Assembly: GCA_963693045.1 (NCBI GenBank)
Contig: OY843765.1
Location: 122,831-186,830 of the forward strand
DNA: 64,000 bases
Direction of reading: 5' to 3'
DNA from: an uncultured Acidocella sp.
Lineage (GTDB): Bacteria > Pseudomonadota > Alphaproteobacteria > Acetobacterales > Acetobacteraceae
The notes under the pieces are model-generated. The model was not told the DNA's origin and did no database searches. It saw only the letters and a program-made list of their open reading frames with translations. Shown one piece after another: positions 1-64,000 of this stretch. The position numbers were made by a program, and so were the translations under genes. Within the stretch, counting starts at the first letter, position 1. Every line of letters begins with the position of its first letter.

Positions 1-1
1 C

Positions 2-1582
2 GCGATCATCACCTTTAACCCGATCCGGGAACGCGGGCTGGAGCGCTTCACCAATCCGCAATCGCCGTCCGAGATGATCACCAGGCATGCGACGCCGATC
101 AGCACGCAATACCACCAACTGCATCTGGGAGGCGACACTGCCGCCATCGTCGGGATGTGCAAGGCGCTGTTCGCCTGGGACGACGAGGCGCAGGCGGCGG
201 CCAGGCCCAAGGTGCTGGACCATGCGTTCCTGGCCGAACACACCGACGGGCTGGAGGATTTTGCCGCGATGGTTCGCGCCACCGATTGGGCGGAGATCGA
301 GCGGGTTTCAGGCTTGTCGCGGCGGGCGCTGGAGGGTGCCGCCAGCGTCTACGCCAAGGCCGAACGGGTGATCATATTCTACGGCATGGGCCTGACCCAG
401 CATCGCGCCGGCGTGCAGAACGTCCAGATGGTGATGAACCTGCTGCTGCTGCGCGGCAATATCGGGCGGCCCGGCACCGGGCCGTTCCCGGTGCGCGGCC
501 ATTCGAATGTGCAGGGCGAGCGCACTGTCGGCATCTCTGAGAAGCCGGAACTGGTGCCGCTCGATAAATTTGCCGCGCGCTACCGGTTCGAGCCGCCGCG
601 GCACACCGGCCTCAACACAGTCGATGCCTGCGAGAAGATCCTCGACGGCAAGATCAAGGCGTTCCTGATGCTGGGCGGCAATTTCGTCCGCGCCGTGCCG
701 GAGCGCGAAGCGATGGAAAAAGCCTGGTCGAGGATGCGGCTGACCGTGCAGATTTCCACCAAGCTGAACCGTAGCCATCTGGTGCATGGCGAGGTCTCGT
801 ACATCCTGCCCTGCCTCGGCCGGATCGAGCGCGATACCCAGGCTTCGGGCGACCAGGCGGTGTCCATGGAAGACAGCACCGCCTGCATCCACGGCTCCAA
901 GGGCACGCGGCCGCCGGCGAGCGCGTATCTGTTGTCGGAGCCTGCGATTGTCGCCGGGATCGCGAAGGCGGCATTGGCCCCGAACCCGTTTGTGCCGTGG
1001 GACAAGTGGGTCGCCGACTACGCGTTGGTGCGCGCCGAGATCGGCGCGATCTATCCAGACTTCGAGGACATGGAGACGCGGATGTGGCGGCCGGGCGGCT
1101 TCCACCGCAATCTGCCGGCGTGCCGGCGGGTGTGGGAAACCGAGACCAAAAAGGCCCGGATCGTCACGCCGAAAAGCCTGGCTGTCGATGCCGACATGCC
1201 GGCGGATGGGGTGGGGGTGTTGCGCATGATGACGCTACGCAGCAACGACCAGTTCAACACCACGATCTACGGCTATGACGACCGCTTTCGCGGCATCAAG
1301 GGCACCCGGATGGTGGTGCTGATGGCGCCGCAAGACATCGCCCGGCTCGGCCTCGCGGACGGCGAAATGGTCGGGATCGCGGCGGTTTCCAACGACGACA
1401 TCAAGCGCGAGATGACCGGGTTTCGCGTCACCGTTTATAACATTCCGCCCGGCAATATCGCCACCTATTATCCCGAGACCAACGCGCTGATCCCGCTTTG
1501 GCATTACGCCGAAAAGAGTAAGGTGCCGGCAGCGAAGTCGGTGGCGGTGCGGGTGTTCAAACTGCCGGTTGCGGCAGGGTAG
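2..1582 (+). CDS. FdhF/YdeP-family molybdopterin oxidoreductase, C-terminal part (5' end outside window)
   Basis: The frame is open from base 2 (AIITFNPIRERGLERFTNPQSPSEM...), so the listed ORF 74..1582 is only the in-window tail. It has a long MopB-type body and a C-terminal molybdopterin-binding barrel-like segment (MVVLMAPQDIARLGLADGEMVGI). Family recognised by eye only. Confidence 0.8.
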   Translation, partial: AIITFNPIRERGLERFTNPQSPSEMITRHATPISTQYHQLHLGGDTAAIVGMCKALFAWDDEAQAAARPKVLDHAFLAEHTDGLEDFAAMVRATDWAEIERVSGLSRRALEGAASVYAKAERVIIFYGMGLTQHRAGVQNVQMVMNLLLLRGNIGRPGTGPFPVRGHSNVQGERTVGISEKPELVPLDKFAARYRFEPPRHTGLNTVDACEKILDGKIKAFLMLGGNFVRAVPEREAMEKAWSRMRLTVQISTKLNRSHLVHGEVSYILPCLGRIERDTQASGDQAVSMEDSTACIHGSKGTRPPASAYLLSEPAIVAGIAKAALAPNPFVPWDKWVADYALVRAEIGAIYPDFEDMETRMWRPGGFHRNLPACRRVWETETKKARIVTPKSLAVDADMPADGVGVLRMMTLRSNDQFNTTIYGYDDRFRGIKGTRMVVLMAPQDIARLGLADGEMVGIAAVSNDDIKREMTGFRVTVYNIPPGNIATYYPETNALIPLWHYAEKSKVPAAKSVAVRVFKLPVAAG

Positions 1583-1584
1583 CT

Positions 1585-4500
1585 CTAAGCTGCGAACTCG
1601 ATCAGCAGGTCTTTCGGCTCCACCTGCTCGCCGACCCGGACGGCGATGGATTTTACCGTGCCGTCGCGGGGGGCGGCGATGCGGGCTTCCATCTTCATTG
1701 CCTCGATCGCCAGCAGCGGCTCGCCCTGTTTCACCGCCTGGTCTTCGCGCACCAGGATCGCCGAGATGGAGCCCGGCATCGGCGCGCCCAGTTGCGTGGC
1801 GTCGCCATCCTCGGCCTTGCGCCGCGCCGGGCGGGCGGCGGCAACGCTGCGATTCGGCACGCTGACGATGCGCGGCTGGCCGTTCAGTTCGAAGAACACC
1901 CGCACATTGCCGTCCTCGTCAGTGTCGCTGATGGTCTGCAGGCTGATGATCATGGTTTTGCCGGACTGGATCGTCACCGCGATCTCTTCGCCGGGCTTCA
2001 TGCCGTAAAAATAAACCGGCGTCGGCAGCACGGAAACCGGGCCGTAGGTGCGGATGGCCGCGTTGAAGTTGGTGAACACATCGGGGTACATCAGGTAGGA
2101 CGCCAGTATCTGGTCGTTGAAGGCGATCCCGCAGCGCTCCGCCGCGGTTTTGCGGACGGCTTCCAGATCGGCCGGCGGAATCAGCGAGCCGGGCCGCACG
2201 GTGATCGGCGCCTGGTCCCGCAGCACTTTTTTCTGCAACGCGGCCGGCCAGCCGCCGGGCGGCTGGCCAAGGTCGCCGCGCAGCATTTCCACGACCGATT
2301 GCGGGAAGGAGATTTCCCGTTCCGGGTTCAGAACGTCGTCCGTGGTCAGCCCCTGGCTCACCATCATCAGCGCCATGTCGCCCACCACCTTGGAGGACGG
2401 CGTGACCTTGACTATGTCGCCGAACATCCGGTTGGCGTCGCGATAGGCGCGGGCGACCTCATGCCAACGCGTCTCCAGCCCCATCGAGCGCGCCTGCTCG
2501 CGCAGATTGGTGAACTGCCCGCCCGGCATCTCGTGCAGGTAAACCTCCGAGGCGCCGGATTGCAGGTCGCTTTCGAAGGCGGCGTACTGGCCACGCACGC
2601 CTTCCCAGTAAAAACTCAGGCGCCGGATCGCCTCGGGGTCGAGGCCGGTGTCGCGTTCGGTGTGGCGCAGCGCCTCCACCAGGGAGCCGAGGCAGGGCTG
2701 CGAGGTCAGGCCGGACATCGGGTCCATGGCGGCGTCAAACGCATCCACCCCGGCTTCAACGGCGGCCAACACGGTGGCGCCGGAAATCCCGGATGTGTCG
2801 TGCGTGTGCAGATGGATCGGTAGGCCGACAGCGTTTTTCAAGGCCCGCACCAGCACACCGGCGGCAGAAGGCTTCAGTAGCCCGGCCATGTCCTTGATCG
2901 CCAGGATGTGGCAGCCGGCGGCTTCCAGTTCCTTGGCCAGACCCACGTAGTAGTCGAGCGAATATTTTGCCCGGTCGGGGTCCAGGATGTCGCCAGTGTA
3001 ACACAGCGCGCCTTCCGCCAGTTTGCCGGTCTCGCACACAGCGTCGATCGCGACCCGCATGTTCTCGACCCAGTTCAGGCAGTCGAAAATGCGGAACAGG
3101 TCGATGCCGCCGGCGGCGGCCTGGCGGACGAAGAATTTGACGACGTTGTCCGGATAGTTGGTGTAGCCGACGCCGTTGGCGCCGCGCAGCAGCATCTGCA
3201 GCAAAATGTTCGGCGCTCGCTCCCGCACCAGTTGCAGGCGCTCCCACGGCCCTTCGGAGAGGAAGCGCATCGAAACGTCGAAGGTCGCCCCGCCCCAGCA
3301 TTCCAGCGACAGCAATTCCGGCAACGCAACGGACGTGGCCTTGGCAGCGGTGACGATGTCGTAGCTGCGCATCCGGGTTGCCAGCAGCGACTGGTGGGCG
3401 TCGCGCATCGTGGTGTCGGTCACCAGCGCGCGCGGCTCGGCCAGCATCCAGTCGGCGAAGCCCTTTGGGCCAAGATTGTCGAGCCGTTGCTTGCTGCCAT
3501 CCGCGCGTTCGTTGCCGAAGCGCGGCGCTTCCGGCACGCGGGCGCCCGCCGCCGGCGCCGGCTTGCCGCGGGTTTCCGGGTGGCCGTTGACGGTCACGTC
3601 CGCGATGTAGCGCAGCAATTTTGTGGCGCGGTCGCGGCGCTTGGCCACCTGGAACAGCTCCGGCGTGTTGTCGATGAACCGGGTGCTGTATTTGTTGGCG
3701 ATGAAATCCGGATGGTTCAGCAGCGCCTCGAGAAAGGCGAGGTTGGTGGCGACGCCGCGGATGCGGTATTCGCGCAAGGCGCGGTCCATCCGGGCAATCG
3801 CTTCCTCCGGCGTCGGCGCCCAGGCGGTGACTTTTTCCAACAGCGCGTCGTAAAACCGCGTCACCACTGCGCCGGAATAGGCGGTGCCGCCATCCAGCCG
3901 GATACCGAAGCCATAGGCGCCGCGATAGGCGGTGATCCGCCCGTAATCCGGAATGAAGTTGTTCTCCGGGTTCTCGGTGGTGATGCGGCATTGCAAAGCG
4001 TGGCCGCTGAGCCTGATGTCGGCCTGCGCCGGCACGCCGGTTTCCGCGAGGTTGCCGATATGGCCGCCCTCGGCGATGTGGATCTGCGCTTTGACGATGT
4101 CGATGCCGGTGACCACCTCGGTCACCGTGTGTTCCACCTGCACCCGTGGATTGACCTCGATGAAATAGAAAGCGCCGGTTTCCATGTCCATCAGGAACTC
4201 GACCGTGCCGGCGTTGCGGTAGTTTGTGGCGCGGCCGATGGCGAGCGCCGCGTCGCACAGCTTTTTGCGGTCCTCTTCCGCCAGATACGGCGCCGGGGCG
4301 CGTTCGATCACCTTCTGGTGGCGGCGCTGGATCGAGCAGTCGCGCTCGAACAGATGCACCAGGCCGCCATGCTCATCGCCCAGCAGCTGCACTTCGACAT
4401 GGCGGGCGCGGCGCACCAGTTTTTCGAGATACACCTCGTCATTGCCGAACGCGGCCTTGGCCTCGCGTTTGGCGGCCAGCACGTCGTCCAGCAGGCTGGC

Positions 4501-5031
4501 CTCGCTCTCGATCGGCCGCATTCCGCGCCCGCCGCCGCCCCAGCTCGCTTTCAGCATCACCGGGTAGCCGATTTCGGCGGCGAGCCGCTTGATCTCGGCG
4601 CCATCATCGGGCAGCGGCGCGGTCGCCGGCATCACCGGTACGCCGACCGATACCGCGAGGTTGCGCGCCGAGACCTTGTTGCCGAGGCTGCGCATCGTTT
4701 CCGGCGCGGGGCCGATGAAGACGATGTCCGCGGCGGCGCAGGCATCGGCGAAATCGGGATTCTCGGAGAGGAAGCCGTAGCCGGGATGGATGGCGTCCGC
4801 GCCCGCCGACTTGGCGACGCGGATCACTTCGTCGATGGAAAGATAGGCCTCGATCGGCCCTTTACCGCGGCCGATCAGATAGGCTTCGTCCGCCTTGAAA
4901 CGATGCAGCGAGAGCTTGTCGTGCTCGGGATAGATCGCGATCGTCTGAATGCCGAGTTCGGTCGCGGCCCGGAACACCCGGATGGCGATTTCCGAACGGT
5001 TGGCGACCAGCAGGCGTTTAAAGCGTCTCAC
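1585..5031 (-). CDS. pyc: pyruvate carboxylase
   Basis: 1148 aa. Biotin carboxylase ATP-grasp N-terminus (LVANRSEIAIRVFRAATELGI, GGGGRGMR), carboxyltransferase middle (DTTMRDAHQSLLATRMR) and C-terminal biotinyl domain with an EAMKME motif. Confidence 0.95.
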   Translation of the reverse strand: MRRFKRLLVANRSEIAIRVFRAATELGIQTIAIYPEHDKLSLHRFKADEAYLIGRGKGPIEAYLSIDEVIRVAKSAGADAIHPGYGFLSENPDFADACAAADIVFIGPAPETMRSLGNKVSARNLAVSVGVPVMPATAPLPDDGAEIKRLAAEIGYPVMLKASWGGGGRGMRPIESEASLLDDVLAAKREAKAAFGNDEVYLEKLVRRARHVEVQLLGDEHGGLVHLFERDCSIQRRHQKVIERAPAPYLAEEDRKKLCDAALAIGRATNYRNAGTVEFLMDMETGAFYFIEVNPRVQVEHTVTEVVTGIDIVKAQIHIAEGGHIGNLAETGVPAQADIRLSGHALQCRITTENPENNFIPDYGRITAYRGAYGFGIRLDGGTAYSGAVVTRFYDALLEKVTAWAPTPEEAIARMDRALREYRIRGVATNLAFLEALLNHPDFIANKYSTRFIDNTPELFQVAKRRDRATKLLRYIADVTVNGHPETRGKPAPAAGARVPEAPRFGNERADGSKQRLDNLGPKGFADWMLAEPRALVTDTTMRDAHQSLLATRMRSYDIVTAAKATSVALPELLSLECWGGATFDVSMRFLSEGPWERLQLVRERAPNILLQMLLRGANGVGYTNYPDNVVKFFVRQAAAGGIDLFRIFDCLNWVENMRVAIDAVCETGKLAEGALCYTGDILDPDRAKYSLDYYVGLAKELEAAGCHILAIKDMAGLLKPSAAGVLVRALKNAVGLPIHLHTHDTSGISGATVLAAVEAGVDAFDAAMDPMSGLTSQPCLGSLVEALRHTERDTGLDPEAIRRLSFYWEGVRGQYAAFESDLQSGASEVYLHEMPGGQFTNLREQARSMGLETRWHEVARAYRDANRMFGDIVKVTPSSKVVGDMALMMVSQGLTTDDVLNPEREISFPQSVVEMLRGDLGQPPGGWPAALQKKVLRDQAPITVRPGSLIPPADLEAVRKTAAERCGIAFNDQILASYLMYPDVFTNFNAAIRTYGPVSVLPTPVYFYGMKPGEEIAVTIQSGKTMIISLQTISDTDEDGNVRVFFELNGQPRIVSVPNRSVAAARPARRKAEDGDATQLGAPMPGSISAILVREDQAVKQGEPLLAIEAMKMEARIAAPRDGTVKSIAVRVGEQVEPKDLLIEFAA

Positions 5032-5088
5032 AAGCCATCGTCTCCGCGCGCCGGCGGCTGCTTGCGTTTTGCTTCAGCCTGTCGAACG

Positions 5089-6006
5089 TTATTGCGGCAT
5101 CGCTTCCGGCACAATGGTCTTCACGATGGTCGCGTCCAGCGCCTCGAACCCGTCATAGTCGATCGTCGCGTACAGGTCCTTGCGGGTCAGCATCGCATCG
5201 ACGCAGTTCTGCGCGCCGCCGTCGCGGGCGACGGCCCGGAACAGCTTCTCCTGCGCCAACGCCGCGACGCGCAGCGAAGTGACCGGCCAGATCACCATCT
5301 TGTAGCCGAAATCCTCGAACTCCTGTTTCGTGAAAAACGGCGTGCGGCCGAATTCGGTCATGTTGGCGAGCAGCGGCACACCCGGCATCCGGCGCGCGAA
5401 CTCCCGGAACATCTCGGCGGTGTTCATCGCCTCCGGAAAAATCGCGTCGGCGCCGGCTTCCATGTAGAGCTTGGCCCGCGCCACGGCGCCGTCCATGCCT
5501 TCGGAGGCCGCGGCGTCGGTGCGGGCAATGATGTACAGATGCCGGCGGGCGTGCGCGGCGGCGGAAACCTTGGCCGCCATGTCCGCCGGCGCCGCCAGTT
5601 TCTTGTCGTTCAGGTGGCCGCATTTCTTCGGCAAAATCTGGTCTTCCAGATGCACCGCGGCGGCGCCGGCATCCTCGAAGGAGCGCACCATCGCCATCAC
5701 ATTCAACGCCTCGCCGTAGCCGGTGTCGCCGTCCACCAGCACCGGCAGGCCGGAAGCACGGGTGACCTGCCGGACGAAGAAACACACTTCCTCGACCGTG
5801 ATGATGCCGAGATCGGGCAGCCCCATGGAAGCGGTCATCGCGGCGCCGGAGAGGTAACAGGCAGTGAAGCCGGCGGCCTTGGCCTGCTGCGCCGCCAGGC
5901 CATTATGGGTGCCGGGGATGCCGAGGATGCCGGGCTGCCGCAGCAGCGCCCGGAACCGCTCCCCGGCGTTCAGTTGCGGCAGGTCGGAGGCGCGCAGGTA
6001 GGTCAT
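5089..6006 (-). CDS. prpB: methylisocitrate lyase
   Basis: 305 aa, ICL/PEP-mutase family with a KKCGH loop ([16 protein letters not shown]). The start overlaps the prpC stop (ATGA). Confidence 0.9.
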
Positions 6007-7151
6007 GGGCGGTTCTCGATCGGTACAAATTCTAGATTTTCCGGTCCGGTATAATTCGCCGACGGCCGGATGATCTTGCCGTCGATGCGCTGCTCGATGA
6101 CATGGGCGCTCCAGCCGGAAGTCCGTGAAACCACGAACAGCGGCGTGAACATCGCGGTCGGCACGCCCATCATGTGGTAGGAGACCGCCGAAAACCAGTC
6201 GAGATTCGGGAACATCTTCTTGGTTTCGGCCATCACGCTTTCCAGCCGCTCGGCAATGGAAAACATCTTCATGCTGCCGGCCTCTTCGCTCAGCTGCCGG
6301 GCGACCCGCTTGATGACGACGTTGCGCGGATCGGAGATCGTGTAAACCGGATGGCCAAAGCCGATCACCACTTCCCTTGCGTCGACGCGCCGACGGATAT
6401 CGGCCTCCGCCTCGTCGGCGTCGGCGTAGCGCTTCTGGATCTCGAACGCCGCCTCGTTGGCGCCGCCATGTTTCGGTCCGCGCAGCGCGCCGATGCCGCC
6501 GGTGATCGCCGAATAGATGTCCGATCCGGTGCCGGCGATGACCCGGCAGGTGAAGGTCGAAGCATTGAACTCGTGTTCGGCATATAGCACCAGCGAGGTG
6601 TGCATCGCCCGCACCCAGGACGCCGAAGGCGCCTTGCCATGCAGCAGATGCAGGAAATGGCCGCCGATGGAATCATCGTCGGTCTCGACGTCGATCCGCT
6701 TGCCGTTGGTGGCGTAGTGATACCAGTATAGCAAGGCCGAGCCGAGGGAGGCCATCAACCGGTCGGCGATATCGCGGGCGTCCGCCTGGTTGTGGTCGTG
6801 CGGCTCCGGCAGCACGCAGCCCACTGCCGAGACGTATGTCCGCATCACGTCCATCGGATGCGCCGCCGCGGGGATCGCTTCCAGCACCCGTTTCACCGAA
6901 GCCGGCAGCCCGCGCAACGCCTTGAGCTTGGTCTTGTAAGCCGCGAGATCGGCCTGGTTCGGCAGCGCGCCGTGGACCAGGAGATAAGCGATCTCCTCAA
7001 ACTCGCACGCCTCCGCGACATCGAGGATGTCGTAGCCCCGGTAATGCAGGTCGTTGCCGGTGCGGCCGACGCTGCACAGCGCGGTGTTGCCCGCCGGCAC
7101 GCCGGAGAGTGCGACGGATTTCTTCGGCTTCGGCGTGATCGTCTCGTTCAT
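6003..7151 (-). CDS. prpC: 2-methylcitrate synthase (citrate synthase family)
   Basis: 382-aa short-type citrate synthase family protein flanked by prpD and prpB on the same strand. Confidence 0.9.
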
Positions 7152-7161
7152 CGCGTTGTCC

Positions 7162-8661
7162 TCAAAAGATGCCGGGTTTCGACTCGGCCAACCGGCCCGC
7201 CGACAAGGCGACGTTCAGTTGCCCAAGCTCGCCGGCGCCGAGCTTCGAGAGGTTCTGCGCGGCCTCGAGGAACCGGTTGCTTTCCCGCGTGGTGATGATG
7301 CCGTCGGTGATGCTCTGGAACTTGTGGATGTAGTCTTCCAGCACGAACGGCTTGGCGCCGAGCGGGTGGGCGTTGGCGACCGCCATCTCGTCGACCAGCG
7401 TGTTGCCGTCCTTGAAGACGATCTCGATCCGCGCGCCGAACGCTTTGTCGTCGATGTCGAGCGTGTGGTAGCGCCGGGTCCATTCCGGGTCTTCCCGCGT
7501 TTCGATCTTCTGCCACAGCCGCACCGTGTCGGCCCGGCCGGCACGCTTGGGCGCGTAGCTGGTCTCGTGGTTCCATGCGCCGTCCTGCAAAGCCACCGCG
7601 AAGATGTACATGATCGAGTGGTCGAGCGTCTCGCGGCTGGCTTTCGGGTCCATCTTCTGCGGATCATTGGCCCCGGTGCCGATCACGTAGTGCGTATGGT
7701 GCGAGGTGTGGATGACGATCTTCTCGATCGCCTCGATGTCCTCGATCTGCTCGCGCATTCGGAAGGCGAGGTCGATCAGCGCCTGGCTTTGATACTCGGC
7801 GGAATGTTCCTTGGTATAGCTGTCCAGGATCGCGCGCTTCGGCTCGCCGGGGGCCGGCAACCCGACGTTGTAGAGCGCGTCCTTGCCGTCGAGCAGCCAG
7901 GCGATCACGGAATCCTCGCCCTCGTAAATCGGGCTCGGCGCGCCTTCGCCCCGCATCGCGCGGTCCACCGCCTCGATGGCGAGCTTGCCGGAATGCGCCG
8001 GGGCGAACGCCTTCCAGGAGGAAATCTCGCCCTTGCGGGACTGCCTTGTGGTGAAAGAGACGTGTACCGCCTGCTGCACCGCCTGGTAAATGACGTCGGC
8101 CTTCAATCCGAGCAGCGTACCGATGCCGGCAGCCTGCGCCGGACATAGATGCGCGATGTGGTCAATCTTGTGCTCGTGCAGGCAGATCGCCCGCACCAGG
8201 TCGATCTGGATTTCGTAGCCGGTGGCGATGCCGCGGATTAGGTCGCGGCCGGAGCGCTCCATGGTCTGCGCGACCGCCAGGATCGGCGGGATGTTGTCGC
8301 CGGGATGGGAGTAGTCGGCCGCCAGGAACGTGTCGTGGTAGTCGAGTTCGCGCACCGCGGTGCCGTTCGCCCAGGCCGCCCATTCTGGGCTGACCGTGAG
8401 GCGCGAGGGCACGCCGAACACCGTGGCACCCGCTTTGCGTGGATGGCCGAGAGCCATGCCGCGCGCCGAGACGACCGGCCGGCGGTTGACCGAGGCAATG
8501 GCAACCGAGGCATTGTCGATAATGCGGTTGACGATCATCGCCGCCACGTCCTTCTGGACCGCGACCTTGTCGGCGGCGACGGCGGCGATCTTCCAGGCCA
8601 GTTGGTCTTCGCGGGCCAGTTTGGTCTTCGACGGATAAACGCGAACCTCGGTACTTTGCAC
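7162..8661 (-). CDS. prpD: 2-methylcitrate dehydratase (MmgE/PrpD family)
   Basis: 499 aa, PrpD-family sequence. GTG start lies 7 nt after GGGGAGA; prpC follows 10 nt downstream. Confidence 0.9.
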
Positions 8662-8750
8662 TATAATATCTCCCCGTTTGCGCCGTTATTACCCCGAACC
8701 ATTCGTAATTCCAGTGCGTGGCGCGAATACCAGCAAATTTGCGGGCGCGC

Positions 8751-9233
8751 TCAAGGCCGGGCCGGCTGCAACGGCAGCGCGGTTTTGTACTTGACCCGTT
8801 TCAGCGCGAAGCTGGATTTGATGTTCGAGAGGCCGGGGATCTTGGTCAGCTTGTCCAGGATAAACCGCTCCAGCGCCGCCATGTCCGCGACCGCGACGCG
8901 GATCAGGTAGTCGAAGTCGCCGGTCATCAGGTAGCACTCCATGACCTCCGGGTAGAGCGCGATTTTCAACTGGAAATCATCGAGGTTGCGGTCGACCTGA
9001 CGTTCCAGAACGATCTGGATGAAGACGCTGAGGCCGAGCCCGACCTTCAGCGGGTCCAGTAGCGTCACGTACTGGCCGATGACGCCCGCCTGCTCCAGCG
9101 CCCGCACCCGCGCCAGGCAGGGGGAGGGCGACAAATTGACCTTCGCGGAAAGCTCGACATTGGTCAGCTTGGCGTTTTCCTGCAGCAGATTCAGGATTTT
9201 TATGTCGATCGCATCGGGACTGAGCGCCGGCAC
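8751..9233 (-). CDS. Lrp/AsnC-family transcriptional regulator
   Basis: 160 aa. N-terminal HTH ([39 protein letters not shown]) plus a C-terminal AsnC-type ligand domain. Confidence 0.9.
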
Positions 9234-9368
9234 ACTATGCTCCTAAAACACACTTTATAAGGAATTAATGCCGCAAACTGGCTGTAACACAATCAAATTC
9301 AGCAAAACCTATCATCGTTCCTCGGCTACTGTAAACTGGTAGTCGCAACCAACAAAAAGCAGGGCGCC
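9234..9368. promoter_or_regulatory. AT-rich divergent intergenic region (lrp/prp side versus aceE side), probable promoters
   Basis: 135 bp, visibly AT-rich compared with the flanks (ttataaggaattaat..., caatcaaattcagcaaaac), between divergently oriented genes. No specific -35/-10 or Lrp box could be assigned. Confidence 0.3.
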
Positions 9369-12056
9369 ATGGACGGTATTTCCGCTTCGATCGAAGCCGC
9401 TTCGAACCCCGGACGGGACGCCGATCCCGGGGAAACCCGGGAGTGGCTGGATTCGCTCCGCGCCGTGATACGCGAGGGCGGCGCCGAGCGCGGCCGCTTC
9501 CTGGTGCATCAGTTGGAGGACGCGCTGCGGCAGGTCGGCGGGGTCGATTCAACGCAGCAGTTTTCGGCCTACCGCAACACCATCCCGCTGGAGCGGCAAG
9601 GCGCCTATCCGGGCGACCTCGGCATCGAGGAGCGGATCACCTCGATCCTGCGCTGGAACGCGCTGGCGATGGTGATGCGGGCCAACCAGGCTTACGGCGA
9701 CCTCGGCGGCCACATCGCGAGCTACGCCTCGGCGGCGGAGATCTTCGAGGTCGGGTTCAACCATTTCTTCCGCGCCGGTTCCGCCGCCGACCCCGGCGAC
9801 CTGATCTTCTATCAGCCGCATTCGGCGCCGGGCATCTACGCAAGAGCGTTTCTGGAGGGCCGGCTGGCCGAAGAGCGGCTGACCAAGTACCGCCAGGAGT
9901 TGAGCGGCAACGGGCTATGCTCCTATCCGCACCCCTGGCTGATGCCGGATTTCTGGCAGTTCCCGACCGGCTCCATGGGCATCGGGCCGATCAGCTCGAT
10001 CTACCAGGCCCGGTTCATCCGCTATCTTGAAAATCGCGGCCTGAAGCCGGCGAGCGACCGCCATGTGTGGGGCGTGTTCGGCGACGGCGAGATGGACGAG
10101 CCGGAATCGATCGGCGGCCTGACGCTGGCGGCGCGCGAAGGGCTCGACAACCTGACCTTCATCATCAACTGCAACCTGCAACGTCTGGACGGGCCGGTGC
10201 GCGGCAACGGCCAGGTCATCCAGGAGTTCGAGGCGCTGTTTTCCGGCGCCGGCTGGAACGTGATCAAGGTGCTGTGGGGTTCGGAGTGGGACGCGCTGTT
10301 CTCGCGCGACACCGACAACGTGCTGCTGCGCCGCTTCGCCGAAACCGTGGACGGCGAGTATCAGACGCTTGGCGCCAAGGATGGCGACTACAACCGCTCG
10401 AAGTTTTTCGAGCGCGAAGCCGGCTCGGCGGCGCTGGCGAAAACCATGTCGGATGCCGAGATCAACGCGCTGAAGCGGGGCGGCCATGACTTCCGCAAGC
10501 TGCACGCCGCCTTCGCCGCCGCAAAAGCCCATAAAGGTCGGCCGACGGTGATCCTGGCCAAGACCAAGAAGGGCTACGGCATGGGCAATGCCGGCGAGTC
10601 CCGGATGACGGCGCACCAGGCCAAGAAGCTCGACGTCGAGGCGCTGCTGGAATACCGCGACCGCTTCAGCCTGCCACTGACCAATGACGAGGTCGCCGGC
10701 CTCAGGCTTTACAAGCCGGCGGAAGGCAGTGCCGAGCTGACCTATTTGCGGGCCCGCCGCGAGGCCCTCGGCGGCTATACGCCGGAGCGGCAGCGCAACG
10801 CGCCGGAAACGGTGCCGGTGCCGCCGCTGGCGAGCTATGCGCAGTTCGCTCTGGAAGCCGACGGCAAGGAGATGTCCACCACCACGGCGGCGGTGCGGAT
10901 GCTGGGCGGGCTGTTGAAAGACAAGCAGATCGGGCCGCGCATCGTGCCGATCGTCGCCGACGAAGCGCGAACCTTCGGCATGGCCAACCTGTTCCGGCAG
11001 GTCGGCATCTACTCGCCGGTCGGCCAGCTTTACGAGCCGGAAGACGCCAGCTCCATGCTGTATTACCGCGAGGTCCGTAACGGCCAGTTGCTGGAAGAGG
11101 GCATAACCGAAGCCGGCGCCATCTCCTCCTGGGTCGCCGCCGCGACATCGTACAGCGCGCACGGCCTGGCGATGCTGCCGATCTATATCTACTACTCGAT
11201 GTTCGGCTTCCAGCGGGTCGGCGACCTGATCTGGGCGGCTGCCGACCAGCGCTCGCGCGGCTTTTTGCTGGGCGCGACCGCCGGCCGCACCACGCTTGGG
11301 GGCGAGGGCTTGCAGCACCAGGACGGTTCCAGCCATCTGGTAGCGGCGACCGTGCCGAACTGCCGCGCCTACGACCCGGCTTTCGCCGGCGAGCTGGCGG
11401 TTATCATGGATGTCGGCGCGCGGCGGATGATGGAGGAGCAGCGCGACGAGTTCTATTACATCACCGTTATGAACGAGAATTACCCGCAACCGTCGCTGAC
11501 GCCGGGCGCGGAGGCCGACATCATCAAGGGGATGTACAAGTTCGGCACCCGCGGCGAGGCGGCGGCGCAGGTGCGGCTGCTCGGCTCCGGCACCATCCTG
11601 CGCGAGGTGATCGCCGCGGCGGATATCTTGATGGAAGAATTCGGCATCGCCAGCGAAATCTTCAGCGCCACGAGTTTCAGCGAGCTGGCACGCGACGCCG
11701 CCGAGGTCGAGCGGACCCGGCGGCTGGGCGCCGCACCGGAGACAAGGCGCAGCCATGTCGAAGCCCTGCTGCCCGGCAAGACGCCGGTGGTCGCCGCGAC
11801 CGATTACGTGCGGGCGCTGCCGCAGCTGATCGCGCCTTATGTCGAAGGCCGGTTCATCGCACTGGGCACCGACGGCTTCGGCCGCAGCGACAGCCGTGCC
11901 GCCTTGCGCAAATTCTTCGAAGTGGATCGCCACAGCATCGTGCTGGCAACGCTGGAAGCACTGACGCGGGAGGGGACGATCCCGCACGCCAAGCTGGTGG
12001 AGGCCGCGGAACGATACGGGGTCAAACGTGAAAGCCCGGCACCGTGGACGGTTTGA
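9369..12056 (+). CDS. aceE: pyruvate dehydrogenase E1 component, homodimeric AceE type
   Basis: 895 aa. N-terminus has ETREWLDSLRAVIREGG; TPP motif GDGEMDEPES...NCNLQRLDG. Confidence 0.95.
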   Translation: MDGISASIEAASNPGRDADPGETREWLDSLRAVIREGGAERGRFLVHQLEDALRQVGGVDSTQQFSAYRNTIPLERQGAYPGDLGIEERITSILRWNALAMVMRANQAYGDLGGHIASYASAAEIFEVGFNHFFRAGSAADPGDLIFYQPHSAPGIYARAFLEGRLAEERLTKYRQELSGNGLCSYPHPWLMPDFWQFPTGSMGIGPISSIYQARFIRYLENRGLKPASDRHVWGVFGDGEMDEPESIGGLTLAAREGLDNLTFIINCNLQRLDGPVRGNGQVIQEFEALFSGAGWNVIKVLWGSEWDALFSRDTDNVLLRRFAETVDGEYQTLGAKDGDYNRSKFFEREAGSAALAKTMSDAEINALKRGGHDFRKLHAAFAAAKAHKGRPTVILAKTKKGYGMGNAGESRMTAHQAKKLDVEALLEYRDRFSLPLTNDEVAGLRLYKPAEGSAELTYLRARREALGGYTPERQRNAPETVPVPPLASYAQFALEADGKEMSTTTAAVRMLGGLLKDKQIGPRIVPIVADEARTFGMANLFRQVGIYSPVGQLYEPEDASSMLYYREVRNGQLLEEGITEAGAISSWVAAATSYSAHGLAMLPIYIYYSMFGFQRVGDLIWAAADQRSRGFLLGATAGRTTLGGEGLQHQDGSSHLVAATVPNCRAYDPAFAGELAVIMDVGARRMMEEQRDEFYYITVMNENYPQPSLTPGAEADIIKGMYKFGTRGEAAAQVRLLGSGTILREVIAAADILMEEFGIASEIFSATSFSELARDAAEVERTRRLGAAPETRRSHVEALLPGKTPVVAATDYVRALPQLIAPYVEGRFIALGTDGFGRSDSRAALRKFFEVDRHSIVLATLEALTREGTIPHAKLVEAAERYGVKRESPAPWTV

Positions 12057-12061
12057 TCGCC

Positions 12062-13375
12062 ATGAATCAGATCATCGAGATCCTCGTCCCCGACATCGGC
12101 GACTTCAAGAACGTGCCGATCATCGAGATCTTCGCCACGGCCGGCGCCACCGTCAGCGTGGACGAAGCGCTGGTCGTGCTGGAGTCCGACAAGGCGACGA
12201 TCGACGTGCCGTCGCCCGCCGCCGGCACGATCAAGGAGGTCAAGGTCAAGCTCGGCGACAAGGTCAGCCAGGGCAGCGCGTTGATCCTGCTGGAGCCAGC
12301 CGAAACCGGAGCGGCGGTGGCCGCGCCCGCTGCGCCACCGGCTCAGGCTCCGGCTCCGGCTCCGCCACCGGCGCCGGCCGCGGCCGCGCCGGCACCGCCC
12401 GCACCGCAAGCCGTCGCCGCGCCGCCCGCCGCACCGTCGCCCGCCGTCCCCCCTCCGGCACCGGGCGCGTGGCCGCACGCCTCGCCGTCGATCCGGCGGG
12501 CGGCGCGGGAACTCGGCGTCGATCTCGGCCTGGTGAGCGGCAGCGGCCCGAAAGGCCGCATTCTGCTCAGTGACCTGCAAGGCTTCGTCAAACAGGCGAT
12601 CGCCGGCAAAGCGGCAACACCCGCCTCTGGCTCTGGCACTGGCCTCGACCTGTTGCCCTGGCCGAAAATCGACTTCGCCAAATTCGGCCCGGTCGAGCGC
12701 GCGCCGCTCTCGAAAATCCAGAAAATCTCCGGCGCCAACCTGTCGCGCAATTCGATCGTGATCCCGCATGCCGGGAACACCGACGAGGCCGATGTCACCG
12801 CGCTCGAAGCCTTTCGCGTCGACATCAACAAGGAGCGCCAGGGCAAGGCCGAAAAGCTGACGATGCTGGCCTTCATGATCAAGGCCGCGGTGGTGGCGCT
12901 GAAGAAGCACCCGACCTTCAATGCCTCGCTCGACGGCGATGAGCTGGTCCTGAAGCGCTATTTCCACATCGGCTTTGCCGCTGACACGCCGAACGGGCTG
13001 ATCGTGCCGGTCGTCAAGGACGCCGATAAAAAGGGCCTGACCGAAATCGCTGCCGAGGCCGGGGAACTCGCGGCGCAGGGCCGCAATGGCAAGCTGAAGC
13101 CGGGCGATATGCAAGGCGGCTGCTTCACGATTTCCTCTCTCGGTGGCATCGGCGGCACCGGCCTCACGCCGATCGTCAACGCGCCGGAGGTGGCGATTCT
13201 CGGCGCCGCGAAAGCCAAGATGAGCCCGGTCTGGGATGGCCAGAGTTTCCAGCCCCGGCTGATCATGCCGGTCAGCCTGTCCTGGGATCACCGCGTCATC
13301 GACGGCGCGGAGGCGGCGCGCTTTCTCGTCACCTTCACGACGCTGCTGGCCGACTTCCGGCGGATTTCGCTGTGA
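12062..13375 (+). CDS. aceF: dihydrolipoyllysine-residue acetyltransferase (E2), single lipoyl domain
   Basis: Starts at ATG 12062, 5 nt after the aceE stop (the track start at 12044 would overlap aceE). One lipoyl domain (ESDKATIDVP), an Ala/Pro linker, a subunit-binding domain (ASPSIRRAARELGVDLGLVSGSGPKGRI) and a catalytic DHRVIDG motif. Confidence 0.9.
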   Translation: MNQIIEILVPDIGDFKNVPIIEIFATAGATVSVDEALVVLESDKATIDVPSPAAGTIKEVKVKLGDKVSQGSALILLEPAETGAAVAAPAAPPAQAPAPAPPPAPAAAAPAPPAPQAVAAPPAAPSPAVPPPAPGAWPHASPSIRRAARELGVDLGLVSGSGPKGRILLSDLQGFVKQAIAGKAATPASGSGTGLDLLPWPKIDFAKFGPVERAPLSKIQKISGANLSRNSIVIPHAGNTDEADVTALEAFRVDINKERQGKAEKLTMLAFMIKAAVVALKKHPTFNASLDGDELVLKRYFHIGFAADTPNGLIVPVVKDADKKGLTEIAAEAGELAAQGRNGKLKPGDMQGGCFTISSLGGIGGTGLTPIVNAPEVAILGAAKAKMSPVWDGQSFQPRLIMPVSLSWDHRVIDGAEAARFLVTFTTLLADFRRISL

Positions 13376-15126
13376 GCGCGCCGATCGAGGTTAAGGTCCC
13401 GGATATCGGCGACTTCAAGAACATCCCGATCATCGAAATCGGCGTCAAGGTCGGCGATGTCGTCACCGCCGAGCAAACCCTGATTGTGCTGGAAAGCGAC
13501 AAAGCAACGTTGGACGTGCCGGCGCCGGTTGCCGGAAAAATCGTCGAGATCAAGGTCGCGGTCGGCGACAAGGTCAGCGAAGGCAGCCTGGTTGCGATGC
13601 TGGAAACCGCCGACGCGGCGGTGCCCGTGTCCGCGCCACGCGAGACGGTACATGCGGCGCCGGTGCCGGCGCAGGTCGTTCCGCCGCCCGCGCCGGCGGC
13701 GGCGGCCGGCGGAACGGCCGACGAGCACGCGGCGCTGCTGGTGATCGGCGCTGGCCCCGGCGGCTATACCGCGGCCTTCCGCGCCGCTGACCTTGGCGCG
13801 AAAGTGACGATCATCGACCGGCGAGAATCGCTGGGGGGCGTTTGCCTGAATGTCGGCTGCATCCCGTCGAAGGCCTTGCTGCACGCCGCCAAGGTCATCA
13901 AGGACGCCGCCGAACTCTCGGCCCACGGCGTCGGCTTCGGCCCGCCGGCGCTCGACCTCGACAAACTGCGCGGCTGGAAACAATCGGTGGTGGAGCGCCT
14001 GACCGGCGGGCTGGTCGACCTCGCCCGCCGCCGCAACGTCACCGTGGTGCGCGGCGAGGCGCGGTTCACCGGCCCCAACATGGTCAGTGTCGCTGGGGCC
14101 GCCGGCACCCGCACCATCTCCTTCGACCAGGCGATCATCGCCGCCGGCTCGGAGCCGGTGACGCTGCCGTTCATCCCGGCCGGCGATCCCCGCGTCATCG
14201 ATTCCACCGGCGCGCTCGACCTCAAATCCGTGCCGGCAAAACTGCTGGTGATCGGCGGCGGCATCATCGGCTTGGAGATGGCAACGGTGTATGAGGCGCT
14301 CGGCTCCCGCGTCACCGTGGTCGAGTTGATGGACCAGCTGATCCCGGGCGCCGACCGCGATCTGGTGGCACCCCTGGCGAAGCGCCTGACCAGACAGCTC
14401 GACAAGATCCTGCTGAAGACCAGCATCAACAAGGTCGAGGCGCGGGAGGACGGGCTGCTGGCCCATCTTTCCGGTCCCGACGGCGACAGCACGGCACTGT
14501 TCGACCAAGTGCTGGTCGCGGTCGGCCGCCGCGCCAATGGCCGATTGCTCGGCGCGGAAGCCGCCGGCGTCACCGTGCAGACCAACGGCTTTATCCAGGT
14601 GGACCGGCAGATGCGGACCAACATCGCGCATATCTTCGCGATCGGCGATGTCGTTGGCCAGCCGATGCTGGCGCACAAGGCGACGCACGAGGCCAAGGTG
14701 GCGGCGGAAGTCGCTTGCGGCCACAACGCCGGATTTGATGCGCGTGTCATCCCCTCCGTCGCCTACACCGACCCTGAGGTCGCCTGGGTCGGGCTGACCG
14801 AGACCGAGGCGAAGAAGACCGGCGTGGCGTTCGACAAGGCGGTGTTCCCGTGGGCCGCCTCCGGCCGCTCCTTGGCGCTGGGCCGGGACGAGGGCTTTAC
14901 CAAACTGTTGTTCGAGAAGGACACCCGCCGCCTGCTCGGCGCGGGCATCGTCGGCCCCGCCGCCGGCGATCTGATCGCCGAGGCGGCGCTGGCGATCGAG
15001 ATGGGCGCCGACGACGCCGATATTGGCCTGACGATCCATCCGCATCCCACGCTTTCCGAAACGGTGGGGCTTGCAGCGGAAGTGTTCGCCGGCACCATCA
15101 CCGACCTGCCGCAGGCCCGGCGCTGA
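13372..15126 (+). CDS. lpdA: dihydrolipoyl dehydrogenase (E3) with N-terminal lipoyl domain
   Basis: 584 aa. Lipoyl domain (ESDKATLDVP), Ala/Pro linker, then GAGPGGY, redox-active CLNVGCIPSK and C-terminal HPHPTLSE. The GTG start overlaps the aceF stop (GTGA). Confidence 0.9.
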   Translation: MSAPIEVKVPDIGDFKNIPIIEIGVKVGDVVTAEQTLIVLESDKATLDVPAPVAGKIVEIKVAVGDKVSEGSLVAMLETADAAVPVSAPRETVHAAPVPAQVVPPPAPAAAAGGTADEHAALLVIGAGPGGYTAAFRAADLGAKVTIIDRRESLGGVCLNVGCIPSKALLHAAKVIKDAAELSAHGVGFGPPALDLDKLRGWKQSVVERLTGGLVDLARRRNVTVVRGEARFTGPNMVSVAGAAGTRTISFDQAIIAAGSEPVTLPFIPAGDPRVIDSTGALDLKSVPAKLLVIGGGIIGLEMATVYEALGSRVTVVELMDQLIPGADRDLVAPLAKRLTRQLDKILLKTSINKVEAREDGLLAHLSGPDGDSTALFDQVLVAVGRRANGRLLGAEAAGVTVQTNGFIQVDRQMRTNIAHIFAIGDVVGQPMLAHKATHEAKVAAEVACGHNAGFDARVIPSVAYTDPEVAWVGLTETEAKKTGVAFDKAVFPWAASGRSLALGRDEGFTKLLFEKDTRRLLGAGIVGPAAGDLIAEAALAIEMGADDADIGLTIHPHPTLSETVGLAAEVFAGTITDLPQARR

Positions 15127-15930
15127 TTATCCAAGCCGGTCTAGAATGGCCATGGCGGCGGCGGGGTTCAGCGGCTTGAAGCCGCTGATGACGTAGAGGA
15201 ACACGTCGCGCTTCACCGCTTTCGCCGGCTTGGCGAGCGGGTCCATACCGTCGGTGCCCTTGCCGGTGGCCCAGGCTTCGGCTTGCGCGGCCCAGCGGGC
15301 GATGGCGGCGGCCGGGTAGCCCAGGCCTTGCTCTTCGGTCGTGCCCATGATCCGGGCGTAGACGAACGGAGCGGTCAGGTCGCCGATCCGCGGAAACGCT
15401 GAGTCGCCGGCGATGACGACGGCAACTTCATGGGCGCGCGCCAGCGCAATAAACGCCGGGTTACGAAAACTCTCATGCCGCACCTCGACCACATGGCGGA
15501 TAGCGCGGCCGCCGATCTCTTTAGGCAGCAGCTTCAGGAAAGCTTCAAAATCCTCGGCGTCGAATTTCTTGGTCGGGGCGAACTGCCAGTTGATCGGGCC
15601 GAGCTTGTCGCGCAGTTCCAGCACGCCGCTGCCGAAAAACCGCCCGATCGACTCCGCCGCCTCGCCGAGGACCCGGCGATTGGTCGTAAAGCGCGGGCCT
15701 TTCACGGAAAACACGAAGTCCTCCGGCGTTTCGTCGTGCCACTTGGCGAAGCTTTCCGGCTTCTGCGAACCATAATAGGTGCCGTTGATCTCGATCGAGG
15801 TCAGCTTCCGGCTGGCATAATGCAGCTCCTGCTTTTGCGGCAGATCATCCGGGTAGAAGCCGCCGCGCCACGGCGGAAAGGTCCAGCCGCCGACGCCGAC
15901 CCGTATGTTTCCGGCAGCTGCTTTTGCCAT
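15127..15930 (-). CDS. DUF72 domain protein
   Basis: 267 aa with a typical DUF72 N-terminus (VGGWTFPPWRGGFYPDDLPQKQELHYASRKLTSIEINGTYY). Confidence 0.8.
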   Translation of the reverse strand: MAKAAAGNIRVGVGGWTFPPWRGGFYPDDLPQKQELHYASRKLTSIEINGTYYGSQKPESFAKWHDETPEDFVFSVKGPRFTTNRRVLGEAAESIGRFFGSGVLELRDKLGPINWQFAPTKKFDAEDFEAFLKLLPKEIGGRAIRHVVEVRHESFRNPAFIALARAHEVAVVIAGDSAFPRIGDLTAPFVYARIMGTTEEQGLGYPAAAIARWAAQAEAWATGKGTDGMDPLAKPAKAVKRDVFLYVISGFKPLNPAAAMAILDRLG

Positions 15931-15977
15931 CTCCGCACCATGCCGCCCCGCGCCGTTTTGTGCCAGAGGATCGTGCC

Positions 15978-17261
15978 ATGAACGAACGCGACCTCCTCCG
16001 GCAAATTTTTGATGCCGCCGTCGCCAGCGCAGAGCCGCAAGCGGCGGTGCGGCGGCATCTGCCGGAGAAGCCGCGCGGCCGCTGTGTCGTCGTCGGCGCC
16101 GGCAAGGCCTCGGCGGCGATGGCGGCCGGGCTGGAGGCGGCCTGGCCGGATGTGGCGCTGACCGGCGTGGTGGTTACCCGCTACGGCCATGCGGTTACCA
16201 CCCGGCGCGTCGAGATCATCGAGGCGGCGCATCCAGTGCCGGATGCGAACAGCGAGCGGGCGGCGCAGCGCGTTCTGGCGGTGGTGCGGGGCCTTGCGGC
16301 GGATGACCTGGTGATCGCGTTGATCTCCGGCGGTGGCTCGGCGCTGCTGGCAGCACCGGCGCCGGGGCTGACACTGGCCGACAAGCAGGCGGTCAACCGT
16401 GCCTTGCTGGCCAGCGGTGCGACGATCACCGAGATGAACGCGGTGCGCAAACATCTTTCGGCGGTGAAGGGCGGTCGGCTGGCTTTGGCGGCACGGCCGG
16501 CGCGGCTGGTCACGCTGCTGATCAGCGATGTGCCGGGCGATGACCCGGCGGTGATCGCCTCCGGCCCGACGGTGGCGGATACCAGCACCATCGCGCAGGT
16601 GTGGGAGATCGTCGGCCGCTACGGCATCGACCTGCCGCCGGCGGTCCGTACGATGCTGCAAGCCGGCGCGGAAACACCGAAGCCGGGCGCCTTCGAGAGC
16701 GATGTGCGGATCATCGCGGCGCCCTTGCAGGCGCTCGAAGCCGCGGCCGCGGCGGCGCGGGCGGCGGGCCTCACGCCGCTGATCCTGGGCGACGCGCTGG
16801 AAGGTGAAAGCCGGGAGCTCGGCACGATCATGGCTGGTATCGCCCGCTCGGTCGCGGCGCATGGCCGGCCGGTAGCCGCGCCGGCGGTGCTGCTTTCGGG
16901 CGGCGAAACCACGGTGACGATCGGCCAGGGGGGCGCCGGAAGCGGCGGCCGCAACACCGAGTTCCTCCTCGGCTTCGCCGCCGCCGCGCAAGGTGCCGCC
17001 GGCATCTGGGCGCTGGCCGGCGACAGCGACGGGATCGACGGCACCGAGGACGCGGCCGGCGCGATCGTGACGCCGGATACGCTCACCCGTGCCCGCGCCG
17101 CCGGCCTCGACGTGCAAGCGGCGCTGACCGGGCACGACAGCTACAGTTTTTTCAAAACTTTGGGCGACCTAGTTTACACCGGGCCGACGCTGACCAATGT
17201 GAACGACATCCGCGTGGTCCTGATCACCGGCCGCGACCCGCCGATCCACGAGAAGAATTAA
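15978..17261 (+). CDS. glycerate 2-kinase / hydroxypyruvate-reductase-like protein (MOFRL family)
   Basis: Starts at ATG 15978 (MNERDLLRQIFDAAVASAEP). The track's TTG at 15924 would overlap the DUF72 start. Has a VVVGAGKASAAMA motif and a C-terminal MOFRL-like region. Confidence 0.8.
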   Translation: MNERDLLRQIFDAAVASAEPQAAVRRHLPEKPRGRCVVVGAGKASAAMAAGLEAAWPDVALTGVVVTRYGHAVTTRRVEIIEAAHPVPDANSERAAQRVLAVVRGLAADDLVIALISGGGSALLAAPAPGLTLADKQAVNRALLASGATITEMNAVRKHLSAVKGGRLALAARPARLVTLLISDVPGDDPAVIASGPTVADTSTIAQVWEIVGRYGIDLPPAVRTMLQAGAETPKPGAFESDVRIIAAPLQALEAAAAAARAAGLTPLILGDALEGESRELGTIMAGIARSVAAHGRPVAAPAVLLSGGETTVTIGQGGAGSGGRNTEFLLGFAAAAQGAAGIWALAGDSDGIDGTEDAAGAIVTPDTLTRARAAGLDVQAALTGHDSYSFFKTLGDLVYTGPTLTNVNDIRVVLITGRDPPIHEKN

Positions 17262-17269
17262 GGGAAGAG

Positions 17270-17755
17270 ATGAACGACGAGGACTTCATGCGCCGCGCCA
17301 TCGCGCTGGCGGCCGAGGGCGAGAACGCGCCGGATTGTGGCCCTATCGGCTGCGTCATCGTCAGGGATGGCAAGGTCATCGGCGAAGGCCATAACGAAGT
17401 CGGCGCAAGATTCGACCCGACGGCCCATGCCGAGGTGGTGGCGATGCGCCGGGCTGGCCAGACCTTGCGGCAGGCGCGTTTCGAAGGTGCGACCCTGTAC
17501 GCGACGTTGCAACCCTGCGGCATGTGCAGCATGGCCTCGATCTGGGCTGGCATTTCCCGTATCGTTTACGGCGCCGAGCGGGCGCAGGTCCACCGCATGT
17601 ATTTCGAGGATCGCAATCTAGACACGATGGATTTCATCCGCGACGCCTACAAGGACGATCTGCAACTATTGGGCGGCGTTTTGGCGGAGGAATGTGCGAA
17701 ACTCTACTACAAGCCGGATGACGATCCGCCGCCGGAAGAGCAAACCAACCTTTAA
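17270..17755 (+). CDS. nucleoside/guanine deaminase (CMP/dCMP deaminase zinc-binding family)
   Basis: 161 aa with HAE...PCGMC zinc-ligand motifs (PTAHAEVVAMRRAG, LQPCGMCSMA). Confidence 0.85.
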   Translation: MNDEDFMRRAIALAAEGENAPDCGPIGCVIVRDGKVIGEGHNEVGARFDPTAHAEVVAMRRAGQTLRQARFEGATLYATLQPCGMCSMASIWAGISRIVYGAERAQVHRMYFEDRNLDTMDFIRDAYKDDLQLLGGVLAEECAKLYYKPDDDPPPEEQTNL

Positions 17756-17770
17756 AGTGTAACGAGTTAT

Positions 17771-17859
17771 CACTCATCACACTCCACTCTTATTTTGGCG
17801 AGCAATTCCATGGCTCAGTCGTTCGCTGTGCGATTCGACTTCAAGCCATGTTGCTCTAG
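17771..17859 (+). repeat. REP/MITE-like imperfect-palindromic repeat, copy A
   Basis: The core tattttggcgagcaattccatggctcagtcgttcgctgtgcgattcgacttcaagccatgttgctctag is ~90% identical to the copies at 32976 and 38997 (reverse). Its terminal CTAG contains the minus-strand TAG stop of the methyltransferase gene. Confidence 0.8.
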
Positions 17860-18443
17860 TCAGGCGCCCGCAGCACGTCGATCCGGAACTGCTCGCCGTG
17901 ATGCCGCCCGATCGGCAGCAACCGCGGCGCGGCGGCGATGAAGTGGTCCGCCGCCGCCTCGCCGGTGCAGGGTTCCGGCGTTGCCCCGGTGTAGTTGACC
18001 AGGAGCGCGATGCCGGTGCCCGCGATGGCGGCACAGGCCCGCGCCGCGACGCGCGCGATGTCGGCCGGCGTGAGGAAATACAGCACCTCGGACAGCACGA
18101 TGAGGTCGAACCGGCCACCCGGCCACTCTTCCGGTACGCGGCGGCATTCGAAGCGGGTATTGCCGAGGGCGGCGCAACGCTGTTCGGCCTGCGCCAACGC
18201 CGCCGGTGCGATGTCGATCGCCAGCAGCTGGTCGCATTGCGCGGCGAGGCGCGCGGTCAGCACGCCGATCGAGCAACCGACCTCGAAACCGGCGGCGAAG
18301 CGGCGGCTTTGCAGTGCGCCGATCGTGGCGTCGTATTTCTGCCGCTCATAAACGCTGCCGGTAAAATTCCAGGGGTCGGGATTGGTGGCGTAGAGCCGGT
18401 TGAAATAGTCGGCATCGCGGGACTCGCCAGTGTGTTCAGTCAT
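17856..18443 (-). CDS. NodS-like SAM-dependent methyltransferase
   Basis: 195 aa from ATG 18443 (MTEHTGESRD). DPWNF...YERQKYD...EVGCSIGVLTARLA...FDLIVLSEVLYFL matches the NodS-family layout. The start overlaps the PIG-L stop (ATGA). The longer track ORF (to 18752) is treated as an upstream extension. Confidence 0.8.
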   Translation of the reverse strand: MTEHTGESRDADYFNRLYATNPDPWNFTGSVYERQKYDATIGALQSRRFAAGFEVGCSIGVLTARLAAQCDQLLAIDIAPAALAQAEQRCAALGNTRFECRRVPEEWPGGRFDLIVLSEVLYFLTPADIARVAARACAAIAGTGIALLVNYTGATPEPCTGEAAADHFIAAAPRLLPIGRHHGEQFRIDVLRAPD

Positions 18444-19168
18444 GGTGCGATGAAGACCTCGAAAGGCCGCTCGAAGACAGCAAGCAGTTCGGCGGGCAGG
18501 CGGAAGCCGTCCGGTGAGTCGGTGATCAGCGCGCCATACTGGGATACGTGGGCGGCGATCGCCTGGCGCTTGCGCGGCAGTTGCGCTGCGATGTCGAGGC
18601 GCCAGCCGCCGCCCGGCTCCGGCAACATGGTGTCCGGCGGCAACAGCCAGCCCCAGACCGGATAGGAGCGCAGCGGCAAGCCGGCCTGTTCGGCAACCGC
18701 CTGCGCCAGCATCGCCCCAGCCTCGTGATCGCAATGCGGGTCGTGCCGCCAAGGGCCGATCACAGCGCCGCAGCCTTGGCCCCGCGCCAGCGTCGCCAGC
18801 CGCGCGGCTGCCGCCTCGAACGCGGCGCCTTCGCCCGGCAACGCGGCGTCCGGGAAGTCCAGGAACAGCAGCCGGTTGGCCGGCAGGCCAAGTCGCGCCG
18901 CCGCGTCCAACGCCTCGGCGCGGCGCAGTTGCGCGAGGCGCTGCGGCGGGTAGGCCAACGAGCCGGGATGCGAGGCGGCGCCATCGGTCAAAATGACAAC
19001 CAGCGGCGGCCGGCCGGCGGCGCAGGCGGCGGCGATCAGCCCGCCGCAGCCGAGGCTCTCATCGTCCGGGTGCGGCGCCAGGATCATCGGCTTAAGCCCG
19101 ATCGCATCGTCGCCAGCGACTTCCGCCAGCGCTTCGAAGCCGGCGAGCACCTCCCGCGCCGGCCTCAC
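18440..19168 (-). CDS. PIG-L/LmbE-family de-N-acetylase
   Basis: 242 aa with an ILAPHPDDESLGCGG motif. The GTG start overlaps the stop of the upstream gene (GTGA). Confidence 0.85.
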   Translation of the reverse strand: MRPAREVLAGFEALAEVAGDDAIGLKPMILAPHPDDESLGCGGLIAAACAAGRPPLVVILTDGAASHPGSLAYPPQRLAQLRRAEALDAAARLGLPANRLLFLDFPDAALPGEGAAFEAAAARLATLARGQGCGAVIGPWRHDPHCDHEAGAMLAQAVAEQAGLPLRSYPVWGWLLPPDTMLPEPGGGWRLDIAAQLPRKRQAIAAHVSQYGALITDSPDGFRLPAELLAVFERPFEVFIAP

Positions 19169-20310
19169 GGATCACCCGGCAGGGCGCCGGTGAGGTAGTA
19201 GCCCGCCGCGCTGTCCAGCACCTCGTCGGGCGCCGGCTGCCGTAGATAGACCGCGAGGTCGCGGCAGATGCGCTCAGCCGGATGGCGATCTAGAAACGCG
19301 GAAATGCCCAGGCTGCGCTGGGTCAGCCGCATGCCGTCGAGGCACGCCGTCTCCACCGCCAGCCGCGCCGCGTTGACGTAAGCGATAATGGCATCGGGCG
19401 GCGTGTCTTCCAGGCAGGCCCGCAGCGCCGCCTGGCCGGTCCATAGCCGCGCGGTTTCATGGGCAATGACGAGTTGCCCGAACCGGGCGCGCTGGTGTGG
19501 GTCCTGCCCCCGGCCGCGGCGGCACAGCTCGTCACGATGGATGTCGAGCAGGCTGCGTAGCGCCCCGAGCGCCGCCGCCGAGCCGCGCCAGGCGCCGGCG
19601 GAAAACACCGGCTCGCGCAAATAATCGTCCACCGCGCCGATGATCGCCGCCCGCGGAACTTCCATGCCGGTGAAATCGACGCTGCCGGTGATCGCGCCCC
19701 GCATTCCACCGAGTCGGATGGCGCTGGGGACGACCCGCAGCTGCGCCCCGGCCTCGACCAGCAACAGGCGCGGCCCGGCTGGCGTCGCAGCGGTGATGAT
19801 TGCGCGGGTCGCCACGCCGGCACCGGAGCAGAACGCCTTGCCGCCACGCAAACGGAAGCCGGCGCCATCCGCCTCCAGAGCCGCGCCGCCGGCGGCTGGA
19901 TCGGTCACCCAGAGCGCGAACAGGTGCCCAGCCCGGACCGCGGCCGCCGCCGCTTCGGCTTGCGCCGGCTCGCCGTAGCGCAGGATGAGTTGCAGGGCGT
20001 TTACATGCGCCTCGAACAGCCGGGCGATGGCCAGGCTGGCGTCGCCGAGCCGATATAGCAGCCGGTACAACGCCTCCGCGCCGGTGGCACCAATGCCGAA
20101 ATCCATGCCGCCCAATGCCGCCGGCAAGGTCGCCCGCAACAGGCCCTCGGCTTCCAGCAGAGCCATGGCCTGCCTTGGAAAAGTGCCCTGGGCGTCGCAA
20201 ATTTCGGCTTCGGCGCGGATCGCCGGCGTATTGGCGGCAATGCCGCCGAGCAAAGCGCGCTGTTCAGCCAGCAACGGCGTGGCCCGCGGCAACGCCGTCG
20301 ATCCCGCCAT
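19165..20310 (-). CDS. acyl-CoA dehydrogenase-family protein
   Basis: 381 aa with an ACAD-like layout. ATG 20310 overlaps the GT2 gene by 47 nt; an alternative TTG at 20274 would cut the overlap to 11 nt, so the start is uncertain. Confidence 0.75.
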   Translation of the reverse strand: MAGSTALPRATPLLAEQRALLGGIAANTPAIRAEAEICDAQGTFPRQAMALLEAEGLLRATLPAALGGMDFGIGATGAEALYRLLYRLGDASLAIARLFEAHVNALQLILRYGEPAQAEAAAAAVRAGHLFALWVTDPAAGGAALEADGAGFRLRGGKAFCSGAGVATRAIITAATPAGPRLLLVEAGAQLRVVPSAIRLGGMRGAITGSVDFTGMEVPRAAIIGAVDDYLREPVFSAGAWRGSAAALGALRSLLDIHRDELCRRGRGQDPHQRARFGQLVIAHETARLWTGQAALRACLEDTPPDAIIAYVNAARLAVETACLDGMRLTQRSLGISAFLDRHPAERICRDLAVYLRQPAPDEVLDSAAGYYLTGALPGDP

Positions 20311-21343
20311 TGATCAGCTCGTCCCGTAGTGCCGCCGCCTGCCTGGTTTCGCGCTCCAAGTCTGCCACCGCCAGGCGGCGCCGGTGCAGAACCGGGCTCA
20401 GGCGCTGCATCTCGGCCCAGGCGACGCCGAAATAGGGCGCCGACAATGCCGCTTCCATGGTCGCTTCGGGGATCAGCAAATCCTTTGCCAGCGTCGCGCC
20501 GTCCGCATTCGCCAGCCAAAGCCGGCGCAGCGTCGATTTCGCCAGCGCCCGGCGGTAAGCGTCCACCGCCGGTTCCAGGGTGTCGTCGGCCAGCACGTCG
20601 GGCGTCGTCATCCGGCGCTTGATGGTGTCCGCCATGCCGCCGACGGCCCTGCCTTCAAGCCGGCCGGAAACGACAACCGGCGCGTCCCAAACATGGCGGA
20701 CGCGGGCATCGACCAGCCGCAGACGTTCCACCAGGATCCGATCCTCGGCCTGCGCCACGTCGGGCGGCCCGCCGGCGCGGCGCAGCGCGGCGCCGGTCAT
20801 CGCGATCGAGGCGCCGGAATGCTGCTGATGCCGTGGCCAGGGATCGGACGGGTCGGGGTTGATGATGGCGTCGATCTCATCGAGCAGGGTCAGACAGTCG
20901 ACCTCGCGCATGTGGTCGTGATGCAGCCGCACCGGAATGCGCGCCGCATCCTCCGGCTCGACCTCGGCACGGCCGCAAACGACTTCAGCGCCGGCCGCAA
21001 TGGCCGCAAGATTGGCCGCGACCCAGTTCGGGGGCGCGGCACCGTCCGCGTCGGTGGTCAGAATGATACCGTCGCCGGCAATGGCGGCCGCGTGTTGGAG
21101 TGCCAGCCGCCTGGCGCCGCCCGCGGAAGCGTCGATGCCGCTCAAGGTCTTCTCGACCAGATGCAAGCCTGCATAGCCATCTGCGGCGGCGCGAATCCTT
21201 TCGACCGTGCGGTCGATGCAGTTGTTGACGAGCAGCACGATGTCATCTACCGGCGCGGTCTGAGCCAGCAACGCGGTCACACAGCCGGCGATGTGATCCT
21301 CTTCGTCCTTGACGGGGATCGCGACGACAATACGGCTTTTCAA
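20264..21343 (-). CDS. family-2 glycosyltransferase (soluble type)
   Basis: 359 aa with a GT-A N-terminus (IVVAIPVKDEEDHIAGCVTALLAQ...ILTTDADG). Confidence 0.85.
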   Translation of the reverse strand: MKSRIVVAIPVKDEEDHIAGCVTALLAQTAPVDDIVLLVNNCIDRTVERIRAAADGYAGLHLVEKTLSGIDASAGGARRLALQHAAAIAGDGIILTTDADGAAPPNWVAANLAAIAAGAEVVCGRAEVEPEDAARIPVRLHHDHMREVDCLTLLDEIDAIINPDPSDPWPRHQQHSGASIAMTGAALRRAGGPPDVAQAEDRILVERLRLVDARVRHVWDAPVVVSGRLEGRAVGGMADTIKRRMTTPDVLADDTLEPAVDAYRRALAKSTLRRLWLANADGATLAKDLLIPEATMEAALSAPYFGVAWAEMQRLSPVLHRRRLAVADLERETRQAAALRDELINGGIDGVAAGHAVAG

Positions 21344-21370
21344 ATCCTGACTCTGCCCCGCGGTCGCAAC

Positions 21371-21577
21371 TCAATCTTCCAGGTCGGCTGTTTCTTCATC
21401 TTCGTCGGATACCCAGTTGACGCAGCTGAAACATTTGCCCGAGGCCTCGAACTGGCCGCGATCGTCCATCTCGAGCCGATTGCCGCATTGCACGCACCCG
21501 GCTTCGGCGCGCAGCGAGGTCTTCGGCTGCGCGGCGATCCAGTCGAGCGGTAATTTCGCGGTGTCGAGAAAACTCAC
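21371..21577 (-). CDS. small zinc-ribbon protein (CxxC-x17-CxxC), acidic C-terminus
   Basis: 68 aa: CVQC-17 residues-CFSC followed by a DEDEETADLED tail. Lies 27 nt upstream of the GT2 gene on the same strand. No family assignment possible. Confidence 0.5.
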   Translation of the reverse strand: MSFLDTAKLPLDWIAAQPKTSLRAEAGCVQCGNRLEMDDRGQFEASGKCFSCVNWVSDEDEETADLED

Positions 21578-21830
21578 AACAGCTCCTTTTGGCGCTTCGA
21601 ATGCTGAGGCGCGACGAAGTACGTGACAGCATTTGCGCCACGCCGGCGCAGTTTCAACACATTACGGCCATAATCTCGGAGCTTTCCGCCATTTCATCTG
21701 GCGACAACATGAAGAACCCCGGTTTCTCATTTTTGCCAAACGGAGCCTTTGCGCGGCGCCGTTAACGCCCATTTGTTGGGAGTGGAACCGATGGCAGAGT
21801 TGAACGCGCCGATCAGCACCGTGAGCGTCT

Positions 21831-22757
21831 GTGATTGCGCGCCGGCCGCGCAGCGGCGCGGTGCTTCCAGGAACGCCGAACCCTATGCGATCTAGGAGGA
21901 TTGCTCCGGCCGCGCGGATGCGCGCCGACGACAGGCGCGCGACGGTGAAGACGGCGCAGCGGCTGAACCGCTCCTCCGGCATCCTCGCCGCCTCCGTCCT
22001 GTTCGACAGCGCGGTCGAGCATTACCGCGGCGGTTTCTATAATCCGGCGATGGTGACGCCGATCGCGACGTCGTTGGTGGCGCTCGGCGCCAGCCTGCAC
22101 GGGCTGAACGACCACAACGACAACAGGCACCGGCTGCGCGATGCGGTGTTCGGCCTGAGTGCCGCGACCGGCCTGGCGGGCACCGCTTTTCACCTCTACA
22201 ACGTCACCAAAAAAACCGGCGGGTTTTCCTGGCAGAACCTGTTTTATTCGGCGCCGCTCGGCGCGCCGGCGGCGATCGGCCTGTCCGGTCTGTTCGGGCT
22301 GCTGGCGGAACGGGTGCGGGACACGCCGGCGGCGCAGGACCCGAAGTTGCTCGGCCGCGGCGCCGGCCGGATGCTGAGCCTTGCCACCGCCGCCAGCCTG
22401 CTCGGCACCACCGGGGAGGCCGGGTTGCTGCACTTTCGCGGCGCCTTCCACAATCCGGCGATGTTCCTGCCGGTGACGATGCCGCCGGCGGCAGCACTCT
22501 TGATGGCCAATGCGGCGCTCGGCCCGGCCGGTAAAACGCGGCCGTTCACCCGCTTCTGGCTCGGCCTTACCGCGATGATGGGTGTCGCCGGCGTCGGCCT
22601 GCACATCTGGGGCGTGTCGCGCGCTATGGGCGGCTGGCGCAACTGGCGCCAGAACATGGTGGACGGCCCGCCGATCCCGGCGCCGCCCAGCTTTGTCGGC
22701 ATCGCGCTGGCCGGCCTCGCGGCGCTGGCGCTGATGCGGGCGCATCCGGACGACTGA
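21831..22757 (+). CDS. polytopic membrane protein with an internal two-fold repeat, unknown function
   Basis: Hydrophobic helices throughout. The motif EHYRGGFYNPAM...GLAGTAFHLYNV..GGFSWQN recurs as LHFRGAFHNPAM...GVAGVGLHIWGV..GGWRNWRQN. Start uncertain (several in-frame ATGs in the first 30 codons). Confidence 0.6.
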   Translation: MIARRPRSGAVLPGTPNPMRSRRIAPAARMRADDRRATVKTAQRLNRSSGILAASVLFDSAVEHYRGGFYNPAMVTPIATSLVALGASLHGLNDHNDNRHRLRDAVFGLSAATGLAGTAFHLYNVTKKTGGFSWQNLFYSAPLGAPAAIGLSGLFGLLAERVRDTPAAQDPKLLGRGAGRMLSLATAASLLGTTGEAGLLHFRGAFHNPAMFLPVTMPPAAALLMANAALGPAGKTRPFTRFWLGLTAMMGVAGVGLHIWGVSRAMGGWRNWRQNMVDGPPIPAPPSFVGIALAGLAALALMRAHPDD

Positions 22758-22784
22758 CAACAATCAACCGCTAGGAGCGGCATA

Positions 22785-24569
22785 ATGGCGCAGAACGTAT
22801 CGGAATTTGTCTGGAAACGTCTCTCCGACTGGGGCCTGAGCCGGGTGTTCGGCTATCCGGGGGACGGCGTCGGCGGCCTCGACATCGCGCTCGAAAATGC
22901 CAAGGATTATATGCATTACGTGCAGGTGCGGCACGAGGAGATGGGCGCATTCATGGCCTCCGCTCACGCCAAGTTCACCGGCCAGGTCGGGCTTTGCTAC
23001 GCCACCTCCGGCCCCGGCGCGATCCATCTGCTGACCGGGTTGTACGATGCAAAAGCCGACCATGTGCCGGTGGTGGCGATTGTCGGCCAGCAGGCCCGCA
23101 CGGCACTCGGCGCCAGCTATCAGCAGGAAGTCGACCTGCAGAACCTCTTCAAGGACGTCGCCAGCGAATACGTGATGCAGGCCAGCGTGCCGACCCAGAT
23201 CAAGCAACTGATCGACCGCGCCGTGCGGATCGCGCAGACCAAACGCTGCGTGACCTGCGTGATCCTGCCGAACGACCTGCAGCTGATGGACTACGAAGAG
23301 CCGAAGATGGCGCACGGCTATACCACGACCGGCATCGGCTATGCCGGGCCAGCGAAAACACCCGACGCGGCGCTGCTGCAACAGGCCGCGGACGTGCTGA
23401 ACGAGGGCAAGAAGGTCGGCATCCTGGTCGGCGCCGGCGCGCTGCAGGCGACCGACGAGGTGATCGAAGTGGCGAACCGGCTGAACTGCGGGATCGCCAA
23501 GGCCCTGCTCGGCAAGGCGGTGGTGCCGGACGATCTGCCGTTCTGCACCGGCGGCCTCGGCCTGCTCGGCACCAAGCCGAGCTGGGACATGCTGAAAGGC
23601 TGCGACACTTTCTTCGTGATCGGCTCGTCGTTCCCGTACTCGGAGTTTTTGCCGAAGCCCGGCGAGGCGCGGGGCGTGCAGGTCGACATCGACGGCGCCA
23701 ATCTCAGCCTGCGCTACCCGATGGAAGTCAACATGGTCGGCGACAGCGTCGCCACCTTGAAGGCGCTGCTGCCGTTGCTGCACCAGAAGACCGACAATGC
23801 CTGGCGCGAGACAATCGAGAAGAACGTCGAGGAATGGTGGAAGGTCCTCGAGGCGCGGGCCATGCACGAGGCCGATCCGATCAATCCGCAACGGGTGTTC
23901 TGGGAACTCTCGCCGCTGCTGCCGGAGAACACGATCATGACCGGCGATTCCGGTTCGGTCGCGAACTGGTACGCGCGCGACATAAAAATCCGGCGCGGCA
24001 TGATGGGCTCGCTGTCCGGCGGTCTGGCCTCGCTGGGTGCCGGCACGCCTTACGCGATCGCGGCGAAGTTCGCGTACCCGGAGCGGCAGGTCATCGCGTT
24101 CATGGGCGACGGCGCGATGCAGATGAACGGCATCAACGAAATGATCACCGTCAAGAAATATTGGCGCCAATGGGCCTCGCCGAAGTTCATCGTCATGGTC
24201 CTGAACAACGAGGACCTGAACCAGGTGACGTGGGAGGAGCGGGTGCAGCTGGGCGAAGGCAAGACCGAATCCACGCAGGCGATCCCCAGCATTCCCTATG
24301 CAAAATACGCCGAGTTGCTGGGCCTGAAGGGCATCTACTGCGACCGGGCCGAGAACGTCAAAGCCGCCTGGCAGGAGGCGCTGGCCGCGGATTGCCCGGT
24401 GATCCTGGAATTCAAGACCGACCCGAACGTGCCGCCGTTGCCGCCGCATATCAGCTTCAAGGACGCCAAGAACTTCATGTCGATGCTGACGAAGGAGCCG
24501 GAGCTTGGCAGCGTGCTGAAGGAGAGCGCGCGCGAGGTGCTGGCCTCGGTTCTGCCGCATAAGAGCTAG
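22785..24569 (+). CDS. thiamine-pyrophosphate enzyme, pyruvate oxidase / pyruvate:quinone dehydrogenase (PoxB)-like
   Basis: 594 aa. N-terminal Pyr domain (VFGYPGDGV...VRHEEMGAFMASAHAKFTG...ATSGPGAIHL) and TPP-binding GDGAMQMNG...NNEDLN. Confidence 0.85.
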   Translation: MAQNVSEFVWKRLSDWGLSRVFGYPGDGVGGLDIALENAKDYMHYVQVRHEEMGAFMASAHAKFTGQVGLCYATSGPGAIHLLTGLYDAKADHVPVVAIVGQQARTALGASYQQEVDLQNLFKDVASEYVMQASVPTQIKQLIDRAVRIAQTKRCVTCVILPNDLQLMDYEEPKMAHGYTTTGIGYAGPAKTPDAALLQQAADVLNEGKKVGILVGAGALQATDEVIEVANRLNCGIAKALLGKAVVPDDLPFCTGGLGLLGTKPSWDMLKGCDTFFVIGSSFPYSEFLPKPGEARGVQVDIDGANLSLRYPMEVNMVGDSVATLKALLPLLHQKTDNAWRETIEKNVEEWWKVLEARAMHEADPINPQRVFWELSPLLPENTIMTGDSGSVANWYARDIKIRRGMMGSLSGGLASLGAGTPYAIAAKFAYPERQVIAFMGDGAMQMNGINEMITVKKYWRQWASPKFIVMVLNNEDLNQVTWEERVQLGEGKTESTQAIPSIPYAKYAELLGLKGIYCDRAENVKAAWQEALAADCPVILEFKTDPNVPPLPPHISFKDAKNFMSMLTKEPELGSVLKESAREVLASVLPHKS

Positions 24570-24572
24570 GCA

Positions 24573-25214
24573 ATGGCCGAGCCCTATCCTGGCTATGACG
24601 TGCTTTCGAAGCGCAATGGCCTATCATGGAACGAAACCACCCGCCGGGTGATCGCCGCGCGGCTGGCGGTAACGCGAGAGCCGCGGTTTTTCAGTGCCGT
24701 GCGGTGGCGGACGCTGTTACGGCTGTGCGAGCGCATCCTGCCGCAGCCGGCGGACCGGCCGCCGGTCCCGCTGGCGGCCTATGTCGACGAGAAGATGCTG
24801 AGTTCTGGCGCGCACGGCACCAGGATCGCGCCGATGCCCTATGACGGCGATTGCTGGAAGATCGGCCTCGACGCCACCGAGATCGAAGCGCAAGCGGCCC
24901 ATGGTGTCGCATTTCACGACCTGGCGGACGGCGATGCCGACGCGCTGTTGCACCGGATGCAGGACGGCGATTTGCACGATCCCGCCTGGGGCGACGTCGC
25001 CCCGAAACAATTTTTTGCCAAGCGGGTGTTGCCGGACATCACCGGCGCCTATTACGCCCACCCGACAGCCTGGAGCGAGATCGGCTTCGGCGGCCCGGCC
25101 AGTCCCCGCGGCTATGTACGGATGGAGGCCGACCGCCGCGATCCGTGGGAAGCCACGGAAGCGAGGCCAGGCGAGGAAGACAAGGCGCGCGCGGAAAACC
25201 GCCGTGTTCGATAA
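24573..25214 (+). CDS. gluconate 2-dehydrogenase subunit-3-family protein (small subunit of a GMC flavodehydrogenase)
   Basis: 213 aa. The C-terminal AYYAHPTAWSEIGFGGPASPRGY is characteristic of this family. No N-terminal Tat or Sec signal is visible. Confidence 0.8.
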   Translation: MAEPYPGYDVLSKRNGLSWNETTRRVIAARLAVTREPRFFSAVRWRTLLRLCERILPQPADRPPVPLAAYVDEKMLSSGAHGTRIAPMPYDGDCWKIGLDATEIEAQAAHGVAFHDLADGDADALLHRMQDGDLHDPAWGDVAPKQFFAKRVLPDITGAYYAHPTAWSEIGFGGPASPRGYVRMEADRRDPWEATEARPGEEDKARAENRRVR

Positions 25215-25260
25215 CGCGCCGACCGAGTGCCGCGCCTGCGGCGGCCGCGCCCCTGACGTG

Positions 25261-26850
25261 ATGACGCCGGGCGCCTGGGTGCCGATGCGGGAATACCGCG
25301 AAGACGAGGCGGTGGATTTTGTTGTCGTCGGCACCGGCGCCGGCGGCGGCACGCTCGGCGCGCGGCTTGCGGAACTCGGTTTTTCCGTCATCGCCTTCGA
25401 CGCCGGGCCGTATTTCCGCCCGCTCGAGGATTTCGCTTCCGACGAGACCGAGCAGAACAAGCTGTACTGGCTCGACCGCCGGATCGTCGATGGCGAGAAT
25501 CCGTTGACAATGGGCGGCAAGAACAGCGGCAAAGCGGTCGGCGGCAGCATGGTTCATTTCGCCATGGTCTCGCTGCGCTTCCGCCCCGAATGGTTCCAGA
25601 GCCGCACCGCCATGGGCTACGGCGCCGACTGGCCGCTCGATTGGCGCGAGATGTGGCGTTACTACCGGCAGGCCGAACAGGCGCTCAGCATCTCCGGGCC
25701 GGTCACCTATCCCTGGGGGCCGAAGCGGCCGCGCTACCCGTACCGCGCCCACGAGATCAACGCCGCCGGTGCGTTGCTTGCCAAAGGCTGCGAGGCGCAG
25801 GGTTACAAGTGGACCGAGACGCCGCTCGCCACCGTCTCGGCGCCGCGGGGCAAGGCGCCGCCTTGCGTCTATCGCGGCTTCTGCCGCTTCGGCTGTTCCA
25901 CCAACGCCAAGCAGCACACGCTGAACACCTGGATCCCGCGCGGCCTCGCCAAAGGCATGGAAGTGCGCGACCTAGCGATGGTTGGCCGCATCGAGGCCGA
26001 CGAGTCGGGGCAGGCCACCGGCGTGCATTATTTGCGGGACGGCGAATGGCGCTTCCAGAAGGCGCGCAACATCGTCGTCGCCGGCTACGCCATCGAAACG
26101 CCGCGGCTGTTGCTGAATTCCGGGACCGCGCGGTTTCCGGGCGGTCTCGCCAATTCTTCCGGGCTGGTCGGCAAGTATCTGATGACCCAGAGCAACCAGG
26201 CGGTGTTCGGGCGGATGGAAGAGGAGGTGCGCTGGTATAAAGGCCCGCCCTCGCTCACCATTACCGAGCACTGGAATTACGAAGACAAAGCGAAGGATTT
26301 CTTCGGCGGCTATTGCTGGATGGCGCAGGGGCCGTTGCCGATCGAATGGTCCTCGATCCAGACCGGCTCGCGCGGCCTGTGGGGGGAGCGGTTGCGCGAG
26401 GAGATGTTGCACTACAACCACCAGGTCGGCCTCAAGATGGTCGGCGAAACCATGCCGGACCAGCGCAATCAGGTCACGCTGTCGGACGAGAAGGACCAGT
26501 ACGGCCTGCCCGTGCCGCGCATCACCTTCTCCTGGGGCGACAACGACAAGCGGCTGATCAAGCACGCTTTGGCGCAGATGACGGCGAGCATGGAAGCAAT
26601 CGGCGCCAGCGACATCTTCCCGCAGAGCGAGGACGCTAACCACCTCGCCGGCACCGCCCGCATGGGCTTTAACCGCGAGACCAGCGTGGTCGATGCCGAT
26701 TGCCGGAGCTGGGACATTCCGAACCTCTGGGTCTGCGACGGCTCGGTGTTTCCCACAACGGGCGGCGTCAACCCGTCTCTCACCATCCAGGCGATCGCAC
26801 TGCGCACCGCCGACCGGATCAAGGCGATGGCGGGGCGGGGCGAGCTGTGA
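25261..26850 (+). CDS. GMC-family FAD oxidoreductase (large subunit)
   Basis: Starts at ATG 25261 (MTPGAWVPMREY...); an alternative GTG lies at 25204. FAD fingerprint DFVVVGTGAGGGTLGARLAELG. The rest of the track ORF (from 24841) overlaps the previous gene. Confidence 0.85.
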   Translation: MTPGAWVPMREYREDEAVDFVVVGTGAGGGTLGARLAELGFSVIAFDAGPYFRPLEDFASDETEQNKLYWLDRRIVDGENPLTMGGKNSGKAVGGSMVHFAMVSLRFRPEWFQSRTAMGYGADWPLDWREMWRYYRQAEQALSISGPVTYPWGPKRPRYPYRAHEINAAGALLAKGCEAQGYKWTETPLATVSAPRGKAPPCVYRGFCRFGCSTNAKQHTLNTWIPRGLAKGMEVRDLAMVGRIEADESGQATGVHYLRDGEWRFQKARNIVVAGYAIETPRLLLNSGTARFPGGLANSSGLVGKYLMTQSNQAVFGRMEEEVRWYKGPPSLTITEHWNYEDKAKDFFGGYCWMAQGPLPIEWSSIQTGSRGLWGERLREEMLHYNHQVGLKMVGETMPDQRNQVTLSDEKDQYGLPVPRITFSWGDNDKRLIKHALAQMTASMEAIGASDIFPQSEDANHLAGTARMGFNRETSVVDADCRSWDIPNLWVCDGSVFPTTGGVNPSLTIQAIALRTADRIKAMAGRGEL

Positions 26851-27728
26851 ACGTCGAACTGGTGCTGAACGCGCGGGCCACGATCGGCGAATCGCCGACC
26901 TGGGTGGCGGCGGAAAACGCGCTGTACTGGATCGACATCAAGGCGCCGGCGCTGCACCGGCTGAACCTCGGCGGCGGCGAAACCAATCGCTGGCCGTTGC
27001 CGGCGGATATCGGCGCCTTCGCCCTGGACGGCGCGGGCCGGGCTCTGGTCGCCTTGCGGGACGGGCTGTACTGGCTCGATCTCGGCTCCGGCGATCTGCG
27101 GCTGCAAGTCGCCGCGCCGTTCGACCCCGTGCTGATCCGTTTCAACGAAGGCGCTTGCGATTCACGCGGCCGTTTCTGGGTCGGCACCATGACGGATCCG
27201 CCGGCGGGCGTGGAAAGCGACATCACCGGGCTGCTCTACAGCTTTACCGCGGCCGACGGGCTGGTGCCGCATCCGGACTTCGCGTTCATCACCAACGGGA
27301 TGGCCTGGAACGCGGACGAAACCGAATTCTATATCTCGCACAGCAAGCAGCGGGTGATCTACCGATACGAGTACGACCCGGAAACCGGCAAGCTCGGCGC
27401 TAAGGCCGAGTTCGCCCGGCTCATCGACGAGCCGGGCATCCCGGATGGCGCCGCGATCGATGCCGAGGGCGGCTACTGGTGCGCCGTCCACGGCGGCGGC
27501 TGCCTGCACCGCTATGCGCCGGATGGCACCCTGGACCTCATCGTGGAGCTGCCGGTCAGCCAGCCGACGATGTGCTGTTTCGCCGGCGCCGACCTGGCCA
27601 CGCTCTACATCACCAGCGCGCGCGAGAAGCTGGACGGCGCGGCGCTCGAACAGGAACCGTTTGCCGGCGGCTTGTTTCGCCTCAGGCCGCCGGTTGCCGG
27701 TCAGCAGAAACACTGGAAGATCGGCTGA
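26847..27728 (+). CDS. SMP-30/gluconolactonase/LRE-family lactonase
   Basis: The GTG start overlaps the GMC stop (GTGA). Beta-propeller family sequence (ESPTWVAAENALYWIDI...PDGAAIDAEGGYW...LYITSA). Confidence 0.85.
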   Translation: MNVELVLNARATIGESPTWVAAENALYWIDIKAPALHRLNLGGGETNRWPLPADIGAFALDGAGRALVALRDGLYWLDLGSGDLRLQVAAPFDPVLIRFNEGACDSRGRFWVGTMTDPPAGVESDITGLLYSFTAADGLVPHPDFAFITNGMAWNADETEFYISHSKQRVIYRYEYDPETGKLGAKAEFARLIDEPGIPDGAAIDAEGGYWCAVHGGGCLHRYAPDGTLDLIVELPVSQPTMCCFAGADLATLYITSAREKLDGAALEQEPFAGGLFRLRPPVAGQQKHWKIG

Positions 27729-27740
27729 CCGCCGGGTTTT

Positions 27741-28148
27741 TCAAATGAGCGCCGGGTTGCCGGCGTAGTAGCTGTCGATGTCGTTGCTGTAGCTGGTCGA
27801 GTTCCACACCGCGTCGTCGGTATAGGCTGGCGCCGCCTCCAGCACCTTGCGATCGATGTCGATCACATAGCCGCCGCGCATTTCGTCGTAGCTGAGCCGG
27901 TTCCAGGGTAGTGGATGGTACTTCTCGCCGAGGCCCAGAAAGCCGCCGAGAAAGCCCCCGAACGACATCACCGCGAAGCTGACCTGCCCACTCCGCTTGT
28001 CGATCATCACCGAATGGATCGTGCCGAGCATGTCGCCGCCGGTGTTGTAAACATTGGTGCCCTGCACCTTGTCGGCAGCGATCAGGGCGGCCGTCTCCCG
28101 CTCATTGGAAATGCTGGCCGCGGGTTGTATCGAGGAAAAGCTGCTCAT
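27741..28148 (-). CDS. PRC-barrel domain protein
   Basis: 135 aa. LIAADKVQGTNVYNTGGDMLGTIHSVMIDKRSGQVSFAVMSFGG is typical of PRC-barrel proteins. Confidence 0.8.
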   Translation of the reverse strand: MSSFSSIQPAASISNERETAALIAADKVQGTNVYNTGGDMLGTIHSVMIDKRSGQVSFAVMSFGGFLGGFLGLGEKYHPLPWNRLSYDEMRGGYVIDIDRKVLEAAPAYTDDAVWNSTSYSNDIDSYYAGNPALI

Positions 28149-28276
28149 GGTCGCTCCTATCCGTGATCTCCAATTATTATACTCGTTTCGCTCGCCATGT
28201 TGTCATACCGGCGCTTGAAAGTTATTTAACCGTTGGCACGGGCCATCTGCCGCGCGCCGGCTGCAAGAGGAACGTG

Positions 28277-29692
28277 ATGGGGACCGCGGCGCCAAGGCCT
28301 GTCATGCTGATCCCGCTGCTGGTCGCCGGCGCCACCTTCATGGAATTGCTGGACGGCACGGTCATCGTCACTGCTCTGCCGGCGATGGCGCGTTCGTTCC
28401 ATGTGGCGCCGGTCGACCTCAACCTCGGCATGACGGCCTACATTCTGACGCTCGCGGTGATGATCCCGGTCAGCGGCTGGATCGCCGAGCGGCATGGCGC
28501 GCGCAACGTTTTCGGCGTGGCGATCCTGATCTTCACTTTGGCCTCGATCCTCTGCGCCTTCACCGACGGTATCTGGAGTTTTACCGCGGCGCGGGTGTTG
28601 CAGGGCTTCGGCGGCGCGTTGATGGTGCCGGTCGGCCGGTTGATCGTGCTGCGCCGGGTGGAAAAGCAGGACCTGGTGCGCGCCACCGCCTACATCACCT
28701 GGCCGGCTCTGATGGCGCCGGTGCTGGGGCCGGCACTCGGCGGCTTTATCACCAGCTATGCCTCCTGGCGCTGGATTTTCTATCTGAACGTGCCGATCGG
28801 CATCTTCGGGTTGCTGTGTACCTGGGCGTTGATCGACAACGCCAGGACCGGCGTGCGCGACGCGCTCGACTGGCTTGGCTTCATGCTGATCGGCGCGGCC
28901 TGCGTCTGTCTCGTGTATGGTCTCAGCCTGATCGGCCAGACCAGGGGCGATTGGCGCATCGCGCTGCTGCTTTTGCTCGGCAGCGGCGCTTTAGCCTGGG
29001 CGGCGCTCGCGCATTCCCGCCGGCACCCGACGCCGCTGCTCGATCTTGGCGCCTTGCGCATCCGCACCTACGGCGTCGGCGTTCGCGGCGGCTCGATCCT
29101 ACGCACCGCGATCAGCGCCATCCCGTTCCTGCTGCCGCTGCTGTTTCAGCTCGGGTTCGGGATGAAGGCGTCCACATCGGGGTTGCTGCTGCTCACGCTG
29201 TTTGTCGGCAACCTGGGGATCAAGCCGGCCACCACGCCGCTGCTTCGCCGCTTCGGTTTCCGCAATATCCTGCTGGTCAACGGGCTGATCCTGGCGGCGT
29301 CTTTCGCGGCGATGAGCGGCTTTACCGCGAATACGCCCGTGGTGCCGATGGTCGTGGTGATGGTGATCAGCGGCGCCGCGCGCTCCATGCAGTTCACCGC
29401 TTTGGGCACGATCGCCTTCGCCGATGTGCCGAACTCGGGCATGACCGGCGCCAACACCTTCTTCAGCCTGGTCACGCAGCTCTCCAACGGCATCGGCGTC
29501 GCGGTCGCGGTGTTGGCGCTGCGCGGCGCCACGCTGCTCACCGGCGCCCATGCCGCGGCGCTCACGGTCGCGGATTTTCACATCGCCTTTCTCGCAATTG
29601 CGGCGCTGTCGCTGCTCGGCCTGCTCGACAGCCTCGGCCTGGCGCCCGACGCCGGTGCCGTGGTGAGCCGGCACCGGCGCTATAGCGTCTGA
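28277..29692 (+). CDS. MFS transporter, DHA2 (EmrB/QacA)-like
   Basis: Starts at ATG 28277 (MGTAAPRPVMLIPLLVAG). Many TM helices; N-terminal FMELLDGTVIVTALPAMA is typical of 14-TM drug/H+ antiporters. Confidence 0.85.
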   Translation: MGTAAPRPVMLIPLLVAGATFMELLDGTVIVTALPAMARSFHVAPVDLNLGMTAYILTLAVMIPVSGWIAERHGARNVFGVAILIFTLASILCAFTDGIWSFTAARVLQGFGGALMVPVGRLIVLRRVEKQDLVRATAYITWPALMAPVLGPALGGFITSYASWRWIFYLNVPIGIFGLLCTWALIDNARTGVRDALDWLGFMLIGAACVCLVYGLSLIGQTRGDWRIALLLLLGSGALAWAALAHSRRHPTPLLDLGALRIRTYGVGVRGGSILRTAISAIPFLLPLLFQLGFGMKASTSGLLLLTLFVGNLGIKPATTPLLRRFGFRNILLVNGLILAASFAAMSGFTANTPVVPMVVVMVISGAARSMQFTALGTIAFADVPNSGMTGANTFFSLVTQLSNGIGVAVAVLALRGATLLTGAHAAALTVADFHIAFLAIAALSLLGLLDSLGLAPDAGAVVSRHRRYSV

Positions 29693-29702
29693 GAGGCAAA
29701 AT

Positions 29703-30560
29703 TCAGAACTGCACGGGTTCGACCAGAGCCGGTTCGCCGAACGCGACCAGATGGGCGTTCGATCGCTCGAAGTATGAGCGCCAGAACGTCGCCAATGCTT
29801 CCAGCATTCGCGGTGAGCGGTAGTCGCCGCCCGTCGCGCCGGTGCGGGTTGCCGGCGCCAGCGCGCCGCCGATGACGTAGACCTTGGCACCGCCGAAGTC
29901 ACCGAATAGCGCCGCCGCCTCGGCCCGCTTCATCTCGGCGGCAGGGTCGACGATGCGGATCGCGTTGTGCCTGTAGAAGCTGGTGACGTCGGAGTTCTCC
30001 AGCCCGTCGGTTGCCACAAACAGCAGTTTGCGTGCGGCGCCGTCGGTGGCGATCGAGGTCGAGACCGCTTGCAGCGCCGACATGATGTCCGAATGGTCGA
30101 GGCTGCTCGAACTGGCTTGCAGGATCGACGAGACGGCGCCGTCGGCGAGGGCGATCGCATACGGCAGCTGGTCGGCGAGGCAGGCGTTGAAAATCCTGGT
30201 CTTCTGGATCGCCGTGTTGTCGACCTGGTCTTCCGGCATCGGGGCCTCGATGATCCCGGTGTGAACGACTTCGAGATAACGGCCCTGCGAGAAGGCAGAG
30301 AATTCGGCAACCACGAACTTGGTGCCGGGGCTCAGGTTGCTGTTCAGGTTGTCGGTGATCGAGGCGCGGAGATCGGCGTTCCAGGTCACGGTCTGGTCGA
30401 TCAGCACATAGATCAGCCTGCTGTAACCCTGCGCGATCACCGGCCGGATGCCATTCGCGGCGTAGCAGCTCGGCACATCGTTCTGCAGCCCGGCTTGCGC
30501 CGGCCGCGCCAGAGACAGAGCCGCCAAGGCGGCGAGGAGGATCAGACGTCGTCGATCCAA
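29703..30560 (-). CDS. secreted protein with vWA-like (MIDAS-variant) features, unknown function
   Basis: Proposed TTG start at 30560 gives the signal peptide (M)DRRRLILLAALAALSLARPAQA|G. vWA-like beta-strand and motif pattern: LIYVLIDQTVT, KFVVAEFS, SDIMSALQAV, KLLFVATDGLEN, AKVYVIGGA. The long track ORF (to 30983) is an out-of-frame overlap with the upstream gene. Confidence 0.55.
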   Translation of the reverse strand: MDRRRLILLAALAALSLARPAQAGLQNDVPSCYAANGIRPVIAQGYSRLIYVLIDQTVTWNADLRASITDNLNSNLSPGTKFVVAEFSAFSQGRYLEVVHTGIIEAPMPEDQVDNTAIQKTRIFNACLADQLPYAIALADGAVSSILQASSSSLDHSDIMSALQAVSTSIATDGAARKLLFVATDGLENSDVTSFYRHNAIRIVDPAAEMKRAEAAALFGDFGGAKVYVIGGALAPATRTGATGGDYRSPRMLEALATFWRSYFERSNAHLVAFGEPALVEPVQF

Positions 30561-32008
30561 GAGGCCTCCGCGCGCTCGGCCTTGATGGTCTTGATCGCGG
30601 CCTGCAACTGCCCGGCTTCCGCCGGCGCCAGTTCGCCGACGATCTGTCTGAGCCGGGCGCGCCGCAGAGCGGGGTCGGCGATGTCCAGGATCATCGTCGC
30701 CTGCTCCGTGGCGTCGAAGACGAGCAGTGGTTGCGCCGCCACCGCGGCACCGGCCGGCGCCTCCTCGCGCAGGCGTTTGGCTTCCATCCAGCTTGCGAAG
30801 GTGAAGGTCGAAGGGGCGGTGTGGGAGTCGCCGAACAGGCCGCTGCGCAGCTGCTGCAGCCGCCGTTCGGTCCGCCGCAGCCTTGGGTCGAGCAGGTGGC
30901 GCTTGTAGTCCTCGTAACTCGAATAGCCGAGCGTGCCGCGCTGGAACGCGGCCTCGACGCGGCGCCGCTTGATGTGGCCCCACTGGATGCCCAGCGACGT
31001 GGAATAGACCTGGGTGAACAGGAAAATCACGCCGAGACCGATGATGCCGGCGGTGCCGCCGAGGATCTGTTCGTAATTCTCTTCGGCCTGCACGGTCTTC
31101 TGCGCGTCGGCGGCGTTCTGCGTCACGTCCGGCGGCAGGTTACCGCCCGGGGCCGCGGCGAACGGGTTGCCGTTTGACCCCGTCGCGGCGCCGGCCGCAT
31201 CGGGGTTGCCCGACAGCGCGGTCTGCTGGGTCACGGCGAGGCGCAGGTTTTCGTAGCGCAGCACGGTGGAGGCGCACAGTACGATGACGACAAAGGCGGC
31301 GGCGAAGACCATCAGCTTGCGGCTGCCGCGATCCTCGACCGATTCCAATATGCGGTTGCCGAACCGCGTCACGTCGTCCTCGCCGAGGTCCACGTCCTGG
31401 TCGACATCATTGGCGATCGCGGTTTTGTACAGGGCGGTTTTCTTGTCGTTGGCGACCTTGCGCATCTTCCTGATCAGCGCGGTCTCGTAAACCTCCTGCC
31501 CGGCGGCATGGGTCAGCCCGGCGGCGATGATCGCCATCACGAACGCGATGACGAAGCCGATCACCTGCGCGGAGTTGGGCGTGATTTCCGAGGCGACGAA
31601 GGGCGCCAGCAGCAGCCCGAAGCCCAGGGCCTCGGCGACCAGAAGAATAAACAGGAACGGCATGCCCCAGCCCGGCATCGGCCGGCGGTCGGCCTGCTTG
31701 GCCAGCAGCAGGAACTGGTAGGCCCGCTGGAAGCGCTCGCGGCTGACGATGCCGATATGGTTGAAATAGGTGGTCAGCAGCTCCTGCTCGGCGGCGGTCG
31801 AGTTATTGCCGGTCACATCGTCGCGGACCGGATTGAGGTCCTTGCGGCGGATCGATTTGCGGAGCTTGCCGAAGCCGGGCAGAGCGTACCAGAAGTCGTT
31901 CCAGTAAAATTCCTGGGTTCGCCGCACCCAGAACAAGTAAACCACCAGAACCACGGCGAGGACCAGAACGACGATCGCGTAAATCTGTTGCAGCGTGAAA
32001 TTCAGCAA
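30542..32008 (-). CDS. polytopic inner-membrane protein (about 5 TM) with a charged C-terminal tail, unknown function
   Basis: TTG start at 32008 lies 6 nt after AGGAG. TM segments include IYAIVVLVLAVVLVVYLFWV, MPFLFILLVAEALGFGLLLAPFV, VIGFVIAFVMAIIAAGL, LMVFAAAFVVIVLCASTVL and GIIGLGVIFLFTQVY. No family recognised. Confidence 0.55.
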   Translation of the reverse strand: MLNFTLQQIYAIVVLVLAVVLVVYLFWVRRTQEFYWNDFWYALPGFGKLRKSIRRKDLNPVRDDVTGNNSTAAEQELLTTYFNHIGIVSRERFQRAYQFLLLAKQADRRPMPGWGMPFLFILLVAEALGFGLLLAPFVASEITPNSAQVIGFVIAFVMAIIAAGLTHAAGQEVYETALIRKMRKVANDKKTALYKTAIANDVDQDVDLGEDDVTRFGNRILESVEDRGSRKLMVFAAAFVVIVLCASTVLRYENLRLAVTQQTALSGNPDAAGAATGSNGNPFAAAPGGNLPPDVTQNAADAQKTVQAEENYEQILGGTAGIIGLGVIFLFTQVYSTSLGIQWGHIKRRRVEAAFQRGTLGYSSYEDYKRHLLDPRLRRTERRLQQLRSGLFGDSHTAPSTFTFASWMEAKRLREEAPAGAAVAAQPLLVFDATEQATMILDIADPALRRARLRQIVGELAPAEAGQLQAAIKTIKAERAEASWIDDV

Positions 32009-32063
32009 ACCTGGCTCCTGGCTGAGCCGGCGGGCACGGGATCCGCCGGGACCTGATCGGGAC

Positions 32064-32810
32064 CTAATGTAGCGCGAAATCCTGTTCCGCCTCATAGTAG
32101 CGGCGGTAACGTTGATAATAAAGGTAGCCGGTTCCCGTGCTTTGGCCGTGTTGCACCACGAGGTCGAGGCAACGCACCGGGCCGCCGAGGAAAACCCGGT
32201 ACAGCACCGCCTTGCCGCCCCGATAGACGCGCACGGCGCCGGGCTCGGCAAAGGACGGCGCCGTCGCCTGGCCGTCATAGTTCCGATAGATCTGCAAAAT
32301 TGGTGCCGCGACCGGCGCCCTGGCATCGCGCGGCGCATAAACGTGCAAAAGTGCCACCAGGTTGCCATTGAACCCAGCGGTCCAGGGCGCGCCGTAGAAA
32401 CCGGGCAGGTAGTCGCGGATCGGCAGGCGCGGCGCCGTCGTGGCGGCCGGCGGCAGCTCGGTGAGGCAGGAGGAGAGCACCATCTCCCGCGCCCCGAACA
32501 GCCAGGCGAGAACCGCCTGCCCCGGCTCCGGCAACGCCGGCCCGAGATCGACGAGGCTGCCGGACCTTGCGACCGGCAGGCCGCCGAAGCCGTAGATGGG
32601 ACCAGGCGGGTCATGGGCGCTGGGGCGGATCCTGACCGCTTGCGCCCGGGCCAGGCTCTTCGCTTGTTCCACCATCGCGGTATCGGCCTTGTACCGCGCG
32701 GTCAGCATCCTGGCCCCGCCGTAGATCAGCAGCAGAACAAGCAGGAAACGCAGCAACGAACGATCGGCGGCGCGGCGGTCGGTCCGGTATCTTCTCGGAA
32801 AAAACCCCAT
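32064..32810 (-). CDS. single-pass membrane-anchored protein, unknown function
   Basis: Starts at ATG 32810 (MGFFPRRYRTDRR) or TTG 32834. One N-terminal TM (LLRFLLVLLLIYGGARML) followed by a ~200-aa domain. First gene of a 3-gene same-strand set. Confidence 0.5.
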   Translation of the reverse strand: MGFFPRRYRTDRRAADRSLLRFLLVLLLIYGGARMLTARYKADTAMVEQAKSLARAQAVRIRPSAHDPPGPIYGFGGLPVARSGSLVDLGPALPEPGQAVLAWLFGAREMVLSSCLTELPPAATTAPRLPIRDYLPGFYGAPWTAGFNGNLVALLHVYAPRDARAPVAAPILQIYRNYDGQATAPSFAEPGAVRVYRGGKAVLYRVFLGGPVRCLDLVVQHGQSTGTGYLYYQRYRRYYEAEQDFALH

Positions 32811-32975
32811 GGCGGACGGACCTGTTGCGGACAACCGTCCAGGCGGCGTGATGATCGACGCCCCCAGCCTGCCACAAAAGCGCGGCTTCCACCATTGCTG
32901 GGGCTCAACGACCGCCAGCCGGGGCGGGAAGGTCAGGCTGAAGCTGGAACGAAGCGTCTCGATCGGGCGCTATTG

Positions 32976-33051
32976 CTACCCTCATTTTGGCGGGCAATTC
33001 CATGGCTCAATCGATTGCCGCGCGATTCGACTTCAAGCCATATTGCCCTAG
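32976..33051 (+). repeat. REP/MITE-like repeat, copy B (in the divergent region upstream of vgrG)
   Basis: ctaccctcattttggcgggcaattccatggctcaatcgattgccgcgcgattcgacttcaagccatattgccctag aligns along its whole length with copies A and C. Confidence 0.8.
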
Positions 33052-33208
33052 GACGCTGTCCGCTTTCGTTGTACCAGAAGGCGCCATAATTCGCTTCAGG
33101 GAGCTCGATGGCTCAACGAGATTGATTTTGCACGGCCTTTGGGGGAACCTGTACGCAAAGGAGGTGGTCTCGTTCGGCTGCCGAAAGCGACTGCACCGGG
33201 GATGGATA

Positions 33209-35146
33209 ATGAGCGGAAGCGCAACCGATTTGCTGTCGATCAAGACGCCGCTGCCCGAAACCGCGTTCAAGGCCGTCGGTTTGAGCGCGCGTGAACAGCT
33301 CAGCCGGCCGTTCAGCTACCTCGTCGATCTCTCGTCCGGCACCGCGGCGCTGTCGCCGGACAGTCTGATCGACCAGAAGGTAACGGTGACTTTGGGCGAC
33401 CCCGAAACCCACGGCCGGTACTTCAACGGCGTGGTGCAGGCGGTGCAGCAAATGCCGACGGCCAATGCGGCGCTGTGGAGCTACCGGCTGACCGTGGTGC
33501 CAAAGCTGTGGTTCCTCGGCCAGACCCAAAGCTCGCGGTTTTTTCAGAACATGAACGTGCCGGACATCGTGACCGGGATATTGGACAAGTTCTCCGTCGC
33601 CTACAGCAAAAACCTGCAAGGCAGCTACGGCAAGCGCGACTACACCGTGCAGTTCAACGAAAGCTACCTGCACTTCGTCCAGCGTGTTCTCGAAGACGAG
33701 GGCATCTTCTATTTCTTCGAGCATACCGACAGCGCCCATACGATGGTGCTGGGCGACCGCAAATCGGCTTTTATGGAAATCCCCAACCCGAGCCTGACGG
33801 TGCGGGAGGGCGCCCAGGGCAGTTATGACCTGTCGAGTTGGCACCGCGAAGATAGTTCGGCGCTGGGCCAGGTGACGGTGGACGATTATGATCCCGCGAC
33901 CAATACGCTGAACCCGGCGGCGATCCGGGGCGAGGTGCCGACCGTGCTGACGCCGAGTGGTGCGCCGAACCGCACCCACTACACCTGGCCGGCGGTCCGC
34001 GGCACCACGGGCGACGCCAATACGCGGGCGCAATGGCGGATGGAGGCGGCCGAGGCGGCGGCGCAGCTTTATGCCGGCAGCGGCGGGCCGTTGGATTTTT
34101 TCGCGGGCGGCGTCATCACGGTCGCCAACGATCCGACCAAAGCTGGCGGCTCAGGCGATTACGTGCTGCGTTCGGTCACCTACCAGGCGTCCGACAGCGC
34201 CGACGGCACGATCGGCGGTAGCGGCAGCATGGCGACGATGAGCTGCACGGCGTTCCCGGCCGACAGGCAATGGCGGGAAGTACCGGCCTTCGCAGCGCCG
34301 GTGATGGCCGGGCTGTACACCGCCAAGGTGATCGGTCCGCCCGGCGAGGAGATTTATGTCGACGATCTGGGGCGGATCAAGATATGGTTTCCGTGGGACG
34401 TCGAAGGCGACATCAACGAGCAGGACACGCTCTGGGTCCGGGTGATGCAGCCCTGGGGCGGCGTCGGCTGGGGCACCCAGTTCGTGCCCCGGATCGGCAT
34501 GGAAGTGGTCGTGGCGTTCCTGGAAGGCGACGTGAACCGGCCGATGGTGATCGGCTCGATCTACAACAGCCAGCAAACCCCGCTGTTCAAGGCCGCCGAC
34601 AAGAACAAGAGCGGGATCAGGACCCGCTCCACGCTGCAAGGCGGCGACAGCAATTATCATGAACTGTCGTTCGACGACACCAAGGGCAGCGAGAAGATGC
34701 TGCTGCACGCCGAGAAGGATTACCAGCTCGAAGTCGAAAACGACCAGACCCTGCAGATCGACAACAACCGCAACGTCACGGTCACCAAGGATGAAACCGT
34801 AACGGTCAACGGCAAGCAGACGCATACGATCAAGGAGGACCGCACGCTGACGGTTTCCGAAGGCCACATGGCCACCACCGTCAGCCAGGGCAACCGGACC
34901 GCCGAGGTTTCGATGGGCAATGAGAGCCTCAAGGTCGATCTCGGCACCATCACTTACGAGGCGATGCAGTCGATCACGCTGAAGGTCGGCACCAGCTCGA
35001 TCGTCATCGACAATACCGGGATCACGATGAAAGGTCTGATGATCCAGGTGAGCGGCGACACGCTGACGGCGCTGAAAGGCGCGATGGTGCAGGTCAACGG
35101 CTCGGGCATGCTGACGCTGGCCGGCGGCATCACGATGATCAATTGA
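33209..35146 (+). CDS. vgrG: type VI secretion spike protein VgrG (TssI), no C-terminal effector extension
   Basis: 645 aa from ATG 33209 (purine-rich GGGGATGGA just upstream). gp27-like N-terminus, gp5-like OB fold and beta-helix repeats (VTVTKDETVTVNGKQTHTIKEDRTLTV). Ends with ...LAGGITMIN. Confidence 0.9.
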   Translation: MSGSATDLLSIKTPLPETAFKAVGLSAREQLSRPFSYLVDLSSGTAALSPDSLIDQKVTVTLGDPETHGRYFNGVVQAVQQMPTANAALWSYRLTVVPKLWFLGQTQSSRFFQNMNVPDIVTGILDKFSVAYSKNLQGSYGKRDYTVQFNESYLHFVQRVLEDEGIFYFFEHTDSAHTMVLGDRKSAFMEIPNPSLTVREGAQGSYDLSSWHREDSSALGQVTVDDYDPATNTLNPAAIRGEVPTVLTPSGAPNRTHYTWPAVRGTTGDANTRAQWRMEAAEAAAQLYAGSGGPLDFFAGGVITVANDPTKAGGSGDYVLRSVTYQASDSADGTIGGSGSMATMSCTAFPADRQWREVPAFAAPVMAGLYTAKVIGPPGEEIYVDDLGRIKIWFPWDVEGDINEQDTLWVRVMQPWGGVGWGTQFVPRIGMEVVVAFLEGDVNRPMVIGSIYNSQQTPLFKAADKNKSGIRTRSTLQGGDSNYHELSFDDTKGSEKMLLHAEKDYQLEVENDQTLQIDNNRNVTVTKDETVTVNGKQTHTIKEDRTLTVSEGHMATTVSQGNRTAEVSMGNESLKVDLGTITYEAMQSITLKVGTSSIVIDNTGITMKGLMIQVSGDTLTALKGAMVQVNGSGMLTLAGGITMIN

Positions 35147-35153
35147 GGCGGCC

Positions 35154-35747
35154 ATGAACAACGCCGCCCCGAACAAACTCTCCAGCGCCGAACTCGCCGA
35201 GGTGTTGCGGCGCTGCGACCTGCCGGCGCCGCCGGCGGCCGCGGTTGCCGGCATCGCCGACGTGCCAGGGGTGATCGCAGCTCTGGTCCGCGAAGGTTTT
35301 CAGGTCGAGGCGGCGCGGGTGTTCGCCCATGCGCTGCCGCGGCGCGAGGCGGTCTGGTGGGCCTGCATGTGTACCGCGCACACGGCACCGGCCGAGCTGG
35401 CCGAGGCCGACCGCAAGGCGCTGGAATACGCCGAACTCTGGGTCCGCCAGCAGACCGATGCGCTGCGCCGGGCGGCGATGGAGGAAGCCAAGAAAGCCGA
35501 GTTCCAGAGCCCGGAAGCCTGGGCCGGCGTCGCCGCGTTCTGGAGCGGCGATTCGATCGCGCCGCCGGAAAACTTGGCTGTGCCGCCGCCGCCGCATCTG
35601 GCCGGCGTCGCGGTCGCGGGCGCCGTCGCCCTAGCGGCGGTTCGCGGCAACCCGGTGCGTCAGCAACAGCGCCTCACGCTGTTCTTGCAAGCGGCGCAGG
35701 ACATCGCAGGCGGCGGCACCGGCCGCCTACAACCGGAGAGCCCGTGA
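35154..35747 (+). CDS. 197-aa conserved-looking hypothetical protein embedded in the T6SS operon
   Basis: Begins 7 nt after the vgrG stop, and its own stop overlaps the tagH start (GTGATG). Looks helical by eye, with a WWACMC motif. No family recognised by eye. Confidence 0.6.
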   Translation: MNNAAPNKLSSAELAEVLRRCDLPAPPAAAVAGIADVPGVIAALVREGFQVEAARVFAHALPRREAVWWACMCTAHTAPAELAEADRKALEYAELWVRQQTDALRRAAMEEAKKAEFQSPEAWAGVAAFWSGDSIAPPENLAVPPPPHLAGVAVAGAVALAAVRGNPVRQQQRLTLFLQAAQDIAGGGTGRLQPESP

Positions 35748-37162
35748 TGCTGGTTTTGAGTGTATTGCGCTGCCCGGATGCGGTGCCCCCGGAAACCAGG
35801 CGGGTTACCGGCGGCGAGTTCAAGATCGGTCGCGGCGCCGATAACGACTGGATCATGCCCGACCCGGACCGGCTGTTGTCGAAGCGGCATTGCGTGATCG
35901 CTTTTCGCAACGGCGGCTGGGCGCTGGCCGATACCAGCACCAACGGCACCTTTATCAACCGCGACGCCGAGCCGTTGGGCGCTGGCCGGATACGGGATCT
36001 GGCCAACGGCGACCGCATCCGTTTCGGCGCCTACGAGATCGAGGCACGGATCGAGGCGGAGGCCTTCGCGCCGGCGCCCCGCGGCGGCGGCTCGCCGTTC
36101 GACGATCCGTTCGGGGACGATGTGTTCGCGGCAAGGCCGGCGCCGCAGGAGACATTCACCTCGTCGGCCTTCGGCAACGATCCGCTGTTCGGCGGCCCGC
36201 CGCCGCAACAGGGTGTCGCGATGCCGAGCCGGTTCGATCCGCTGGCCGCGCCATCCGATGACGACTTCTTCGGGCCGGCGACCGTGCCGGACCATACCCC
36301 GTCGTTCGGCGACGCCTTCAGGCCGCCGCCGCTGGCGCCGAAGGTGGTTCCGGATGATGAGTGGGACCTTGATTTGCCGTTGAGCCCGCCGGCGGCCGCG
36401 CCGCCGCTTGCCGCACCGCCAGCACCCGCCTATGCGCCACCACCGCCGCCTGCCTTCGCGCCGCCGCCGCCGCCCTTGCCGATTGCGCCGGCGCCAGCCG
36501 CGGCGGTCTCGCCGTTCGCCGAGGAGGATGACGTCTCGCCGCCGGCCACGCCGCCGGAGCGCGCCGCCGCGGGGTCCGTGGCACTGCTGGATGCCTTTCT
36601 AGCGGGTGCGGGCATGACCGGCCGCACCCCGGAAAATCCCGAGGCGACGATGCGGGCCATGGGGGCGGCGATGCGCGCCACCGTCGCCGGTATCCGCCAG
36701 GCGCTGATCGCCCGCTCGTCGATCAAGGGCGAGTTCCGGATCGAGCAGACGATGATCCGCTCGCGCGGCAACAACCCGCTGAAATTTTCCGCCGACGACG
36801 ACGATGCGCTGAGCGCGCTGATCGGCGTCGGCCGGCGGATGGACGTGCAGCCGGACGCCGCGATCGCCGATGCGCTGCGCGACATGCGGCTGCACGAGCT
36901 GGCGACGATGGCGGCGATGCAGGACGCGGTGCGGGCCCTGCTCGCGCAGCTCGACCCGGCGCGGCTGCGGACCGAAGCCGAGGGCGGCGGTATGACGGTG
37001 CTGCCGGCGCAGAAGAAAGCCCGCGCCTTCGACGCCTATGAAAAGCTGCACGGCCAGGTCACCCGCGCCCTGGCCGACGATTTCGACAGCGTTTTCGGCA
37101 AGTCCTTTGCCCGCGCCTACGAGGTGGCGTTGCGGGCTATTTCGGCGAGGGAACCACAATGA
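35747..37162 (+). CDS. tagH: T6SS-associated FHA-domain protein TagH (Fha)
   Basis: 471 aa from ATG 35747. FHA domain (FKIGRGADNDWIMPDPDRLLSKRHCVIAFRNGGWALADTSTNGTFIN), Pro/Ala-rich middle, TagH-type C-terminal domain. Confidence 0.85.
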   Translation: MLVLSVLRCPDAVPPETRRVTGGEFKIGRGADNDWIMPDPDRLLSKRHCVIAFRNGGWALADTSTNGTFINRDAEPLGAGRIRDLANGDRIRFGAYEIEARIEAEAFAPAPRGGGSPFDDPFGDDVFAARPAPQETFTSSAFGNDPLFGGPPPQQGVAMPSRFDPLAAPSDDDFFGPATVPDHTPSFGDAFRPPPLAPKVVPDDEWDLDLPLSPPAAAPPLAAPPAPAYAPPPPPAFAPPPPPLPIAPAPAAAVSPFAEEDDVSPPATPPERAAAGSVALLDAFLAGAGMTGRTPENPEATMRAMGAAMRATVAGIRQALIARSSIKGEFRIEQTMIRSRGNNPLKFSADDDDALSALIGVGRRMDVQPDAAIADALRDMRLHELATMAAMQDAVRALLAQLDPARLRTEAEGGGMTVLPAQKKARAFDAYEKLHGQVTRALADDFDSVFGKSFARAYEVALRAISAREPQ

Positions 37163-37611
37163 AAAGACTATGCGCCGTGCTTGCGTTCCTGGCTCTGGCG
37201 GGCTGCGCCAAGCCGCCGCCGCCGCCCCCGCCGCCGGTGCTGACGCTCAACATCATCGGCAGCACCGGGCAGAACCCTGACCCCGGCGGCCAGGGCAACA
37301 CGGTGGCGGTGCAGCTTTACCAGCTCACGGCCACCGGAAAATTCCAGTCGACCGATTTCTATTCGCTGACCGGCCAGGAGGCCGCGACCCTGGGGACGGA
37401 CGAGTCTGGCTCTTCCGAGCAGTTTCTGGTCGCACCCGCGGCGAAGCTGACCGAGACCCGGCCGCTGAAGCCGAACGTGGTGGCGGTCGGCCTCGCGGTT
37501 CTGTTCCGCAACATCAACCAGTCGACCTGGAAGCTGCTGGCGCCGGTGGCGCCGAACGGCCCCAGCGTCGTGACCTTGCGGATCAGCGGATTAACGGCGA
37601 CAGTGAAATGA
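37159..37611 (+). CDS. tssJ: T6SS outer-membrane lipoprotein TssJ (SciN)
   Basis: 150 aa. Lipobox LALAGC (Cys16), then 8 consecutive Pro, then a TssJ-like region (NTVAVQLYQLTATGKF). The ATG overlaps the tagH stop (ATGA). Confidence 0.8.
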   Translation: MKRLCAVLAFLALAGCAKPPPPPPPPVLTLNIIGSTGQNPDPGGQGNTVAVQLYQLTATGKFQSTDFYSLTGQEAATLGTDESGSSEQFLVAPAAKLTETRPLKPNVVAVGLAVLFRNINQSTWKLLAPVAPNGPSVVTLRISGLTATVK

Positions 37612-37668
37612 ATCGCCGCGCGGCATGACCAGCCGCAAGGCCGAACAGGGGGTTAAACAAACCGCGCG

Positions 37669-39000
37669 ATGAGCTGGACCAACCGCGTCGTCTGGGCAGA
37701 GGGGATGTTTCTGCGCTCGCAGCATTTCCAGCAGCAGGACCGCTGGCTGGAGGCGTTCGTGCGCGGCCGTGCCGCGGCGCTGCGGCCGCACAGCTGGGGC
37801 CTGACCCAGATGACGCTGGACAAGGACCTGCTCGGCACCGGCCGCTTCGCGGTAGCGGCGGCGTCCGGCGTATTCGAGGACGGCACGCCGTTTTCGCTGC
37901 CTGGCGAGACCGATCATCCGCCGCCCTTCGAGGTGCCGGACAACACCCGCGGCGTCCTGGTGCATCTGGCCCTGCCGATCCGCCAGAGTGGTGCCGTGGA
38001 AATTGCCGCCGCCGACGGCAGCGCCGAAGGCCGTTACAAGGCGCAGAGCTTCGAGGCCTACGACACCCATTCCGCCTCGCCGCAGGCCGCCGAGATTTTG
38101 GTCGGCCGGCTGAAGCTGCGCTACCTGCTGGAGAGCGAGGAGCGCGCCGGTTACCTGTGCATACCGGTGGCGCGGATCATGGAAGTCTCCGCCGACAAGC
38201 GGGTCACCCTGGATGAGAACTGGATGCCGCCGGCGCTGGTTTGCAGCGCGGTGCCGCCGCTGGCCGGGCTGATCACCGAATTCGCCGGCATGATCAACCA
38301 GCGGGGCGAGGCGCTGGCGGGGCGGGTCAACGCGCCAGGGGCGCGCGGCGTCGCCGAGGTTTCGGACTTCATGCTGCTGCAGGCGATCAACCGCTGGCAG
38401 GCCTTGCTGCGGCATTGGGCCGACGCGGCAAATATCCATCCGGAGACGCTGTACGCGGCCTATGTCGAGATGGCCGCCGAGTTCGCCACCTTCACCGATG
38501 TCAACCGCCGGCCCGGCACCTATCCCGGCTATCGGCACGAGGATTTGCAGCGCAGCTTCGCGCCGGTGGTGGCCGACCTGCGGCGCTCGCTTTCCGCCGT
38601 GATCGAAACCAACGCGATGGCGATCGCCCTGCAGGAACGCCGGCACGGCCTGCATGTCGGCGCCATCCTGGACCGCAACGTGTTGCGCGCCGCGAGCTTC
38701 GTGTTGAGCGTGCAGGCCGACGTGCCGACCGAGACGATGCGCCGGCTGTTCCCGGCGCAGGTCAAGATCGGCGCGGTGGAACAGATCCGCGAGCTGGTGA
38801 ACGTGGCGCTGCCGGGCATCGCGGTGCGGCCGCTGCCGGTCGCACCCCGGCAGATCCCGTTTTACGCCGGCGCCAGCTATTTCGAACTGGACCGCAACTC
38901 GCCGCACTGGCAGCAGATGCAAACCTCGGGCGGCTTCGCGATCCACGTCTCGGGCGAGTTTCCGAACCTGCGCATGGAACTGTGGGCGATCAAAGGCTAG
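37669..39000 (+). CDS. tssK: T6SS baseplate protein TssK (ImpJ)
   Basis: 443 aa. The N-terminus MSWTNRVVWAEGMFLRSQHFQQQDRW is characteristic of TssK. Confidence 0.9.
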   Translation: MSWTNRVVWAEGMFLRSQHFQQQDRWLEAFVRGRAAALRPHSWGLTQMTLDKDLLGTGRFAVAAASGVFEDGTPFSLPGETDHPPPFEVPDNTRGVLVHLALPIRQSGAVEIAAADGSAEGRYKAQSFEAYDTHSASPQAAEILVGRLKLRYLLESEERAGYLCIPVARIMEVSADKRVTLDENWMPPALVCSAVPPLAGLITEFAGMINQRGEALAGRVNAPGARGVAEVSDFMLLQAINRWQALLRHWADAANIHPETLYAAYVEMAAEFATFTDVNRRPGTYPGYRHEDLQRSFAPVVADLRRSLSAVIETNAMAIALQERRHGLHVGAILDRNVLRAASFVLSVQADVPTETMRRLFPAQVKIGAVEQIRELVNVALPGIAVRPLPVAPRQIPFYAGASYFELDRNSPHWQQMQTSGGFAIHVSGEFPNLRMELWAIKG

Positions 39001-39102
39001 AGCAATATGGCTTGAAGTCGGATCGCGAAGCGATCGACTGAGCCATGGAATTGCTCGCAAAATAAGGCTAGAGCGTGGTGAGTGCCAACTCATCACGCTC
39101 TA
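38997..39102 (-). repeat. REP/MITE-like repeat, copy C, plus adjoining 14-bp-stem hairpin (tssK-tssL spacer)
   Basis: The core 38997-39071 is bounded by CTAG at both ends, and the first CTAG contains the tssK TAG stop. 39069-39082 (tagagcgtggtgag) pairs with 39089-39102 (ctcatcacgctcta) with one G-T wobble. Confidence 0.8.
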
Positions 39103-39125
39103 CCAAGAAAAAAGGATTTGGCGCG

Positions 39126-40505
39126 ATGACCGATAATCCGTTTTCCGAGCCCGAGGATTCTGACCGCACCGTGATCCGGCCGATGCCGGGCGGCAAAAAA
39201 CCCGCCGCGCCGGCTGCCAGCCCCGCCTTCGGCGCGGCGGCTTCGCCGTTCGAGGCGGCGCCGAAATACGAGGCCGGGCCGGCGCCCCGGCAGGCCGACG
39301 CCCCGGAAACGATTGCGATGGGCGGCTCGCCTCTGGTCGCGGCCGCGGCGCCGCTGCTGCAATTACTGGCGCGGCTGCGCAACACGCTGAGCCAGCCGGA
39401 TAGCGGCGATCTGCGGGAGCGGGCGACCGCCGAGATCAGGCGGTTCGAGGAAACCGCACGGAGCCGGAACATTTCGATGGAGCAACTCCGCCCGGCGCAT
39501 TACGCGCTGTGCGCCAGCCTGGACGACGTGGTGCTGGCCACCCCCTGGGGCAGCCAGGGCGCCTGGGCGCAGCGCTCGTTGGTCTCGACCTTCCATCAGG
39601 AGGTCCGCTCCGGCGAGCGGTTCTTCGACGTGTTGCGGCAACTGCAACAAAATCCCGGCGGCTTCCTGCCGGTGCTGGAGCTGATGTATTTCTGCCTGTC
39701 GCTCGGCTACATGGGCCGCTACCGGCTGTCGCCGCGCGGCCCGGCCGAGATCGATAAAATTCGCGAGGATACCTACACCGTGATCCGCCGCCAGCTTCCG
39801 GCCGGGGAGGCGGGGCTGTCGCCGCATTGGCAGGGGATCGCGGCGCCCTACCGGGCCCGGCGGTTCGCCATCCCGCTCTGGCTGGCGGCGGTGGTGGCGG
39901 TGGGGCTGCTCGCTCTGGTCTATGGCCTGTTCCTGTTCTCGCTTGGCCGGCAGTCGAGTGCCGCGTTCGAGGCGCTGGTGACGGCGCCGCCGGCCGCGAT
40001 GCCGCAGATCGTGCGGGCGCAGCCGGTGGTGGCACCGCAGGAACCGGCGGCTTCGGGGCCGACCATCCTGCAACGGCTGAGCGGCTTTCTCTCGCCGGAG
40101 ATCGCCGCCGGCAAGGTCAGCGTGCTCGGCACCGTCAACGCGCCGATCGTGCGGATCAACAACACCGGATTGTTCGGCAGCGGCGCCGCGGTGGTGGAGG
40201 ATGACGACATAGCGCTGTTGCGCAAGATCGGCGCGGCGCTGGGGCGGGAGACCGGCAGCATCACCGTCACCGGCTACTCCGACAACCAGCCGATCCACAC
40301 GTTGCAGTTCCCGTCCAACTTCGAACTGTCGACGGCGCGGGCGCAGGCGGCGGCGCAGATCATGGACCAGACCATCGGCGATCAGAGCCGGATCACCGCC
40401 AAGGGCCTGGGCGACGCCGATCCGGTCGCCTCGAACGACACCGCCGCCGGCCGGGCGCAGAACCGGCGTATCGAAATCGTACTGAACCACGCCTTGCAGG
40501 ACTGA
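39126..40505 (+). CDS. tssL: T6SS membrane protein TssL (DotU/ImpK) with C-terminal OmpA/MotB peptidoglycan-binding domain
   Basis: 459 aa from ATG 39126 (MTDNPFSEPEDSDRTVIRP; AAGGA 10 nt upstream). One TM (LWLAAVVAVGLLALVYGLFLF). OmpA-like end (TVTGYSDNQP...AQNRRIEIVL). Confidence 0.9.
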   Translation: MTDNPFSEPEDSDRTVIRPMPGGKKPAAPAASPAFGAAASPFEAAPKYEAGPAPRQADAPETIAMGGSPLVAAAAPLLQLLARLRNTLSQPDSGDLRERATAEIRRFEETARSRNISMEQLRPAHYALCASLDDVVLATPWGSQGAWAQRSLVSTFHQEVRSGERFFDVLRQLQQNPGGFLPVLELMYFCLSLGYMGRYRLSPRGPAEIDKIREDTYTVIRRQLPAGEAGLSPHWQGIAAPYRARRFAIPLWLAAVVAVGLLALVYGLFLFSLGRQSSAAFEALVTAPPAAMPQIVRAQPVVAPQEPAASGPTILQRLSGFLSPEIAAGKVSVLGTVNAPIVRINNTGLFGSGAAVVEDDDIALLRKIGAALGRETGSITVTGYSDNQPIHTLQFPSNFELSTARAQAAAQIMDQTIGDQSRITAKGLGDADPVASNDTAAGRAQNRRIEIVLNHALQD

Positions 40506-40509
40506 GCGG

Positions 40510-43500
40510 TTGAAAAAAATTCTGGGCTTCTTCGTCTCGCGCTGGTTTCTGAGTCTGATCGGCGTCGCCGTGCTGGCGGCGCTGCTCTGGTTCTTCGGGC
40601 CGTTCATCGCGGCACTCGCGGGCATCGTCGTCCGGCTGGCGATCATCCTGTTGCTGTTGCTGGTCTGGCTGGGCGTGAACCTGTGGCTGGACCGCCGCCG
40701 CCGGCAGCGGGACGCGGCTCTGGCGGCCGGCGTCGCGGCGGCGACACCCGACGCCAATGCCGGCGCCGAGGAAGTCGCGGCGTTGTCGGACCGGCTGAAA
40801 ACCTCGCTAGCGCTGCTGCGCAAGGCGCGCGGCACCAAGGGCTACATCTACGAGCAGCCCTGGTACGCCATCATCGGCCCGCCCGGCGCCGGCAAGACCA
40901 CCGCACTCCTGAACGCCGGGCTGAAATTCCCGCTGGCGGCGGAAATGGGCCAGGGCGCGGTGGCCGGCGTCGGCGGCACCCGGCTCTGCGACTGGTGGTT
41001 CACCGAGGACGCGGTGCTGATCGACACCGCCGGGCGCTACACCACGCAGGATTCCGACGCCCGGGTCGACCGCGCCGGGTGGGAAGGTTTCCTCGACCTC
41101 TTGAAGCGGACCCGGGCGCGGCAGGCGCTGAACGGCGTGATCGTGGCGATCTCGCTGGCCGACATCGCCGCCGCGCCGCGCGAAGAACGCCTCGCCCACG
41201 CCCGCTCGATCCGCAAGCGGGTCAAGGAAATCACCGAGCGGCTGGGGCTGCGGCTGCCGGTCTACGCGCTGCTGACCAAGGCGGACCTGCTGGCCGGCTT
41301 CACCGAATTCTTCGACGACCTGGATGCCGAGCGGCGCGGCCAGGTCTGGGGCACCACCTTCGCGGCAGACGCGGACCGCCAGGGCGGGCCGGTGGCCCGT
41401 TTCGCGCCCGAATTCGCGCTCCTGGTCAAGCAGTTGGAAGACCGGATGCTGGACCGGCTGGCGGCCGAACGAAGCCCGGAGCGGCGGGCGATGATCGTCG
41501 GCTTCCCGACCCAGGTGGCAAGCCTGGAAGCGCCGTTGACCGAGTTCCTGACCGAAGCCTTCGGCGGCTCGACGCTCGATCCGGCGCCATTTTTGCGCGG
41601 CGTCTACATGACCTCCGGCACCCAGGAAGGCACGCCGATCGACCGGCTGACAGGGGCGCTGTCGCGCTCCTTCGGAATCGACCAGCGCCGCGCCCCCAGC
41701 CTGCGCGCCGCCTCCGGCCGCAGCTATTTTCTGACCCGGCTCCTGAACGACGTGATCTTCAACGAGGCGATGCTGGCGAGCGACAACCCGCAGGCGGTGC
41801 GCCGGCGGCGGGCGCTGCAAACCGCCGGCTTCGCTGCGGTGGCGCTGGTGTTTCTGGCGCTGCTGGCCGGGCTGGTGCTGAGCCGGAGCCACAACGCGGC
41901 GGCGATCGCGGCCAGCAACCAGGCCCGCGGCGGCTATGCCGGCACCGCCCAGGCGCTGCCGCTGAACCCGGTCAGCGACGCCAATCTGCTGAGCATTCTG
42001 CCGATGTTGGACCAGGCGCGGGACCTGCCGTTCGGCGCCGGCGACCAGTCCGCCCATGGCGGGATGGGCTTCGGGCTGAACCAGGCGCCGAAGCTCGCCG
42101 CCGGGGCCGGCACGCTTTATCTGAACGCGCTCGACAACGCGATGCTGCCGCGGCTGATCCTGCAACTCGAAGCAGAGATGCGCGGCGGCTTCGACCGGCC
42201 GGACTTCCTCTACCAGGCGACCCGGGTTTACCTGATGCTGGGCGGCCAGGGGCCGCTCGACAAGCCGCTCGTCGAGGCCTGGATGAGCCTCGACTGGCAG
42301 CGGCTGTATCCGGGCCTGGCCGCGCAGCCGGTGCGCGACGACCTGATGGCGCATCTGCAAGCGCTGCTGGCCGCACCCCTGCCGGCCGTGCCGCTGGATG
42401 GCGGGCTGGTCGAGGCGGCGCGGGCGACGTTCAGCCGGGTCTCGGTGGCGGACCGGGTCTATTCGCGGATCCGTGGCTCGGCAGAGGCGGCGGAGGTGCC
42501 GCCCTGGGTGCCGGGGGACGCGATGGGCGCCGCCGGCGCCGGGCTGTTCGCCCGCGCCTCCGGCAAGCCGCTGACCGAGGGCATCCCCGGCTTCTTCACG
42601 GTCAAGGGCTTCCACCTGGTGCTGCTGCCGGCGCTGGCGCACTCGGCGCAGGATGTGGCGGGCGAAAGCTGGGTGCTCGGCACCGAAAGCCAGGTCGATC
42701 CGACCAGCCCGGAAATGGTCAACCTCGAAGTCAACGTCATCAAGCTCTACGAGGCGGATTACGAAGCCGCGTGGAACGCCATGCTGGGCGACATCAACCT
42801 GGCCCCTTCCAGCAACATCGGCCAGTCGGTGCAGAACCTTTACGTGCTCTCCAGCCCGCAATCGCCGATGGCGAAGTTGCTCGGCAGCGTGGCGGAGCAG
42901 TTGCAGCTTTCCAAGGCGCCAGCCTTGCCGCCCGGCGCCGCGCCCGCCGCCGCGAAGCTGCCGGGCGCCTCGGCGGTGAGCACGGAGGCGGCGGCGCTGC
43001 AGGGGCTGATCGGCCCGGCGGCGGTCGGGTCGGCGCCGGCGCCGCCTGGCGCGGAGGTCGATGCCTACTACCAGCCGCTGATCAACTATGTCGGCAGCGG
43101 GCCGGGGGCGCCGATGTCGCTGACGCTGAACCTGATGAGCAGCCTGCAGCAGCAACTGGCGGCACTGGCGGCCGCGGCGCCGGGCGCCGGCGCCCCGGCG
43201 GCGCCCGCGGCCGGCGGCGACCCGGCCTCGTTGCTGCAAGGCGAGGCCGCCACCGATCCGCAGCCGGTGGCGCGCTGGCTGCTGGCGCTGGTCGGCAACG
43301 CCGATTCGCTGCGTGGCGGCAGCGCCGCGCAGGCGGCGGCGGCGGCGTTCAACGGCGCCGGCGGGCCGGCGCAGCTCTGCCAGCAGGCCGTGGTCGGCCG
43401 CTACCCGTTCACCGAAAGCTCTTCGACCGACATCCCGCTCGGCGACTTCGCGCGTCTGTTCGCGCCGAACGGCCTGATCGACACCTTCTTCTCGACCCAG

Positions 43501-44040
43501 GTGCGGCAGTTCGTCGACATGTCCGGCAGCACCTGGCGCATCCAGGCGGTGAACGGGGTGACACCGCCGATCAGCCAGGGCGCGCTGGCGGAGTTCCAGC
43601 GCGCGGAGAACATCCGGCAGTTGTTCTTCGCCACCGGCGCGACGCCGGCGGTGCAGTTCAGCATCACGCCGACCACGCTCGACCCCGGCGCCGCGCAAGT
43701 CTCGCTGCAACTGGGCGCGCTTGCCGTAAGTTACGCCCATGGCCCGCCGGTGCCGACGCAGATTTCCTGGCCGGGTGCCGATGGGATGCAGACGGCGCGG
43801 TTGATCATCACGCCGGCGGCCGGCGGCAGCCCGGCCGAGATCGACGCCAGCGGCCCCTGGGCGCTGTTCCGGCTGTTCGCGCAAGGCAGCCTGATGCAGG
43901 CCGGCTCGTCCGACCAGTACACGCTCACCTTCTCGCAAGGCGGCCATACCGCCGGCTTCAATATCGAGGCTGGGTCGGTGCTGAACCCGTTCACGCCGGG
44001 CGTGCTGGAGAATTTTCGTTGCCCGAGTTTGCAGGGATGA
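40510..44040 (+). CDS. tssM: T6SS membrane ATPase-like protein TssM (IcmF)
   Basis: 1176 aa. TTG start lies 4 nt after the tssL stop. N-terminal TM helices, Walker A GPPGAGKTT and a large IcmF-type periplasmic region. Confidence 0.95.
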   Translation: MKKILGFFVSRWFLSLIGVAVLAALLWFFGPFIAALAGIVVRLAIILLLLLVWLGVNLWLDRRRRQRDAALAAGVAAATPDANAGAEEVAALSDRLKTSLALLRKARGTKGYIYEQPWYAIIGPPGAGKTTALLNAGLKFPLAAEMGQGAVAGVGGTRLCDWWFTEDAVLIDTAGRYTTQDSDARVDRAGWEGFLDLLKRTRARQALNGVIVAISLADIAAAPREERLAHARSIRKRVKEITERLGLRLPVYALLTKADLLAGFTEFFDDLDAERRGQVWGTTFAADADRQGGPVARFAPEFALLVKQLEDRMLDRLAAERSPERRAMIVGFPTQVASLEAPLTEFLTEAFGGSTLDPAPFLRGVYMTSGTQEGTPIDRLTGALSRSFGIDQRRAPSLRAASGRSYFLTRLLNDVIFNEAMLASDNPQAVRRRRALQTAGFAAVALVFLALLAGLVLSRSHNAAAIAASNQARGGYAGTAQALPLNPVSDANLLSILPMLDQARDLPFGAGDQSAHGGMGFGLNQAPKLAAGAGTLYLNALDNAMLPRLILQLEAEMRGGFDRPDFLYQATRVYLMLGGQGPLDKPLVEAWMSLDWQRLYPGLAAQPVRDDLMAHLQALLAAPLPAVPLDGGLVEAARATFSRVSVADRVYSRIRGSAEAAEVPPWVPGDAMGAAGAGLFARASGKPLTEGIPGFFTVKGFHLVLLPALAHSAQDVAGESWVLGTESQVDPTSPEMVNLEVNVIKLYEADYEAAWNAMLGDINLAPSSNIGQSVQNLYVLSSPQSPMAKLLGSVAEQLQLSKAPALPPGAAPAAAKLPGASAVSTEAAALQGLIGPAAVGSAPAPPGAEVDAYYQPLINYVGSGPGAPMSLTLNLMSSLQQQLAALAAAAPGAGAPAAPAAGGDPASLLQGEAATDPQPVARWLLALVGNADSLRGGSAAQAAAAAFNGAGGPAQLCQQAVVGRYPFTESSSTDIPLGDFARLFAPNGLIDTFFSTQVRQFVDMSGSTWRIQAVNGVTPPISQGALAEFQRAENIRQLFFATGATPAVQFSITPTTLDPGAAQVSLQLGALAVSYAHGPPVPTQISWPGADGMQTARLIITPAAGGSPAEIDASGPWALFRLFAQGSLMQAGSSDQYTLTFSQGGHTAGFNIEAGSVLNPFTPGVLENFRCPSLQG

Positions 44041-44050
44041 ACCGCTCGCG

Positions 44051-45349
44051 ATGAACTTTCAGCCGGCAATGACCGGGCTGTTCGGCAAGCTGCCGGCGCG
44101 GGGCGACTTCGTGCGTGCCGGGCTGCCGGAGGATTTCGTTACCGCCTGGGATGGCTGGTGCCGGGAGATGCTGGCGGCGTCCCGTGACGCACTGGGCGAC
44201 GGCTGGCCACCGGCCTGGCTGGAGGCGCCGATCTGGCGGTTTCTGCTGCCGGCGGGAGCCTGCGGCGCGCGGGCGGTTCTGGGGGTCTGGCTGCCGAGCG
44301 TGGACAAGGTCGGCCGGCAGTACCCGATCGTGCTTTGCGCCCTGGCCAACGCGGCCGAGGATCTGCGCGACGGCGGCGCTTGGGCGGAACGCGCCGAGGC
44401 GGCGGGGCTGGACGGCGTGGTGCGGGACGCGCCGCACGAGGCGCTGGCGGCGCGTCTGGCGCTGCCGGTCGATACCGCGCCGCTGCCCCCGCCCGGCTGG
44501 TGGACCGAGGGCAGCCCGAACGTGGCACCACGGCGGCTGGAAATCGCCGGGCTGATCCCGCCGGACCAGAGCGTCTGGGATGCTGCGCGATCTTGCCCCC
44601 ACGGAGCGCGGCTGATGGGGGTGAAGCACTGGGCAATGACCAATGCCGGCGCGGTGCGCAAGCATAACGAGGATAACATGCTGAGCCGGCCCGACCTCGG
44701 ACTGTGGGCGGTAGCGGATGGCGCCGGCGGCCACCAGTCCGGCGAGCTGGCTTCCGGCATGATCGTCGCCGAGTTGGACCGGCTGGCGCCGCATCTGCCT
44801 GGTGCCGAATTGCTGGCGCAGGTGCGGCTGACGCTGGGGCGGGTGCACGAGACGTTGCGCGCGGCGGCAGCGGCGCGCGGGCCGCAGGTGGTGATCGCCT
44901 CCACCTTCGCGGCGCTGATCCTGCGGGACCGGCATTTCGCTTGTCTCTGGGCCGGTGACTCGCGGGTCTATCTGCTGCGCGCCGGGGTGCTCTCGCAGGT
45001 CAGCCGGGACCACAGCCTGGTGCAGGAACTGGTCGATAGCGGCGATCTGGCGGCGGCGGATGCCGAGCACCACCCGCACGCCAACGTCATCACCCGCGCG
45101 GTCGGCGGCGGCGGGGAAAGCCTGGAGCTGGACAAGGTAATCGGCCAGGTCGAGCCGGGCGACCGCTTTCTGTTGTGCAGCGACGGCTTGAGCAAGACCT
45201 TGTCGGAGACCGAAATCGCCAGCCTGCTCGCAGCACCAGACGGCGTGCCGCCGCCGGAGCTGCTGATTGCCGCGGCACTGGCGCATAACGTGAACGACAA
45301 CGTCACGGCGGTGGTGGTGGAGCTCGAGCGCGAGAGACGTATGGCTTGA
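44051..45349 (+). CDS. tagF: TagF (DUF2094) - PP2C Ser/Thr phosphatase (PppA) fusion protein
   Basis: 432 aa in a single frame. Residues ~1-185 are TagF-like (GLFGKLPARGDFV, WLPSVDKVGRQYP); residues ~190-430 are PP2C (RKHNEDN, WAVADGAGGH, LLCSDGL, DNVTAVVV). Confidence 0.85.
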   Translation: MNFQPAMTGLFGKLPARGDFVRAGLPEDFVTAWDGWCREMLAASRDALGDGWPPAWLEAPIWRFLLPAGACGARAVLGVWLPSVDKVGRQYPIVLCALANAAEDLRDGGAWAERAEAAGLDGVVRDAPHEALAARLALPVDTAPLPPPGWWTEGSPNVAPRRLEIAGLIPPDQSVWDAARSCPHGARLMGVKHWAMTNAGAVRKHNEDNMLSRPDLGLWAVADGAGGHQSGELASGMIVAELDRLAPHLPGAELLAQVRLTLGRVHETLRAAAAARGPQVVIASTFAALILRDRHFACLWAGDSRVYLLRAGVLSQVSRDHSLVQELVDSGDLAAADAEHHPHANVITRAVGGGGESLELDKVIGQVEPGDRFLLCSDGLSKTLSETEIASLLAAPDGVPPPELLIAAALAHNVNDNVTAVVVELERERRMA

Positions 45350-45372
45350 AGCCGGATCGCGCGACGATCGAT
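45337..45372 (-). repeat. REP/MITE-like repeat, truncated copy D
   Basis: gacgtatggcttgaagccggatcgcgcgacgatcgatc matches one arm of copy C only. The tagF-pppA stop codon (atggcTTGAag) lies inside it. Confidence 0.65.
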
Positions 45373-45457
45373 CTACCACCCGTAATCGTGAGCCGGCGTT
45401 AGCCGGCCGCTTCGCGGCATCGGAATGACAAGATGACCGTTCTTAAGCGGCGGCCTC

Positions 45458-46117
45458 TCAGCACCAGCCGGTCGCGCTTTGGCGCAGCACCGGGGTTGCG
45501 AAGGAGCTGACGATGCGATGGCCGGCCAGAGGCTCTTGCCAGCGCGCCGATTGCAACATGGACGCCGCCAGAACGACCGGCGCGATGCCGGCCCCGTTCA
45601 GCAGCGCCAGGCCGGCGGCCATCGAGGCGCCGCTGGAGATCACGTCGTCCAGCAGCGCCACCCGGCGGCCGGCCAGCAGCGGCAACATGCGCGGGTCGAT
45701 GTAGAGGCGTTTGCGTTGTTCCGGGGTGGTGATGGAAGAAAGCGGCACCGAGAGTTCCTCGGCGTACCAGAATTTCCGCGAGGTGCCGAGCGGGACATAG
45801 CGGGCGTGGCCGAGCTTTTGCGCCACCGCGCCGGCCAGCGTCAGGCCGAGGGTCGGCAGGCCGACAATGATCTCGGGCGCGTCAGCGTGGAGCTTTGCGG
45901 CAAGGTCGGTAGCCAGCGCGTCCAGCACAGCGAAGCTGGCCTGGTTGATGATCAACGAAACAAGCGCCTGCTGGCCGCCGGGCAGCGGGCGGATCGGCAG
46001 CCGTAACTGCCGCCCGTCGCCGAGCGCCACCACGAAGCCGCCATCGGCCGGTCCGGCGGGCAGGTGGCCGGGCGGGTGCAGCTCCTGCCAGAACTCGTGC
46101 GGTTGTAGTGGCGTCAA
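45458..46117 (-). CDS. phosphoribosyltransferase-family protein
   Basis: 219 aa with a PRPP-binding loop (VALLDDVISSGASM). The TTG start overlaps the xerC stop (TTGA). Confidence 0.75.
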   Translation of the reverse strand: MTPLQPHEFWQELHPPGHLPAGPADGGFVVALGDGRQLRLPIRPLPGGQQALVSLIINQASFAVLDALATDLAAKLHADAPEIIVGLPTLGLTLAGAVAQKLGHARYVPLGTSRKFWYAEELSVPLSSITTPEQRKRLYIDPRMLPLLAGRRVALLDDVISSGASMAAGLALLNGAGIAPVVLAASMLQSARWQEPLAGHRIVSSFATPVLRQSATGWC

Positions 46118-47016
46118 GCGCGGGGGTGGCTGCGGGCCCAGACTTCCATCAGCTGGGCGGTGTCGACATCGGTGTAACGCTGCGTGGTGGAGAGGCTGGC
46201 GTGGCCGAGCAGCTCCTGGATCGAGCGTAGATCGGCGCCGCCGGCCAGCAGATGGGTCGCGAAAGAGTGGCGCAGGGCGTGCGGCGTGGCGTGTTCCGGC
46301 AGGCCGTGCAGCCGGCGGAAGTCACGCAGCGACTTCTGCACCACCGCGGCATTCAGCCGCTTGCCGCGCGCCCCCAGGAACAGCGGCGCCTCCGGCACCG
46401 GGTTCGGGTGCAGCTTCAGCCAGACGGCCAGCGCCTCGCGCAACGCCGGCAGCAGCGGCACGATGCGCTGCTTGTTGCCCTTGCCGGTGACGCGCAGCGC
46501 GTCGTCGGCGGCCGGCAGGTCGCGCAGGTTCAGGGACAGCGCCTCGTCGATCCGCAGGCCGGCGCCGTACAGCAAACACATCAGCGCCTCGTCGCGAGCT
46601 TGCGCTGCCTCGGTGTCGCGCAATGCGCCGATGTCGCGGGTCACGGCGATCGCGTCCGCCGGCGCCAGCGCCTTCGGCAGCGGCCGTTTGGCGCGGGGGC
46701 GGGAGATCAGCGCCAGCGCCGTGGTCTGCACGCCGTGGCGCTGGTGCAGGAAGCGGAAGAAGGTTTTCACCGCCGAGAGCTTTTTGGCTCTGGTGGCGTT
46801 GCCGGCACCTGCCTTGGCTTCGTGCGCCAGCCAGGCCCGGACATCCACAGGCTTCAGGCCGGCGAGCGCCGCCGCGTTCGGCTCTTCCGCCAGGTGGTTG
46901 GCGAGGAAGCCGAGGAAGCCGGCGACATCCCGGCCGTAGGTCTCGACCGTCTTGGCCGCCGCCCGGCGCTCGGCCGTCAGCCAGGCCAGGAAGGCGAGGC
47001 GCAGCGCTTCAGCCAA
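46114..47016 (-). CDS. xerC: tyrosine site-specific recombinase XerC
   Basis: 300 aa with an N-terminal SAM-like core-binding domain. Catalytic region has [12 protein letters not shown]...[13 protein letters not shown]. Confidence 0.8.
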
Positions 47017-47108
47017 TGCTTTGCCCGGTCTTCGCCCGGTCGGCGGTATCGACGGAAAATTTCACGGGTGGTTTCCGGTCACGTGATGTCTGTGCGAAAC
47101 CATACAGC

Positions 47109-49091
47109 ATGGCGCAGACGAGTCGAAGCGGTCTGGTCTCGGTGTTGCTGCCGTACCCGTTCGACGCCGCGTTCACCTACGCCACGGACGCAACGCTGGC
47201 GGCGGGGACGCTGGTGCGGGTGCCGCTGGGGCCGCGCCTGGTGGTGGGCGTGGTGTGGGATGAGCCGGTGGACCAGACGGTGCGGGCCCGGCCGGTGGCG
47301 GAGGTGCTGGGGTTCCCGCCGCTGCCGGGGGAACTGCGGCGGTTCATCGACTGGGTGGCGGCCTATACGCTTGCCAGGCGGGGCGATGTGCTGGCGCTGG
47401 CGGTCAAGGCCAGTTTACTGGCGGTGCCAAAGCTGGCGCGCCAGGCGCCGGCCTTCGGTAAACCCGATCCGGACTGGCCGGGGCCTGTGCTCTCGGCGGC
47501 GCAGGAAACCGCCGCCGCGGCGCTACGGCAAGCCGTGGCGGCGCGGCGCTTTGGCGTGACGCTGCTGGACGGGGTGACCGGCTCCGGCAAGACGGAAGTT
47601 TACCTGGAGGCGGTGGCGGCGGCGCTGCGGGACGGCGGCCAGGCGCTGGTGCTGCTGCCGGAAATCGCCCTCTCCATCCAGTTCTTGCAGCGGTTCGAGC
47701 GGCGGTTCGGGGCGGCGCCGGCGGTGTGGCATTCGGAGCTGACGCCGGCGCTGCGGCGGCGGACCTTCCGGGCGGTGGCGGAGGGCGCGGCGCGGGTGGT
47801 GGTGGGGGCGCGTTCGGCGCTGTTCCTGCCGTTCCCGGACCTGCGGCTGATCGTGGTGGATGAGGAGCACGAGAGCGCCTTCAAGCAGGAGGACGGGGTG
47901 ATCTACCACGCCCGCGACATGGCGGTGGTGCGGGCCCGCCTTTCCGCCGCCGCCTGCGTGCTGGTCTCGGCGACGCCAAGCCTGGAGAGCGTGGAGAACG
48001 CCACCGCCGGGCGCTACGCCAGGCTGGACCTGCCGGCCCGGCATGGCGGGGCGCGCCTGCCGGTGGTGGCGGCGCTCGACCTGCGGGAGCAGCCGCCGGC
48101 GCGCGGGCGGTTTTTGAGCCCGGTGCTGATCGATGCGGTGCGGGAGACGCTGGGGCGGGGCGAGCAGGCGATGTTGTTCCTAAACCGCCGCGGTTACGCG
48201 CCGCTGACCTTGTGCCGGCATTGCGGGCACCGGATGGCGTGCCCGAACTGCACGGCCTGGCTGGTGGAGCACAAGTCGCACCGGCGGTTGATCTGCCACC
48301 ATTGCGAGCATGGCGAGGCGCTGCCGGTGGCCTGCTCGGCCTGCGACGCCAAGGAGAGCTTTGCGCCGATCGGGCCGGGGGTGGAGCGGATCGCCGAGGA
48401 GGCGGCGCTGGTGTTCCCGGAGGCGCGGGTGCTGACGATGGCGTCGGACGTTATTTCCGGGCCGAAAGAGGCGGCGGCGGCGGCGGAAGTGATATCAAAG
48501 GGGCAGGTTGATATCATCATCGGGACGCAGATGGTGGCCAAGGGTTGGCACTTCCCGATGCTCACTCTGGTCGGGGTGGTGGACGCCGATCTGGGCTTGA
48601 GCGGCGGCGATTTGCGGGCCGGGGAGCACACCGTGCAGATGCTGCACCAGGTGGCGGGGCGGGCCGGGCGGGCCGAGGCGCCGGGGCGGGTGCTGCTGCA
48701 GACCTACGCGCCGGAGCATCCGGTGATGGCGGCGCTGCTTTCCGGCAACCTCGCGGCGTTCATGGCGCAGGAGGCGGCGCAGCGGCGGCCGGGCCACTGG
48801 CCGCCCTTCGGGCGGCTGGCGGCGCTGATCGTGAGTGCCGCCGATGAGCGGGTGGCCGAGCAGGCGGCGCGGGCGCTGGCGCGGACGGCGCCGCGCGGGC
48901 CGGGGTTGCAGGTGCTGGGGCCGGCGCCGGCGCCGTTCGCGCTGCTGCGCGGCCGGCACCGGCGGCGGTTGTTGCTGAAGGCGGCGCGGGAGATTGCGGT
49001 GCAGCCGGTGCTGCGCGACTGGCTGGCGCGGGCCGACGTGCCGCGCGCGGCGCGGGTGGATGTGGATGTGGACCCGGTTTCGTTCATGTGA
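47109..49091 (+). CDS. priA: primosomal replication-restart helicase PriA
   Basis: 660 aa from ATG 47109. Walker [16 protein letters not shown]-type IVVDEEHE, Cys-rich zinc region ([17 protein letters not shown]...CHHCEH...CSACD). The upstream part of the track ORF (from 46623) was rejected. Confidence 0.9.
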
Positions 49092-49100
49092 GACCGCGCT

Positions 49101-50033
49101 CTACTCGGCGTTCAAGGCACGGACCCGGTTGCGGCCGCCGTGTTTGGCGCCGTACAGGGCGGTGTCGGCGCGTTCCATCAGGCGTTGCAGGTTGTCGCCC
49201 TCGGTGAAGACGGTGACGCCGATGCTGACGGTGATGGAGACCGGCCCGGCCGGGGTTTCCACAGGGTGGCCGGCAACGGCGCGGCGCAGGCGCTCCGACA
49301 GGGCCTGGGCGTCCCACAGGCCGACCGAGGGCATGCAGACCGCGAACTCCTCGCCGCCGATGCGGGCCAGCATGTCGACGCGGCGGATGTTCTCGGTCAG
49401 GCGGTCGGCGGTGGCGAACAGCACGGCGTCCCCGATCAGGTGGCCGCGCTCGTCGTTGACTTTTTTGAAGTGGTCGATGTCGATCAAGGCGAGGCAGGGG
49501 CCGCGGGCGGCGGCGCGGCGGGTCTCGGCCGCTTCGATTTCCTCTTCCAGGCCGCGGATGAAGGCGCGGCGGTTGGGGATGCCGGTCAGCGTGTCGCGGT
49601 CGGCGATGTATTCCAGCTCGTCGAGCCGGCGTTTGTCCATGGTCACGTCGCGCTGGATGGCGGCGAAGTGGGTTATGGCGCCGGCCGTGTCCCGCAGCGG
49701 GAAGATGCGCAGGTCCAGCCAGTACGGCGCGCCGCATTTGGCGAAGTTGAGGATTTTTTCGTGGATGCTGCCGCCGGCGCGCAAGGTGGTGCCGATCAGG
49801 TCCAGCGTGGCGCGGCTGGTGCCGGGGCCCTGCAGGATGCGGGGGGTCTGGCCGATGGCCTCCTCGGCGCCGTGGCCGGTTAGTTTGGTAAAGGCGGGGT
49901 TAACGTAAACGATTGTCGGGCCGGGGGGTTCGAGGTCCGGGGTGGTGACGATGACGATGTCGTTGGCGCTTTCCGCGATCTGCCGGAAGGCGAGGTTGGC
50001 GAGGGGTGGGGGAGGGGTGCTCGAGGGCGGCAT
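49101..50033 (-). CDS. PAS-domain diguanylate cyclase (GGDEF)
   Basis: 310 aa. N-terminal PAS (IVYVNPAFTKLTGH) and a GGDEF domain (IDIDHFKKVNDERGH...RIGGEEFAV). Confidence 0.85.
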   Translation of the reverse strand: MPPSSTPPPPLANLAFRQIAESANDIVIVTTPDLEPPGPTIVYVNPAFTKLTGHGAEEAIGQTPRILQGPGTSRATLDLIGTTLRAGGSIHEKILNFAKCGAPYWLDLRIFPLRDTAGAITHFAAIQRDVTMDKRRLDELEYIADRDTLTGIPNRRAFIRGLEEEIEAAETRRAAARGPCLALIDIDHFKKVNDERGHLIGDAVLFATADRLTENIRRVDMLARIGGEEFAVCMPSVGLWDAQALSERLRRAVAGHPVETPAGPVSITVSIGVTVFTEGDNLQRLMERADTALYGAKHGGRNRVRALNAE

Positions 50034-50161
50034 GGGTTGAGCTTGGCGACCTCATCGATGGGACGATCTTGCCGGAGAAGACGATGAACGGCCGGCCAAG
50101 GCAATGGGGTGGTTCTAGCGGGGCAACCTTTAAGAATTGGTGGAGGGGGGTGGGTTGTTGG

Positions 50162-50407
50162 TTATTCGTCCGGCGTTGATCGGGCGTTTGCGTCGTCCCG
50201 GTCGAACTTGAAGTCGGCGGGCAAGCGGCCCCGGAAGGTGCGGAGGCGCGCCAGGAGGTCGTTGCGGCTGGGCTTGCGGGATATGCCGAAGGTGGTGGCG
50301 TCGGCGACGTGGATTTCGATCTCGTCGCCTTCTTTCAACGCAAGTGCTTCGACCGCGGCGGCGGGGAGACGGATTGCGAGGCTGTTGCCCCATTTGGCGA
50401 CTTTCAT
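50162..50407 (-). CDS. AbrB/MazE/SpoVT-family antitoxin-like DNA-binding protein (no partner toxin gene)
   Basis: 81 aa. MKVAKWGNSLAIRLPAAAVEALALKEGDEIEI is the swapped-hairpin antitoxin signature. AGGAG lies 7 nt upstream of the ATG. Confidence 0.85.
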   Translation of the reverse strand: MKVAKWGNSLAIRLPAAAVEALALKEGDEIEIHVADATTFGISRKPSRNDLLARLRTFRGRLPADFKFDRDDANARSTPDE

Positions 50408-50813
50408 GGACGACTCCTGCAGACAGAAATTTCAGATGTTAGAAATTGTCGGCTGATGCAACTCTTTCCAACACGGCCGAAAACCGCAATAGGCAGCGCA
50501 TTGCTCACCCATCCTTCCATTGGTGGCTTGTGCTCATCCAAAAGTTCATTGGCTTTATTCCGCAAGGCAAGACTCGATGTGGTGAATAACGACGCAGGCT
50601 GCAATCTTTTGCCCGTGTTGCCCGACTTCTCAATATACCGCGCGTCATCTTGCAGCCCGGCGCTCCTTTTGATAACGTTCCTTATTGGCTGAGCCGGCCA
50701 TGCCGTCCACAATGGCGAAGCCTCCGGGCAGGAACTCGATCTCACCCTTTCACCTCTTCTAGGTGTGACGGGCTAAGTGGACACGCTCATCTAGACACCG
50801 ATGGAGAGCAGCT

Positions 50814-51755
50814 GTGAGAATCCGATTTTCTAATATGAAACGCCCAAAAGCGGCTGCTAAGCAGCTTGTACAGGTAAACCCAAGCGTAAAACTTTCGACG
50901 GCCCAAGAGGCAGTGGCTTCTGCAGCGGGCTATCGAGATTGGCATGAACTCTCTGTAAGCCTTGAAGATACGGAGAGCGGCGACCTGCCTGCATCGCCTT
51001 TGATCCATTTAATATCTAGGCTGGGCAGTGATTTAGGAATGTTGTTCGGCGACGTTCAATATGCGCTCACAAAAGCGCGATTTATTGAAAACCTCTTAAC
51101 GCTGGAGATGCAGTTCGGCCTCCGAGCTAGAGCCTTTAGAGAATTTGTATTTGGAGAAGCGGGGCGCGGGAAGCCAGGAACAGTTGTTAAATCAAAAGCC
51201 CGAAGCCTTTCTGGTCAAATCAAAGCGGGTTCTATGGGCTACTTGCTTCCTAAAACCGATAGATATCGACAGGTCTTAAGAGTTCTATTCCGCGATGGCA
51301 TCTGTAGTTTAGCAGACTTCGAGGTTGCCACGCCCCGGACGCAACTACCCGACTTCTTACCGGCTCGGCTTTGGCTACCATACGGATATTGGACGCTTCA
51401 CGATGCATCTATCGTGATTTATAATAGAGATTATCTGCCGTTGTGGCATGTTTCCTCGACAGGAAACATCACGCGTCCAGAGCCTTGGTACTGGATCAAC
51501 GGCATAAACCAAAACTTCAATTTCTCAGAACACAGTGGTACCTCTGGAATATGGAGTTCAGGGCGCGCCCACGATTCCGCAGTATGCTTTCTTAGAAATC
51601 ATCGAGTGCTAGGACTCCCACGTACTGTTGAAGCGTTTCCATATCTTTTCGAGCCTGGGGTAGAGTCTGTGAAATACGCGGTGCAACTTCTTCAAGAGAG
51701 ATGGAGGCATCAAGGGGATGTCCCAAGCTATGCCAGCGAGCGAAGCCAATTCTAA
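50814..51755 (+). CDS. orphan hypothetical protein on a low-GC islet
   Basis: 313 aa. GTG start lies 5 nt after GGAGAG (alternative ATG at 50835). About 42-43% G+C in hand-counted lines, versus ~67% in the flanks. No family recognised. Confidence 0.5.
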   Translation: MRIRFSNMKRPKAAAKQLVQVNPSVKLSTAQEAVASAAGYRDWHELSVSLEDTESGDLPASPLIHLISRLGSDLGMLFGDVQYALTKARFIENLLTLEMQFGLRARAFREFVFGEAGRGKPGTVVKSKARSLSGQIKAGSMGYLLPKTDRYRQVLRVLFRDGICSLADFEVATPRTQLPDFLPARLWLPYGYWTLHDASIVIYNRDYLPLWHVSSTGNITRPEPWYWINGINQNFNFSEHSGTSGIWSSGRAHDSAVCFLRNHRVLGLPRTVEAFPYLFEPGVESVKYAVQLLQERWRHQGDVPSYASERSQF

Positions 51756-51883
51756 GGAACGCTGTCGATGAAAAGACGTGGATGCCTGCCTGCGCCGGCA
51801 TGACATGATGGGGGCGGAGGGATGTGCGTAGGGAAGAAAATTGTTTTTGACCGGATTGGCGAGGGCAGCCCGTGGCCTGAAGT

Positions 51884-51922
51884 CCTGGGGTTCGGGGCCT
51901 CTCGGCCCCGGCCGCCGGAGGC
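51884..51922 (+). repeat. GC-rich hairpin repeat (GGGGCC-N4-GGCCCC type), copy 1, just downstream of atpC
   Basis: The sequence is cctggggttcGGGGCCtctcGGCCCCggccgccggaggc. Its stem is 51893-51899 paired with 51904-51910. It is near-identical to the reverse complement of 53795-53833. Confidence 0.75.
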
Positions 51923-51924
51923 TC

Positions 51925-52332
51925 TTAATTGGCGTTTACGCTATCCACCATCGCCTGCGCCGAGATGAGTTTGTCGGTGGCTTCGATGTAGGCGGCGCGG
52001 TCGGTGTTGTCGGTGGCGTTGTAGTCGGCTTCGGCTTTGGTCAGGGCTTCCTGGGCGGTGGTGGGGTTCAGGTCGGATTGTTTGGTGATGCTGTCGGCCA
52101 GGACCGAGCAGCGGTCTTCGGTGACTTCCGCGAAGCCGCCGGTGACGAAATAGCGTTCGGTGCGGGCGCCGTTTTCGTAGAGGTCGACCAGGCCGCCGCG
52201 CAGGCCGGTGATGAGTTTGGCGTGGCCGGGCAGGATGCCGAGGTCGCCCTCGGTGCCGGGGATCACCACCATCTCCACGTCCCGCGCCAGCAGCAGGCGT
52301 TCCGGGCTAATGATCTCTAGCGCGACCGGCAT
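51925..52332 (-). CDS. atpC: F1 ATP synthase epsilon subunit
   Basis: 135 aa with typical epsilon sequence. Last gene of the atpHAGDC order. Confidence 0.95.
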   Translation of the reverse strand: MPVALEIISPERLLLARDVEMVVIPGTEGDLGILPGHAKLITGLRGGLVDLYENGARTERYFVTGGFAEVTEDRCSVLADSITKQSDLNPTTAQEALTKAEADYNATDNTDRAAYIEATDKLISAQAMVDSVNAN

Positions 52333-52335
52333 GGA

Positions 52336-53835
<1,500 letters not shown>

Positions 53836-53992
53836 TTAGGGACCTGGGTTGGCCACTCGGAGAGTGGAGGCTGGTGAAGAAGTTGACTGCGCTTCGCGCG
53901 GGGGCGGCACTGTTCGTCGCCCAACCGCGCCGCAGGCACAGGAATTTTGTTTCACTCCCAACTCCATCAGCGGCCAACCCAAAGCCCAAACT

Positions 53993-54046
53993 CATTGGGG
54001 TCTGGGGCCTCTCGGCCCCAGCGGGGTGCAGGGGCGGCGCCCCTGC
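53993..54046 (+). repeat. GC-rich hairpin repeat, copy 3, plus a second palindrome, in the atpG-atpD spacer
   Basis: The sequence is cattggggtCTGGGGCCtctcGGCCCCAGcgggg, with stem 54002-54009 paired with 54014-54021. It is followed by GCAGGGGCG-g-CGCCCCTGC (54028-54046). Confidence 0.75.
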
Positions 54047-54060
54047 TACTTCCTTGCACT

Positions 54061-54945
54061 TCACGATACCGCCTCCGCTCCGGAGATGATTTCGATCAGC
54101 TCCTTGGTGATGTTGGCCTGGCGGGCGCGGTTGTAGTTCAGGGAGAGGCGTTTGATCATGTCGCCGGCGTTGCGGGTGGCGCTGTCCATCGCGGTCATTT
54201 GCGCGGCTTGGAAGCCGGCGTTGTTTTCCAGGAGTGCCGCGTAGATCTGCACGGCGATGTTGCGGGGCAGCAGGCGGTCCAGCAGGGTGCCGTCATCGGG
54301 TTCGATTTCGTAATCGGTGGCGTTGATGGCGGTGTTGTCGTTGGCGGTGGGGGGTGCGGCCGGGATCAGCGGGGTTTCGGAGACGACCTGCAGCATGACC
54401 GACTGGAAGCGGTTGAAGACCAAGGTGGCGACGTCGAACTCGTTGTTGCGGAACATTTTGATGATGGTGTCGGCGATGCCGAGGGCGTCGGTGAATTCGA
54501 TGCTGCGGCGGCCGACGAAGTTGACGTTGCCGGCGAGGCGGTCGGCCAGGTCGCGGCGGAAATAGTCGTGGCCCTTGCGGCCGACGGCGAGGATTTTGAC
54601 GGTTTTGCCCTGTTCGAGCAGGCGGCGGGCGGAGGCGCGGACGGAGCGGCCGATATTGGAGTTGAAGGCGCCGGCGAGGCCACGGTCGGCGGTGACGGCG
54701 ACCAGGAGGTGGGTGTCGTCCCGGCCGTTGCCGACGAGGAGGGCCGGGGCGTTCGGGTTTTCGGCGGCGCCGGCGGCCAGGGCGGACATCATCTCGGCCA
54801 TGCGGCGGGCGTACGGGCGGGAGGCTTCCGCCTGGGCCTGGGCGCGGCGCAGTTTCGCGGCCGCGACCATCTTCATGGCGCTGGTGATCTTTTGCGTCGA
54901 TTTGACGCTATTGATCCGGTTCCGGAGAATCTTCAGGCTAGGCAC
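54061..54945 (-). CDS. atpG: F1 ATP synthase gamma subunit
   Basis: 294 aa with a typical gamma N-terminus (MPSLKILRNRINSVKSTQKITSAMKMVAAAKLRRAQ). Confidence 0.95.
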   Translation of the reverse strand: MPSLKILRNRINSVKSTQKITSAMKMVAAAKLRRAQAQAEASRPYARRMAEMMSALAAGAAENPNAPALLVGNGRDDTHLLVAVTADRGLAGAFNSNIGRSVRASARRLLEQGKTVKILAVGRKGHDYFRRDLADRLAGNVNFVGRRSIEFTDALGIADTIIKMFRNNEFDVATLVFNRFQSVMLQVVSETPLIPAAPPTANDNTAINATDYEIEPDDGTLLDRLLPRNIAVQIYAALLENNAGFQAAQMTAMDSATRNAGDMIKRLSLNYNRARQANITKELIEIISGAEAVS

Positions 54946-54948
54946 GGA

Positions 54949-56481
<1,533 letters not shown>

Positions 56482-56482
56482 G

Positions 56483-57046
56483 TCAGGCAGCTCCCTTGAG
56501 AGAATAGGTCAGGCGCTCCAGGCGGGAGCGCAACGTGGTGTCGTAGAGTTTGGCGCCGATTTTCACCGACAGGCCGCCGAGCACGGCCGGGTCCACCGCT
56601 TCGCGCAGGTTGACGCGGCCGTAACCGGCCTCGGTGAGACGGGCCCGCAGCTGGTTGCGTTGCAGGTCCGAGAGCGGATGCGCCGAGGTGATGTCGGCGA
56701 TCAGTTCGCCTCGCTTGGCCGCGACATGGGCGGCGAAGCCGCGGATCAGCGCCGGCAGGTCGGCGGCGCGGCGGTTGGCGAGGGCGACCTGCACGAAGTT
56801 GCGGACCAGGGCGGAGAAGCCTTGCGCCTGCAGGGCCTGGTTCAGGACCGGGCCGGCCTTGGCGATGTCGGTCAGGCGGTTGGCGAGCAGACGGCGCAGC
56901 GGCTCGCTCTCATCGAGCAGCCGGCCGAGCGATGCCATTTCGTCGATCGTGGCGTCCAACCGGTTCTGGCCGAAGGCGGCATCGTATAACGCCTGCGCGT
57001 AGCGCGCGGCGAAACCGCTTTCGTGGGTGTCGGGTGTGTCGGCCAA
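56483..57046 (-). CDS. atpH: F1 ATP synthase delta (OSCP) subunit
   Basis: 187 aa, OSCP-like. First gene of the atpHAGDC block. Confidence 0.9.
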
Positions 57047-57158
57047 TTCTGTGCTCGCCTGTGAGTCGTTTTTGGTCGCGAACCCCTCTCAGGGCCGCGG
57101 CGGGGCAGTAACATAGGCACTACCCCGGTGCAACGCACGTGCAGTGGTCGATGGCCCC

Positions 57159-57956
57159 TCAGGCCAGTGTGTCGATGACGCCGCCGTCAACGCGCAGGGC
57201 TGCGCCGGTGGTGGCGGAGGCTTGGGGCGAGCAGGCATAAACCACCATGTTGGCGACTTCCTCCACCGAGGCGGCGCGGCCGATGATCGAACTGGGGCGA
57301 AACGCCTTGACGAAAGCGGAAGCGGCCTGTTCGACCGATCCGCCGTGCTTTTCGGTCTCGTCCTTCAGCATCGCCGCCACACCTTCGGTCAGGGTCGGGC
57401 CCGGCAGCACGGCATTGACCGTGACGCCGCTGCCGTTGGCCAGCTTGGCCAGGCCGCGCGAGATGGCCAGCACGGCGGTCTTGGTGAAGCCGTAATGCAG
57501 CATCGGGGCCGGGACGTTGAGGGCGGATTCCGAGGAGAGGAAGACGATCCGGCCCCAGCCGCGCGCCATCATCGCCTCCAGATAGGCCCGGGACAGCCGG
57601 ACCCCGGACATCACGTTAGTCTCGAAGAACCTGGTCCAGTCCTCATCCGGGATGTCGAAGAAGTCCTTCATCTCGAAGATGCCGAGGTTGTTGACCAGGA
57701 TGTCGGGCGCCGGTTCGGCCTTGACCAAAGCGGCGCAGCCGGCGGCGGTGGCGAGGTCGCCGGCGACGCCGCGCAGGGTGGCGGCCGGGGTTTTGGCCCG
57801 GATCGCGGCGATCGCCCGGTCCACCTTGGCCTGGGTGCGGCCGGTGACGACGACCGCGGCGCCGGCGGCGGCGAGGCCGGCGGCGATGCCGTGGCCGATC
57901 CCTTCGGTCGAGCCGGTGACGATTGCGGTTTTGCCGGACAGGTCGATTTGCATCAT
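57159..57956 (-). CDS. short-chain dehydrogenase/reductase (SDR)
   Basis: About 265 aa from the ATGATG at 57956/57953, preceded by GGAGG. TGSTEGIGHGIA cofactor motif and catalytic YGFTK. The track ORF extension to 58340 was rejected. Confidence 0.85.
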   Translation of the reverse strand: MMQIDLSGKTAIVTGSTEGIGHGIAAGLAAAGAAVVVTGRTQAKVDRAIAAIRAKTPAATLRGVAGDLATAAGCAALVKAEPAPDILVNNLGIFEMKDFFDIPDEDWTRFFETNVMSGVRLSRAYLEAMMARGWGRIVFLSSESALNVPAPMLHYGFTKTAVLAISRGLAKLANGSGVTVNAVLPGPTLTEGVAAMLKDETEKHGGSVEQAASAFVKAFRPSSIIGRAASVEEVANMVVYACSPQASATTGAALRVDGGVIDTLA

Positions 57957-58010
57957 TAGCCTCCTTGCTGACCGGCTCCATATGGGGGCCGGTCGAAGGG
58001 GAGGCAAAGA

Positions 58011-58331
58011 GTGACGCACGCGATCGATGTGGTGCTTTCGGTGATTTTGCTGCTGTGCGGGCTGGTGCTTTCGGCGGTCGGCTTTGTCGATGCGTTTCTG
58101 GCCGCCTTGATGACCAAGGCCGGGATCGGCGGGCAGGCGCAGACGCTGATTTTGGTTGTGGTCGCGGTACTGCTGGTGGTTGCCGTGCTGCGGCGGTTGG
58201 GTGGGGTGTTCGGCGGCCTGCTGGTGATCCTGCTGTTCTTGTTGGTGTTGCGCTGGGCGATGCCGGGCCTGCACGTGCCGGCGGCGCGGCTGCCGGCTGG
58301 CTGGCAACATTTCGGCGCCGTCCAAACCTGA
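58011..58331 (+). CDS. small hydrophobic membrane protein, unknown function
   Basis: 106 aa. GTG start follows GGGGAGG. Three hydrophobic helices (VLSVILLLCGLVLSAVGFV, LILVVVAVLLVVAVL, LLVILLFLLVL). Confidence 0.5.
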   Translation: MTHAIDVVLSVILLLCGLVLSAVGFVDAFLAALMTKAGIGGQAQTLILVVVAVLLVVAVLRRLGGVFGGLLVILLFLLVLRWAMPGLHVPAARLPAGWQHFGAVQT

Positions 58332-58461
58332 AAACGGCATGTAAGTCTATTCATCAACGGTTTGTACGGCGTGGCTTAAAATCCTCAGTCGGCAAACCAC
58401 TTATGAAAAACGAACCAACCTGGTTCCGGGAGAGCCGTAAAGCAATGGAGCCTGGAAGCAG

Positions 58462-59937
58462 ATGGTAGGCCGTACGTCCACCGGGAATCCGGGGCTCGAT
58501 GCCATTTTACGCGGCGGCCTGCCGAGCAACAGGCTCTACCTGCTGGAGGGCGCGCCCGGCTCCGGCAAGACGACGCTGGCGTTGCAGTTTCTGCTGGATG
58601 GGGCGGCGGCGGGCGAGGCTGGGCTGTACATCACGCTGTCGGAAACCCGGGGGGAGCTGAGCCAGGTCGCCGCCTCGCACGGCTGGAGTCTCGACAAGTT
58701 CGATATTTTCGAACTCGCCTCCGCCGATGCCGTGCTCGGCGAAAGCCGCCAGCAGTCGGTCCTGCATGCTTGGGAGGTCGAACTCAGCGGCACGATCAAG
58801 CTGATCCAAGAAGAGGTGGAAAAGACGGCGCCGCGCCGCGTGGTGTTCGACAGCATTTCGGAATTGCGGCTGCTGGCGCAGGACCCGCTCCGCTTCCGCC
58901 GCCAGATGCTGGCGCTCAAGCAGTTCTTCGCTGGCCGCGACATCACCGTCCTGCTGGTGGACGACCTGGCGAAGGCAAGCCGCGACATGCAGATGCACAG
59001 CCTGTGCCACGGCGTCATCACCCTGGAGCGCACCGCCCTGACGTTCGGGCCGCACCGGCGGCGGTTGCAGGTGCAGAAGCTGCGCGGCATCGACTTCGTC
59101 GCGGGCTACCATGACTTTGTGATCGTCAAAGGCGGGCTTGACGTGTTCCCGCGGCTGATCGGTTCCGAACATGCCAAGCCGTTCGTCGGCGATCCGGTGG
59201 CGAGCGGCATCGCCAAGTTGGACGCTCTGCTCGGCGGCGGTCCGTTGCACGGCACCTGTACGCTGATCACCGGACCGGCCGGCACCGGCAAAACCTCGAT
59301 CGCGCTGCAATATCTTTGGGCGCAGTGCGAGCGTGGGGAAAATTGTATCGTCTATGAATTCGACGAACGGGTCGGCACCCTGTTGATGCGCGCCAAGGCC
59401 ATGGGGCTCGACCTGCAAAAGCATATCGATGGCGGTTGCCTGGTGGTGGAGCAGATCGATCCGGCGGAGATTTCGCCGGGCGAATTCGCCAGCCTGGTGC
59501 AGCAACAGGTCGAAGTCCGCAATTGCCGGATGCTGCTGATCGATAGTTTGAGCGGCTATCTCGCGGCGATGCCAGAAGAGCAATATCTGATTTTGCAGAT
59601 CCATGAACTGCTGACCTATCTCAATCAACGTGGCGTCGCGACCTTTCTGATCAATCCGCAGAGCGGGTTGGTCGGTCAAGACGTGGCCGCTCCCATCAAT
59701 GTTTCCTACATCGCCGATGCCGTGGTTCTGTTGCGCTTTTTCGAATTTGCCGGGCGCGTCCGCAAGGCAGTATCGGTTCTGAAAAATCGCAGCGGCGCGC
59801 ATGAGGATACGATACGGGAGCTGCGGATCGATGCCGGCGGCATCCGCGTCGGCGAACCGCTGACCGAGTTCCGGGGGGTATTGAGCGGCACTCCGGAATA
59901 TGTCGGCCCCAACTCGCCATTGCTGGAGAAACGCTAG
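58462..59937 (+). CDS. KaiC-like double RecA-domain ATPase
   Basis: 491 aa. Two tandem KaiC/RecA-type domains, each with a Walker A motif (GAPGSGKTT and GPAGTGKTS). The N-terminus GNPGLDAILRGGLPSNRLYLLEG is typical of KaiC homologues. Confidence 0.85.
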   Translation: MVGRTSTGNPGLDAILRGGLPSNRLYLLEGAPGSGKTTLALQFLLDGAAAGEAGLYITLSETRGELSQVAASHGWSLDKFDIFELASADAVLGESRQQSVLHAWEVELSGTIKLIQEEVEKTAPRRVVFDSISELRLLAQDPLRFRRQMLALKQFFAGRDITVLLVDDLAKASRDMQMHSLCHGVITLERTALTFGPHRRRLQVQKLRGIDFVAGYHDFVIVKGGLDVFPRLIGSEHAKPFVGDPVASGIAKLDALLGGGPLHGTCTLITGPAGTGKTSIALQYLWAQCERGENCIVYEFDERVGTLLMRAKAMGLDLQKHIDGGCLVVEQIDPAEISPGEFASLVQQQVEVRNCRMLLIDSLSGYLAAMPEEQYLILQIHELLTYLNQRGVATFLINPQSGLVGQDVAAPINVSYIADAVVLLRFFEFAGRVRKAVSVLKNRSGAHEDTIRELRIDAGGIRVGEPLTEFRGVLSGTPEYVGPNSPLLEKR

Positions 59938-59938
59938 C

Positions 59939-62221
59939 GTGGTGTTCGGGACGGCCGCGGAAGGGCATCGGGTCCTGATTATCGCGCCGTTCGGGCGAGA
60001 CGCCGAGCAGCTAAGCGAGTTGTTTGCCGGCCACGGTTACGACGCGCAGGTTTGCGCGGGGCTGCATGCCCTGGTCGCGGGGTTCGATGAACATATCGGC
60101 GCGGTCCTGCTGACCGAGGAAGCTCTGGTCGGCGACCTTGAGCCATTGCGGGCGGCGCTGGCGGCGCAGCCGGCGTGGTCGGAAGTGCCGTTTCTGCTGC
60201 TCTCCGCGCGTAAGGTCGGATCGTCGCGCGGGGCGGACGCGGCGCGCCTTCGCCTGCCCGATATTTCGACAAATGTTATTCTGCTGGAGCGTCCGCTCGG
60301 TTCTGAATCGCTGCTGAGCGCGGTCGCTTCCGCGATGCGGTCGCGGCAACGGCAGTTCGAGATGCGCGACCGGATCGCGGAACTCGCCGCCGGCGGCCAT
60401 GCCCTGGCGAATGAACGACACGCGCTCGAAATCCTCAACCGGACCGGAACGCGGATTGCCGCCGAGCTCGATCTCGAACGGCTGGTGCAAGCCGTGGTCG
60501 ATAACGGCGTTGAATTGATCGACGCGGAGATGGGCGCGTTTTTCTACAATACCAGCGCCGGGGACGGCCATGCTTACAAGCTGTTCGCGCTTTCCGGCGC
60601 CGATCGGGCAACTTTTGAATTCGATACGCCGCGCATCACGCCGCTGTTCGCGCCCACCTTCCGCGGCCAGGGCGTGGTCCGCTCGGCCGATGTCGCTCTG
60701 GACCACCGTTATGGCCAGCAGGCGCCGCATTATGGCCTGCCGCACGGCCATCCGCCGGTGCGCAGCTACATCGCGGTGTCGGTGATATCGCGTTCCGGCG
60801 AGGTGATGGGCGCTCTGATGTTCGGCCATGTGCGGCCAGAAGTTTTCGACGATCGCGCCGAGCGCTTGATCTCCGGCCTCGCGGCGCAGGCCGCCGTCGG
60901 CATCGATAACGCCAGGCTGTTCCAGAGCGCGCAGCGCATGAACCAGACGCTCGAGGACAAGGTGGCGGAACGCACCGCCGAACTACAGGCCGAGATGGAG
61001 CGGCGGGCCCGGACCGAGGCGGCGCTGCGGCAGAGCCAGAAGATGGAGGCCGTCGGCCAGCTTACGGGAGGCATCGCGCACGACTTCAACAACATGCTGA
61101 CCGGGATCATCGGCGCGCTCGACATCATGAAGCGCCGGATCGCTTCCGACCGGCTCGAGGACATAGATCGCTTCATGCAGGCCGCCTCAACGTCGGCGCT
61201 GCGGGCCGCGGGTTTGACCGAGCGGCTGCTGGCGTTCTCGCGCCGGCAGTCGCTGGACCCGAAGCCGACCGACATCAACCAGCTGATCGGCTCGCTCGAG
61301 GATCTGGCAAGGCGCACGATCGGCAAAGGGGTTGTGCTGAGCCTGGATTTGCACGAGGCCCGGCCGATTGGGGTTGTCGATGCCAACCAGTTGGAGAACG
61401 CCCTCTTGAACCTGGTCATCAATGGGCGGGACGCCATGCCAGAGGGCGGCAGGTTGACGATCGAGAGCGGCATCACCGTGATCGAGGATGCTGCGGTGGC
61501 GGCGGCGCAGGAGATACGGCCGGGCCGTTACGCCGTGGTGGCGGTATCCGATACCGGCGTCGGGATGTCGCCGGAGGTGATCGACAAGGCGTTCGAGCCG
61601 TTCTTCACGACCAAGCCGATGGGCCAGGGCACCGGCCTGGGGCTTTCGATGGTTTACGGCTTTGTCAGGCAGAGCAACGGCCAGGTGCGGATCCATAGCC
61701 GGCCGGGGGAAGGTACGTCCGTCAAGCTGTATCTGCCGGCGGCGGAGCCGGCGGCGGCCGGCGCCGAGGTGGCTTCCAGCGCGGTGATTTCAGAAGGCCA
61801 GGGCCAGGCGGTGCTGATCGTCGAGGATGATGAATCGGTGCGGCTCATCGTCCGTGAGGTGCTTGAGGAGCTGGGCTATGTGGCGATCGACCGGGCCGAC
61901 GCGCAGACCGCGATCCCGCTGCTGGCATCGGACCAGCCGCTTGATCTGATGATCTCCGATGTCGGGCTGCCGGGGATGAACGGCAGGCAACTCGCCGAGG
62001 TGGCGCGGCAGCACCGCCCCAAGCTGCCGATCCTGTTCGTTACCGGCTACGCCGAGAATGCCGCGATACGCGCCGGGTTTCTAGGCACCGACATGGCGAT
62101 GATCAGCAAGCCGTTCGCGATCCCGACCCTGGCTGCGAAGATCATCGAGATATTGGAAACCGGCGGCAAAATTCACGCGGCGTGTGGCGCGCCGGCGAAG
62201 GTTCCGGAAAGCAAGGTTTGA
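59939..62221 (+). CDS. hybrid sensor histidine kinase: receiver-like N-domain, GAF, HisKA, HATPase, C-terminal receiver
   Basis: The GTG start lies 1 nt after the KaiC-like stop. H-box LTGGIAHDFNNML, G-boxes DTGVGM...GTGLGLS, C-terminal REC with LMISDVGLPGMNG. Confidence 0.85.
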   Translation: MVFGTAAEGHRVLIIAPFGRDAEQLSELFAGHGYDAQVCAGLHALVAGFDEHIGAVLLTEEALVGDLEPLRAALAAQPAWSEVPFLLLSARKVGSSRGADAARLRLPDISTNVILLERPLGSESLLSAVASAMRSRQRQFEMRDRIAELAAGGHALANERHALEILNRTGTRIAAELDLERLVQAVVDNGVELIDAEMGAFFYNTSAGDGHAYKLFALSGADRATFEFDTPRITPLFAPTFRGQGVVRSADVALDHRYGQQAPHYGLPHGHPPVRSYIAVSVISRSGEVMGALMFGHVRPEVFDDRAERLISGLAAQAAVGIDNARLFQSAQRMNQTLEDKVAERTAELQAEMERRARTEAALRQSQKMEAVGQLTGGIAHDFNNMLTGIIGALDIMKRRIASDRLEDIDRFMQAASTSALRAAGLTERLLAFSRRQSLDPKPTDINQLIGSLEDLARRTIGKGVVLSLDLHEARPIGVVDANQLENALLNLVINGRDAMPEGGRLTIESGITVIEDAAVAAAQEIRPGRYAVVAVSDTGVGMSPEVIDKAFEPFFTTKPMGQGTGLGLSMVYGFVRQSNGQVRIHSRPGEGTSVKLYLPAAEPAAAGAEVASSAVISEGQGQAVLIVEDDESVRLIVREVLEELGYVAIDRADAQTAIPLLASDQPLDLMISDVGLPGMNGRQLAEVARQHRPKLPILFVTGYAENAAIRAGFLGTDMAMISKPFAIPTLAAKIIEILETGGKIHAACGAPAKVPESKV

Positions 62222-62353
62222 AGCGCGGTGCTGGGCGCGAGTGTACATTTCACCGCCGATGATCTAGCAGCCATCGCAAGCCGCCGGGCAAAGGCGGTTC
62301 GATGCAGCCGTGGCTGCCTGTTCCTTTCAAGGTCAGCAAGGAGAACAAGTTAA

Positions 62354-62944
62354 GTGACAACCGACAATACCCGCGTCGCGGGACATCCGATCAATCGCGC
62401 CTTTTTGGACCGCTGGTCGCCGCGGGCCTTTACCGGCGAGGCGATCCCGCAGGAGACGCTGTTCAGTATTTTCGAGGCGGCGCGGTGGGCGCCGTCTTCT
62501 TATAACTCGCAACCATGGCGGTTCATTTATGCGACGCGGGACAATGCGCATTGGGACAGGTTGCTGAGCCTCTTGATCGAATTCAATCAGAGCTGGGCCA
62601 AGGCCGGATCGGCGTTGGTCTTTATCATCTCGGAAACCACGATGATCGTGCCGGGCAAAGATGGCCGGGTGCCGTCCCATAGTCATTCCTTCGATGCCGG
62701 CGCCGCCTGGGGGTCGATGGCGCTGCAGGCCTCGATGCTGGGATGGGCCGCGCATGGCATGGTCGGTGTCGATTTCGACCGGGCCGCCGTCGAGCTCAAA
62801 GTGCCCGACGACCATCGGGTCGAAGCCGGCATCGTGATCGGCAAGCAGGGGCCGAAGAGCATGTTGCCAGAGGCTTTGCAGGCGCGGGAAATGCCAAGCC
62901 TGCGCAAGCCGCTCGCTGAGATCGCATTCGAAGGAAGCTTCTGA
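62354..62944 (+). CDS. nitroreductase-family protein
   Basis: 196 aa with RWSPRAF...AARWAPSSYNSQPWRF, typical of NAD(P)H-flavin nitroreductases. Confidence 0.85.
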   Translation: MTTDNTRVAGHPINRAFLDRWSPRAFTGEAIPQETLFSIFEAARWAPSSYNSQPWRFIYATRDNAHWDRLLSLLIEFNQSWAKAGSALVFIISETTMIVPGKDGRVPSHSHSFDAGAAWGSMALQASMLGWAAHGMVGVDFDRAAVELKVPDDHRVEAGIVIGKQGPKSMLPEALQAREMPSLRKPLAEIAFEGSF

Positions 62945-62974
62945 GTTTTGGCCGCAAATGGAGAGGAACAACTC

Positions 62975-63943
62975 ATGCCGAACAAGGTAAAAAAAATCGC
63001 CCTGGAAGAGCATTTTTCCACGCCCGAACTGGCCCAGTACAACCCCGGCATCACCGAAATGATGGGCGTCGAAAGCTATAAGTACTACGGTCAGAGGTTG
63101 ATGGAGTTCGACAAAAGGCTTGAGGACATGGACAAGAACGGCATCGATATGTCGATCCTGTCGGTCACCACGCCGGGGGTACAGGCCGAGCCGGATGCGG
63201 CGGTCGCCACCAAGCGTGCCCATGAGGTGAACGACTTTCTCGCCAGCGTCATTCAAAAGCATCCGACCCGGTTTGGCGGCTTCGCGCATCTGGCCTTGCA
63301 AGACCCCAAGGGCGCGGCCGACGAGTTGGAGCGGGCAGTGAAGCAGCTTGGCATGAAAGGCGCGCTGATCAACGGCCAGACCAATGGCGAGTATCTTGAC
63401 GACCAGAAATTCTGGCCGATGTGGGAGCGTGCCGAGGCGCTCGGCGTTCCGATCTATCTGCATCCGGGCAACGCGATGCGAACCTCCCCGGCCAACGAGG
63501 GCTATGTAGAATTGTCCGGGCCGGGCTGGGCATGGGGTCCGGAAACCGCGGCTCACACGTTGCGGTTGGTCTATGGCGGGGTGTTTGACCGCTTTCCCAA
63601 GACCACCGTGATCCTCGGCCATATGGGCGAGGCGCTGACCTTCATGTTCTGGCGGATGGACAGCCGTTACGCCGTGATGCGCCACGGCAAGCCGCTGCAA
63701 AAACAGCCCTCGCAGTACATCCGCGACAACGTCATGGTTACCACGTCCGGCTCGTTTTCGATGTCGCCACTGTTGTGCAGCATGTTGGAAATCGGGTCCG
63801 ACCGCATCATGTTTTCCGTCGATTATCCGTTCGAAAAAACCGAGGAGGCGGTCGAGTTTATCGACAACGCGCCGATCAGCCAGATCGATCGTGAAAAGAT
63901 CTGCCACCTGAACGTCGAGAAGCTGCTGAAGCTGGACAGTTAG
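62975..63943 (+). CDS. amidohydrolase-2 (ACMSD / gamma-resorcylate decarboxylase-like) protein
   Basis: 322 aa from ATG 62975, 8 nt after GGAGAGG. The N-terminal KKIALEEHFSTPE resembles non-oxidative aromatic-acid decarboxylases of this superfamily. Confidence 0.8.
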   Translation: MPNKVKKIALEEHFSTPELAQYNPGITEMMGVESYKYYGQRLMEFDKRLEDMDKNGIDMSILSVTTPGVQAEPDAAVATKRAHEVNDFLASVIQKHPTRFGGFAHLALQDPKGAADELERAVKQLGMKGALINGQTNGEYLDDQKFWPMWERAEALGVPIYLHPGNAMRTSPANEGYVELSGPGWAWGPETAAHTLRLVYGGVFDRFPKTTVILGHMGEALTFMFWRMDSRYAVMRHGKPLQKQPSQYIRDNVMVTTSGSFSMSPLLCSMLEIGSDRIMFSVDYPFEKTEEAVEFIDNAPISQIDREKICHLNVEKLLKLDS

Positions 63944-64000
63944 CTGGCTGGCGGCTTGCGGCTTGCGCAACTCCGCCGCCGGCGATCGCTCGCTAAAGGA

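Follow-up and report, generated by a model that had tools for sequence, protein, structure and literature searches.

A vgrG-to-pppA operon of an apparently split type VI secretion system in an uncultured Acidocella sp.

[quoted passage not shown] An earlier note on this DNA had left three readings open, namely a physically split T6SS, a relic, and a module serving another function. The first is favored by orthologous ClpV and TssC proteins encoded on the same chromosome, by purifying selection on the arm, and by the presence of its junctions in a sister lineage; the other two are disfavored.

Gene identities were obtained from Pfam and NCBIfam profile searches of the arm ORFs, all on the plus strand, and the gene coordinates are identical to the public gene calls. 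The arm starts with vgrG (tssI; 33209–35146; 645 aa), which matches TIGR03361 with 468 bits and has Phage_GPD, Phage_base_V, and Gp5_trimer_C domains; no C-terminal effector domain is recognized by the Pfam or NCBIfam profiles. Directly 3′ of vgrG is the gene for a 197-aa protein (35154–35747). The earlier note had listed it, correctly, and called it unknown, but it belongs to the DUF6931 family (PF22011, 1.4e-45). The next gene, tagH (fha; 35744–37162), encodes an FHA-domain T6SS scaffold or regulator (TIGR03354, 289 bits) composed of FHA (PF00498, 2.1e-15) and T6SS_FHA_C domains. Its start codon, GTG at 35744 or ATG at 35747, overlaps the stop of the DUF6931 gene in the sequence gcccGTGATGctg.

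The outer-membrane lipoprotein TssJ (37159–37611; 150 aa; TIGR03352, 92.6 bits) carries the lipobox LALAGC (LAGC) and is followed by the baseplate subunit TssK (37669–39000; 443 aa; PF05936, 541 bits; TIGR03353, 490 bits). TssL (39126–40505; 459 aa; DotU and OmpA domains; TIGR03349/TIGR03350) is of the long form and ends C-terminally in a peptidoglycan-binding domain of the OmpA type, and the inner-membrane core subunit TssM (40510–44040; 1176 aa; TIGR03348, 1126 bits) has the Walker A motif GPPGAGKT at residue 123. The last ORF is a tagF-pppA fusion (44051–45349; 432 aa), with TagF_N at residues 9–137 and PP2C at residues 196–424. Its PP2C half exceeds the Pfam PP2C_2 and PP2C cut-offs and matches the Stp1-type model NF033484 (4.2e-49) with 167 bits, under the curated cut-off of 230. 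These profile matches bear out the gene content originally proposed for the block, and the intervals between successive genes (7 nt, GTGATG, ATGA, 57, 125, 4, and 10 nt) were all re-measured with the same result. No promoter or terminator was identified for the arm.

The TIGR models for TssJ, TssL, and TssM all score above their curated cut-offs, establishing the membrane complex of a canonical T6SS-i; the TssK connector (490 bits) and the VgrG spike (468 bits) of such a system are likewise present. Of the components of threonine-phosphorylation control (PpkA/PppA/Fha), an FHA protein and a PP2C phosphatase are present. The arm would supply the TssJLM membrane complex, the TssK baseplate connector, and the spike protein VgrG together with its partner DUF6931, in addition to post-translational control through TagH(FHA), TagF, and PppA.

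The remainder of the window contains no other T6SS core gene in a Pfam scan of every major ORF. In agreement with this, tblastn searches of the window with a relative's TssA, TssB, TssC1, TssC2, TssE, TssF, TssG, TagJ, ClpV, Hcp, and cargo proteins gave no match at E ≤ 1e-3, so the reported lack of tssA, tssB, tssC, tssE, tssF, tssG, hcp, and clpV in the window holds. The core genes are therefore not gathered at this locus; non-T6SS genes border it for 33 kb on the upstream side and for 18.6 kb on the downstream side. On the vgrG side there are three minus-strand ORFs without family match (U1, U2, and U3), and on the other side a convergent PRTase-XerC pair, continuing as PRTase-xerC-priA; the ORF scan agrees with the earlier description of the flanks as a divergent three-gene operon and a convergent xerC-PRTase pair. 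Pfam found no Ser/Thr kinase domain in the window, and none was found in the complete clusters of relatives. The noted absence of ppkA and PAAR is real; since the complete clusters of relatives also lack both, it represents a lineage trait and not a result of the split.

The same arm lies inside one contiguous cluster in the close relatives L001/L009, L010, and L011, whose TssK is 90–94% identical to that of the window. In the relatives, pppA is directly followed by a convergent cargo-hcp-clpV unit, tail-to-tail with the arm, and this unit is divergent from a tssA-tssB-tssC-tssC-tagJ-tssE-tssF-tssG unit. The more distant L007 likewise has the arm, then a convergent X-hcp-clpV unit, and then tssA to tssG. 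Two consecutive tssC genes and tagJ are found in the contiguous clusters of L009, L007, and L008; for the window genome, one TssC was looked at. The genes for TssA, TssB, TssE, TssF, TssG, and Hcp adjoin clpV and tssC in all relatives, and the gene 3′ of hcp, outside the arm, is likely a cargo gene. tssJ is present in L001, L010, and L011 and absent from the Acetobacter MAG L004. L001, L004, L007, L010, L011, and L094 all have the DUF6931 gene at this position, and its product always accompanies vgrG in this T6SS type; relatives were sought in the PDB and none was found.

DNA homology between the window and the relatives' clusters starts at 33199 and ends at 45321–45322. The earlier note had expected the second arm on the divergent side of vgrG, which is not where it belongs: in the relatives the partner units are convergent and 3′ of pppA, and this places the breakpoint at 45.32–45.37 kb. 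The junction (45319–45372, plus strand) contains a degenerate half-copy of a hairpin repeat, which provides the final codons of pppA together with its stop.

Two of the partner proteins are encoded elsewhere in the genome. ClpV (P0233; 880 aa) is full length, has both Walker A motifs, and is 87–89% identical to the relatives' copies, and TssC (P0325; 496 aa) is also full length, with VipB domains and 93% identity to TssC on the contig of L011. Each is found on one 3,538,773-bp contig, the same as for every window protein looked up; this shared contig in the protein database, which comes without coordinates, was used to place both in the genome of the window. The window TssK is identical (100%) to P0001 from this contig; the exact VgrG and TssJ proteins are also present in the public collection, VgrG on the same contig. 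Neither P0233 nor P0325 is encoded in the window, as seen in tblastn searches with a relative's ClpV and TssC. The genome that carries the arm thus also encodes the TssC and ClpV expected of a canonical T6SS-i. By sequence comparison, both proteins are orthologous to the relatives' ClpV and TssC copies, and the gene order in relatives suggests that tssA, tssB, tssE, tssF, tssG, and hcp would be found at this other locus.

ClpV and TssC could in principle belong to a second complete T6SS with its own tssJKLM, with the arm being a leftover duplicate, and a distantly related second system could lie beyond the best 120 matches listed for each protein search. This is very unlikely: the orthologues of P0233 and P0325 are those of the arm's own cluster type, both halves have diverged to a similar degree from one set of relatives (TssK 94/94/90% versus TssC 89/93/87% identity to three relatives), and the arm is under purifying selection. 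A duplicate TssK would be at least 74% identical to that of the arm, and P0001 is the only such protein from the 3,538,773-bp contig among the matches listed (best 120). The matched divergence of the two halves and the single TssK among these matches point to one system, not two.

A sister lineage, represented by three ENA metagenome contigs that were assembled independently and come from two samples (L092, L093, and L094; 88–90% DNA identity), has both junctions in common with the window. L092 and L093 contain the junction of pppA with PRTase-xerC-priA, including the sequence at 45.3 kb in a diverged form, and L094 contains the junction of U3-U2-U1 with vgrG. It follows that the split was inherited and did not arise by misassembly. 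Each end of the arm has a repeat copy at it or close by, and the earlier note had raised the possibility of an assembly error at these short repeats, by which the arm would have been joined to PRTase-xerC. That possibility is refuted by the three contigs that cross the same two junctions, and its likelihood is negligible: the repeats measure only 33–107 nt, and the upstream copy is absent in the sister lineage, where the junction is unchanged.

The two lineages are separated by a dS of about 0.3. Since the split, dN/dS has been 0.07 for TssL, 0.06 for TssM, 0.06 for PP2C, and 0.26 for TagF, while the flanking PRTase, xerC, priA, and GGDEF genes show 0.16–0.23, so that TssL, TssM, and PP2C fall below neighboring housekeeping genes. 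Compared with their orthologues, the eight arm ORFs are all full length; their dN/dS is 0.04–0.32 overall, 0.04–0.06 for TssK, and 0.19–0.32 for DUF6931, and no premature stop or truncation occurs across about 12 kb of the arm. These values indicate strong purifying selection on the arm since the split.

The parting of the operon from its partner units, a frameshift in tagF, and a mobile hairpin inside the operon with another just upstream would all suit an arm, or a whole system, that is non-functional and decaying, with too short a time elapsed for its ORFs to look damaged. We consider this improbable. The split is older than the divergence of the sister lineage (dS about 0.3), a span over which TssL, TssM, and PP2C kept dN/dS of 0.06–0.07 and about 12 kb acquired no stop codons or truncations, and full-length ClpV and TssC are encoded at another place on the chromosome. 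Nothing beyond the arm's physical separation from the genes for sheath and tube speaks for co-option of the membrane complex for a function other than a T6SS. This reading is highly unlikely, as each gene has a close orthologue (up to 94% identical) within the relatives' complete T6SS clusters and the partner genes are kept in the same genome. The split T6SS is probably functional, and what we describe is an ordinary T6SS, neither a relic nor a new machine.

The arm was ancestrally one of three operons in one contiguous cluster. We propose that a rearrangement, which broke the DNA no more than about 50 nt from the stop of pppA, parted the arm from the two other units in the common ancestor of the window genome and the sister lineage and left it between the three-gene operon and PRTase-xerC-priA. 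Elsewhere on the 3.54-Mb chromosome, the genes for the sheath and ClpV are kept, presumably with those for the tube, wedge, and TssA. Products of the two loci would then come together in trans to build the machine; the loci would be co-expressed and support secretion, physical linkage not being needed.

The arm has features of two known systems. The P. aeruginosa H1-T6SS has an arm with the order fha1-tssJ1-tssK1-tssL1-tssM1-tagF-pppA-ppkA. The fha-to-pppA order of the window, tssJ included, matches this generally known order, as had been proposed, and the logic of an FHA protein, a PP2C phosphatase, and a TagF repressor is also H1-like. In H1, however, ppkA, tagQRST, and a divergent adjacent second arm are present, whereas here there is no linked kinase, vgrG-DUF6931 precedes fha, and the partner units are convergent in relatives and unlinked in the window genome. 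The genes tagF, pppA, and ppkA are individual in H1 (PMC5813230), and tagF and pppA are also separate in the relatives.

The T6SS of A. tumefaciens C58, encoded by the imp operon (atu4343-atu4330) and an hcp operon, belongs to 'group 5' of Bernal et al. (PMC5813230; Lin et al. 2014, PMC3953482). Without tssJ, the arm matches the distal end of the imp operon, as the earlier note had recognized, sharing the order fha-tssK-tssL-tssM-tagF/pppA. Further similarities are the long-form TssL with a peptidoglycan-binding domain, the Walker-A TssM, and, within the complete cluster of the relatives, tssC present twice in succession, tagJ, and a clpV-hcp unit that stands apart. A. tumefaciens TssL is phosphorylated at Thr14 in the region STDNPSSWQDLPTVVEI (PMC3953482); the TssL N-terminus of the window, MTDNPFSEPEDSDRTVIRP, resembles it, with Thr-Val-(Val/Ile) at the Thr14 position. 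Group 5 systems have been described as lacking tssJ and as having tagF fused to pppA, followed by ppkA (PMC5813230). In contrast, tssJ is present here, ppkA does not follow pppA here or in relatives, and the single TagF-PppA polypeptide, although Agrobacterium-like, exists only through a private frameshift. In addition, vgrG and DUF6931 head the arm operon, whereas in Agrobacterium vgrG follows hcp, and tssA-G form a separate unit, at another locus in the window genome.

A working T6SS with essential structural genes over several loci has a precedent in V. cholerae, in which the essential Hcp is encoded only in auxiliary clusters, outside the main cluster, and VgrGs at three loci (PMC6691524). 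There, the membrane complex, baseplate, and sheath genes are together and only hcp/vgrG/effector modules are dispersed, whereas the cut described here separates membrane complex, TssK, and spike from sheath and ClpV, and presumably from tube and wedge.

The practical consequence concerns annotation. T6SS core genes usually share a single locus, as single-locus detection models assume; such detectors would label each of the two loci in this genome "incomplete", although the data favor one working system whose genes lie at two sites. The split arm leaves knowledge of how a T6SS works unchanged; it provides a clean, datable case of a system cut between membrane complex/TssK/spike and contractile machinery and selected afterwards, which fits the view of T6SS sub-assemblies as genetically modular. 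It is possible, though rather doubtful, that this cut, with tube and wedge presumably on the sheath/ClpV side, is a stable, selected arrangement of one Acidocella clade, combined with a de novo TagF-PppA fusion by a single-base frameshift. If so, the two halves would be free for separate regulation, and the frameshift would have recreated, independently, a fused repressor like that of Agrobacterium and would serve as a natural experiment for asking why TagF and PppA fuse.

The earlier note had listed a TagF-PP2C fusion, and it is indeed a single ORF in the window, but it is not ancestral. TagF (187/188 aa) and PppA (238–244 aa) are encoded by two separate genes in the sister lineage and in the relatives. 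The DNA alignment reveals a one-base insertion, a private +1 frameshift at about 44555–44575. The original pppA start codon is kept at 44615, and the ancestral TagF tail, ...GMLRDLAPTERG*, is readable in another frame. The frameshift alters the last ~15 residues of TagF and joins it to PppA, which could perturb regulation; it could also be a sequencing error. Together with a mobile 107-nt hairpin, it offers a small handle on regulation.

The repeats that the earlier note had placed at 32.98, 39.0, and 45.34 kb are real (chance expectation, 0 matches) and are copies of this mobile, roughly 107-nt hairpin element (MITE/REP-like), which has no match in Rfam. A partial copy on the minus strand (32986–33051) lies in the U1-vgrG intergenic region. 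In L094, the equivalent of window positions 32902–33044 is only 65 nt and the partial copy is absent from this site, indicating a recent insertion. The full-length copy of about 107 nt (38996–39102, plus strand; fold of −32 kcal/mol, z = −4.1) is in the tssK-tssL spacer, which measures 125 nt here versus 21–26 nt in L001, L010, and L011. From this position it could affect the expression of tssL, tssM, tagF, and pppA. It is 91% identical to a copy at a different site in L094, and a fourth copy is present in the window at 17.8 kb.

The T6SS arm consists of eight co-directional genes between 33209 and 45349, which were called with a codon-position G+C screen together with Pfam and NCBIfam scans. 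They encode VgrG (33209-35146), a 197-aa DUF6931 protein (35154-35747), the FHA protein TagH (from 35744 or 35747 to 37162), the TssJ lipoprotein (37159-37611), TssK (37669-39000), a long-form TssL with an OmpA-type domain (39126-40505), TssM (40510-44040), and a 432-aa ORF in which TagF_N is followed by PP2C (44051-45349). The matches to core components all far exceed the curated cut-offs, and public gene calls retrieved by exact look-up have the same coordinates. The domain scans bear out the block described in the earlier note, and the spacers and overlaps that it quoted are exact on the sequence. Its further claim, that the window holds no other T6SS core gene, also stands after ORF scans and tblastn, in which TssA, B, C1, C2, E, F, G, TagJ, ClpV, Hcp, and the cargo protein of one relative gave no match. 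The remaining major ORFs of the window (~66% G+C) are housekeeping or unrelated genes, including those for pyruvate carboxylase, prpCD, the PDH complex, ATP synthase, priA, xerC, PRTase, a KaiC-like protein, and a histidine kinase.

The nearest named relatives by TssK are Acidocella facilis and an Acidocella sp. (94%). An equivalent arm is present in L001/L009, L010, and L011, relatives whose TssK is 90%, 94%, and 94% identical to that of the window, respectively. Directly after pppA, these relatives carry a convergent unit of a variable gene, hcp, and clpV, and past clpV a divergent unit with the order tssA-tssB-tssC-tssC-tagJ-tssE-tssF-tssG. The second arm had been expected on the divergent side of vgrG; in the relatives it follows pppA, in convergent orientation. 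The identical three-unit layout of L007 and L008, two more distant MAGs, together with that of the near relatives, indicates that contiguity is the ancestral state. Neither a Ser/Thr kinase nor a PAAR gene is found in the relatives' complete clusters that we examined, so the lack of both in the window is a lineage trait: their absence had been correctly noted, but it does not result from the split. A scan of species genomes with the Hcp of one relative, too divergent a query for the exact-word patterns used, retrieved only two loci, both from distant MAGs and none from Acidocella, and is informative for architecture only.

Between hcp and pppA lies one gene, which differs among species (L001:18084-18641, L010:17853-18620, L011:17789-18475) and encodes a 185-aa unknown protein, a 255-aa unknown protein, or a YopT-like Peptidase_C58 protein. 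This position is likely an Hcp-associated variable cargo slot; no obvious immunity gene adjoins it in the contiguous clusters. In L007 (10474-15541), no TssM was placed between tagF and tssL, its site in all other relatives, by a tblastn screen that kept matches with a query coverage of 40% or more; the gap may reflect a real loss, a relocation, or an effect of this filter. The Acetobacter sp. MAGs L004-L006, with a 78%-identical TssK, have the arm vgrG-DUF6931-tagH-tssK-tssL-tssM-tagF-pppA, without tssJ. On its flanks are a two-partner secretion pair and a histidine kinase/response regulator, and no second arm occurs within 4 kb of it; it may be an independent instance of an equivalent operon standing alone.

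The window TssK has an identical entry in the protein database, found on one contig of 3,538,773 bp. Exact look-up assigned the window's VgrG, DUF6931, TssJ, TssL, TssM, TagF-PP2C, PRTase, and GGDEF protein to one contig of this length, along with two proteins encoded outside the window. The first, obtained with a relative's ClpV as query, is a ClpV of 880 aa (P0233) that forms a singleton cluster and is 87-89% identical to those of the relatives; the second, obtained with a relative's TssC, is a TssC of 496 aa (P0325), 93% identical to the TssC on the L011 contig. The divergence from common relatives matches between the two halves (94/94/90% for TssK and 89/93/87% for TssC), and only one TssK at least 74% identical comes from a contig of this length among the matches listed. 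The simplest reading of these sequence matches is a single T6SS encoded in two places. Because the neighborhood of clpV and tssC is conserved, the second locus would also be expected to contain tssA, tssB, tssE, tssF, tssG, and hcp. The earlier note had left three readings open, a physically split T6SS, a relic, or a membrane-complex module with another function, and the presence of ClpV and TssC on one chromosome with the arm favors the first.

A cluster look-up of near-identical proteins from ENA metagenome assemblies led to three contigs of a sister lineage (L092, L093, and L094), which are 88-90% identical to the window at the DNA level and collinear with it over both junctions. Downstream, tssM-tagF-pppA is followed across the junction by PRTase-xerC-priA-GGDEF and, further on, atpC; upstream, a stretch running from a TPP enzyme gene to MFS-U3-U2-U1 leads to vgrG. 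A misassembly could have created these junctions by artificially separating the block from its other arm, but both joins are confirmed by the three contigs, which were independently assembled from two samples, and this explanation is therefore removed. Comparison of the two lineages indicates that the split is real, inherited, and tolerated.

Since the window and the sister lineage have the split in common, their divergence (dS ~0.3) arose after it. Over this interval dN/dS is 0.07 for TssL, 0.06 for TssM, 0.06 for PP2C, and 0.26 for TagF, compared with 0.16-0.23 for the flanking PRTase, xerC, priA, and GGDEF genes; with L010 and L011, which are more distant, as the reference, values for all eight arm genes are 0.04-0.32. 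A decaying relic, the second of the readings left open, is strongly argued against by these low ratios, both since the split and relative to L010 and L011.

DNA homology between the window and the contiguous clusters extends from 33199 to 45321/45322, ending ~6 nt ahead of the relatives' pppA stop codons, and the final nine codons and stop of the window pppA fall within a dispersed repeat, present here as a degenerate half-copy. This repeat is a lineage-specific, MITE/REP-like hairpin element of ~107 nt with short terminal inverted repeats (GCTAGAGC...GCTCTA). Four copies are found in the 64-kb window (17753-17859, 32986-33051, 38996-39102, and 45319-45372), three of them touching the T6SS arm, and none in 884 kb of the other relatives' loci; neither Rfam nor a plasmid search of PLSDB gave a match. 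The copy between tssK and tssL accounts for their spacer of 125 nt, compared with 21-26 nt. A rearrangement mediated by this repeat was considered as the cause of the split. However, the sister lineage shares the junction but has no copy upstream of vgrG; it carries one between the MFS gene and U3 (L094:6469-6575) instead, a site empty in the window. The element has therefore been recently mobile and has moved since the split, and the half-copy at 45.34 kb is old, making the repeat an unlikely cause.

Downstream of the arm lie PRTase, xerC, and priA. A metagenome scan with PRTase returned mostly paralogous contexts, L081 being the only syntenic one. In this relative (72-74% identical; L081:6463-12146, corresponding to window 45458-49091), priA-xerC-PRTase directly adjoins atpC, so in the window and the sister lineage the orientation of this block with respect to the atp operon is reversed. 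More than one rearrangement has thus taken place around the arm, and this inversion did not explain the split.

The TagF-PP2C fusion reported earlier exists as a single ORF, but it is the product of a one-base insertion. All relatives, the sister lineage among them, keep tagF (187/188 aa) and pppA (238-244 aa) apart as two genes, the stop codon of the first abutting the start codon of the second. The window has one extra base ~50 nt ahead of the ancestral tagF stop, which places TagF in the pppA frame (44555-44620); the ancestral TagF tail, ending in GMLRDLAPTERG and a stop, can still be read in the alternative frame, and pppA keeps its ATG. The sequence is compatible either with a private mutation recreating the Agrobacterium-type TagF-PppA fusion (PMC3953482, PMC5995506, PMC5813230) or with a sequencing or assembly indel error.

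The structural steps would follow established T6SS biology, as described, for example, in PMC4604203, and would require the second locus to provide its products in trans. TssJ, TssL, and TssM would form the envelope-spanning complex, anchored to peptidoglycan via the OmpA-type domain of TssL. TssK would link this complex to the TssEFG-VgrG baseplate, where Hcp and TssBC would polymerize, and ClpV would recycle the contracted sheath. A precedent for supply in trans is Vibrio cholerae, in which the Hcp gene lies away from the main cluster (PMC6691524). TagH, by analogy with A. tumefaciens (PMC3953482, PMC5995506), would recognize a phosphothreonine close to the N-terminus of TssL (...SDRT15VIRP in the window and ...DLPT14VVEI in Agrobacterium), PppA would undo this phosphorylation, and TagF would act through Fha to repress assembly; such phosphothreonine control would involve a putative kinase.

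The closest type is the Agrobacterium/Rhizobium "group 5", with which the arm has in common the order fha-K-L-M-tagF/pppA, and the contiguous clusters of the relatives a duplicated tssC and tagJ. In contrast to group 5, tssJ is present, no ppkA is linked, and vgrG-DUF6931 heads the operon, and we therefore do not file it as canonical group 5. As a T6SS-i it is ordinary; its genomic arrangement is unusual, though not unprecedented. Our literature search found no paper on an Acidocella T6SS and nothing specific on "split" T6SS clusters.

For DUF6931, a PDB profile search gave no match, a single-sequence AlphaFold model was all helical with a pLDDT of 50 and unusable for a fold search, and the literature holds one passing mention ("DUF6931/SsdA-like immunity"). 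A promoter/terminator consensus scan and an alignment of vgrG upstream regions were uninformative or empty. Divergent from vgrG is a three-gene operon (29703-32834, minus strand) of U3 (29703-30521), U2 (30542-32047), and U1 (32064-32834), encoding a signal-peptide protein, a multi-pass membrane protein of ~500 aa, and a membrane-anchored protein. None has a Pfam, NCBIfam, or PADLOC match; U2 belongs to an unannotated family whose representative clusters number 312 at E<=1e-3 and 216 at <=1e-10. These three genes also lie beside vgrG in L094 and are missing from the flanks of the contiguous clusters, and are therefore probably unrelated to the T6SS.

Between the GGDEF gene and atpC, window 50050-51925 is a low-G+C island (54% vs ~66%). 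It contains a MazE/AbrB-type antitoxin-like ORF (50162-50407, minus strand), with no obvious toxin partner, and an orphan ORF of 313 aa (50814-51755). The sister lineage carries a PIN-MazE pair and IS fragments at this site, and the differing content identifies it as a variable insertion hot spot.
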